The position numbers were made by a program, and so were the translations under genes. A stretch of 64,000 nt of DNA. It comes from Lingula anatina (lineage: Eukaryota > Animalia > Brachiopoda). Positions 1-64,000 of the stretch are shown one piece after another (positions within the stretch are counted from its first letter, which is position 1; the number at the start of each line of letters is the position of its first letter). Below the pieces are notes generated by a model that searched no databases, was not told the origin of the DNA, and saw only the letters and a list, made by a program, of their open reading frames with translations. Location: assembly GCA_051362555.1 (NCBI GenBank), contig CM120641.1, positions 39,686,401 through 39,750,400 on the forward strand. Reading direction: 5' to 3'.

Positions 1-3000
1 GCTGACTTCAAGTTTTCCCCTCCAGAGGGCAGAACCCCCTCAGTTACTTTCAGAAATGTGGCCACATTTCATAGCTAAAAATATAGAATTCAAGCTTCAA
101 CAACAGTTGGGAGATGGAGGTAAAGAGCATATTAAATTACAGTCAGGTTTTCCTACAGGTATACATGAAAACCAAATTGCTATTTTCCCAAGAGACGCTA
201 ATAGAAACCGTGAACAGCTTCATGAAGCTTTTAAGAATGGAGATGACAAAAACATAAACCATGTAAATTCCTTTTCTCAACATTTACCTGGGAACAAAAA
301 AGGATGCACTGAAAATCAGAATCTATCAGGGAAAGGTGTCCATTCAAAGGATTTGGTAAGGGAAATTGTTCAGAAAAGAATTGAGTCCAGAACCCCACCT
401 AGAGCTCAGATGAACAGTGTGTCACCAGTAATAGACAAGGAGGGGGCTCCAAATACTAGTTACATGAACAAAATTGAAGCAACTCCCCCCTGTGTGGTAA
501 CTGAGGGGGTAAAGGAGGGGACATTCCATCAAGCACAAACGCAGAGAGAAACTCTGTACAACAACTGGATAAATCCTCTGAATAGCTTTCATCCAGGGAC
601 TCCAAAAGATTCCAGGAACTCATTTACAGGAAACAACGCTGTTCCTGGAATAGATGGATTAAAAGCAAGTATTGAGAATGGACCTGGTCATTTATCTCAG
701 ATGGCCTCTCTTCCAGGGTTCTCTGGGAGAGAGAACAGCCACCAGGTGGAACCTTTGTCAATCCGAGCCAATCCTGGAGACTCTGCAAACACCAACTTCT
801 CCGGTAACAGCAAAGATCAATTTATGTCAGATCACATTCAGCCTGCTTCGACATCCACCCCTCACTGTGATACCACCACACAGCAGGCTGACAACACAAA
901 AGGAAACAATGTTTTAACAACTTCTGGTCCACAGGCACTGTCCTCCTCTGTGCCACCAATGCCAGTCCAGCCCAATGCTTTCATACCGCAGAAAGTGCTC
1001 CAGCCAGCTGATCTGGTCAATGGTGTGCAGGGGTCAGCTGGTGACCAGACTGGACATCTGACCACTGATGCAGTGGCCGATACCCTTGAGGAGCATGACG
1101 AGCTGTTTGAGAGACTGAAACTTAACCAACCTATCAAGGTGCCTGAGTGTGGGTGCCTGGGACCAGAAGGTAGGTTTTACTGTGGTGGAAAACAAAGTTT
1201 TTCTCCTCTAAATGCTTTGAATGTTGATGACTTTTTAGGATGTGTTGAAAGGTCCTTTTTATGGGTTTTCAAGTAGGCACAGTTCCTGTAATATATTTCA
1301 ATACGCTGATTATTACAAATGCAAATTATATAGCAATACCAAAAATAAAGGTAAAAATTTCAACAAAAGCTTACTTCTTTCCTTTTAAGTCTCACAGTAT
1401 TTTGTAAACTGCAACATTTTATGAAGTTTTTAACTTTCTATATGTACCCATGTCTCCACTTGTAGGTGTTAAAGAGAAGGATGAGGGACCATACTACACA
1501 CACCTGGGGGCTGGGTCTACAGTCCAGGCTGTAAGAGAACTGATGGAGAGGAGGTAGGTAATAATTGATGGGAGACAGGTAGGCAGTACTCACTTAATGA
1601 GAACAAAAAATCATAGTTATGTCTTTATATGTCATTTCATATGAAAAAAATTGTATCTTTACGGTGCTTACTCTCTGTTTGATGTTTAATTGACATGTCA
1701 ATGTTGTATGAAATATCTTAATGGTTTAAACTCTAAATATATTGTTTCACTGATGGGTCACGTGTTACATGATAATTTTGCCACCAGAATGATATCACTT
1801 TATTGACATGAAGGTTACTTATAACTGGTGGTATATGAATTTGGTTATTTGATACAATTTTCTTTCATATGAATGCTTAAATAAAGAACAAGGGTTTCAA
1901 AATCAAGGTACAGGTAACGAAGTCACCTTTAAATTCATTATGAATCATTTTATAAACCAGGTAGAAATTTCTGCAGGTAATAGTAAAATGCATAGCTTTA
2001 TGAGGTAGGAATAAAATTACACTTGTAATGTGAGCCTCAGGTTATTTTGCTTCTCATTAGCATCAGGTTATTGAAATGAGAGAGTTATTTAGCATGTAAT
2101 CCTAGCATATAAGGAATTTCAGAACATGCAAGATATTTAATGCTAAAAGATTTATCACACATTGGTTTTTGATAAGTCCATTGATGCAGACTGACCTATC
2201 ACATGAGTGTTAAAATACCAAGAGAAATGGTATTGTCAACATATATGAAAGTGCAGAGGGCAGGAAAAGTGCTTTTCACAAAACATTGTCACATCTAACA
2301 TATTTTCTTGATGTTCTTAATATATTTTTGTTATTGAGTTGAGCATTATTTTGCTGAAATATCGTAAAGAATTATGTCATTATCTGTAATATTCCAAAAT
2401 GTTAGGTGAGGTAGATCAGACAAAGAAATATCGAAGCCTAGGAAAGACTGTCAAAAATCAGGCAACAGATTAGAAATTTGTTTGGAGTAGACACAAGAGA
2501 AGGGAGGTAGTACTCAACCTTAAAGATTCATATGAATGTTCTCTGTCTCTCAGCATAAGAGTGTCTCCCACTCTGTGTGCATAGCTATAATCACCATACA
2601 TTATCACTCCCTTTGTGTGATACTTATCAGGTGTCACTCCATCGTAAAACCTTGCCAGTACTGGATAACGTGACAGGCTGATAATATCTTTATCAGGCTA
2701 ACTGAACAAGGGACAGGCATGTTCTTTCAGCTGACTGCTAATGAGAGATTTGATGAAACTGAAAGCAAGAACCCTAGTTACATTTTGATGTATGTTTGGC
2801 TGTGTAATATACAAATTAAAAGAGCAAGTCTCAAGAAAAACGATAAAGTCACTCTAGCTGACCTCTTTGCCATTTTTATAAAGGTTGGCAGGACTAACTG
2901 CTAGTGTATAACACCTGTAGCCTCACTTGCTGATTAAAGCATCTTGATTAATTCGGTGTTTCAAGAATGTAAGTTGTCTGCTCACCACATCCCTATGTAT

Positions 3001-6000
3001 TCATGCATCTGTTTATTTTTAGTGACTCAGTACTTTATTGATTTTTATTTTGAGGTATTGAAATCTTAAGAGTGATGATATCTCTGATTTTTAACTGTTT
3101 GAAAATTTCAGTATTGTAAACTTTGCTTTTCTATTTGTTTTGAGATGATCTTTTGTCATTTGCAGTTTAGGTTAAGTTTAATATTTATTTTTGAAGAGAA
3201 AGGCAATTTGTTTATCATCATGATTTTACACACAATTATAAAGAATAAATTAAAGGGATATCATTATCCTTCTGGTGGTTATTTTTCTTATAAAAAAAAT
3301 AAAACCACACACTTTACACATCATAATGAAGAAAGGAACTTGTACTTAATGGCTTAATCCTGCTCACTGTTATTCTAATTTCTATATAAATTTTTTTCTA
3401 ATATAATTGTGTGCCATAAAGGAATTAATTTTTTAACATGTGAAGATGATATATTTTACAATCATTATTGCAGCAAATTTCACAAGACTAGGTATAAAGA
3501 TGGTTTATAGACCAGCCTAGCCTAGCATATGATTGTGTCTGTTGTCGAGATTCGGCAATAAAATGACCTAATGTCATATTTTATATCCCGATGTTTTCTG
3601 TGTACTTAAAGACTTTCCATGCTATGTTAATTTATTTCAGGTTTGGAATGGGTGGCAAAGCAGTACGGATAGAAAAGGTCGTATACACAGGGAAGGAGGG
3701 AAAGAGTAGTCGGGGGTGCCCTGTTGCTAAATGGGTATGTTATTGGTAGTGTATGGAGAAATGTGGTGTGTTAAGGCTGTCTGTATTATACATGGAAGAT
3801 AGAAAGAGGAAATATGTGGACAGAATGTGTCATGGATTCTTAACACGAATAACATGCAGCTGAAAGCTTAATGACATAAATCGTGTCTTAAACATTAAAT
3901 AGTCCTGTTGTATTTAATACCAGTATTGTCATACTAAATGGTGCTCTTTTTATTTCTTGAACAGAAAAAGCACACTATTTAAGTTCTGCCTTTTGATAGA
4001 TAAAAAACCACACCTGATAACGTAAACTGCTTTTTGAAGCTGCATTTATTACCATTGGTATTTCAGATATTACGCAGGTCAGGCCCAGAGGAGAAAGTTC
4101 TTACTGTTATTCGCCATAGGGCCGGTCACCACTGTGATACCGCTGTCATTGTCATAAATATTGTATTATGGGAGGGTATCCCCAGCCCACATGCAGATGA
4201 CCTGTATAATTATTTACGCTCAACTGTAACTGACAATGGTTTTGAAACAGAACGCAGGTGTGGAACTAATGAAGAGTAAGTATATCATGAAATTGTGTCC
4301 CTTTTTATGCAGGGTTATAACATATTTTGCCTACTTCTAGGTAATAAGAAGAGCAGGCACCGAGGAAAAGGTTTTGTGTGTGGTAAAAAGAAGAGCGGGT
4401 CACTTTTGTGAATCGGCAGTTATAGTAGTCAGCATAGTATTATGGGAAGGTGTCTCTGAGGAGCAAGCAGGTTCCTTGTATGACTACATGATCCATACCC
4501 TGCCTGAGTGTGGGTTTGAAACTGATCGGCGTTGTGGCACTAATGTAGAGTAAGTTATTTCCAGATCTCCTGCCTGCCTGTCCCGCGGCCCTCATAGCAA
4601 TGTTCAAAAGGTGTACATGGATGTGGGTAGGTGGTTGTGGAAGTTTGTCAAACTGGAGATTTTGCTTATTGTTGCATCCTCAAACGTATCGCCATATACT
4701 TGCCTCAAATATAAATACGAAGACAAGGTTGGATTGTCCTATAATGGAACATTACAAAATAAAGGGGAAAAAAAATTATGGGCATTGTAAAGATGTAGCT
4801 ATATGGTAGTGGTAACCTAAACTAATGTACTTGTACCTGGATGTCTGTCCATCTTGGTGACCCAGGGGCTTATCACTATCATTGTGACAGCAAAGTTTTT
4901 CTGAAAAGGTTGAGAAATATAGTCCTTTGATCGGGTACCTGGAAATGCAGCTTCCCAATCAGAGTCATTTACCAGTGATTTTAAGATAAACTGAACTAAC
5001 TAACTGCTGTACAAGAGGAGTTACTATGTGCTACAACATTGCGAGTTTGTCACCTGACATCTCAGGTAAGGGGAATATGACTGTTGTTAGTTCTACAAAG
5101 GCTAATGTAAGGTAGACATTACAAGATTATGCATGAGGCCCCATTATACTTGTCTGGACATTAGATACACTGTAGGGCAGCAAAAACATACCCACCTTTT
5201 TTGGAAGAGTTTAAAATAACGACACAATTTAAGCTAGATAAAAAAAGCATTCTACAAAAGTAATTTTTTTTTTACAATATCTTTGATTAAACTACAGTCT
5301 GTTTTGGTATCCGTAAATATAACTAAGGGTTCACAGTAAGTGGTGTATGTTGTTATTCATAGAAATTCAATTACTAGAAGCCGTTTAGTATTTAGAAAAC
5401 TTGTTAAGATGAGTATTTCTCTGTGATACGAGCTTGTTTCTCAAGTAGAGGGAATCTGATCAACAGAAACCGTACATGTTACAAAGATTTTCTAGCATTT
5501 TTTTGTGTGAAGACTTATTTTTTAAACCTGCTTGCATGAAAAATCTCCAGTCAAAGACAAACTGCACAACCATATTATACATGGGTCTTAAATTACATGA
5601 AAATGTTGAAAAGTTTGATACTTCAAATAATAGCATATCTGTTTGCTATATTTCTTCTGCACAAGGCCAGTTGAAATCACCATGTTTCTATCTGCTCCAC
5701 CATGTGCCCATGCTTTATACCTATTTACAGCTTTGCTTGTGCTTCAGCTCATTTGCACATTTTATGATAAATGTTTTATTCTATATTTGTGTATAATTTG
5801 AAACTCTTTTATTCAGGCAAGAATCACACGCTCATGATGGTCACACATGCCTACACGCACACACACTGACATACGGATTTGTGTTTATTTACATAAATAG
5901 AACAGCAAGACATCGTGTATTTTATTTGTAACATGTTAGTTGAATAACACTGAACCCCAAGTTGCTACAAATCAAGTTATCTTATACAACTCAGTTTAAG

Positions 6001-8392
6001 GAAAAGGGGACCAGAAAAAAATTTGATTGGTTTATTGAATGAAAAAAATCTATATTTTCTTATTTATGTTATCTTACCATCTAATTAAGTAGATAACATT
6101 GACATTATCTATTTGTGCTGTGTATTGAGATGGATATCTTTGATAAGATATTTGCTATTTGTCTGTGTCTTTAGGAGAACTTGTGCATGCCAAGGCTGGG
6201 ATGACGACCGCAGGGGAGCCTCTTTCTCATTTGGCTGCTCCTGGAGCATGTACTACAATGGCTGCAAGTTTGCCAGGAGTAAAGTGGTTAGAAAGTTTAA
6301 ACTCAAGTGTCCTGATCATGTGAGTATTGACGTCTTCTATTACATGCAGCTTGGAAGGAGTTGGTAGTACAAGCATGGAAAATTAATAATCAGTGGCATT
6401 TGAATATCATCATGCATTGTGTGAAAAGAATATTTTGGTACTTCACTCATACAAGTTTGTTTAGATATCTTTTGAAACAATTTTGAGTAAGATATTTATG
6501 CAGTGTAAGAATATACCAGAGTTGCAAGCAATTGTACATTACCGTTTTCCTTGTTTAAACTATGTAGTTGTACCTTTGTTTTTCTAGGAAAGTAACATGG
6601 AGACGAGGATGCAACACCTGGCTGACCATGTAGGTCCACTGTACAAACAAATGGCTCCAGATGCCTACAACAACCAGGTGGGAGAGACAGTTTTACTGTA
6701 CATTTCATACACACATTGTGCATCTACAGGTGGCACATTTGTCACTGGGAATATTACTGTAAATCTCGGATGTTCACTTATCAGTGCTTGTAAAAAAACT
6801 TCAGGACCTGTTATAATAGACAGTAGATGTAGATTTTGTTACCACAAAGTTGAAGTGTGTAATCCAAAGCAAGTTGTGGCTGCAAATTTGCTTTTTACTA
6901 TGGAAAGAAGAGTATTTAGATTGCTACTTTAATTTGGTTATCTTAAAAATAATTATGATTAAGGTTTAATCAGCCATTGTATATATATATGGTAAAAAGA
7001 TTTAAGAGGGTTATTATATTTCTCATGTAAGAAAAGAAACTTAATAAAACTAGATGAAAGAAAAAATTGAAATTCATCGACTATGTACAATGTTTTGGTA
7101 TTAACTTCCATCTTGTTTTGCACCCAGGTCCAGTTTGAGAACCAGGCTTTGGAATGCAGGTTGGGAAACAACCCAGGTCGGCCATTTTCAGGGGTCACAG
7201 CTTGTGTAGACTTCTGTGCTCATGCTCACAAAGATGTACACAACATGAATAATGGAAGCACTGTGGTAGGTTTTCTGTATATGATATTTTGTCATTGTAA
7301 AAGCAACTTTCATTTGTTTGCCTTTGTTTTCAAATAAGTACGGCTGGAAATACATTGTCACTCATTTGATGTGCCAGTAAACCCTACTGAAACAAGTGGA
7401 GTAAAATGGAAAAAGGAAATAGGGATATCCTGTTTGCCACTTACCTTTGCTTATAAATAAATTAAAAGTCAAACATATTCCTTTGTATCTCTTCATTTTC
7501 AGTTGAAATTGCATTAAGGCTGAACAGTTTTGATGGACCCAAAATTTTGACGCAAACTTTAGTTTGCATATGTAAACCACTGCTGGTGTTGTTTTTACAG
7601 GTTGTGACTCTTACCAAGCACCGTGGCTTTGAGAAACCAGATGATGAACAACTCCATGTTTTACCTCTGTACAAATTAGATGCTGTTGGAGAAGATGGGA
7701 CCTTTGATGAAACGAGAAGAAAGATTGCATCTGGGGCCTTGGAAGTGTTGACTAAGTACCCGATGGAGACCAGAGTGCGGGCAGTGCCCCTCACACCTTG
7801 TAAGAAGAGAAGTAAAGACAGAAAGTCTAAAGATAGCCCAGGCCGTAGAAAATTGTCACCAGTGAGAGTCAAATCTCCTGCGCATCTGAATCAAAGCAGT
7901 CCTTTGGCACAGAAAGTTGTTGACAAAGTGAAAGCAAAAAGGAAACCAAAGAAATTGGAGATGAACAAGGGATCAAACTGGGAAGGTTACTCTGACGGCA
8001 ATGCAAAGATATTTAAGAAAGAAATGGTCCCGCAACAGTATCAGAAGGAGCAGGACCGCCAGCTAGCAGAATGGCAGGCACAGATGGGGCTACGGCCTAT
8101 GTATCCAAATGTGATGATGCAGCAAACAGCCATGATGGGGGGAGAAATGCCCCAAGTCCACCCTCAGTGGGGGTTCCCTATGATGCCCATGCACCCACAT
8201 GTACAGCAAGGGTTTCCAATGGGGGGCAACATGATGAATTATGGAGGATTTCCACATTGGCCAGCAGGTCTACCTAGTATGGACAACATCCATAAAGATC
8301 AGGCAAATCAACAGAATAAAAATAAGTTAGGGCATTCCATTGATCAGCTTCTCCAGGCTGGAAATAACCCAAATCTTCATCCCCATCTTCTT

Positions 8393-8424
<32 letters not shown>

Positions 8425-10048
8425 ACAACAACAACAACAACAACAGTACTTAGAGAGACAACAGCACCTGGTAGAACAGCAACAACATCATCAGGGTCAC
8501 CATCAGATTAATAATATGCAACATACTAACAATTTAATCAACAAGCTGAAACAAGAAAATATCCAAGCCAGTCGATCTGTACCGACCTCACCACTGCATT
8601 CCAATATTAAGCATGAAATTCCAAGTCCATGTCATCTTGCTATGCAGCAACAGCAGAAGCAGGGCTGGCCACAGGGTACTTTTCCACAATACCGACAAGA
8701 GAATGCCCAACAAACTGTAAAACAAGAACCAATGAATGGAAACCGACCAGATTATCCCCTTTCTCAGTTAGGCCAGCATGCAGAGACACAACACATGGCT
8801 TCACATCCTGGATCACAGACACCAGCAGGAGGGAATTCTTCTGGCCAGCAGGTGACAGTAGGAACTCATGTTACTGGCCAGCAGATGGCAGCAGGCACTC
8901 ATGGCACTGGTCAACAGATGGCAGCAGGAACTCATGGTAATGGCCAACAGATGGCAGCAGGAGGTTGTGGTACTGGGCAACAGATAGCAGCAGGAGCTCA
9001 TGTTACTGGCCAACAGATGGCAGCAGGTGATCATGGCAAAGAACAACCAAAGGCTCCTGGTACCAGCCACCAGATGGCAGCAGGACTCTCACCACTTGAT
9101 CTGTTGACCATGGCTGTGGAAATCCAGTCTAGAGATCTGGAAAACAAACGTGGACATCCTGAAGTTAACAATAGACTGGTGAATCAGAACTTTCCAAAGG
9201 GTGCCATTCAAGGTGATATAAAATCTGAGATTCCCCAACAGTGTTCGCTGAGAAGCAGCTTACCTCAGGAGATCAGTAATAAAGCAATATATGATCAAAG
9301 TCAGAATACTGCAGCAGCGCCATTAGCTCAGGGCAGCAGCAACTGCAATATGCAACAACAGCCAGTTGCTGATCATCATCTTGCAAATGCTAACAATTAT
9401 ATTCCATCAGCTAACAACACTGCCATTCAAAATACTATATTTGATACCAATAACAAGAATCAACATGATAATAATCAGTATTTATCAGGTCAACCCCCTA
9501 CCTTACCTTCTGTGCCAGTGGACAATACCCCTAAGGACTTTGAGTATCACTCTGACAATGAGGAAGTCTTTCATGATGAGGAGGTGGGTGGGGTTGCCAT
9601 TGCTCTTTCTCATGGGTCTATATTATTTGAATGTGCAAAGCGAGAGCTTCATGCAACCACGGCATTGAAGAACCCTAACCGGCATCATCCTACCAGGATT
9701 AGTTTAGTGTTCTATCAACATAAAGCTATGAATAACCGATACCATGGTTTGTACGAGTATGAGCGGAAGCTGGAGATGTGGAAAGAACGGCGTATGAAGA
9801 AACGTTTGGAGGCTGGACAACCAGAACCCACAGACAATGAAAAGGCCGAAGCCTTACTTGGAATACAGGGAAAACGTAAGAAGAAGTCTGCAGAGGAGGA
9901 GAAGAAATTGAAGTTCAAACCACCCGTATATAGGTATATGTGGCCAGCTCCTCTTAAGATGTCTAGTACAGCCACCACTGATACAGTGGTGACACGCTGG
10001 ATAAAACCACAAACCATGGTAACGGGTCCATATCAGAAGTGGGTGTAG
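1..10048 (+). CDS. TET: TET methylcytosine dioxygenase, 3' part (5' end upstream of window). Exons: <1-1169, 1466-1553, 3641-3734, [4067-4275 or 4341-4549], 6175-6319, 6588-6677, 7128-7265, 7601-10048
   Basis: GT-AG exons join in frame. Cys-rich region motifs: [70 protein letters not shown] motifs: [19 protein letters not shown] (Fe-binding HxD), [38 protein letters not shown]-terminus TGPYQKWV. All match recalled metazoan TET motifs. Confidence 0.96.
4067..4275 (+). CDS. TET: TET Cys-rich-domain exon, copy A (209 nt)
   Basis: tttcag|ATATTACGC...GAAGA|gtaagt; encodes [37 protein letters not shown]...[11 protein letters not shown]. Confidence 0.93.
4341..4549 (+). CDS. TET: TET Cys-rich-domain exon, copy B (209 nt; putative mutually exclusive alternative to copy A)
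   Basis: ttctag|GTAATAAGA...GTAGA|gtaagt; open frame [37 protein letters not shown]...[11 protein letters not shown]; same length and phases (0/2) as copy A; 40/70 aa identical by manual alignment. Confidence 0.88.
8393..8446 (+). repeat. CAA/CAG repeat encoding Q18 in the TET low-complexity insert
   Basis: 18 consecutive CAA/CAG codons. Confidence 0.95.
8843..9040 (+). repeat. Coding minisatellite, 6 x 33 nt (GQQMAAGxHxx) in the TET insert
   Basis: GG(C/T/G)CA(G/A)CAG recurs at 33-nt period from 8843; a partial seventh copy (HQMAAG) follows near 9068. Confidence 0.9.
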
Positions 10049-11721
10049 ATTTGCATACTGAGTCAGGAGAAATGGTGTTCCATCATAAGATTTAAGTGTT
10101 CTTTTTGAATGTAGAAACTTCACTCTGTTTAGCTGACGGTGTTAGATATAAGAGATTGAGCGGTTTTTAACCTCGTGCAAAGAGATATTTTTATGTCCAA
10201 ATTTTAGATTCCTTGACAAAGGACGTAATTTGCATGGCTAGTGGCCATGTTTGTATCAGGTTCAAAGGACATCATCACAGTGTATAGATCTGTGGTTTGG
10301 TGACATTTCTCAAAGATCTCAAATTTTTTATCAGCAAATTGTACACAGAGGATTAATTTATTTCCATTTGTATGAGTGTTGTAGTGTACTTATACCACTG
10401 ATTGTGGTAGGTGTGGTGTTTCAGGACATTGTAACAGTTGAGTTGAGCACAACAACTAAGTTTTGTTAAATGGTATATTGCCTGTAAACATAATTATTTT
10501 CAGTATATAATCTGAAGTCAGCTTTTGTTTCTCTTTCTATATGTGGGAGACTCCGATGATATATCTGTTGATTAAGTCATGGATTTGTCATGTTTTTGAT
10601 AGTCTTTCATTCTGTTTGTTGATTTTAGCTTTTGTTTATCTTGGATGTTGAGATGTATTCATATGAGATTGAGATGTTCATAGTTTTTTATAACTGTTTT
10701 TATAGTTCTTATATGAAACAGTACTTTTATAGACCATGGGACATCTTCCATTGTGTTTTGTTATTTATTCACTGAATGGGGAGAAGGGTTTATGGGGTGC
10801 ACTTGTTGGTTTTAACTGATTTTTTAGAAATGTTGTAAAAGAAACCCTTTTTGACTGGTAGATTTCCATTGTCATTTACTGTAGTTTAGATGGTAGTTAT
10901 ATCTTAAAGAGTTAGAAGTTTTACCCATGGATTCCTTGTTTGAAGATGTTACATTTTAACCTTATACACAATTGTTTCTTCAACTATCTTCTCCAGATAG
11001 GCATCAACAACAAAATAATAGGCATTTACAAAAATAAATCTTAATGTTATGATTATATACAACCTAACTTGATGAAAATCAAGTTTTTGAATTATATATC
11101 AGGGTTCTTGATACTTTGTAACTTTATACAACTAACCAGTAATAATAAACAATGCATAGCATATGTAAAGTATATTTTGTAATCACTGCCAATATCAATG
11201 TTTACCAAGAGTAGAACTCAAATTCTTAGATAATTATGTATAGTTTTTATCGATTCTGAAACCTAACTTATATGGATATATTCACATAATGTGTTCAGTA
11301 AGTATATCTTTGTTTGTGGTGTATAGCAATTTGATCTCTAAGTTTTGTTTTGCTCAAAAGACTTGTGCTACTTGGTTGTTTCAAGGTGCAAGATATGATG
11401 AAGGGTCAATCACTTCAAAACTCTAAAACCATCAACATGTTCTGGTCACTATCGGGACCAGCATGCTGTGCTTATAAGAGATTGCTACTACAACTTTGAG
11501 ATGTGTGGACTAGTAATTATATTTTAACTATTTTAGGTTGACATTATCTGTTGATTATAATTCTGTTTCTGGATGTGACATGCTCTTGTATTTTTTTCAG
11601 TGTAAATTTGTAATTTTAGATCACCAATGGTAAATTTATTTGTAAATAATTTGTATGTTATCTATGTGTGCATTATGTTTTTGTCGGGTATTTTAATAAT
11701 CGTACACAAAATCTTTGGTGT

Positions 11722-11727
11722 AATAAA
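11722..11727 (+). promoter_or_regulatory. Candidate TET polyadenylation signal (AATAAA)
   Basis: AATAAA followed by GT/T-rich sequence at the end of a T-rich 3' UTR-like region, where CpG depletion ends. Other AATAAA copies lie near 11033 and 11144. Confidence 0.45.
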
Positions 11728-12654
11728 ATGTATTGGTACATGCAACATATTAGTTGTTTGTTTCTGCAGAAGCATTGCTTTCAGAATATATTCCGTGTCG
11801 TGATCAATATATATATTTTTTAATTTGCGGTGCTGTGTGCAATTTAGTGGTTTTCGTCATTTATAGTGTTTGATGAAAAAGTCCATGCAAAGGTTTGCTT
11901 TTGAATCAAATTCGTATTTTTATTGTGCCGTCGTAATTTTTAATGAAAAAAAGTATCCTGTACACGAGGCAGTATTTCGACTTGTGGGATAATATTAGCA
12001 GATCTCCAGCATTCAGCTGGGTGCTCATATTGCAGTATAGATGCAAATCTGTAGATACAAGACTCCAGTACAGACAACTTACATATCTTAGAAATGATAC
12101 TAAAATTGTAATGTAAAGACTTATACGACATATTCTTTTTTTACCACACCTTTTGCAGTAAATGGATTTTGTCAAGAGACGCTTAATTTTGTGAGATGCT
12201 TCATTGAGACGGACTTGAATCGCTTTCTCGTTGCCATTTCTTAAACTATCTTTAAATGTGTGCAATTTTGTTCGACAAATATTAATCTTGTTGAAAAGCC
12301 TTCGATGTTTATTTTGATTTTTCTTCACAATTACTGCAGTTACTACGTGGAATCTAAGATGTATGGTGCCGTTCAGTTCGGCTTTATTTTGGTAACAAAT
12401 CGTTAACTATACCTTTTCAGGGGTGGTAAATGGAATTTCTGTCTTGGACCTTTCCTTCCGCTATCGTTGTGTAAAGCCTATCTTCGTAAGGTGAAAATTC
12501 ACCCCTCCCCCCCCCCCCCCCTTAGTTTAGTAAAGCAATAACTGGTGCTTAAGCCATACAACTCGGTAGGCAAGCAATACGTGTAAGTGCATGAAATTTG
12601 TGGCGTTACAAAAATCATCACTTCGCTGAAAACTCCAGTCTACTATGAACAAAT

Positions 12655-13110
12655 ATGAAATGTAAATATAAATGTAAATAAGTTTATTAAAACATGGCAA
12701 CCAAAAGATTGAAGTTATACATAAAATGGAGTGAGAATAAAATTTACAAATTAAAATAATGATATACAGGTATAATATAGGATATGCGAACAGAACTTAA
12801 TGAGATAAAAAGGATAAATTAAAATAAATGAATAAAATAAATTTTTGCACAGGCATCTGAAAGTTAGTGTAAAAGAGGATGGAGTAATGATAATTAAATA
12901 CAATAAAGGCCAAAATAATTTTTGAAAGTAAAAGTTAGACCACTAATGGTTTAACAAAGAGAAAGAAATAAAAGTGTTTTTAAAACGTTCAGTGACTTCT
13001 ATTTCAGACTATTGTTTTATTTGATGGGATTTCTGCAGATTAATGCTGAATTGAAAAATACAAAATTTCTGGTCTAGATTCTAAGTCTGATGTTCATTTT
13101 TTTTCTTGTG
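12655..13110 (-). mobile_element. Possible decayed 3' end of a LINE (CR1/L2-like)
   Basis: Minus strand has a degenerate SLNVFKNTL-like stretch resembling LINE ORF2 C-termini, then AATAAA and a short tandem (TTTACAT/TTTATAT) tail. Recognition is weak. Confidence 0.3.
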
Positions 13111-13523
13111 AAACTGTGCTAAAGGACGAGTAGAGCCGACGGTATATGCGAGCAATTTCAGCGTTAGCCGGTGTAACAGGAATTGCAGTTAAGATTTTTT
13201 GAGGCACATGTCACCCCAATCACGTGACGTGTGGCTTACTCCACACTTTCGTGCTGTTGTGTCCTTTGATACAAGAATAATGACACAAGGATAAAAATCA
13301 GTGTCATGGAAAATTATATTTATCTTTTTTTTTTGGGGGGGGGGGGGGACGGAGATGAAAATCAGCGACTGTGCCTTCCCTTGGACCCATCATCTACAAA
13401 GGTTCCATGGTTATGTGAATCTATATATAGGCCCTACTTTATATATATTTACAACACATATCTCTCGATTAAAAGAGTTTTCAAGGGATTTTCCAATCTA
13501 TAATAGGGAGCATTGACATCAAG

Positions 13524-13572
13524 TTTTATTTTATTTTATTTTATTTTATTTTATTTTATTTTATTTTATTTT
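13524..13572. repeat. (TTTTA)n microsatellite
   Basis: About 10 perfect pentamer units. Confidence 0.9.
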
Positions 13573-14020
13573 GCATTAATACTGTTTAAAAACAAACAGA
13601 TTCTTTCCTCGACTTTTAAACAAAGTATCGGTTTGTTACTGTAAATGGAATGTTTGTTTGCATGATATCTTGATGTCATTTCTTGGATTGACGGTCAATA
13701 ATATGCGCAGATAAAACACCCAAAATAATTTTTCTTATGATATTTTAATTCTATCACGTAGCAAATGAGATCTTCTGTATGTTAGCAACAACGAGAATAC
13801 ATCAGTAAAAATGGTGTTGAGCAAATGACGATACATTTTTTCAGCTCTTTTTTTTTTTTAATCTCATCTTCATGTGGTCTGAAAAAATGATGCCGATTGC
13901 AACTGTCTCAAGGGAGACAATTCTTTCAGCATTAGAGACAATACGACGGCCGATACAATGCACTGGTTCATCAGAGTTAATATCCCTGCTACTCAAAGTG
14001 GTCAAAGCCGAGCAGGAAGT

Positions 14021-14027
14021 TATAAAA
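14021..14027 (+). promoter_or_regulatory. Candidate TATA box for the KCNH gene
   Basis: TATAAAAG about 540 nt upstream of the ATG at 14561 in CpG-containing sequence; motif evidence only. Confidence 0.25.
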
Positions 14028-14560
14028 GGGACTTCTAATGTGCGGAACCGTCGGTGGTAGGCAATAATCCTCACTATGCTTTACGAGCCTGAACGTAATT
14101 TACGAGTCAATAGACCCATTAATGGACAGAAAAAAAAGAATTGATATTTTTGTCAGAATATCTTGGCTTCGTTTATTCCAACGTCATAGACAACATACAA
14201 GCACTAAAGCCATCTTAATCAATTCTTCATTTCTAACAACCTATAATTATGTCCCTAGAAACTTGGAATCCCGTGAGATGCGAGACCTTACGCAAGGAAT
14301 CTTTCTGAAAGAGGTTACTTGAAATGAGAAGTAGATAGCTGGAGCACTAAACCCGTTCAGACGTAGCACAGTGAGCAGGTTGTGTATTCTAGACTACCGC
14401 GGCCTGCTTTACTCTGGCACGTCAGGCAGTCGCTCACAGCAGGATCAATACGACACGAACTTAATACATTGCATATGGAACAGTAACGGATCACTGGCAC
14501 AGGTAAAAACAAACGGAGCTCAGAGTGTGAATTCTACTGCTTAGCCACAAGACTGCTGAT

Positions 14561-17500
14561 ATGCCGTCACCGAAGGAAGAAGACGCCCCAGAGCGTGTCC
14601 CCGGGCCAAAAGCCGCGGAGGGGTCCAAAGCTACGACCCCTACGACGCAGATTGCCAATGGTGGAACCAGAGCGTTTTTTATTCAAAAGGTAGGCATGAG
14701 AACCATCAATGCAGGTGAATATATTGTCTGTGATAGAGAATTATCGAGCTTACTTCAAGGGCCATTCACACGCCTTGGGAGATTTTATTTCAGGAAAGGA
14801 TCAGTTAACTCGAAGACAATAAACGGTCTTAATTTCATTAATACGATGCAGCCCTCAGGCTGGTATTTTTCTGGTGAATAATGCTCCACATACAAGTTTG
14901 CATACTTACGAAGTGACGATCAAAACAACATGCGACATCTAACATCCTCACAGATATTGTAAAGGGCACAATTTCCTGATGTAACGTGGGTAGATAAGTA
15001 ATCCATTACATTTTTTTTTCTAAACCTGTTATCCACACTTCATGGCATTTTTAATTGTCAAGAGCATAATTGAAAAGGTCACACTCGGCGTCCAGTCCAC
15101 TTGATAGACAAATTACCTCTGATGACGAGGATTCGGACGCCAAAGTCCTGAGTCTGTGTTTGCTGCTTGTCTCTTGTATTTATTTTAGTATAAGGCTAGT
15201 TGATATAACTATAAATGTCATAAGCATTTGTCTTCAAGTGATTAAACAATTGTGCAAGTATTTATCATGCAATTGCATGTTGATATTATATAGAAAACAG
15301 TATTCCGCTTGTTGGAATGGTATTGCCTCGATTCTATTGTGTTCTTGATGGTAACGTTGCGTAATTAGCCTTGTAAAAATCTCTATTGTAATATTCAAAC
15401 AGTGTCCAAAATGCAAGATATAAAAGTTAAAAGCACACAACATGCAACTAATGGTAACACGTTCGTAGCGTTATTAATGAGTTAGAAGGGCGTCACAAAC
15501 CATGCGAAAGAACAGTGCCTTATTTTCCAATACCGCTATCCTAAAACATCTACTTAGTATCGATCGACTCCGGCTTCTCATGTCATATCAGATACCGTTT
15601 ATTCTAAACATAATGGCACTATTGTCTTCTATAGTTGTCGTTGTCAAGGCTCCGAATGGGGTTAAGGCTATGACCGGAAGTATCAAACCAGGACACAAGC
15701 ATGGTGTATTTGTATGAATGTCTTTTTTGGTTCAAGGCTCGACTGGTTAGAATACCTAGATTAATGATTCTTTTTTTCAGATGGAGAACACTGAAAGCTG
15801 AGAAATGAATTGAATGAAATTTAAATCACAGTTGCCTATCATAATATATTGCATACTTTTACAAAGTTGATGTTTGGGAACGGTGGTGCAATGTATTTGA
15901 ATCCACGTAAAATTTTCACAACAGCAGCTGATCAAGAGCCTTCTTTTGAAAACAACGTCCTCATTCTTTCATGACAAGCAAGATCTTCAGTAAATTTGCA
16001 TTTTGTGGTGAACTTATGTAAGCCATCATTTTGTTAAGTCGCCAGTATTTGATTGATACAAATTCAAACCGAGAGGAATGTTTATGCTTTGAATCATTGA
16101 AAGACTGTGGAAACACAAGGAAGAAAGTTTCAAGTATGTTTCCTTTGGGAAATCTGTCTACAAATTAGACATACCATGTAAGGCATATATACATATATGC
16201 ATGAAACAACCCGCAGCAATACCTCATATTCAAGCATGGTTTAACTTTCAACCTCTTTCAGTATGATGCCCAGATAGTAATGAGCTGAGAGAGATCGCAT
16301 GGTCCAGAGGGAAATTTCAGTGCAACGCCATCATGTTTGCAATATTCATTAAAATTGGTTTCGTGAGCAGCGGGATTGTCTAAATAATAATTAATGATGG
16401 CTCATATACTATCGTACGAGACGAGCTTATTATTTCTGGTCAAAATTATGGGGTGACCAGAAAACTGTCAGTAGTACGAGGTTACGAGGTCTATGCTGAC
16501 CATATCTCGGAGTCTAGGCGCTTGAATGACACCCAACTCCAATACCGACTCCCTCTCCTTCTTGTCGTCAATTACAAAAAAATCATCACCGAAGGACTTC
16601 AACAACCATAGTGCAATCCAAGCGACTTCCACTTTCAATTTGTTTGCCAAAAGCTACGTCATTGCTTCGGCTGGTTACCAACTGATGCCCATTTATGATT
16701 TACTCCAGGGGGAGATAGTTTGTCAGTGTTTTATTGCATTCAAGAACATTAAGATGGCGAATACCTTTTCAGACCGAAAAGTTTTTTAAAAAATAGTTTC
16801 CATATTTCTGCAATTAATGGTATTTCAGCTGCCACCGACAAGAAAAATACGGATGTTTTGGAAAAGACAAAATGAGAGCGACAGCCAAAAACTCTAAACC
16901 ATCATTGACTCATTTGTCTTTGCAATTTTAACAAGTAGTGAAGGAATATCCCGGGGTCTAAATCTACAGCTGTCACTATCTGATCAATAGACCTGTGTCT
17001 AATTGAATATCTCGACTTGAGAACGCGGGGTGTTGACGTTCTGAGAAGAATTTAGAAGCACTTAGCCGTGTGTGATGGAGACCTCCAGGGTGAATGCTAT
17101 GGATTCGCGATCGAGATTAAACTGGAATGATTCGGTCTACTTATTAAACGGCGTGCAAACTCGCGCGCATGTTTGCGCTTGTGTATTTTTTCATAGAACC
17201 ACACTTACATTGTATTCCAGTAAAAATGACTGAAAACATCTACTGCCATTTACCCTTTTTGAACAAATTGAAAAGAAGAATCTTTTAACAACGATCGACT
17301 TTTCAGTGCAAGTACTGTAGTCGACCAGACATCCCAGCACCGCCACGACTATGGCTCTTTGAGGTACAACAGATGTATATGTTCTCAACGTCTGGTCATT
17401 GCCGTTCTGCTTTTCGTGCAACACGTTTTCAAACAGATCTAAAACGCACTTACATAACGGGGTTAATTCAGTGTGCAATCATCAAATGCGTTTCATCAAT

Positions 17501-20500
17501 ATATTTTCAAGAGACTTCTGTCTACTTAATGTACTCGGGGTTAGAGATCAATGACAAATGCACACGAAGCGGTCTGGGAAATTCCATAGAATCAGTATCA
17601 CTGTTTGATAGAGGTTATGCTTGTATAAACATAAAGTCAAAAAATATCGAACTTATCTTCAAACGAGGGAATGTTAAAAAAAGAAAAAAAATGCGACGGT
17701 GCTCTCTTAAATATAGACTTAGACGCTTCATTATCTGCCATCTCAGTTGTTCCGGTAAAATCGATTTAACTAACGGCCCAAGAGTAGATATATATCTTCA
17801 AAAGTACATTCTCTTAAAATACGTTCTTCTGTGTACGGATGGCCAAAATGAAATCGAATTTTTGGCCAAATGGATTCCAGGCACGTTTAGGCGAACAGTG
17901 CAGTACAGTATTAGATTCAAACCTCAATTTTCCAAACATTTAGATTTCTTTTTATTCTAATTTATCTTTTTATTTCTTTTTATATATAATCATTACATAA
18001 GACGCATAGAATTCTTCTTGACCTCTCTTCACATCTTGAAAGGCTGCTGCGTGTCGTAAACAATGTCATCTTTTTGCTTGTTACCCAGCATGACATTTCG
18101 ATCAAGAACTTGACTGAATATGACAGTACAGCATATCTGACTGTAACAATTTAGGCAGGAAATAAAAATTAGAAGGTTATGGTGGACATGAACAAGAGCA
18201 TTGAATGCGTCTTCGAAATATAACCAAAAACTTTTTAAAACTGTTAATGAGGTCGCAACATTCTTGTCGAAGAAAGAAATGTATTGAAATGTAACCTATG
18301 TCGGCGCACATCTTGTGCTGTTACCATGTTAGACAGACAGACAGACTACAAGAAGATGAATGACACGATTTCATGATAATACCACTGCTGAGGAAACATT
18401 GCCAGTAATGGGGAAAAATCCAATGTGCTCATGCATTTCTATGTCCGGTATGAAAATTAAGACAAATGATTGAAATATAAATGGAATTGGATCATAATCA
18501 TATAATAGCCTTGTTAGCATATGCATGGTATCGGGGCTGTGTTGCCAGGAATTGGGATCTCTAAGAAGGATGCAAAAACACAGCTCTGTGAAGACCCTGA
18601 TCGAACATCGAATAGAACAACGGTTTCCAGTCTCCTATGATTAGACATGGTATCCGTGTGCAATGATCGATTGCTTACGATGCCATATTCTCATAATCCC
18701 GCCCCAAGGAACATATTTGAAACCATTTATGTCTCTAGACATTGCCATACCGGCCAGAACATTAGCAATGTCTTCTATCACTAAGACCTCGCAGTTATAA
18801 GGAGGTGTCTTGAGGTGGAGTAAGATAAATGGACTAGAGGTTGTACATGGGAAGGTCGATCGAGTCTAAATAACCTCAAATTGCATAGACAAACTAAATG
18901 ATAGATTATCATTTGGTTCATTTCAGTATTATATTGCGAAGTTCTAGAAAAGAAAAAGCAGGCACCAGTTGAATGCAATTCTTGAAATATTTTGTGATTA
19001 AACGTGGGCGTCTCATAGACATAATAGCAAATGATTTATTTGTTACCCGTAAACAATTAAAAATTTTGTAAACAACTCAGTAAAGGACACTAGCTTAATG
19101 TTACAATGTCCGCTGACATATTTTAAAATGTAATTTTGAAAAAAAATGTTTATTTAAAAAAATGAAGACGTAAAATCAGATTAGTGTTTAGAAAATACAA
19201 TCTATTATGATTTATCAACTTTGTTTTTTGCTCAAATGTGCCAAATAAGCTTCAAATTTGCTCGCGTGAACTCGTTTCTCTGTCTAAGCTTTAGATTGTA
19301 CGTGATATCTGAATGACTGGGTACTTAGTATATGTCACATAATCAATGTATTGCCATATGCCTGCCAAACCACACCGATATGATATCTGTATGCAGTGAT
19401 GACTGAACGACTAAGATGCCACGTATAAAGCTGTACGTGTTTCATCGTCACTCGCAAAGTGGATAAGAACAAGGATTCACAGCATGTTAAGATTAAGTGC
19501 AATGGATTCATTACTCCCACGTTTTCGTGGCAATGCACTGATCGGGTGCTGATTAATTTTGCAAATTTATCGATTTTAAGTTGCTTCGCACATTATATGA
19601 AAGATCACCGGTGAAAAATCCTCCTAGAGGAATTTGTTATATTGGTCTTCCGTGAGTCAGTTATTGTAGACTGCGAATTGAGTGCCAGGCAGGCACACCG
19701 GGCACGATGAGAAATCTTTTTTTCTCACGCAAATGTAATCATAATGTCATTATTTCTGGCACTTATTGGATAATGACCTCAATAACGTCTCGTTGCAAAG
19801 TTGCTGTATTGAGAAAGCGATTCTTAAGCCACAGATTTCTTTTAATGTGGAGAATAATGAGATAAATACTTCATCAGGAAGAAAAATTTTAAAAATCAGT
19901 CGTCTGTCCATTTAGTAGATCAAACGTTTGTCCAACATCTAATTCGTCCGTCTTTGCGTCCGTTCGTTTTATCTTAAAATAAAAGGACAGGCTTGCAATT
20001 TTAACATTTTTCGCTTCTCGGAGTTTACCTGCATATTTTATCGGAAACCATTACAAAATAACCAGCCTTTCTGTGCATTTTGAATCCTCGGGTAATGTCT
20101 GGGATATCCTTTCTTTAAAAGGGATAAGCGCAAAACCATGTTTTTATGAATATTGTAATAGCCTTAGGAAAACGGCGCACTGATTCTAACATTAAGTCTA
20201 TAACTGTGTAAGAGAATTAATGTTGGATTCTTTTTCTGCTACACCAAAACCTGACGAAAATGATGTGTTTTTTGCACTATGTAAATGAACAATGCTAGAA
20301 AGAAATCTTGCGTCGTAATGTCATTATCAGATAATAATTTACTTCTGTGGAAGTCAAACAACGAGCAAGAAAACGATTTCAGTAAGCCAAACGTTTTTGC
20401 AAGTTACGGTTAGAATATCACAAATAATTATGCATCTTGACTCCCTTTATTTATCTAGCCTTATTATGCATTGAACAAAACATGGTAATGGATGTCTTCT

Positions 20501-23500
20501 TCTGGCCTACATTTTCAGGTTTCATTGCGATTTATTTATCATGGAAACAGCTGAGCGTGCTTAGTTCAGGGATTATAATTCGATTTCTAACACTCTAGTG
20601 GATGAGTCTGAATCACACTGGGTATGCTTACCTTAAATACCCTTTGTAAAACATGAATGTCGACAGTCTGTACCATAGAAAGTTTATGACCTCGTTCACA
20701 ACCAGTTGATCCGGTCCAACTAGTCTGCGGATCAAATATGGCGCCACCCACCTGAAAGCATGCCCCTGCTAGGACGTCGCGCGTTGGGGTCGGGAATCCA
20801 TTGACAAGTACACGCCATATTTGATCAACTGTTTGTAAACGTGGCCTATATTCGTATCACATCATGTAAAGGCACATACACCATGTATACCAAGGACACT
20901 GGTTAGTATATCACTTAATTTGCAAGTACGCTATCTTTAGTTGAGTCATTTTTGGTGGTGGCATAACTCGACGCAGTTACCCTGCTCAGAATAATGCACA
21001 AATGGCAATCTTTATGCAAAAATTCACAACTAAACTTCACCGTTCTTATCAAAACTGGGCTTGGCACTGACCTTAAGGCTGCCTATATTGGAACTTTGCG
21101 TATTATTGGCGTCAACTATTCAAAATGAAACAAAATTTATTTCACATTATTTTCACTAGCCTTATGTCATATGGTTATGAGTCTTTTAATATTACATTTA
21201 GCGTGCTTCATCTGAAGAGAAAACTTATGACATATTCTATTGGTATGAGCTAAGAAAGACTGCTTTTCCACCTTCCCTCCAAACTAAGCGTAAAGATAAA
21301 GTATGTTAACTGTGGTTCGAGAGAATAATCCGAGCGAATATTGCTGGCGTTTTTGACCACCACTTAAAACATCAGTCTCACTTCTCCTCTCCTCGCAAGC
21401 ACTGTATATAGATATGTTAAAAAAACAGTTTCTTAATGTAAGTCGTCCAAACTGCTATTCTCCTTTCTTTCAATGACTTGTCTCCACACCTGTTGTCATT
21501 CCAATGATCTTCGCTGCTAAAGCAAGCAAAGGAATATAGTTAAAACGGTAGGCCTACAACGGCATATCTTACTCACATTGTTGATAATTTCCCAATCTCT
21601 TTAATTTTGACACAAAAATAAATCACCATTTTACCATTACACGACAGGAACAAAAGATTTAATCATATTTATTCAATTCACTTTATCTCATTGGGTCCAT
21701 TTCTTTTTACGTTACAGCAATGATATAGCAATGAAACAGATTATTCCCGTGCAAAGGGTCTTGTTGATGCTGAATTATTAGTTTGATCATGCTTCGATAC
21801 ACAGTGTCAAAATTGTGTAACATTTCTATCGGCTGTTATATTATGTAATTTAACGATTCTCTTGTGCCATCTGAGTAATAGCACTTTCATTTCCTGGAAC
21901 ACAATTCTCCATTCAAATCCGATTTCAAAATTAAGGCTAAATCTGTTTTTCTCTAATCTTGAGTTATAACCAGATTCCTGGTTTAGGATACATCTTCTGT
22001 ACAAATGTTCAAATACCTTCGAAGATAATGCTGCACCAAATAGAATAATTATTTCACATTAGGCTATTACACTTAATGGGAAATAAATGTACTGAAAACC
22101 GATTTTTTAGTTTCATTCCCTGTGAATATATGTGAATATCGCTTTTTTGACAAAGCTTTAGAATCATTTTTGTCGGTAAAACGGGCTTTTCAAGAGGAAT
22201 GTGCAGAGCCCTGTGATAAACATTTAAAAATAATTAACAAATGAGTTGTTTCGCCTCCTCCAGTAAGAGGATTATAGTATTATTTTTCTCATCCATGTCA
22301 CGGGCAGCAGGCATACCGCTTACGCTTTTCAATAAGTCGGCGTCACAGAACAATGCACAACCGCCTCAACTATCGCAATCACACTGCATTTCCTCAACTA
22401 TCACAATGTAATCTATACATTTTTCTTTGACCAACACTACAGCGAGGAACAAATTTGCGTCAAGTGAGTTTTATTGCTCATACGTATGAAGATAAAGCAC
22501 ATATTATTCAACGTGCTATCACCGGTCTCAAAAGTAAGATTTTGTGGTTGGGATTTTCATATCTTTATGAGGATCTTCTAGTATGTCATCTAAGCACCTA
22601 CATGCAAGAAAATATGGTATTCATATTGATTTTATTTACCAAAATTCTGAAAAAAAAACATTAAAATAATCTTCACACTTTAAGAGGAACTTTTTCAAAA
22701 ATACGTTAACCGTTGAGCACATTTATCTCATCATTCACGTAGAGACAAATTGTTAGTCAAAACGGAAATAAATCACCATAAACACTTTGATGAGCTTAAT
22801 ATGATTATCCAATGGAACATCTCGGGGTTAGCAATCCGGTGGGGCTGGTATCAAAGCTCGTTTGTTTCTTTCGTTTTAAAAACAAGTTCAATCACCGGTG
22901 AAATAGAAACCTGCTTCACCTTTCCATAACAAACACTGATTTTCATTACCTTAGAGAAACAACTGCTGGGCAGCGCCGTGCTGAAAAATCAAACCATATG
23001 ATGAATTAATGTACGTTTATTTTAGGTTACGCTGTGACCCGGGTAAGAACATGATAAATATAAAAATACGGCTTCAGATCCGGCATAATTGAATTTGCAT
23101 TTAACGTTTTCTTTATTTCACAGGGTAGATATGTTTAAAATGATAAAATGGAGTGTTCTCAGCCTCAGGACCCCCCCTCCCCCTAAAAGAGATCTACCCA
23201 CAGTGAGGCCATGTTACGGTGTATGTTCTAGAACGTTACCTTAGGCTGGCCAGAGTCACCATCAGGATGATATTACACGTTTATTAACAAAGTTTATTTT
23301 CCCTACATTAGGCCGGTAGCAGTGATGCAGTGCGTTGTCGAGGTAATGTATATATCTGTCATTTAACCCATTGATTTTATATGTCGTGTTGTTTGCCTTG
23401 TGTCCTGGGACCAATTGTGACACCGAAGCAATTGTCTGTTGAGCTGACAGTTGTAGTGGAGTAATTTATCATATTGGTTTTTTGGTTGAAAGTTGCCATC

Positions 23501-26500
23501 GGACATTGGGGTTCGTCTGTTGTGGATGCGTTGAAAACCACAAATGATCTGTCTGTGATCTTCTATTGAAATCACTGGTAAGTGCTTTCTAATCTTAAGA
23601 ATAATTGGGTCCTAAGAATATAAAGGTGTTTTGTCATGTTAGATAAAGCAAGGCTGCCATGATAAAATAGGCAATGCATCTAGTTGTGTAACAGACACAT
23701 CTACCGAATGTCGGTTCGTGAAGGTGAAAATGTTTTTTTACAGCCAGTGTTAACAGCGATCAATAACGTGCATAGAAAATTAATGGCGCAGTTGCGGAAG
23801 GTACTAAAATCATATTATAGGGGAACCTACTGTTTGTAATTATGTATTATCAAAAGTTTTTCGGCGTTTCTCTCTGGGAACAGGTCATTGTTTTTCAAAT
23901 AATGCAAATAATGTGATTCCCAGACGGGGCGGAGATCCCGCCCTAACCCCTCGTTGCCATGATGATTTTAGAAATGGTGTAGAATTAGGCACCGACTGGA
24001 TCCTGGATCTTTTGTTCTGTTGCTGAAAGAGTTGGAGCACTACACCCGCCGTATTTTACGCCTTGTTAATACTGACTATATCTGTAACAATTAACAAACC
24101 AGGGGATTTCTTGTTTTCAGTCTGTCGTAATACAAATCTAGAATACATTAATTGGATCTTAGCAAATTTCAATATGGTTAAGCGATCTGAACTCGTAATC
24201 ATTTATAATTAAACTGTTCCAAATGTCATATAGAACCAAAATGGAATTCCATCCTATATAAAAGCATGCACATATACCCACATCCATGCGTTTTCCGTGT
24301 GTATTGAGCTTCTTACAAGAGTGGGTTTAATGTCGACTGTGGTTCACAGTACTTGCTGTCTCCTTCGAGAGACGCGCTCACTTCGCCCTTTAATGAAACT
24401 AGATAATGAAATTTACTTTCCATTTTGAACTGCTTCATAAATCTTAATTGGAAGAAAATCTAATAGAGCATAGGCCAGTGGGTATTGGATATGGCACCAC
24501 ACTGTTTGAGTAATAGCCCTATAGGTCGCAAAACGCTGCAGATCGACAGTCCGACTGACGCCAGTTCAAAGATCACGGGAGATTCACTTCAGAACTGATT
24601 TTTTTTTTCTGGAAGATGGATCGGTATTTCATTTTTTTAGTCAATGTCTTGATAAAGGCTGTGAAAAAAAGCTATTTTCTCTTCTTTTCAATCTCATAAC
24701 TGGCATACACTGATAGATTGGAGAAATTTTCAGATAAAGGAATCACAAGATTCCCAATTATGGATGTGGAATCTTATATCTTACTTCAAAGAAAGAAGTT
24801 TCACAATTATCTTGCCTAACATTGTTCCATGTTACAAATTGGAATAGAAAAAAGTTACATATATTCTATAGCTTACTTTGAAATACATACATGAGGAAGT
24901 ATGCAATACATATCCTTTGTCTTTTTATTGCATAATCTCAACAAATACTGGCACGTTTGGTCATGTCCTTTGTAACATGTGCTTATAAATATTCAATAAA
25001 CATTATAAACATATAATTATTATCACAATTCTACTGTACATAAACCCCAATTTTAATAAACACAAAAACTGCTTTTAGAAACAAGACAAATTCTTCTAAA
25101 TATCATGTAAATTTACTGTCATGCTACATCCTTGGAACCATTCATCATCATCATTTAAGGTTATTTCAAGCCTCGCGGTTAAACGTAGGCTATATGCGTT
25201 AATAATCCGGGATAGGCCTATTTGGACTTACTATCCTACCGGCTGGTGATTTTTCATCTTTTTTAGACTCCATTGTTACTACAAATTATGTTGTATATTG
25301 TTTTTGTTTCATAGTGGTTTAATTAGGCACTACAGAGATCTTTATCCGAAATCAATTCGGCTGCGCACGCTGCAGGCGTTTGATCAATGACTGGCTCCGC
25401 GCCATGCTCTGAGGAGACGGGACTGCTGTGGTATCGATGTTGCACTCAAGCCACTACACAGAATCTTGATTTCATTACGAACAGAGCCATGCTTCGTTAT
25501 ACAACATTATTGGCTTAGGCGCTATTCAACTACTAATTTAACTCAGCGCGTATCGAGCAGATTTGTTTGGGACACTGCTTTTGAGTCATTGCTTGATAAA
25601 ACAGCATTAACGTATTTTATTCATCTGTAGATTTACAGGATCATATTGATGGTTTTACAAATTGGCAAAGACTTAAGAAGACAAATTGCCTGATCGGATT
25701 TTAAAGACGATAATAACATTACCAGCATCATTCTGGCAAAGTTGATTTTATTCTTTTATTAAGGTTTTTTTTTTCTTATTACTCTTTAAATTTGAAATTT
25801 TCAACAAGAAAACATATCGCAACATACGGTTTGTAAGTCAATGTGCGGCAATATGATTTTTTCATGGACATGATACTTAAGGGCGTCGACCACCGCTTCT
25901 GTCTCCTCAGGCAACGGGGACGGAGAACGGAATCGGCGAAAGGTTCTATATCGATCTAAGATTGAAAATAGGACATTGAGGAGTTTTCAACGGTCTTAAT
26001 GGCCTGTTTGTTCCAAGTAAGCTGATTGTTCAGATTGGACTATAAGGGGGTTTTCGAGAGAAGAGTTAAGCGCACGAGAACAGGGTAAGATGCATGTGAC
26101 AATGATGCGGTATGCTTGGTGTAGTGTTATCTATTCTGCATCAATGATGAAGACATATGAATGTCGTGCTATTTCCATGATTTCTAGTTAAACGTTTTTC
26201 TTTCAATGTCAATTAAAGGGGAAATACTTGCATTTATATTTTTAAATATATATATATGTAGTTTTTTTACAATCTTGTTTAATACAATTCTAAATTCTCA
26301 TATCTTAAAAGTAGGGGTTTCTACGTTAACAAGGAGTCAACGTTCCATGACAATAAAGATGTATAGTGTCAGTGGCTACTAAAGAAGCCAGCTAAACACT
26401 AGGAATAATATTGTCCTTCGTTATTAATCGATTAGGTAAATGTCGCAGTGGTTCTGTTTGAATACATCTTGATGATCAATGAGACTGGAGAGCGGACTGT

Positions 26501-26568
26501 TGTCGGAGGTTATTGCCCACTAGTCATGTGGAGGAGCATACAACCTTGAAATAACAAATGTCATTGCG

Positions 26569-26625
<57 letters not shown>

Positions 26626-26754
26626 AGACAGACACACACACACACACACTCAGACACACACACACTTAACTTAACTAGACGCACCTACAAGAATGCATGC
26701 ACACACCCGAAAGCATATTCGAACGCACTTTAACACAAATGCACACACGACTAA

Positions 26755-26792
<38 letters not shown>

Positions 26793-29700
26793 ACGCATTA
26801 TATACCACCTAGTTATCCATTGCAAATGAAATTTATAACCATATGGATAGCGGCATATCGGTAGCTTGTCGTTGTATTGTGTCCAATAGCTACTGTGACC
26901 TTAAACTCTTTAGTATGGGTTTTTGCTAAATTCGTCTTAAGCTGTCCGTTTTCTCCTAGTTATGTACAGTATAGCTTATTCACATCTTCCTTTTGGTGTT
27001 CCTTTGTCGCATATACTATTTCCAAAGATTTCCCTAAAAAAATCGGCTTTGTCCTTATTTACCATCAATATTGATATTCGTGTATAAAATAATAAATAGA
27101 TTATGCATCCCCTTCCCCCCCCCCCCAAAAAAAAAAGTTGCAAGATGACTTTCTAGATCTATAGACAGAGACTATGTGGCTGTATTGTGTCTGTGTGCGT
27201 GTACGTGTGCGTGCGTGTGCGTGCGTGTAAACTTTTCATTTTTCACACATTGACATTTTCAAGGTGTGGCCTTGAAGTTCCATAGTCCCCTGAGCTAGTT
27301 TATTATAAGGATGCAAGTGCCATTTCTAATGGACAGGATGGTCTTGTAACGAAATTACATCTTGTGATGGTCATACCGCGTGAGTAGGAGCAATGTTATA
27401 TTACGATATTCTTACATTGTTTCTTTATCCATTTCAAAAAATTCACCCGTCTAACTTAGCACTTGTCAAGTGCATAAAATAGTCCAGTCCAGGATCAGTA
27501 GTAACGGTGTGTGAAGCCCGTTCATGTCGATAGTTTAAGCCTCTATCAAAACTCTGAGAACATAAGATCATAATTGATCCGCATAATGCCTTGACACTTC
27601 AAAAGCTGCTGAGTTATCTACTTGAAGCAAACGCTACACTGGCATCTCATTGAACTATCCTCTAAGCGCGGCTAACCTTTGTTAAAGTCAATGTTGAGTT
27701 GCAGTATTACAGTCCCAATCGAAAAGGCACTTTCCAACACTGAAATTGATATTTACATATTATCTTATTGCCTTTATTACAACCCAATATGCTTGGGACC
27801 TTAAAAGTACAAGTGCTACTAGTATACCAATAACCGCCTGCATGTATGTCAGTGCCCACTAGCATATGACATATAAATAACCAGTAAAAACTGCTTTGCT
27901 GTTGTATAGCAACGGATTATCCCTGGGGATACACGGGGAAGTGTAGATAACAGATTCGACCATAGCATGTATGTGGTGTTAATGAGCCGGCTGTCAGGGA
28001 TTGGACCCAGGGGATTAAACCCCCAACCGAGGGGGGGGGGGGCGATCTTGAAATGCCGGAAACGGGACGTAGACATATCAATAATTTACAACCGTTATAT
28101 GTACTAATGCAGCGCAGTGGCACTTTCCACGAACACAGTAAGTTTTATCGACAGATTTGAAGTGATCTGAAGTGGAGCTTTGAAAACGCCATTCTTAGCA
28201 CTGCTGAATGATGCCTTGTCTGAAGTGAATTTACTTTTAATTTGCCATTGTTGTCTTTAAAGCGACGACTGTTGCAGAGAGGCGTCCCAGTATCATACGC
28301 TATTTGCCAGTTATACAATGTAATTTAATTGATCCCTTGTACCTTTGCAGGCGAAAAACAAGTTCATCATGCTGAAGGTTCTGAAGCAGTTTCGGGGCAA
28401 GGACACTGCAAGACAAAATTCAGAGGAATCCGACAAAACGCGTCGCCAGAGTAAATTGTCATCTGAAACCAAGAGTCCAAGCACGGATGATGACCTCGAA
28501 GATTCGGAATATAACCCAATGTATAAATTACGAGATGCCAGACAACGAAGCACACGGAAATGTATCATATTGCATTATTCGCCGTTCAAAGCCGTTTGGG
28601 ACTGGATCATTTTGCTGTTGGTATTGTACACCGCTGTCTTTACGCCGTTTACGGTAGCGTTTCTCTTAAACGAGGACGAAAGAAAGATGCAACAGAACCA
28701 TGCTCCTAAAACACGAGAGAGAAACGCAGGAAAATCTCAAGCTGAACCTTTGGTTATCATCGACCTCTTGGTTGACATAATGTTCATCGCCGACATTCTA
28801 ATAAATTTTAGAACCACTCACGTCCACAATGGAGAAGTGGTCTCCGACCCACAGAAAATTGCTAAAAACTATCTGAAAGGCTGGTTTATCATTGATGCCG
28901 TGGCCGCCATTCCATTTGACTTGCTTCTGTTTGGCTCAGGCACTAGTGATGTAAGTGTTACATATTTGAATGCATGTGTCATGTTTGCGTAATTGCACGC
29001 GCTTGCATGAAACATTTAATTAAATTTGTCTTTGCTTTAAGCATTTAACAATAGCTGGAAAATCAGGTAAGGTATTGCCTCCACAATACTCATAAGACGG
29101 AACATTGTCAGGCAATTATACGATTTGCTTCAAACGTATTGATTCCATTAACAATTTATCCATCTGCCATATTACAAGTACAAGTTATTTTAAAATATCT
29201 CAAGTCAGTGGAGAGTTGTGAAAATACCTTTTTTTAAAGAAAACCAAAAAGATAAAAAATTTATATATAAAGGCATCAAATTTCATGCTTAGACAAAACA
29301 TTTTCGAGGAAAAATCATGAGACAGTAGCCTATCTATTGTGCAGCACGATAGAGGTGTAACCGAGAGAGGGTTGCAAACGAAACGTGAATTGTTTTGTTT
29401 CCTCTGTAAGTTTTACGGGCAGCCGTGACTGATTCAATAGGTTCTTGATATAGCAACTGCAGTATATTTGGGTTTATCTCTTATAGCGCTAAATTCATAC
29501 TTCTCCAACATCAAGACGCACTGTTCTATTTCACCAGCCAAGTTTACCGTTTGGTAAGTTGATGGAGCTAACAAATGCAATCCTCCAATTCTAGTCCCAA
29601 CGCAGCTATTTCCAACCGCTGGCCAATTATTTGGAACGCTGAAGTAAAATTGCTGCATGCCCAATCCATACTTACACTATTACGCGTTCGTACATAAGTA

Positions 29701-32700
29701 CTCCCTGTAGACTGAGAGCAACGTTAAGCGACATTGAAGGTGCCTCATCTGGTTCGGAAACTATACCAAACAATGTTTTATGATTTACTAAATTAAGCCA
29801 GCAAGATGGGTTACCAAATTTAAAGCACACAATGGCTCCTTCTAGACCCCATCAAGAACAGACAAATGCCAATTGTAATTTTCAATCCCTTTTTATCTCA
29901 AGTGTGTTTGAAAAATATCTCAAATTTGTCTTTGAAAATAAAAGGGCAAATATTGTTAGTTGAAATATTGTTTAATATTGCAATTCTACTCCAAGAGAAA
30001 GGTAAAACACACGAATACGAAAATGCCAGGTATAGCATGTCTGTGTTGTAATATCATCGCAACTTCAGCGAAATAGAAGAGAGTAAGCATAAAAAATAGA
30101 CTAGTATTCGCACGCCTTCAGATGGTCACCTACACTTTGGCAAATATCCCAGGACGTAGTGGTTTGATTGTTTAACTTGCTGAAAACACGGACACTCGAG
30201 GGACAATGTGCATTATTCAAAAACAATCAGCAGTTAGATATTAATATCACGTTTCCTCTTGAGACCTATAAAACACTTGGAGTCAATACGAAACCCTTTT
30301 ACTTAAACAGATACTGGAATGGGATAGAATTGAACATTCAATATTTACTTGGTTATAGAAATACAATTGCCTCCCTTTTTAGCCAGTGCCAATATGACGT
30401 TTATCAAAAGAGACGTTTTTTCTCTCGTGGTTTGCTCAAGTTGACACACTAAAATATTCTTCTTCCCAGCAAAGCAAACTTGAGCTAAAAAAATATTCAT
30501 TATACCTCAAGCTTTTTGTGTTACATCTGTTGTATTGTATGTATATTGTCATATGGAAGATAATCTCGTCTAGAATCACTTTGGAAAGAGGTAATTGTTG
30601 CCCATAAGCCGCTTATAACTCAAACATTGAATTTGACGCATCGATTTGCTCAGCTAAATGGCCAGACATTAATCGAGCTGGATATGAAGAAGCACATGCT
30701 GCTGACGCTGATAAGGCGACAAATTTCCCTGACTTCTAACGAGCAGGCCCTCCAAAGTTTCGGCACTTTTACTGAAATTATATAACAGAAAATTGGCGTT
30801 GGTGAAAGCAATTGCACAGTAATCACATTGAAAGAGACGTGTTATGTAAAAGTGTTAGTTCCACCCAGCAGTTAATCACCATATAAGGCAAGAACACCCA
30901 AGTATAGGTTTTTACGTTACAAAATGGCATTGTATTTGAATTATGAGGCAAGAACGTCCTAGCATAGTTTTTTTTTTTTTTTTACATTTTTTGAACTATG
31001 AAAGTTTGTAATCACAACGTTGATCAAAAATGGAAAAAAAAAACGTATGCTGTATTTTATTCGAAAACATCAGTTTTCTACGAAATTTATATATTTATTA
31101 AGACAAACTGTCGTATATTATTCAGCATGCTATGTCAAGTGACGATTTGAGCCATCGCAGTGCAGTGAGTATAAGCTGAGAGTGCGTTTTATTTCCCGTC
31201 AAAGTTTCATTTTCAGATATACACTGACTAAGCCCTTAAGCAATATATTTGAGTCGTAGCACAAATCGACACACATGAAACCATTAATAGCACTTTTCTT
31301 TATGTGATCATCATATTAGACACATAAGTAAAAAGTTACGTAGTTGGACCAACACAAGACAGCACATAAAGGTTCGCGCAAGTAAATAAAAATGGAGTAT
31401 AAAATGGACCATAAACAAGCACTGCCCGATAATTTTTATGCATATGAGTTGATTCCTTGACCACTGCTTGAAAACATCGCAATGTTTGACAGCACAGCTT
31501 GAAATACGCCTTTATGTTGGACCTTTGTGAATTATAATGGCTGCAGAAATACCTTCAAAATGACGTCAAAGTACATGTAGTATACTTGTATATCGGTTAA
31601 ACGGCTTAGTAATTTTTTAAACTTTACTTTTTGTTTAAAATACATTATCGTATATTCATCTCCTCATAAATTTGAAATAATTCTTTTTTTCTTGGAAAGA
31701 ATTATTTATATTTTTCAGGAGACCTTGGAATTTCTTTTCCGTACGGTTTTAATCATGCTAAACGTCTAATTTCAGACCATGACCATCACTGGCGTTCTAA
31801 AAACCGCGAGACTGCTGAGATTACTCCGCGTTGCCAGACGCATGGACCAGTATTCTGAGTACGGTGCTGCTGTGCTGCTTTTGATGATGGCACTGTTCAC
31901 GCTCATTGCCCACTGGCTGGCTTGTATATTTTATGGCATTGGATATGTCGAAAGACCAACATTAAATGAGCCTATATCATGGCTAGATACACTAGCCGAT
32001 AAAATGCAGACGCCATATCTAAAAAATGATACAACTAGTGGCCCAGATATCACATCTCGATACATTACTGCACTATATTTTACCCTCACAACGCTCACGA
32101 GTATTGGATTTGGAAATGTAGCGCCAAATACGAACGCCGAGAAAATATTCGCTATATTTGCCATGATGGTTGGATGTAAGTATATGTGTTATTGTTATAA
32201 CAACTTGCTCTTATAAGAGCAAGTATATAGTCATTTTATAGGGTAACAATGCTTTCTTCCAATAATACACAAAGCTTATGTTTTCTTCTTTTTTCAGAGG
32301 TATAATGTATGTGCAAAGCAACGTACTATTGCAAAGTAATAAGAATTAGATATTCAACTTCTTTTCTTTCACGGATTGTCATTTTTTGGTTAGTTTCAAA
32401 CTACCTACAGCATTGCCATCAAACCATTGTATAAGGTGAATAGACGGACGTTTTTCCAAGAAACGCCGCTCTTTAGCTTAATGCGTTGAATTCTAGTTGA
32501 CTCGAAATGATATACCACCTTGGGCGATTTCCGTTTAGTTTATTGAAGAACTAAATAGAACCTTTTGTATCGTCAAAGAATATTGCATGTTATCATGCTC
32601 AAATGTTCCCGCAATAATGAAATACTAATGAATTCATCAATTCTTCATCATAGCTCTCATGAGCGCTGCCATCTTTGGAAACGTTTCTTCCATCATGCTG

Positions 32701-35700
32701 CGACTTTATCAAGGAACAGAAGAATTCCATGAGCGTTCCGAGAGCATAAAAGAGTTTATCAAATTCCACAACATCCCTAAACAGTTGGCAAACAGGCTTC
32801 AGGAATCGTTCCAGCATTCGTGGACGTACACCAATGGAATTGACATGCAAAGCGTAGGTTTATCATCTCCATGCAGTCTTCATTATAACAGAACAGGAAC
32901 GTATTTTACTGCGTGTTAGTGGGGACGCTAATAACATCGCAATTTGACAAAGGAGATGTCCTTCCTTTCTTGTCGTGTTGTTTCAATCCTCAGAGTATTC
33001 TTTCTAAGTATAACAACAGAATAACATTTAAACAGAAAGTTTTTGGAATGGCTGTTTTATCAGCGACATGTTTTTCCTCGTGAAATATTGACCTTTTAAT
33101 TGCAAAATATGCCTTATTTTCGGCTTGTTCAACGCTGTAGAGAAACGTAACATTTTACATTGTGAGAAACAAATATATTTTTCCATGGATTGTATTTACC
33201 TGATGTATGACATAATGATATATCCTTATGTTATAGGTATTGAAAGGTTTCCCAGACTGTCTGCAGGCAGACATATGTCTTCATCTTAACCGGAATCTCC
33301 TGAATAGTTCCGCAGCATTTCGAGGCGCTAGCCCTGGTAAAACTTTGTTTGCGTATTGGCCAACCATGCAGACCCATCGATGCAGATAATTTTACTGCAT
33401 CGATGTCGATGAAATCACATAAAACCATCTGCCGCTTTGGATATACTGTACATATATTTAATGCACACGATATTGCTTTATTTGGTCAGCCTTTGGGTCT
33501 CCAACTCTATTGTTTAAAAGTAAAACTGTTTAATTAATTTAAATTTTATTCCGAAATTTATTTGAATTTGATCAATACAGTAACAATCTTTCTAGAACCA
33601 TAAAATACGTGGAAAACATTATCACTTCAGAGCAAGAACTGAAATGAATTTCAAAATTGAAAAGTACATGCACTGGCTTGTTGCCATTGGTGCATAATTT
33701 GAGATAGGAACTAAAAAAAAGTTCCTGTGAATTTTGTATTTAATTACAGGTTGTCTTCGAGCATTGTCGCTTAAATTTCGCACTACGCATGCGCCTCCTG
33801 GAGACACGCTGATTCACCCAGGGGACATATTGACCTCCATCTACTTCATAGCAAGAGGATCCATTGAGGTCCTGAAAGATGACATAGTAATGGCAATTTT
33901 GGGTAAATATAGCCTTTTTCGATCGTATAAGTATTTGGCACATTTGGTTCAAATGAGCGTGAAAGTTATCAAGTCTGTTATAGTAGGCCTAAAAGTATTT
34001 TTCAGACAAGTGAAAGATTCCGATTATTAATTTGATTTTTTGGGTGTGTCACTAAATACCGAAATACAGTGAAGTACACGAAATACAACGAAATACCACA
34101 TTAAGATTATTTTAAACGTCAAAACAATTGATTCTGCACCCCGAATTACGTTTGTCTTGAACTCAACATAATATTTATTTGTAACGGAGAAATATGTTCA
34201 CAGATTCTGAGTTAGGAAAGAAGTGGGCGTTCACACTGTCCGCCTACTTCCGTCGCAGCTGCCAAAAAAGAAAAAAATCACTGTACTGACTCGATCGGCA
34301 GACAAACATCATGTTGCCTTGAAGACAAATGTATTTTGGGGTGCATAATAAAGTTTCTTAAGTTTAAAGTAATCTTAAGATGGCATTTCAAGGCATTTCG
34401 TGGTATTTGGTTTTTGTATTTTTCGCATTTTTGCGTATTTTGTGTCTATATATAGGAATGGGATCCTGGCCGGCTTGGAATTGGGCACTGGCCGGCTACA
34501 CAGTGGCACGTATAAGCACGAGTCAGTGAGGGAATTTCAGCCAGTCAGGAAGCTGTCTGAGCAATTGCACTATAATCAGCGGCCTTTCATCTGGCTTAGA
34601 AAAAAACAATAGAGTAGACTCTTTCATGCCTTTCAATATCAGAGAACCACAATAGAATGAGCTCTCTACGAGCTTCGCACTCAAATATATATGAGCCCAA
34701 ATACAAATGGCATGGTGGAATTGGCAAATGTAATAGAGCTTAATTGCATATACTTTCCATAGTCTAATGGAACCGTTTGTCTTTTATCCTCTGTTAGTGA
34801 ATACATTCGCTCTGACCAAGTTAGCATGTTCTATGAAGAAGTACAGAAATATAGCAGCACTTAATACATCATTTATGGCTTTTGGCTAAAATCGATCAAT
34901 TGCTTTCTGTTTTCGTGTTTGCTTTTCTAAATCACACTAACAGAATAATGAAAGCATACTGATGCCATTAACAGAAAGTGAATTAAAACGTTATTTGGGA
35001 ATGGCCGTCTCCTGTGCCTTGTTATTTTTTTGTCTGCCTTGACTTTTTTTAATCAAATGTGAAAATGAATTACTGAAATGTATTTGTTTTACATGTTATT
35101 ACTATCGGGACCACTTTCAGTTGCGTTGACAGCTTTTGGATTGCAGATAACAGGCCGGTGCTGGCTTAATCATACATCGGCATGCATTAAGGGGACCATT
35201 CCCAGACCCTATCCCACTAACTGTGGGTCGATCTATCTCCAAACTAAACTGCTAAACTGCAATCAACTTAAGCGGCTTAGATGTCTGTCACGCTTACTGA
35301 AGCTGCTAGGGCGTGCCAGACATCTAGACCGCTTTAGCTGAAAGCGATTTAGCTAGAAACCACTTGGAACGGGATCGATCCTGTTAGATCGATCTAGGTA
35401 TGGAAACTCAGTCTAGCATTATGATCTCTCTCGTTTATTAAAACTGGCTATGCACCTTTTTTGTGTGACTAAGAGCATATGGTTTCCTTGACAGATTCCA
35501 TATTTATGCTAATTATTACAGGAAAAGACGACATTTTCGGCGAAGACGCCAGTAACTTTTCCACCTTGGGCAAGTCCAACTATTGCGTCAGGGCTCTGTC
35601 CTACTGCGACCTCAATAAGATTGATATCGATGAGCTGCAAGGAATCCTCAATACATACCCAGAATTTACCAAAAAGTTTGTTAAAAACTTCCATGTCACA

Positions 35701-38700
35701 TTTAATCTGAGAGACGTAAGTAGATTTTTTAATTATCTTATTTTGATAGAACACTTGTTTCCACTTCATATATAATTGTGTTTGTCCGTAAGATGTTTAA
35801 TGGAGCATCTTGTCACATTTACGCTGGAGCATGAATTTAAAAAGTCGGTATATTTACAAACATTGTCAATTGGTGCTTTGTGACACGGTTCTGACTAGAA
35901 ATTGGAATCTTCTAAAACAAAGAACATCCAAATATTTACAGGACTATTGCTATGCTACCATAACTAAAACGTAAATTATACCTTTCCGTGCTGTACGTCA
36001 TTGCTTTGCACAATACGTGTCACATCCGTTTTCTCTAACACAATCAGCTCTCATTTAGTGCGCCTTTTGCGCCATTCTGCACAGAATCCAATTCGTCTTT
36101 ACCATATTCTTTGATTCTAAAACAATCGACGTGCATATTTTTGTCTTTAAGTGTTCGCGTATCTCACACCCACTTGTTCTGTTACCCATCTCCACTCATC
36201 ATTTAATTCCCTGCTGTCATCTCCTCTTTGCATTGAATGTCTCAGCTTCTGCATAATTGCACCTACTTGACACCGATGTGTTCATCAAAATGCGTCAGTT
36301 TACCAAATACCTCCTCAATTGCACCATGTCATATTTATTTGTACTTTATGATAATATGATAAAGCTTTCTAAATGTACATGTGCCACCAAAGCTTGCAGT
36401 TCCTTGCATGTCATTATATGTTGTGTAGTATGCCAACAGCTGTCGATGTAGGCGTGTTCCTTTTTGTTCTTTGAAATGATTCTTTAAAATGTCAGACAAA
36501 CTATGTATTTCATATCTAATGAGGACTTTCCACCGTTTATCGTTACGCATCCAGCCGAGTGCCACGGTAAGCGGAATAGTATGATGGACATTTTTGGTCT
36601 GTTTTAAAATGGCGCCTTCTTCTGTCTCTTTAGAAAACAACACCGGGATTATAATCGTGGCTTTAAAATATATGGTAGAAATTGTAAAAGGAAAGAGCAC
36701 GAAAGTATATTAAAAACATTCGCTCTTTCTGTCTTCAGTATAGGCACAGAGTTTGTTTTTTGAAATGGCTATTCGTTATTGTATGTATTTGCAAGCTTAT
36801 GGAGCATTATTGTAAAAACTAACAAAGTACCTTACGCAGAGAAGTAAGTCCCTTAAGTCTGTTGTATTTTTCATAGGGCCAATACCTCCACTGTACAGTG
36901 TAGATTTACAAACAGTAGTTTGTCATACATGTTTATGAAACCTAAATACAAATGCACAAACGAACAGATCGTAAACATGTTTCATATTTAACAGGGGCAG
37001 TTATTAAAGCAGAGAAAATCCGGGAAGTTTGACGAACAAACCCTTCGTTTCATTCGCCAGAAGAGACCTAAACTCCAGTGCAGAGGAAGACCATCGGATG
37101 CAGATACCCGCGGAGGTAGGAACAACTTTTTTCATACCGTCCTCTTTCATACCCAGTTGGTTTTAATAATTGGATGAATTTTTATTCCGTTTTCCCGATA
37201 TTTGAACCATCACCTGGAGACATCAACTATATTATTTGATCGATACACTTAGAGTGGATCTCAATACAAGTGCAATGATAGCACATTTGTCATTTTTTCA
37301 TGATTTGCCACGCCAGTGGAACACTCGCTAAGAACGTCTATGTCATTCTAAAATACCCGTGTAATTCATAGCAATCTTGTTTCTGAAACAAATGTAAGAT
37401 CAATATTCATTATTCTATATATTTTAAGTACCGCACAATAGAAATTTGACTCAGGTTTTATATTCACCAAAGGTGCTCCTGGAAGACAACGATTTGGAGT
37501 TAGAAAGAAGATCCAGAACGCTCATGAACGACATGCAGCTCGCGTCGCAAGAGGTCACCTCCGCTCCACGAGCAGAGACAAAACCCAGGCATCCATTGCA
37601 GAGTCAAGTGACGAAGAGGAACCCAAGATACTCGAGCTCTCCACGCAAAGATCCACTGATATTCAAGGTACTGCCACCGTAGGTCGGTACCGGAATAAGA
37701 AAACCAAGAGGGATGCGTTTAGGCGGAGCTCTGTGCCTGGTATTTATTCATTTATTGTACCTTTATGTAAGGATTTTGGCATTTCTTTTCGGCGAGTAGT
37801 TTTAGTCATTCTTTGACAGTGAGCTTAATCAGTAAGCTCAATCTGGACATGACAAGTTTTGCAAGCATAGTTTCTGTATCTCTGGTGGGCATTCGCAAAT
37901 GCAGTCAGTAGTAGACTCATTTCTGGTGTGAGTATTCATCTAGTTTTTGATGTTCATATCTAAACAGGTCTTTCACTAATTTCGAGTGTTACAGTATGCC
38001 TTTATTTCAATATTACAGGTGTGGCTTTCTCATCATTAATCATGCCTGCACATGTGAGGCAACGTCGAACGAGCCAGCCGGCCATACTTACGAGCGCCCT
38101 GCAGGAACCACCCCAGAAGGAAGCAGATATACCTGTATTGGCTCTTCCTCCTCCAAGTCAGCCGATATCTGCCAGCGACTCGGCAGCACTGGAGCAGGAC
38201 AGTGGCGTTCCCCTCACTCATCAGTCTGGCGATTTGCCACTTGGTGTTTCTCACGAAAGCTCGTCATCTCTGGTACCAAAATCCAGCGTTTCAAGCGTTG
38301 GACCATTGCATCCGACCTCAGCGCCGTCAGACTACGTCATACAGCCACAGCCCGTACAACAGGTGCCAGCAGAGCCTCACCACACACAGGGGCAAAAACT
38401 GACCTGGGCAGAGGTGGACACTAGGCTAGATCATCTTACTAGGTATTAAACACCGCTATCTTTACATGTTGTTCGCGAACTTGCAATGAACAAGTCGCCT
38501 GTCGCCTATATGACAGTATGTAGCCGTGACCAGTATGTCAAAGATCTACCAAGTTATTCTTAGTTCTATTGTACTTTGAACTGGATGCTACACTAACTTA
38601 CATAGTTCAGATCACAAACCTTTCTGGATATATGGATTATTAGTTGATGGAACCTTACATTAATTTCATATTTTAAGGCATTCTAATCTAGAAGGATAAA

Positions 38701-39266
38701 AACTTAAATAGATATTTTGTAGCACGGCGGAAACGCATTTATTATTTTTTTCAGCTAAGTTTTAAAAGTCATGTTGCCACGAAGCAAACTTTGATATCAA
38801 CTTACTGTGTATGAATTTACTAAAAACCATCCCTTACTTAGTTTTAAATAAAAAAATTCTCCTGAACTGCTCCTATTCGTATTATATTGTAATACAGGTA
38901 TCGCTTTGGTGCTGTAAATATCAGTGCACGGTAATACTGCTTTAGGTAATTTTCCTTTAAACTTAAATTTGATTTTTTTTTGTATATTATAGGAGGATGA
39001 AAGCCTTCGAGTATAACCTCACTTCAACAGTGGACGCCATACTGGAGGTGCTTGGCTACGACCCTGCAGTCATTCGACCGCTCTATCAGCAAGGCGTCAT
39101 GGGAAGCGTTCCCCCTGATACAGGGACGCTTACGCCCACGGACGCCCGTCACGATGTTATTCTGATTAGACGGACCCATTCAGATAGCACTGTTATAGCA
39201 GCGCCAGCACCATTTGATCAAGTTGGAGATCAGACGGGAATACAGAGGGCCATGACGGCCCCTTAA
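14561..39266 (+). CDS. KCNH2: ERG-subfamily voltage-gated K+ channel (KCNH2/6/7-like, Kv11), PAS-less. Exons: 14561-14689, 28351-28950, 31776-32175, 32654-32853, 33237-33336, 33750-33902, 35522-35715, 36995-37115, 37473-37739, 38019-38442, 38993-39266
   Basis: S1 [29 protein letters not shown]; S4 [24 protein letters not shown]; pore [16 protein letters not shown]; C-linker/[41 protein letters not shown], intrinsic ligand TFNL; C-terminal coiled coil [20 protein letters not shown]. Exon phases are compatible. The first exon and distal C-terminal boundaries are less certain than the core. The symbol denotes the family, not strict orthology. Confidence 0.92.
20688..20846. mobile_element. Short MITE-like element (Tourist/Harbinger-like termini) in KCNH intron 1
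   Basis: Imperfect ~24-bp TIRs GACCTCGTTCACAACCAGTTGATC / GATCAACTGTTTGTAAACGTGGCC, an internal perfect 14-bp inverted repeat (20730-20743 vs 20813-20826), and TAT on both flanks. Confidence 0.6.
26571..26790. repeat. Compound microsatellite (CT)n(CA)n, then (TCTA)n
   Basis: Directly visible at 26571-26665 and ~26755-26790. Confidence 0.92.
34042..34446. mobile_element. Diverged MITE with long imperfect TIRs and subterminal GAAATA repeats
   Basis: Left ...GAAATACCACATTAAGATTATTTTAAAC...TGCACCCCGAATTACGTTTGTCTTGAA is the reverse complement of right TTGAAGACAAATGTATTTTGGGGTGCA...GTTTAAAGTAATCTTAAGATGGCATTTC, over ~100 bp with mismatches. Confidence 0.65.
35190..35410. repeat. Degenerate foldback/palindromic element in a KCNH intron
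   Basis: AAGCGGCTTAGATGTCTGTCACGC ... GCGTGCCAGACATCTAGACCGCTT forms a ~24-bp stem, with weaker outer complementarity. Confidence 0.55.
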
Positions 39267-41822
39267 TCTGTTGAACGAATATATTTATTACCTTCACAAT
39301 TGATGGTGTGCATAACCTATTATTTTTTTCATTTTGGAAAAGATGTGGGTAAATGGGTAAACTGTTTCATTCCAAAATCGCCTAAGAAGACGGTGGTTGT
39401 TTATACATCTATTCCAAGAACTCTAACGAGTGTTCGTCGGTTTAACGTATATGGTCCTAATTTTTATTTATCTATATTTGTCAATCATCATATAATGCTT
39501 GATTGCTCTTAGACCTAAATACCCATGTGATAGAGACATTTTCTTTTGAATGAGTCCTCACCTGACCAAAATATAGATGCAGTGGTCTGCGTGGATTGCA
39601 AGTGATTTAGAACAAAATTTATATAGATCTATTATAAAATCAAACATGTCGTTAACCATACTGCAAGCGAATAAATATATATGTATATATGTATAATTGA
39701 AAAAAAAAATCATTTGGTTTTAGTTGCTTTAATCCCTTTTCGAAATTATTTGGGCTACATACAGCATAGAATTTGGACATGGCCTATGTATACAATGTAT
39801 ATAGTGCTAAAAAGAAAAATAGAGCGTGTCAGAACGGCAGAGAAGGAGAAAAACGCGTAAAAGATTGCAGCAGCTGCATTTATATGCAATATGAAAAATC
39901 ATTTTAAATCTTAATGCACAAAAAGGTCCTTTTTTAGGCGAAAGCACGTGTTTTGTTGACAAGAGTGCAATATATAGCCATTTTTCTCTATGATATGGTT
40001 GTGCATCTCTTCTGGTTGCACGTGTTGGTGGCGCCATCTTTATTGATAACACCCTTGGAACCATGCGTATACCCATTTACCACACCTTCCATTCATTTTA
40101 TTCCCTAGTATAGGCACTTGTTAATGTTCTGCTATGGGACTATATGCTTTACTTACTAGGTAAAAACGTCAAATTAATTTTGTTTTATACGATGAGATAT
40201 TGAAACAGAATTAACTTGGTTCATATCACTTGATTAGACACTTTGCGTTTGACGAGAAAGGAATGATATGCGACTACCTAAACTTCTGCATGTATATATT
40301 TAATGACTTATAATACACAAACCATTGTAAGTGCAGCTCACATATCACCAGCTGTTAAAAAATATCAAAGAGATCAAAAGAGCCTGCCTTGATGAGAATC
40401 GATACATTTTGCAGTAGAACCACGTTAGCACGAAGTAACAAATATCGTATATGTCTGAATCTATGTCAGAGGTCACAAGAGTGATCGGCAGAGCATGCTA
40501 ATAGTCTCACACTAGTCTTTTTTAACTTTGAACATAATTAAAAGAAATCATTTAAAGGAATGAAAAGTTTTCCATGATATTTTTCAGCAAAATTGCGACG
40601 GTATACTTGTTCAAATAGAATCATTATCGATTTCCCCATTTGTTTGAATTAAAAAAAAAAACACACTTATGAGAAATGTGCTTTTGGAAACATATTCGCT
40701 GTAGTATAAAGGTGTTTTGTCTTATCAAATGATTTCCTCGTAAATTGCTAGAGAATCCAAACTACATCTTTTGAGAATAAAATTAAAAGAAGGTAAAAGA
40801 AAGGTCAGGGATTTGACAAACAATAATCACGTAATAAAACGAGGAAAAGAAAAGCACCGAGAACCTGCTGGCCTTGTAACAATGCGGTCACTTCCTACCA
40901 TTCTTTACCAAACAAAAGCCCCGGTATTGTTGCCATTGTTACCTCTGGACTATGGTATGCCCGCTATGCAAACAAGAGCCCCGATATAGTAAAACGATCA
41001 CATCGCCTGAGTTCGTCATAGTGGAAATCACGCCCAAATTGATTTGTAGAGGCTGTTCAAAAGTGAAGCGTTTGTAAATATTTGAAATATATGCCGTGAC
41101 AAGGATACCAAGTATTTATCGAGACAAATTATGTAGTATGTACATGTAGCATGGGAATATATTAAGCAATCTTTGCTGAATAGAAAAAAAAGTTGATTCC
41201 CTTATTGTCAGCACTTAGTATTAATACTTAGTATGTTAATATTTAGTATAACATCTCTGTTATTCAATCGCGACGTATGCCAGTAGTTTAAATTACAAAA
41301 CAAAAGTCATGTAAAGTACATTTTTATTATTTTCTCTCTGTGTCAAATAGGTATGCCCCGGTATGCTACTAAGCAAATGTCGTCTAAAGTCACCATTGCC
41401 CCACCCCACATATTCCTAAAAAAAGAGCAAGTAGCCTAAGCGAGTCACGCAGTAAAAGACGTAAATGTCCTTCACTGGGGTGAAAGATTCATACACAAGT
41501 ACAATAGCCGAAGCTCTGTGAAGTGAGTCTTTCATTCCCTTTAAGGCGTGACCACAGTATCGTCGTGATCAAACTATTAGGTTTCAGTCAACTGTTTCTA
41601 TCTTAACCCCCCTCTTATATAAACATCAGGACGAAAGACGAAATACAGCATTAGTCATTCCTACTTCGGGCACCTGTTAAATAAACAAGGTATCGAATAT
41701 GAATTATACGTATATCGACTATTGATTCACCAATTGCCCCTGCTTTAGTGAGGCGAACAATAGAGCCGAGGTGAACTTGATTGTTATAAGAGTTGCACTA
41801 TCGAGGTACGAAAATAGCCGGG

Positions 41823-41829
41823 TATAAAA
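41823..41829 (+). promoter_or_regulatory. TATA box of the SEA-mucin gene
   Basis: GGGTATAAAAGG about 140 nt upstream of the ATG at 41965. A possible non-coding first exon ends at GTG|gtgaat (41886), with acceptor aactag at 41963. Confidence 0.5.
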
Positions 41830-41964
41830 GGCGACAGAGCTGAGGGATTCCTCTCATGGTGACTTCCGGCACAGGGAGTGACTGTGGTGAATGATTTGAA
41901 AAAAAATACTTCTCTCCATTAAAACTCATGTGGATCTAAAAGGATACTGTTCATTTTAACTAGG

Positions 41965-44900
41965 ATGTCCTGGAGAGCGAGATACGAGGATTTTCAGGTG
42001 AGTGTGGTACCTGAGTGAAAATTATTTTTTATCAGAAGCACATTTGCTAGGTTTATGCTTCAGAATTTAAGCTGAACATTTTTCTGTAGACTACTTTAAG
42101 TGAGTGGAATACAGGATGTATGGATGTAGGCCACTGGCTTTGTATAACTTTTTTAATCCACAGAGCTCTGTAAAGAAAAAACTTTCAGTAAGAGAAAACG
42201 GCGTGCGCTTTTCGTGGACAAGGGGCGTGGCCCCTGTCCATATTTAATTTCACTAATGGACACAACACAAAAATAAATAAGATCAGCAGTGGACATTACC
42301 GTAGTGATGCAAGTGACAGATGGAGTGAGACTTTTACTTAAAAATAAAAATGTTTCATCTTCTTCAAGTCGATAAATTCTGGGCTACTGACCCCTAACTG
42401 ACCACTCTGCTGGACACTCCTCGGGACAATCGAACACCTGTGGGTCGATATGTGATACAATGTACAATGTAGGGCATAGTGAAGTAAGGCAAGTGAACCT
42501 TACATCGGAAAAAGATATTTCATATAAATATCAGGGGTAAGTTTATGCCATATTCCTCAAGCGAATTGCACGCAACACTGGACAGAGGGTATGGGGTTTG
42601 TGAAGACAGTGGCCGAGCAATGGTCAAAACCAACATGGCTGAAAGGGCGGGACCAGCAACTTCATAACTTGCAGGCCCGGCGTGATTTTACGCGACAAGA
42701 ACACGCGCTACGAAAAAACTTTACAACTTTACGACAAAAAAGTAAGATGTAAGAGTTCAGGCTGTTTAAGTGTGGGATGAGCTAAAACCTGAACTCTTAC
42801 ATCATACAGAGTCCTTTTGCCATTTGCTTACAGCCAGGCCAAACTATGCGATTTCCCTGAAAAGGGGTTTAAAAGGATAAGCCCTCTTAGGTGAGCGTCC
42901 AAAAATAAAAAGAAAAGTGTGCCCTCTGTGTTGTCTTTGGATACTTCTCTTAGCTATACTGTAGGCTAGGTACTAAGGTACTATTCAGCAGAATAATGCA
43001 AGCATTTCTTGATAATGAAGTGAGCTGCTATTACGGTAAAGAGATGGATAATGCCTCATATGTGCGAGTAATTGGTGGTTCCATTTACAAGCAGTACAGT
43101 GCGGTTATGTTCCAGTATTTTCAAGTTTTTAAAATTTAATTTAGAACAAGTGTCACCTGTTGATCCTTAGCTGATTGAATTGTCAAGGACTAATGTTTAT
43201 TTTAAGCTTAATTTATGCTGCTTTTAGTTCAGAAAATAAATATGGGAAACAATCATTAGTTACAATTGCTGTTTGTTTAAGAGAAAGTTTTATTAGTATT
43301 CACTCACTGTCAAGTGTTTTTCTTGCTTGTAAAGCTCATTTTTAAATCGACACACCTGTTGAATATATTTAATGAGTCGTAAGTATCCGTTAAGACTGAC
43401 ATATTTAAGCTTTTGCTGGGTAGGGCTGGGTTAAGTTTACCCTCTACCAGGGCGACTGATAGATTTTTCACAGATGTTGACAGATATGTCTCTAGATAGA
43501 TGGTCATTTTGGTTCAAACTTTGTTGACCAAAATGACCATATATCTATCTAGAGACATATCTGTGAATATCTGTAAAAAATCTATCAGTCGCCCTGGTAG
43601 AGGGTAGGTTAAGTTCACAGTAAGGATACTGTTATATAAAACAAGCTAGTTCGCAATACAATGAATGAAACATACTTTAAAGAATGTCAACTTCAGACAC
43701 ATATTTAACAATTGGACTTTTCGTCAAGTATGTAATTTACTGAATGCCACAAGAGGCTTGTCGATTTCTTTTGTATATTTTGCGGTTTCACAAAGAATCC
43801 GGAGGTGCAGAGACCTAATAATTGGATGATCCCTCAAGCAATGGCATTGATAATTTCAGTTTCTAATTTTGATATTTTTCCATAATCATGAAAACCTGTT
43901 GTATGGTTATATATTGTTGCGTTAACAAAAGTACACGTAATAATTCGCATTAATGCATGAGCAAATATTAACTTCCTACAGTAAAATATATAGGTATTTT
44001 GAAAGTGTCATTAGTCTCTAGCTAGTAAATCTTGTAATTTTCTGCATAAATAAATAAATAAATATAAATAAAATATAATCAAAGACGCTCAGGTGCCCCA
44101 AGAAATATCTTCTATGAAATTCATGTTTAGTGCACAGCGTCAAAACGTGTGGATAGAATAACGGTTTTGGGGCAAGCAAGGTGTGCCGCCTCGCAGCGTG
44201 TTTCCATAAACCAGTCACACAATAGTCAGCTATTTAAATAATTGTAGGTTTGCTAATATCCACTGTAAAACGCCAAGTAGCAATAGCCTGAAGTAGCCCG
44301 AAATATCACGGTTGACAAATAGGCTGGTATTCCAAATTATAGAATTACATATTTGGAACGGCAATTTCCCTATTACGCAATATTTCAAAGAATGACTGCC
44401 TTGCAGAGCTGCATATGGCAAACACACAGTTTTATAATACTACAAGAATAGAGAGACTTTTTTGCTCTGTCTAATAATTACACGAAAACTTTCGTGGTCG
44501 AGGGAATCACTGAGATACTCGACATGGGAATAGTAAAGACAATTATGCAATAAGACAAGAAATTATAATAACGTAATGAATATTAACCTTGTTTTGTCTA
44601 AGTATTACGGAATGTGACGAGACAGAAGTATATAGAAACTGGTCGTATTTGTACATAATGCCACCCTGTTTAATACAGGTGGATTCCACTTAAACAAATG
44701 GCATGGCTATCAGATACCCAGTCCTATTCAGGTGATCCATATGCACACAGTATTAGTACAATATAAGCGCCTGATCCGGTCATTATGCCCTTGTAAGAAA
44801 GGCGTGACCCTACACCACTGTTGAAATGATACAATGCCAACGCTTTCGTTAATCCGACTGATTGATGCAGGTTCGAAACAAGGATAGATTTAGCTTGGAA

Positions 44901-46775
44901 AGAATGCCTAAGCACAACCTGTTGCGAAAATGCTGTTTGTGAACATAATAATTTAATATGCGCTTCTTTGCTTCTTTATGTTAAGCTCTATATGTATATG
45001 TGCTTATTCCCGATAAATTTGTGTAAAATTTTGTCGGTCTGTTGTTGTCAGTTCTGTTCAGTACAGTACATTACTTCATGATATCGCATGCAACAGTCAC
45101 AAGCCCGATTGCATACATGACTTACTTAGATGAAAATATCTATTCGGCAAAAGCGACAGAGGGAAATCGAAAACGCATTACTTTGTAAAAGATAGGTTAA
45201 TTTTATTCTGTTTCATGTAGAGTTCACAGAGGTGTGTTGATCAATACTGCCTATCAGTACCATGAGTACCGTGGCATAAACGAAACTTACAATCCTTCAG
45301 TCTTTTTTAAAAGTACCTAGAGATATACTTCTGTATGTGAGTACTGCCATTCCCCATATAGGCTAATTATTTCTTCAAATTAATGATGTCAGTCAATGAT
45401 TTGGGCCCAATCTCAGTATTTAAAAAAAAAATTAACATCTAAACACCTGAGCAAAGATAAAAAATGCTGCACCTAAAACTTTATATTATAACTTTTATTC
45501 ACGAATCACAAAATGGCAGAGTTATATTAGATTATTTAGGTAGGTTTTGTATGTTTGTAGGTAGAATTACCTTTACAGATCGATCTTCGTATGTGGATAT
45601 GGCACGAGGGAGATAAAACGTTTACAAAGCAACATAGAATTAAAAAGGAAAGATACCAGGATCTTGCTTGTATAGCCACAAGGCGAAAACTCGACCTGGG
45701 CGCAGTAATGTGGCGTAACGCACCTTTTGTATACTGAGGATACAATAACTGCACTCTGTCATGGCTGTCTCTTTGTATGATTTAACGATTGAAAATGCCT
45801 CCCTCTGCACTGTCATTACTGTCACATTCAGAACTCTCTTTCATATGGTCTGATCTACCCGGGATAATTTTGCCATTACCATGCGACGCCTGACAATGAA
45901 AGATTACAGTAAGAATTCTTGTTGTTCGTACCCGTATTTCTTCTACCATTACTGTTCTCAACACGTGCACAACGGAGAACGAGTCACAGTTATTGACATT
46001 TAGAGCAATGGTGACACAAGTGTTTGGTGTATTTGATTCAGTAAAGAAATTGTAAGACACAGGGACTGCAAAGCTTTTTTCTCATGATCTTCTGTACTAC
46101 TTGGTTTCTTTTCTGTTCACTACAAACAGGTACCAGCATGTATTAAACAGCAAAGATTTTATATTTGTATACAGTTTAAGGTCCATACCGATAGGCCTAT
46201 ACATTTAAACATGAATAATGTATGACTTGATCATAATTCGTGAATTATAATTTGAGTCGAAGAACATTACTTCTTTTTTACATCTCACTTAATAAAACGA
46301 ACAAACCGGTTCCCTGCAGACCCAAAATACTATCGGTGAACTGTTCAGTAATAGCAAACGCGCAAGCAAGTAGGCCCCTAACCAAGCCGAAAGTTAGCAA
46401 CCCAGAAAGCACACAGCGGGACCCAAAGTACATAATATGAAGTGAATCCCAGCACAAGCACGTTACAAAACGCTACTGTATACAGTTTTTTACTGTCCAT
46501 AGAGAATTTGTGCGTTGAATTGCTTTTATCACTGGCCTGTAGTATACAGTACTAACCCCTTGTCTTATGTTTCAGTGGCCACGCGGGCTGTACTTGGCAC
46601 CTATAGGACATGGGAAATATGGCGTTGTCTATGACGACCAAGACAGTAAACTTAGCTACCATGACGAAATATCGGCGTACAAATATGACAGTTATGACAG
46701 GTATTTGTCTGGCACGTGCACATCCTCACGTGCATTTTTTTTTGTATAAAATAAAATATGTGTGTGTTTGTGTGT

Positions 46776-46811
<36 letters not shown>

Positions 46812-49800
46812 GTGTGTGCTGGGAGAGATTAGGTTCAAGTTTTATCAGTACTCCTGTATTATATTGTGAAAGATCACTTGGCAACATCTATTATTGTCTT
46901 GTACATATTAGTATAAATCGTCGTTTTAGTCGGACAGGTGCTTCCCCCTTCCATCGCCTCCCGCCCACCTATTTGAGACCTCCCAGAGAGGAGAGTGAAC
47001 TGGAGTCCTACACCACATATTCCACGAAATCGAAGAAAGCCAAGATGGTGAAGGTTTTAGTGGCCCTGGCTATCATAGGTGTCGCTATTGCTATCGCTAT
47101 GGCAGGTGTAGGCATATACTTCGCAGGTATGCTCTTTCGTATATAATTGTTTAATTTTTGTGATTCTCAAATTTTGTCTGTTGCTGGAAGTTAATAATGG
47201 GCAATTATTTAATGCTACAAATTTAATGTCTCACCGGGTCGTAATAATTAACTCCTGTAGCGTATTAAAGATATTTTCACCTAAACCCCAATTATTATTT
47301 TATCTTAACAGTAACTGGAAGCGGAACACAGCCAGAGAGGCTTGGATCAACGTCGACCACGACTGCGACAACTGTGACAACTCCAGAGCCGGTATATTAT
47401 GGTACGTGGAGAGATGCGTACCACAGAATAAAATAAACCCTCATTCAGTTGGAGGAACGCTTATATTTTGGTTTCAGTTTTTATTTCGATCGATTATGTT
47501 ATTTACAGTTTTTTATGACATATCCCGTTCCTTCAGTCTTTTTCAATAATTCATCATCTAAATAAGCTTCTCTCTTGTTAAGCTGTTTTAAAACATTCCA
47601 CTGGCTTACTATAAAAGTTCCATCCCTTTCAGTCACTGCGGAGACCAATCTTACCCTCATCCAGCCATACACCCCAGGACTTGCTGATAACACCAGTGCT
47701 GAATACATCAATCTGTCCAACGAATTCTGTAACGGGGTAGGTGTTAATAACACACGACCTTAAAGAACATTGTTTTTATTCATATTCTTTCGTATAGTAA
47801 TATATTTTGTAAAGTTAAGCTGGAATGGAATTTATGCTCTCTTAGGGAACAGCCGAGCATTGGAGCATCCGATGCCTGTATCTATAGTTGGAGATTAAAA
47901 TTTCTTTAATAATTGATCAAAGTAAAAGTGCTTAATCAAATACTTTCCTCGGATTTTACGCAAAGGAAATTTTATTTTATCAGATAACGCAGCTTTACGC
48001 CTCGAGTAACCTTTCCACCGCTCCTGCTTCTTGTGAAGTTCTCGGATTTCAGTAAGTATAACTTTATTGCAATGAAGGTAAATTGATAAAATATTATTCT
48101 ACGCTTGAAAAATCCCACCCTTTTTCATAGGAAGCAGTTGTTTTCGGTAAAAGAAATATTATTGAGTCAAATATTATAATATATTAAATGTATAGCGGTA
48201 TATTTTATTTTTTAAAAGTTTCTGTGGGCATCGTAATTTCGTAATATTCAATACCATTAAAATGTTATGTGCTAAAAGCATTACCTAGAAACATCCCGAT
48301 GCAGGAGCTGTTCAGATTTATGCAGACATTTCAAGAAAAACATTTTGCTTTCAGAAATGGAAGTGTCATTGTATTATTTCGACTCATATTCATGGAAGCC
48401 CTGTTAAAAGCTAAAGTCGAAACTTACCAAAGCAACGTAAACAACCAAAACAAGGTAACAATATATATCGAGGCCATATTTGGAACGTTACAGATTCAAG
48501 CAGATATTAATTTTGGGCCTTACTTCCCATTAAGCGGTACTAATATAAAAATTAAGGACGACTCAATTGCTTCTCCGCGTGTTGGGATAACCTCAGCATC
48601 ACCAATCCCCCCGACAACAACACCAACCCAAGCGCCAAGCTCCGTCACTGCTTCAGCGACACAGACTGTGACATCCTCAACAGAAGTATCTTCAGCAACA
48701 ACAGCGTCAGCTACCGGCGACCTATCGACAGGAGTTACCACATCGTCGGCTAGTACGGCCGTAGCAGTATCATCTGCATCAGAAGCATCTTCATCTGACA
48801 GGGCTTCAACTTCCTCTATTGCAACCACAGTTGCAACTTCTTCTGATCAACCATCAATATCTTCCAATGCAGCAGCTACCACATCTTCTGCTCCAATAGT
48901 AACAACTTCTTCATCTGACCAAGCTTCAGCATCTTCTGCTGCAGGAGTAGCAACATCTTCTACTGCAGCAGTAGCCACATTTCCATCAGACCAGGCTTCA
49001 ACACCTGGCGAAACATTAGCCACATTTCCATCAGACCAGGCTTCAACATCTGCTACAGCAATAGCGACACCTTCATCAGACCAGGGTTCAACATCGTCTG
49101 CTACAGCAGCAGCAACATCTTCTGCTTCAGCAGTTGCAATATCTTTATCTGACCAGGCTTCAACATCTTCTGCTTCAGCAGTAGCCACATTTTTATCTGA
49201 TCAGGCTTCAACATCTGCTACAGCAACAGCCATATCTCCAACTGACCAGTCTTCAACATCTTCTGATGCAGAAGTAGCAACATCTTCTGCTTCAGCAATA
49301 GCGACAGCTTCATCAGACCAGGGTTCAACATCGTTTGTAGCAGTAGCCACATCTTCAGCTGGCCAGAGTTTATCATCCTCTGATGCAGCAGTAGGCACAA
49401 GTTCATCTGACCGGGCATCAACATTTTCTGCTTCAACAGTAGCAACATCTTCACCAGACTCAGCTACAATATCTTCTGGTGCAGCAGAAGTAACATCCAC
49501 TGCTTCAGCAGTAGTAACATCTACATCAGACTCAGCTTCATCATCGTCTGCTACAGCAATAGCTTCATCTTCTGCTTTAGCAATAGGAACATCTTCATCA
49601 GACCAGGTTTCAACATCTGCTGCAGCTGCAACCGCATCTTTATCTGACTTATCTGACCAGGCGTCATCACCTGCTTCAGCAGTAGCCACATTTTCATCTG
49701 AGCAGATTTCAACATCTGCTTCCGCAGTAGCAATATCGTCACCTTCATCATCTTCTGCTTCCGCAATAGCAACATCTTCTGCTTCCGCAATTGCAATATC

Positions 49801-52800
49801 TTCATCTTCATCGTCTGCTGCAGCAGTAGCCACATCATCCGACCAGGCTTCAACATCGTCTGTTGCAGCAGAAGTAACATCTACTGTTTCAGAATTGGCA
49901 ACATCTTCATCTGACCATGTTTCAACATCTTCATCTGATCAGACTTCAACTTCTTCTGCTGCAGCAATAGCAACATCACCATCAGACTCAGCTTCAACAT
50001 CTGCTGCAGCAGTAGTAACATCTTCTGCCTCAGCAGCAGCAACAACGTCATCAGACCAACCTTCAACTTCAGCTGCAGCAGTATCCACATCTTCATCAGA
50101 CTCAGCTTCAACATCGTCTGCTGCAGCAGTGGCCCCATCATCTGACCAGGTTTCAACATCGTCTGCTGCAGCAGAAGTAACATCTTCTGCGTCGGTAGCA
50201 GCAACAACGTCATCAGACCAACCTTCAACATCTGCTTCAGCAGTAGAAACCTCTTCATCTGATCAGGCTTCTACATCCTCTGTTGCAGCAGTGTTAACAT
50301 CGTCTGACCAGGTTTCAACATCGTCTGCTGCAGCAGTGGCAACATCTGCTGCAGCAGTATCTACATCTTCATCTGACCAGGCTTCTACATCTGTTGCATC
50401 AGTGACCACTGCTTCATCAGACCAGGCTTCTACATCTTCTGCTGCAGAGTTAGCAACATCTTCTGCTTCAATAGTAGCCACAGCTTCATCTGATCAGGTT
50501 TCAACTTCTGCTTTAGCACTAACAACATCTTCATCAGACCAACTTCCAACATCCTCTGCTGTAGCAGCAGCTTCATCTTCATCTGTCCAGGCCTCAACAT
50601 CTTCTGCTGCAGCAGTAGCAACATCTGCTGCAGCAGTAGCAACATCTTCAACTGACCAGGCTTCTACATCTGTTGAATCAGTGACCACTGCTTCATCAGA
50701 CCAGGCTTCTACATCTTCTGCCGCAGAATTAGCAACATCTTCTGCTTCAGTAGTAGCCACAGCTTCATCTGGCCAGGCTTCAACATCTGCTGCAACAGGG
50801 GCCACATCTTCGTCTGACCAGGCCTTAACATCTTCTGCTGCAGCAGTAGCAACATCTGCTGCAGCAGTAGCAACATCTTCATCTGACCAGGCTTCTACAT
50901 CTTCTGTTGCAGCAGTGTTAACATCGTCTGACCAGGTTTCAACATCATCTGCTGCAGCAGTGGCAACATCTGCTGCAGCAGTATCTACATCTTCATCCGA
51001 CCAGGCTTCAACATCTGCATCAGCAGTAGCTACATCTTCACCTGACCAGGCCTCAACATCTTCTGCTGCAGCAGTGGCAACATCTTCATCTGAGCAGGCT
51101 TCAACATCTGCATCAGCAGTAGCTTCATCTTCATCTGACCAAGCCTCAACATCTGCTGCTGCAGTATCCACAACTTCATCCGACCAAGTTTCAACATCTG
51201 CTGCAGCAGTAGCCACATCTTCATCTGACCAGGCCTCAACATCTTCTGCTGCCGTAGAAGCAACATCTGCTCCAGCAGAAGCCACATCTTCATCTGACCA
51301 AGTTTCAACCTCGTCTGTTGCGGCAGTAGCAACATCTTCTGCTGCAGCAGTGGCAACATCTTCATCTGAGCAGGCTTCAACATCTGCATCAGCAGTAGCT
51401 TCATCTTCATCTGACCAGCCTTTAACATCGTTTGCCACAGCAGTTGTCACATCTTCACCTGTCCAGGCTTCGACATCATCTGCTGCAGCAGTAGCAACAT
51501 CTTCATCTGCCCAGGCTTTAACATCGGCATCTACAACAGCAACATCTTCAGTAGTAGCAACATCTTCATCAGACCAGGCTTCTACATCTTCTGTTGCAGC
51601 AGTGTTAACATCATCCAACCAGGTTTCAACATCATCTGCTGCAGCAGTGGCAACATCTGCTGCAGCAGTATCTACATCTTCATCCGACCAGGCTTCAACA
51701 TCTGCGTCAGCAGTAGCTACATCTTCACATGACCAGGCCTCAACATCTTCTGCTGCAGCAGTGGCAACATCTTCATCTGAGCAGGCTTCAACATCTGCAT
51801 CAGCAGTAGCTTCATCTTCATCTGACCAGGCGTCAACATCTGCTGCAGCAGTATCCACAACATCATCCAACCAAGTTTCAACATCTGCTGCAGCAGTAGC
51901 CACATCTTCTTCTGACCAGGCCTCAACATCTTCTGCTGCAGTAGTAGCAACATCTGCTCCAGCAGAAGCCACATCTTCATCTGACCAGGTTTCAACCTCG
52001 TCTGCTGCGGCAGTAGCAACATCTTCTGCTACAGCAATAGCAATATCTTTATCTGACCAGGCTTTAACACCGTCTGCCACAGCAGTTGTCACATCTTCAC
52101 CTGTCCCGGCTTCAACATCATCTGCTGCAGCAGTAGCAACATCTTCATCTGCCCAGGCTTTAACATCGGCATCTACAACAGTAACATCTTCAGTAGTAGC
52201 AACATCTGCATCAGACCTACCTTCAACATCTTCTGCTGCAGCAGAAGCAACATCTTCTGTAACATCAGCAGCAGCCACACCTTCATCAACTTCTGCTGCA
52301 GCAGCAGCAACATCTTCTGTAACCTCAGCAGAAGCCACACCTTCATCAACTTCTGCTGCAGCAGTAGCAACATCTGTTACATCAGCAATGGCAACATCTT
52401 CAGCAGACCAGGCTTCAACATCGTCTGCTGCAGTAGTGGCAACATCTTCTGCTTCGGCAGTAGCAACATCTTCATCAGACCAACTTTCAACATCTTCTGC
52501 TGCAGCACTAGCCACATCTTCTTCTGAGCAAGTTTCAACATCTGCTTCAGCAGTGGCAACATCTGTAACATCAGCACTAGCAACATCTTCATCAGACCAG
52601 GCTTCAACATCATCTGCTGCAGTAGTGGCAACATCTTCTGCTTCAGCAGTAGCAACATCTTCATCAGACCAACCTACAACATCATCTGCAGTGGTAGCAA
52701 CATCTTCTGCTGCAGCAGCAGTGACATCTTCATCAGACCAACCTACAACATCATCTGCAGTGGTAGCAACATCTTCTGCTGCAGCAGCAGTGACATCTTC

Positions 52801-54283
52801 ATCAGACCAACCTACAACATCATCTGCAGTGGTAGCAACATCTTCTGCTGCAGCAGCAGCAACATCTTCTGTTACATCAGCAGCAGCCACACCATCATCA
52901 ACTTCTGCTGTAGCAGTAGCAACATCTGTAACATCAGCAGTGGGGACATCTTCATCAGACCAGGCTTCAACATCATCTTCTGCAGTGGTAGCAACATCTT
53001 CTGCTGCAGCACTAGCAACATCTTCTTCTGAGCTGGTTTCAACATCTGCTTCAGCAGTAGCAACATTTTCATCCGAACAGGCTTCAACATCATCTGCTGC
53101 AGCAGCAGCAACATCTTTGGCTTCAACAGTAGCAACATCATCATTAGACCAACCTACAACATCTTCTGCTGCTGCAGCAGCAGCAACATCTTCTGTTACA
53201 TCAGCAGTAGACACATCTTTTTCTTATCAGGCTTCAACATCTTCTGCTGCAGCAGTAACAACTTCTGTAACATCAGCAGTAGCCACATCTTTATCTGGCC
53301 AGGTTTCAACATCTACTGCAGCAACAGCCACAGCTTCATCTGACCAGGCTTCAATGTCTTCTGCTGCAGCAATAGCAACATCTTCTGTTACAACGGCAGT
53401 AGCCACATCTTTATCTGACCAGGTTTCAACATCTGCTGGAGCAATAGCCACAGCTTCATCTGACCAACCTTCAACATCTTCTGTCACATCATCAGAAGCA
53501 ACATCTCCATCTGACCAGGTTTCTACATCTGCTGAAGCAGTAGTCACTTCTTCTGCTTCAGATGAAACATCTTCACCTGATCCTGCTTCAACATCATCTG
53601 CTGCAGTAATAGCAACATCTTCTACTTCAGCAGTGGCAACTTCTTCATCAGACCAGGCTTCAACATCATCTGTTTCAGCAGTAGCTGCATCTTCTGCTTC
53701 AGCTGTCGCAACATCTTCATCATACCAACCTTCAACATCTGCTGCAGCAGTAGCAACATCTTCATCTGACCAGACTTCAACATCTGTCACATCAGCAGCC
53801 ACAACTTCATATGGCCAGGTTTCAACATCGTCTACTTTAGCTGTAGCAACATCTGCTGCAATGACAGCAACATCTGTTGCAGCAGGAGCCATATCTTCAT
53901 CTGAACAGACTTTAACATCTGCTGAATCATCATCTAGCCAGGCTTCATCATATGCTGCAACAGTGGCCGCATCTTCATCAGACCAGGCTTCAACATCTTC
54001 TGTTGCAGCAGCAGTAGCAACAGCTTCATCTGACCAAACTTCAACTTCTTCTGCTGCAGGAGGAGCAACATCTCCATCAGACCAGGCTTCAATATCTTCT
54101 GTCACATCAGCCATAGAAACATCCTCGTCAGACCAGGCTTCAACATCATCTGCTGCAGCAGTAGCAACATCATCATCTGACCAGGTTTCAGCCTCTTCAG
54201 GAACTGCCACCATTTCTGGAGTTACAGACAGTGCAACAACTTCAGTCACAGAGAGTACTTCCTCACCATTATCATCAGTATGA
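41965..54283 (+). CDS. Type II membrane SEA-domain protein with a giant Ser/Ala/Thr mucin-like C-terminal ectodomain. Exons: 41965-41997, 46576-46700, 46930-47126, 47312-47401, 47633-47736, 47984-48051, 48355-54283
   Basis: All junctions are GT-AG with matching phases (0,2,1,1,0,2). Protein: MSWRARYEDFQ-WPRGLY..LPPTY..KSKKAK; TM VLVALAIIGVAIAIAMAGVGIYFA; S/T stalk; SEA-like YTPGLADNTSAEYINLSNEFC...CEVLGFQNGSVIVLF; then ~1900 aa of SSDQASTSSAAAVAT repeats. The first coding exon is the least certain. Confidence 0.82.
43438..43606. mobile_element. 169-bp foldback MITE with 9-bp target-site duplication (Mutator/MULE-like)
   Basis: ~77-bp near-perfect inverted arms TACCCTCTACCAGGGCGACTGATAGATTTTT... 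/ ...AAAAAATCTATCAGTCGCCCTGGTAGAGGGTA; direct repeat GGTTAAGTT at 43429-43437 and 43607-43615. Confidence 0.88.
46759..46817. repeat. (TG)n microsatellite in an intron
   Basis: Directly visible. Confidence 0.9.
48780..54200 (+). repeat. Coding tandem-repeat array of the mucin domain
   Basis: The core TCATCTGACCAGGCTTCAACATCT recurs throughout. Higher-order duplications: GCAGTGTTAACA at 50288, 50912 and 51599; three 69-nt units at 52671, 52740 and 52809. Confidence 0.92.
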
Positions 54284-56046
54284 AACTTCTTCTGCCACAT
54301 CATTAGCAATGGATGCAACAACCTCAGCATCAATGTTATCAGAAAGCACCATTACACCCTCAGGAAGTGAAGCAGTAACAAACACCGCTTTCACAGAAAC
54401 TGTATCTCTGTCATCAGAAACTAGTAGTTTTATGACAACACCAACAATCACATTAACTTCCACAGAGATGATGACAGCAACAGGCACGTCTTCTGCATCA
54501 GAATCATCATCTATTGGCCCATGATGTGCTGTGATTTGAGTTATTTATTATTTTTATAATTTAACTTTTGTTGTTGTTGTCTTAATTGCTACAGTAGATT
54601 TTAGTTATTAGATATTTTACCTATCCTTTAAATAAAAAATTTACAAGATGAAAACATTCTGAAATGAGACTCATCATCAGATGATCTTCACAATGTTTCA
54701 TGGGGCGGACTGATAGAATTTGTAATAATACCCTCGAAAAATATCTAAGAATTGAGACCTTCACTGTCACTAGATTTGATTAGTTATGTTTAAAGCAGAT
54801 TGCTGTTGTAATTAATTTAAGGGAAAATGTTAAAAACCCAAAACTATCTATAAAACTCTGTATATATTGTATATACAATTTGCAATTTTTTAAAATATAA
54901 ACCGAGATATAGTATTAGTACAATTATTAAGAAATAAGCTTGTTAAATAGTAGAAGTACCACGGGGCATATCTGGGCAGATCATATAAATTGAATTTCAG
55001 TCATATACTTTTTACAATTAAACAGACCTTATGTGCCCAAAATGTGCTATTTCTTAGAAAACAGTGTTCAAGTAAACAGTGAAAACTGTGGTGCTGGCTT
55101 GGTGATGTCAATTTTGAAATGGATATAACACTTGGCCAGACTTTTTTGTATTTCATAAATTCGAATATTAATTTTATATTAAAAATGATTCATGTTCTAG
55201 TTATGAAACAGTAGTTTGAATATAAAAAAATCTTTACTAATGAAATATATATATATTTTTGTAAAATAAAGTATGAAGCTATGAATTATCAGTATTGTGT
55301 CATCTGTTTTGACATAGATATAAATGGTTGTATGTCATTTCATGTGTTCTGATGAAAACAATGGTTCCTCTTGGATTCTCTTATATAGAAACCAGCAATG
55401 CAAAAACAGCAACTATTATATTTTCAGTATGTATCCACTTTATAAGTTAAGAATTTCACTCTTCAAATTTTTGCTGTTACAGTTATAAACAAAAAATTGC
55501 AATTTTACTATTTTTACTAAAGATTGGTGTTATTTAATTGGTATTACTCCACTTTCAGCTGTAATTGGCAAAACAATCACACATTAATTGACAGCTTTGA
55601 TTTATCAAAATATGCACACATTTCCTTGAGCTTAAACATAAAAACTGCGATAAAATGAAATTTAAAGTTACTTGAACAAATTAAAAAAAAAAAAATACAA
55701 GAAAATCATAAAAATTACTCAATTACTCTGCCCCCATTTAAATAAAACTATCAAATACATTGTAGTTACATTTCCACAATTATAAGACAAAATTTTTATA
55801 TCACATTATGTGTTTTGTGTATATTTTCACCTCACTGTCTACATGTATCTAGGAATTATAAAATACAACATGATTTACATTTGACAGTTCAATAATTATG
55901 ATATTTCGCTTGTGCAAGGTATACATTAATATAAATATTCATGATATTCACAAATTGGCAGATTCTCATAATCAATGCCTGTAATCATTACTAATGTTAT
56001 TCAATTCCATATACAAAGTTCTTCCCTGAAGACTGAGGCAATTTTT

Positions 56047-58437
56047 TCAAAATTTAGATTTTTTTTGAGGTGATTTAGACGATGACTTGGTTGGTGCTTC
56101 CTCTGTGACATTTGTCTTCTTTTTATCTATACGTTCATGTTCACTTTTCACAAGGGTTCTTAGCTCTTCCTAGTAAAATAAAAAAAAACAATTGATGTAA
56201 CATGTGCACTTAATATAAATAAAATACAAATATTTTTTGAAAATAATTATTTACTAACAAATTTTTTGGCAATCAAATAATATTCACAAGTCAACAGTAA
56301 TTAATACTAATATATGCTACAATCATCTTAAAATAATGAAACCAAAATCAGTAACTTACCCCCCAACCCAGCTGGTCAGCCAGCTCAAAACAGCCTTCAT
56401 CACAGGTAGTCTGTTTAAACACATCCCTGAAAAAGAACAAATTAAAACATCATTCACACAAGTTGTTAAACCATTTTCAAATTCTCATACATGCCTGCTT
56501 ATTGTGTTTGAGCTTCAGTGGAATTAAAATGAAATTTACCATGCCAATCACAAATATCAGTCAGAGCTGCTACTGAAACTCACAATCTGGATAACCTGAT
56601 GTATGGTACGTCAGTAATGAAGGCTCTCAACACTGTGTGATGTCATATAGGACAAGAAAATATGCATGAATCTGTGCAAAGTGGGGTTAACAACAAGGAT
56701 AAAACCATAAGCCCCGGGAATGCTGCCTAAGAAAGCAATACAAAAGTGACACACAAGCACAGTGAATTTAAAAGATTATAATTCAAAAGAACATAAAAGA
56801 AAACAGATTCTGGATGAGTCTCATTGGCATTTTTAGCTTCAATAAAATTTATTGCTGATTATTCGAATCCAATATGTGTGCTCATATGAAAGTTTGAAAG
56901 TAAAAAAGTAAAGAAGCTGGCACACAGAATACTAAAAGATGAAATGGAAGTGACCATACCTGTATTTACGTTCACTTTCGAAATCAAAATCTGTACCGAG
57001 TCCGAACAGTAACATAAATGGATCTCCCTGAAAAGGCAAAATAACATTAAAAGTTTAAAGGAACACATTCCAGCAGTTCACATTTTATTAAGCTGCCAAT
57101 TAATAACATACCTCATATAATATCATTAAGGATATAGCAAAGGTTTATTATTACTTACCCCAATTTTAAAAAAAGTTATTATCCAATATTTATCATAATA
57201 TGACCTTTTTTCTTTTTCTCTATAACGAATATACATTTATTAGTTAATTAGTTATATTTTAATGTTATCTTAGATGAGCATATAATGCATATAGTGATTT
57301 GCCATCTCCACATATGTACACTAATCATAATTCTCATAAACTAATAAACGTGTTTAAAAAAAAAAACTTACCCCACATGGTGGAGACTCTAGATTAATAA
57401 GTAATCTTGGACAACTAGGATCCACTCTGAAAAATGAATGCAATACTCTCTAGTGCTGAATTGTTTATATCAAAGGTATTTTTTATCTCAATTTAAAGTT
57501 GGAAACCAATATGTACTTGTTTATGTCATAACAAGTAGACAACTGTGATAATATTACCAGAAAAAAAATTACCTTGAGACCAGGGAAGCAAATGGCTGCA
57601 CCTTCAATGAGGTTCCCATGACAATCAGGAGATCACATTTAGGCAAATCCTATAGAGATTAATATGTAAAATATAGCCTGGCTAAAATATAATGTTGTTA
57701 TAGAATATTAAAATAATATTGTTATAGAATATTAAAAGATATGCAATTTACGGATCACAATTTACTAGCACTGTAAGTTTATTTGTAATTATGATATAAG
57801 TATGAATGGCTGGACAAAACTGATCTTTGATCAATAAAATTAAATGCACCATATATATCGTATAATATTAAATAAAATAGTTTATACCTTTCCAACCCTT
57901 TCAATAAACAAAGATGGTAGACTTTCACCGAAGAAAACAATATCTGAAAAGGGAAAAAGATTTACATATTTAGATTTACAAAGGACATTACCTTTTTGAT
58001 GAAAAAAAATGATCTTCTGTTAAAATATCAATATAAGTATATTTAGCTACCCCCAAAATGACCAACTTGGTCATAGAGGCATGAAATGTAGCCAAAATAA
58101 TGAACAATTACTGTCAACAAAAGCTGGAAGGAATATAACAAACCAACACATGTTGATGACAAAAAATGAATTTTAACAATGAACATGCTGCATTGTGAAG
58201 GAGATATATCTAATATACAATATGGAAGAAAAGATTACCTGGTTTCACAAGTCCATTACAGTCTTCCTTTTCACATGTTGGTACTGAGTCTTTGCCAGCA
58301 AAGATTTTCTCTAGAACATAGTGATAGTTTTGAGATTTGACATGTTGTGGGTAAATATTGGGTGTGTTTTAGTGAATTAGTCCCTATGTTGCATAAAAGT
58401 AAAAAAAAAGAATTACCCTTTCTATACCCTAGTTTCA

Positions 58438-58475
<38 letters not shown>

Positions 58476-61400
58476 CACACACAAACATGCATGCATGCAC
58501 ACGCACACACACTTAAAAACTTAAGTCAGTTTTTGGGCTAAGTTGACTAGGATTTCCATGAGAGTGTTGTAACACTGTTCCTGATAAGGTAAGACGTGCA
58601 CATGTGACCATGTAAAATTGGTAATCAAGTTCTTAGCCAGGTTATCTGACTTAAGTTTTCTGTGAAACCAAGGCCAGATACTCTCCAGTTCTTGCCTGGT
58701 GTTGTCAGAGTGAACAAGGTCAAGGTACACAGCCATGCACTTTCTGTCAAGCTTTCACAATTAGTATCAGTTTCATCCTATACAACAGTTAAGTTTTCCT
58801 AGATGCTTATATGAATGCTACCTTTAATCCATTCTTGGGAGTATTTCTGTCGACAGTCCACACAGTGTGATGTGGCAAATGTCCCATGAGCCTCCACCAA
58901 CTTCTCCTCCGGAACACCCGCCACACGCTCCAGTGTGTCGATGTTCTGCAAACAACAAAAATTAGACTTTCTTGAGTTTGCCATCAATGATAATCAACAG
59001 GGGCAGATCTTATATTAAACAATAATTGTATAATACTGACTATTGCATGGTCATAAAGGTAATTCACATCATCTACAATAAAAAAAATAGCATGAAACAA
59101 TCGAAAAAAAATTCCTCACCTGTGTGAATGCCCTCAAAAGAAGATCCTTTTCATGCAGCAGTCTCAAAAAATAATGGCATGGAGTTGGCTAGAATAAATA
59201 AATTCTTATTAGCAATGTGACCTTTAACCTTAAATAAAATTTAAACTAAATTTTTAACTTTAAATTATAAGTTAAGGTTAGATAAAATATCATCAAACTA
59301 ACTGAATAAATGAGGCTGTTTTACTAGCAGGTGTGTATTTTTGCTTTCTGTCACTGCCTCAGGATTCTAACAAACTACAAAACAGGTCAGCTTTTTCCTT
59401 TCCAAAAAATACATAAAACATTTTTTCAGAAATATAAAAATCTGACAGAACCTCTGCAAAATTTAAATAATATTTTAATAAAATTTAGTTCTACCTTGAA
59501 TGATCCTGGCCATAGTTCTCTGGCAAGTGTGAAGAAAGGAACTGGGTTTTCCTGCAAGAGAGTTGTGTTGATAGTTACTGGTAGGCAATCTTATCACATT
59601 ATTTAGAAAATATATCTAGTCAGTGAGAATTGTGTGGTCTGTATCTGAGTGTGAGTGTGTGCATGTGTATGAATGGCGTGTGATTATATGTGTGTTGAAT
59701 TTGGATATGCATCCAAACACATTTATTCATGCACACATAAAAGCATGCATGCATACACACACACACGCCTTTTAAGATGGTGTACATGCATGCATTAACA
59801 CTTGGACCTAAATAGAGAAGGACAAGAAACGCGGCATCTTCCTTTGAAGCTATGTGCGTTCGGGTAAACATTCGCCTATTGTCTCACATAATCTGTTTTG
59901 ATAGCTCCACGGGCGTCTGAACAGCTTATTATCAAGGTAGCGCGCGCTGTGCTTCAGTGCATTTCTATTGTTTCTCTGCATTGATAACGCAATTTCTCGC
60001 AGTCCCTCGTGGTTGCTATGATACAGCATTGCCGCCATCTTGCAGTTGCGAGCACACAGGTTTCCGTCAACACGTGGAAATTTATTGAGGGGTTTTCGGC
60101 ATTTTTCCCCGTTACCTCATAAAAACGGGGTGTGAAGTTTGTCTTCAATACCTGCTGCCTTTCCCTGTCCGTGAGGTAGTCTCTGACAGGACAGGAATAC
60201 GCACCCAACGACCGGAAATCTCATTCCTACATGTACCAGTAGCTGTGACACCCCGGAAGATCAATCAAATTTACACACGAACTGACTGCTGGTGAATCAG
60301 ACAAATTAAAAATGGACCTTTTTAGCATGTTTGTGAAATTATATATTACCATTAGGGGCCACTCATTTCGCAGACAGCTTAAAGAAAAGTACCAAGAATC
60401 TGTGTCTGCATCTACGAAAGAAAAAGGATTGAGAAAGTCTCTCAAAAGGAAGAGTAGAATTACAGCTTGAATTATTACTTAGATTTTCAACAAACAGACA
60501 GTATGATCTTGTGCATTTATAACATTTGGGTTTTTTCACTTAGCAATTAAGATCTTAATTAGAAATTTCATCTAGGTTTACATTAATTTTAATTAGTTAT
60601 TTAAGAGTCAGATTTGTCGTATTAGTTTGGTAGAAAATAATACACCAGGTACCAAAATATGGCTTTCTGTTTTCAGTAACTGAAAAGCAGTCGTAATTCA
60701 AGAACTTATTATAAGTATTTATAATATTTGTTTTTTTCATTCAGCAACTATCTTTCATTTATATTTCGCTTTATTTTTTCATTAAAAGTTACCCGTTTAC
60801 AATATGAGATTAATTTCACCAATACTGATCTTATGGTAATAAAAAATGCATATATTTGATATAAAAAATCTTCTTTTTATTTCTTTTCACTTCCTTTTTT
60901 TTTACACAACTTTAAATAATAAAAGATTTGACAAATAAGACGCATATCACTGCAAGAGGGTCAATGTCAAATGTGAGTATGAATTTTATCAGGATCAGAT
61001 TTTTTAAACCTGTAGTTAGTGTATTCTGAGGTAATTGAATATGCAATTTCAATCAAGCAAGAAAAAACTGTCTAAACATATAATCCATGTTTTTTACATT
61101 TGATTTTTTTTTCATTATAAGATAGGAAATATAAAACAACTTGAGTACATTCCAATATTTATTATTATAAAAGTAAACATTAAAATTTTTAAATGCTTGT
61201 TACAAAGCTAGTGATGATGAATATACAATACATGTGCAGTTTTCTTGTCTTGTCTCTTTTTGTGAAAGTCATGTTGGAGTTCTTTCCTATTTGTATCCAA
61301 GTAGTATTAACTTATTTATAAAAGGTATAAACTAATTTCTCATTGACCTATGTGAATTACTGTCCAAATGTTTAATTAGTGAGTCTCCTCTTGGGCAATG

Positions 61401-63680
61401 GTGCATTGTCCAATTTTAACTTTCCGGCATCTTGTGGAGAGAATCTGGAAGAGAATAAGAATGTTTTTATCACAAACTACTATAAATGACAATTGCCTTT
61501 TTTACTTCTACTTGGACATTTGAGCCACAGGTAAGCCTTATCAAATGCATCTCAAGATTCTACCTGTCAGGTAGATTTTCCCTCTAGTTAAATTTACTTC
61601 CCTTGTTAGGCATGGACTTTCTAGATCATTATCAGCCAGGTAACTAAGCCGTCTGGCCCTTTGATGATTTGATAAAGCCAGCTAGGTGCTATCCAAAGGC
61701 ATGTCTCAGGATTATTTCAAAGATTTCAAGCACCTGATAACAAGATAATGCAATGTAGCAAGGCAATTACAGAGGTGAGACTCTTATCACAAATGTGATC
61801 AAGATCTACTTTTATGACCATTACCCGAGTAAATATAATCATGAACTTTGCATGTGTACATGCCCACATATACACTTTCACTATAAGACCAATGAGGGTG
61901 TTTGTCAATCGTCTTTATTCTGTTTAGGGAATCCAATTTAAAAATGAAAAACTAATAATTATTATTCTCAAACTGGAGCAGACTTTAGCCGGTCATGTGA
62001 ATATACACATATACTTCAGAGTAGAGTTAATGTCAACTTTGATAAAAGGATATTAAAAGGCCCACAGGTGCGTTTTTTGTGTGTCACAATTGCATGGGTG
62101 GTGCCATATTGCAATGATAGCCCATATTAAGAGTTAAAAAAATAATAATTATCATTCTCAGACTTGAGCTGACTGGAGCCGGTAATGTGTAAATATATAT
62201 ATACTTTCGAGCAGTGTTAAAATGTCAACTTTGATAAAAGGATATTTAAAGAATCACAGTTGCGTTTTTGTGTGTAACAATTGCATGTGTGGTGTCATAT
62301 TGCTATGATAGCCCATATTGAGAGTCAAAAAAATAATAATTATCATTTTCAGACCAGAGCTGACTGTAGCCGGTAATGTGTAAATATATATATACTTTAG
62401 AGCAGTGTTAATGTCAACTTTGATAAAAGGATATTAAAAGGATCACAGGTGCGTTTTTGTGTGTCATAATTGCATGTGTTGTGCCATATTGCAATGATAG
62501 CCCATATTGAGAGTTATAAAAATAATAATTATCATTCTCAGACCGGAGCTGACTGTAGCCGGTAATGTGTAAATATATATATACTTCAGAGCAGTGTTAA
62601 TGTTAACTTTGATAAAAGGATATTAAAAGGATCACAGGTGCGTTTTTGTGTGTCACAATTGCATGTGTGGTGCCATGTTGCAACGAGAGCCCATATTAAG
62701 AGTTAAAAATGTTAATTATCATTCCCTAATTCGGGCTCACTTAAGCAAGTAACATAAACCTATACATATAGTACACAGCGGTGTTGATGCCACCTTTATC
62801 TAAACCGTACGTAAAAAATACCAGACCTAAAACGATGTCGGCGAGTCGAATAAATCGGAGAGGAATTGCGTCATTTCAATTCAAAACACGATTTGAGGTT
62901 AAATTATTGCCGCATCTATGGCTAATTCTTTACATAGAGGTAAAATTTCGAGACTAGAAATATTTTTCTATCGGATCATAGCTAAAGACAAGTATTCGAC
63001 ACCGCAGTTGTACAATTTTAAACACTCATTTTACGGCAACAAACACGATTGCCTTCACCATATTGGGCATTTTGAATTCCTCCATGAACAAACATACCTT
63101 ATTCTCATCTAGCATCCAAAATAGCAAAAGAAATTGTACTTACATTTTATCTCTATAAGTGTCTTGACTCATCCACCCGAACGTTTTCCTCGCGTTATCA
63201 CCAGCTACCTGTCCAAATGACACAAAAAGTCATCAACAGCCGCGATATGCTCGCTACCTGTACGGGAGGTCACGTGATCCGAACGCACATCGTTTCGCGA
63301 AGAGCTCGCGCTAAGCCGATTATCCTTTGATCTTTCTCCGCGTTACTTGTCCTTCTCTAGTTAGGTCCAAGATTAACATTTTTAGCTTAAAAGCTAAAAA
63401 ATTAAAGATTCTGAATCAATGTAATCTAGATAAAATAGATGATAATACAGGTGAAAAAAATTGATCTATGTCTATATAGACACTATGAAAAAAAGAAAAT
63501 GAATATATACTAAATGGAGGTTAATTTGTGTAAATAAAGACACAAACAATGCCTTTAATCTTAAATGCCTTACTTTGAAATAGCCTATTTCAAATATTGC
63601 TTGAGGTGATGGTAGATCATACTTCTGTAGGTTGTCATAAAGTCCTGTACCAGGACTACGAAAATCTGGAATCCCAGCAG
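56047..63680 (-). CDS. SIRT2: NAD-dependent deacetylase sirtuin-2 (5' exons beyond window). Exons (minus): 63680-63574, 59551-59495, 59188-59120, 58945-58822, 58310-58239, 57943-57888, 57649-57573, 57426-57372, 57027-56960, 56426-56360, 56169-56047
   Basis: [55 protein letters not shown], Zn CxxC...Cxxx[33 protein letters not shown], the SIRT2-specific insert [33 protein letters not shown]; all GT-AG and in frame. Confidence 0.95.
58436..58512. repeat. (CA)n microsatellite in a SIRT2 intron
   Basis: Directly visible. Confidence 0.9.
59799..63372. mobile_element. ~3.6-kb non-autonomous TIR DNA transposon with TTAA target-site duplication (piggyBac-like) in a SIRT2 intron
   Basis: Left TTAA|CACTTGGACCTAAATAGAGAAGGACAAGAAACGCGG; right CCGCGTTACTTGTCCTTCTCTAGTTAGGTCCAAGA|TTAA. 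The ~35-bp TIR has 2 internal mismatches. Ends are CpG-rich, unlike the host intron. No transposase ORF seen. Confidence 0.85.
61950..62800. repeat. Tandem array of ~189-bp units (4 copies plus a degenerate fifth) inside the transposon
   Basis: TTGATAAAAGGATA at 62039, 62231, 62420 and 62609 (periods 192, 189, 189). Confidence 0.93.
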
Positions 63681-64000
63681 CTGTAATTACAAAAATCTGG
63701 TGTTAAAACCCTGCTAATTTGTAGTTCAACAGATCAAGGTTATTTAAGACTATCTTAGCACCATTGGCACTCTTGTTGACAAAAGAAGAAATACATTTAT
63801 CAAAGCATCAGAGTTTGTCTTCTACCCATTCACTTAATCTAACAGATGCCAATACCCAATGTAAAAAATGCCTGGATCACATGAGAAGCTTACAAAATAT
63901 CCAAAATACTTCATTATCATGTTATTGAGCAGATAAATGTGTAATCTGCAAATCACCCCTTAGGTTTAAAGAGATATTATGCATCCGAAAAAAAATGATG

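What the first reader, a model, noticed from the sequence alone, without database searches (positions are those of the whole stretch)
4067..4549. Tandem duplicated, apparently mutually exclusive exons in the TET catalytic Cys-rich domain
Seen: two 209-nt exons with canonical splice sites, identical phases and no stops, about 57% identical in protein (40/70). Both keep the GHxC zinc-ligand motif, IVLWEG and RRCGTN. They are only 65 nt apart, and including both would shift the frame (209 is not a multiple of 3). Established: in human TET2 the equivalent segment is a single exon carrying Zn ligands H1219/C1221 and the R1261/R1262 pair that contacts 2-oxoglutarate and DNA. Inference: one invertebrate TET gene makes two catalytic-core variants by exon switching, an alternative to the vertebrate TET1/2/3 gene expansion, possibly tuning substrate or tissue activity. 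High divergence with intact key residues suggests an old duplication under purifying selection. I do not know of a description of this, but cannot check the literature.
Basis: partly seen in the sequence, partly recalled or inferred. Interest (0 to 1): 0.88.

Follow-up and report, generated by a model that had tools for sequence, protein, structure and literature searches.

The report
Either-or exons in invertebrate TET enzyme
The gene for TET, the enzyme that starts removal of DNA methylation, in a spiralian animal (likely an annelid worm) carries two diverged copies of one catalytic-domain exon, and RNA reads show them spliced in as alternatives in proportions that differ between samples, giving two enzyme forms that are predicted to share the active-site residues but differ on an outer helix.

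Summary
Confirmed. Exons A (4067-4275) and B (4341-4549) are 209-nt paralogues (39 of 69 residues identical, dN/dS about 0.19) in a TET gene, 65 nt apart. In 8 RNA-seq runs all four alternative junctions occur (A 89 reads, B 37); no A-to-B or skip-both joint was listed. B's share ranges from 0 to 64% between runs (permutation p<1e-4), including 0 vs 53% in two runs with the same alleles, so the switch is likely regulated. Exclusion is likely steric (best branch point 44 nt from A's donor), backed by an immediate stop if both are joined. Both copies keep the invariant residues; differences cluster on one face of a predicted helix, plus D-to-G and E-to-V in B, so a change of partner surface or stability is more likely than new chemistry; no activity was measured. 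No second copy in 29 homologous loci or in the listed TET isoforms of other phyla, so it looks lineage-restricted and its age is open. Ten literature searches found no TET catalytic-domain exon pair, and the scan's notes hold none, but such exon pairs are a well-known design. New member of a known kind; interest 0.5.

The parts
2..1169 (+). Large upstream TET coding exon (5' end lies outside the window)
   Evidence: Open frame; RNA joint 1169-1466
1466..1553 (+). Constitutive exon (GPYYTHLG motif)
   Evidence: RNA joints; translation
3641..3734 (+). Constitutive exon upstream of the pair; its donor is spliced to A or to B
   Evidence: Joints to 4067 (39 reads) and to 4341 (20 reads) in 8 runs
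4067..4275 (+). Exon A, default alternative, 209 nt, equivalent of human TET2 residues about 1199-1268
   Evidence: Junction reads in 8 of 8 runs, 89 in all; PDB match
4276..4340 (+). 65-nt intron between the copies; best branch-point candidate at 4320, 44 nt from A's donor; an unused acceptor-like site ends at 4312
   Evidence: Sequence; motif scan; other introns of the gene 268-2087 nt; no joint across it listed, a few unspliced reads cover it
4341..4549 (+). Exon B, sample-dependent alternative, 209 nt
   Evidence: Junction reads in 5 of 8 runs, 37 in all; 64% and 53% of junction reads in X4 and X5; PDB match
6175..6319 (+). Constitutive exon downstream of the pair (CACQG motif, start of Pfam Tet_JBP)
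   Evidence: Joints from 4275 (50 reads) and 4549 (17 reads); PF12851
6588..6677 (+). Constitutive exon
   Evidence: RNA joints; open frame
7128..7265 (+). Constitutive exon with the HxD iron-binding motif (HAHKD)
   Evidence: RNA joints; PF12851 above cut-off; motif
7601..10048 (+). Last coding exon: low-complexity insert, then the second His and RISLVFYQH part of the catalytic fold, stop codon
   Evidence: RNA joint 7265-7601; PF12851; translation

Best explanation
One TET gene carries a tandem-duplicated catalytic-domain exon pair that is spliced as alternatives, with A in every sample and B abundant only in some, likely under tissue, stage or condition control, giving two enzymes that are predicted both to be active and likely differ in an outer helix surface (partner binding or stability) rather than in chemistry. 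How it works: the upstream donor (3734) is joined to the acceptor of A or of B, and the chosen exon's donor is joined to 6175 (shown). The two are likely kept apart because the 65-nt intron puts B's branch point only about 44 nt from A's donor, too close for one spliceosome (inferred); any A+B message would carry a stop right after A and would be a target of nonsense-mediated decay (stop shown, decay inferred). The swapped 69 residues form a strand-rich segment with the conserved GHxC motif, a helix and the loop with the R1261/R1262 equivalents (secondary structure predicted on a limpet homologue). The loop and the invariant residues are kept; 15 of 20 positions in and around the helix differ, nearly all non-conservative ones on one face.
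For: Junctions up-A/A-down/up-B/B-down: X1 3/11/0/0, X2 3/8/0/0, X4 4/5/7/9, X5 9/5/10/6, X6 4/5/0/0, X7 8/1/1/1, X8 2/9/2/0, X9 6/6/0/1; no A-B joint, no skip, no listed deletion. Heterogeneity chi2 41.7, df 7, 0 of 100000 permutations; on distinct read starts 0 of 50000. X5 and X6 show the same variant alleles at 8 listed sites yet B is 16 of 30 vs 0 of 9 (Fisher p 0.005); X4 differs from X5 at site 6605 yet is also B-rich. dN/dS about 0.19. All columns that are invariant or nearly so among 136 unique homologous exons are kept in both copies except column 69. Branch-point candidate 44 nt from the donor; PMC5740500 uses <50 nt as the steric criterion and says MXE clusters mainly have one ubiquitous and one regulated exon (passages). 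Helix at exon columns 40-57 in the model (model matches TET2 structures, E 1e-27); shared residues lie at helical angles 220-20 degrees, most non-conservative changes at 40-200.
Against: Read numbers are small (9-30 junction reads per run; 6-30% of each run read) and joints under 3 reads in a run are not listed, so rare co-inclusion is not excluded; reads are shorter than the exon, so no read spans both junctions. Sample tissue, stage and treatment are not given. The branch point is a 5-of-7 consensus match, not mapped; another equal candidate lies at 4269, inside exon A. The differences look like ordinary orthologue drift (B scores above 42 of 124 dereplicated homologues, A above 101), so the two forms may be functionally equal. 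The model is of a homologue, mean pLDDT 66; neither isoform was folded or assayed. B has two unusual changes (Gly at column 44, 0 of 124; Val at column 69, 2 of 124) that could touch activity.
Confidence: 0.6

Rival explanations
1. Neutral subfunctionalisation: both copies encode equivalent protein, and both are kept only because each became the spliced copy in some cells.
For: A/B differences sit in columns that vary among orthologues (entropy 2.25 vs 1.04 bits, p 2e-5) and both copies score inside the orthologue range; A-B identity (39 of 69) is close to the median between dereplicated homologues (35 of 69).
Against: A strong sample-dependent switch and near-saturated synonymous distance imply long retention of a regulated pair; B has residues that are rare or absent elsewhere.
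Confidence: 0.22
2. The switch tunes catalysis: B changes rate, product profile (5hmC vs 5fC/5caC) or flanking-sequence or substrate preference.
For: The exon carries the R1261 equivalent, which stabilises all transition states through 2-oxoglutarate (PMC6244454 passages). B replaces a nearly always acidic residue five to six positions after it by Val and has Pro and Cys just before the loop.
Against: Columns 58-68 are identical but for Glu/Asp. The residues that papers tie to sequence preference (R1302, Y1295, passages) lie in the shared downstream exon. R1262A is reported to have a minor effect.
Confidence: 0.13
3. B, or the unspliced A-intron-B form, is mainly a way to lower TET output (weak isoform or unproductive RNA).
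For: Reads cover the 65-nt intron in X4 (4), X7 (3) and X8 (1) at site 4292, in X7 with little other intronic depth; that form has a stop right after A. B carries a coding variant at 4459 in runs X7 and X8.
Against: 20 reads join the upstream exon directly to B, B keeps the invariant residues and shows low dN/dS. Intronic reads occur elsewhere in X1, X2 and X4 too.
Confidence: 0.04
4. Assembly artefact (two haplotypes or two genes merged) or a dead duplicate.
For: No whole genome was held to check for a second TET locus.
Against: RNA reads join the same flanking exons to both copies, and reads run across the DNA between them; the copies are 38% different in DNA while allelic differences are scattered single bases.
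Confidence: 0.01

Closest known systems
Mutually exclusive homologous exons from tandem exon duplication (human sets: PMC5740500 passages and supplement search; PMC4494069 passages; PMC9741552 listing and supplement search)
   Same: Two same-length paralogous neighbours, one per transcript; one default and one regulated exon; short donor-to-branch distance and frame shift as safeguards.
   Different: None of the passages or supplement hits names a TET catalytic-domain pair. The only TET entry seen is a human TET1 candidate of 54/60 nt with a lysine-rich sequence unrelated to this exon. Most human cases are over 400 million years old and widely shared; this one was found in one genome only.
Animal TET dioxygenases (Pfam PF12851 Tet_JBP; human TET2, PDB 4nm6, 5d9y, 9hxv)
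   Same: Same domain order, motifs and exon: 29 of 29 homologous loci have a 209-nt exon with AG and GT at the same places.
   Different: The exon is single in all other loci and isoform sets examined.
Honeybee AmTET splice variants (PMC4150289, passages incl. section 3.4)
   Same: A single invertebrate TET gene diversified by alternative splicing.
   Different: Bee variants differ in 5' ends, micro-exons and the CXXC module and are described as identical in the catalytic domain; here the catalytic domain itself is swapped.
Oyster alternative oxidase with duplicated exon 10 (PMC5589949, abstract) and vertebrate OGDH exons 4a/4b (PMC7969005, abstract)
   Same: Duplicated exon in an enzyme, ratio changing with condition or tissue; in OGDH exclusivity is enforced by branch points near the upstream donor.
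   Different: Different enzymes; AOX uses alternative last exons; both have measured regulation, which is lacking here.

Membership tests
Mutually exclusive homologous exons | Adjacent paralogous exons of similar length and the same phase | tested here: met
   209 nt each, same frame, 39 of 69 identical
Mutually exclusive homologous exons | Each exon joined to both common flanking exons in RNA | tested here: met
   39, 50, 20 and 17 reads for the four junctions in 8 runs
Mutually exclusive homologous exons | No exon-joining or skip-both reads | tested here: met
   None listed in 8 of 8 runs; listing needs 3 reads in a run, so up to 2 per run could be hidden
Mutually exclusive homologous exons | An enforcing mechanism (steric, U2/U12, RNA pairing, decay) | tested here: inconclusive
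   Branch candidate 44 nt from donor, not mapped; all donors are GT of the major type; 2 of 9 pairing tests beat 20 shuffles, both weak bulged duplexes; stop on co-inclusion
Mutually exclusive homologous exons | Conservation of the pair across species | tested here: inconclusive
   0 of 29 loci have a full second copy (13 hold both flanking exons); no close relative of the window's organism was available
Animal TET dioxygenase | Tet_JBP domain with HxD and the C-terminal His/Arg segment | tested here: met
   PF12851 above cut-off in two exons; HAHKD and RISLVFYQH present
Animal TET dioxygenase | Cys-rich region with GHxC and the R1261/R1262 pair in both isoforms | tested here: met
   Alignment to TET2 chains; columns 21, 23, 63-65 kept; numbering agrees with R1253, T1259, R1261, R1262 in PMC6244454. 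That H1219 and C1221 bind zinc is recalled, not read in a paper here
Animal TET dioxygenase | Oxidation of 5-methylcytosine by each isoform | not testable with these tools
   Needs an enzyme assay
Animal TET dioxygenase | N-terminal CXXC domain (optional in the family) | not testable with these tools
   The gene's 5' part lies outside the window and no genome is held

The most novel reading that the evidence does not exclude
A spiralian lineage makes two functionally different TET enzymes from one gene by a tissue- or stage-controlled swap inside the catalytic domain, changing what the demethylase binds or how far it oxidises methylcytosine: a splicing switch on active DNA demethylation, where vertebrates used gene duplication.
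Probability: 0.3. Interest if true: 0.75.

Novelty: new member of a known kind. Interest (0 to 1): 0.5.

Why it matters
Invertebrates mostly have one TET gene (PMC8330077 passages), and described invertebrate TET splice variants leave the catalytic domain unchanged (PMC4150289). In annelids TET expression rises while methylation falls during development (PMC11292947 passages), but how a single TET is tuned is open. A natural pair of catalytic domains that differ in one 69-residue block, switched between samples, is a ready two-protein experiment on what the Cys-rich helix and loop do, and it warns that gene-level TET counts in this animal mix two proteins. The design itself (duplicated alternative exons) is common, which limits the surprise.

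Tried and rejected
No whole genome held, so a second TET locus and minimal intron sizes could not be checked. No RNA holder was listed by word index; the nine runs came by species label; 8 of 9 were laid, X3 was not. Word-based protein search with exon B found nothing (weak evidence). HMMER over 1.84 billion representatives gave no close relative of either copy (best identities 67% to A, about 62% to B among the 63 new rows printed); the only hit with two copies, a Danionella model, repeats an identical segment 1039 residues later and is likely an assembly or annotation artefact. Isoform sets: 48 of 52 listed members of 10 clusters (nemertean, molluscs, hemichordate, amphioxus) hold the exon and agree at 67 or more of 69; 57 of 97 listed members of 11 further groups hold it, lowest agreement 59 of 69; at most 15 members per cluster are listed and the only named annelid, Owenia, has one member. 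Exon trees: A and B are not sisters in either tree, but holding them together is not rejected (AU p 0.28 and 0.16), so the age is open. A tree of shared exons places the gene among protostomes outside the mollusc, nemertean and chelicerate groups without a supported sister; annelid is inferred from the CACQGW motif shared with Owenia, Capitella and Helobdella. Competing RNA pairing: no convincing docking site. Partial duplicates in L005 are not a second exon. The Atlas did not hold the one sequence tried. Hu et al. 2013 and the Drosophila exon catalogue of 2013 are not held. Long TET sequences in the supplement of PMC8330077, including Platynereis, are cut in the held copy, so their exon version was not seen. 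No complex prediction was run: no partner is known.

Full report
OBSERVATION. The window opens inside a TET gene on the + strand. Exon A (4067-4275) and exon B (4341-4549) are both 209 nt, begin after AG, end before GTAAGT, and are open in the same frame. They share 129 of 209 bases and 39 of 69 residues (40 of 70 counting the split last codon). Identity by codon position is 42, 56 and 29 of 69, dN is 0.37 and dS about 1.9, a ratio near 0.19 with synonymous sites close to saturation. Each copy matches the same stretch of human TET2 chains at E about 1e-16. Joined with the flanking exons, either copy gives an open frame of 1460 codons from the window start; both together give a stop right after A; neither gives a frame shift. 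There is no third copy in the window. A neutrally decaying copy would not look like this: at distance 1.0 the best of 5000 simulated copies kept 26 of 69 residues.

RNA. Nine raw-read RNA runs with the same species label were offered; eight were laid, 6-30% of each being read. Junction reads (upstream-A / A-downstream / upstream-B / B-downstream) were X1 3/11/0/0, X2 3/8/0/0, X4 4/5/7/9, X5 9/5/10/6, X6 4/5/0/0, X7 8/1/1/1, X8 2/9/2/0, X9 6/6/0/1: 89 for A, 37 for B. No joint from A to B, no skip of both and no deletion was listed; the tool lists a joint only from 3 reads in one run. B's share is 0, 0, 0.64, 0.53, 0, 0.18, 0.15 and 0.08 (chi2 41.7, df 7; 0 of 100000 permutations; on distinct starts 0 of 50000). 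X5 and X6 carry the same variant alleles at 8 listed sites but have 16 of 30 and 0 of 9 B reads (Fisher p 0.005), and X4, which differs from X5 at 6605, is B-rich too. Genotype is therefore an unlikely cause; tissue, stage or condition is inferred, as labels are not given. A few unspliced reads cover the intron between the copies (X4 4, X7 3, X8 1 at 4292).

HOW EXCLUSION LIKELY WORKS. The intron between the copies is 65 nt; the gene's other introns are 268-2087 nt. The best branch-point candidates (5 of 7 to a recalled consensus) are at 4320, 44 nt from A's donor, and at 4269, inside exon A; either would hinder A-to-B splicing. PMC5740500 (passages) takes under 50 nt as the steric criterion and lists frame shift with decay as a second safeguard, which applies here too. 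Donors are all of the major GT type. A scan for competing RNA pairings gave 2 of 9 region pairs beyond 20 shuffles, both weak bulged duplexes, and cannot be checked by conservation. None of this was mapped experimentally.

WHAT THE SWAP CHANGES. Column j of the exon corresponds to human TET2 residue 1198+j; this agrees with the spacing of R1253, T1259, R1261 and R1262 in PMC6244454 (passages), which also says R1261 acts through 2-oxoglutarate and R1262A has a minor effect. The zinc role of H1219/C1221 is recalled. Among 136 unique homologous exons (filtered on the RRC/RKC motif) the invariant columns are kept in both copies, except column 69, acidic in 136 of 136 and Val in B; in a wider set of 124 dereplicated exons Val occurs twice, and B's Gly at column 44 never. 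A model of the limpet catalytic domain (mean pLDDT 66; matches TET2 structures at E 1e-27) reads the exon as three strands (columns 1-4, 11-17, 27-34), a helix (40-57) and a loop. Differences are 13 of 37 in the strand part, 15 of 20 in columns 38-57 and 2 of 12 in the loop. On a helical wheel the shared residues lie on one side and most non-conservative changes on the other, likely the exposed face. Against a functional split: the differing columns are those that vary among orthologues anyway, and both copies score within the orthologue range. Residues tied to flanking preference in PMC9451156 and PMC8786823 (passages) lie in the shared next exon.

SPREAD AND AGE. Best named relatives are lophotrochozoans at 50-57% in the C-terminal part. 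A tree of shared exons leaves the gene among protostomes with no supported sister; the CACQGW motif is shared with Owenia, Capitella and Helobdella, so an annelid is likely but not shown. In 29 homologous loci from animal DNA in metagenome assemblies the exon has the same 209-nt borders and 0 of 29 has a full second copy, 13 of them holding both flanking exons. Listed isoforms from a nemertean, molluscs, echinoderms, a hemichordate, amphioxus and ticks show one version only (48 of 52 and 57 of 97 listed members hold the exon). No close relative was available, so spread within the lineage is untested. A and B are as far apart (57%) as A is from Owenia (65%) or scallop (67%); they are not sisters in two exon trees, but sisterhood is not rejected (AU p 0.28, 0.16). 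The duplication is old enough to saturate silent sites; more cannot be said.

COMPARISON WITH WHAT IS KNOWN. It works like, and meets the tested criteria of, a mutually exclusive homologous exon pair. Ten full-text searches (listings read) gave no description of such a pair in a TET catalytic domain; the library lacks most subscription papers. PMC8330077 and PMC11292947 (passages) describe annelid TET genes with no hit for isoform or splicing in the main text. Honeybee variants are identical in the catalytic domain (PMC4150289). The human catalogue has a TET1 candidate pair of a different, lysine-rich short exon; the one held supplement of PMC9741552 has no TET hit. Close analogues in other enzymes are oyster AOX and OGDH (abstracts). 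The scan's notes have no TET exon pair but 49 notes hold the words for exon pairs in annelids (unchecked), which lowers the surprise of the design.

VERDICT. Real, expressed, selected and sample-dependent; shown steps are the sequence, the four junctions, the ratio differences and the conserved residues; inferred steps are the steric mechanism, regulation by tissue or stage, activity of both forms and the role of the helix face. New member of a known kind, interest 0.5; 0.75 if the isoforms prove functionally different (probability about 0.3 for the strong form).

Noticed in passing
window 28333-39263, + strand: Multi-exon potassium channel gene; two exons match Ion_trans; sequence suggests the EAG/ERG family (recalled).
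   Followed up: partly
window 48245-54280, + strand: 2012-codon open frame of Ser/Ala/Thr-rich tandem repeats, mucin-like; no Pfam hit in the first 1000 residues.
   Followed up: partly
window 8393-8445 and 8841-9027: Poly-Gln run and a 33-nt (11-residue) repeat of 5.7 copies in the low-complexity insert of the last TET exon.
   Followed up: no
window 4302-4312: Acceptor-like site inside the 65-nt intron; its use would shift the frame; no joint to it is listed.
   Followed up: partly
window 4459: Coding variant in exon B (Glu to Ala, column 40) in all covering reads of runs X7 and X8; 24 of the 27 listed exonic variants of the gene are silent.
   Followed up: partly
window 2386-3078: Stranded intronic read depth of 2.5-4 in run X2 only, without joints; unspliced RNA or an unlisted exon.
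   Followed up: no
L005 2656-2715 and 2828-2887: Two short recent copies of the acceptor and first about 50 nt of the same exon upstream of the real exon in another animal; not full exons.
   Followed up: yes
L002, L004, L005, L007, L009, L020, L027-L029 vs L008, L010-L019, L021-L026: The host-animal TET loci fall into two sequence types, which suggests two TET genes in those hosts; both types group nearer exon A in one tree only.
   Followed up: partly
window 61947-62724: 189-nt tandem repeat, 4.1 copies, 89% matches.
   Followed up: no
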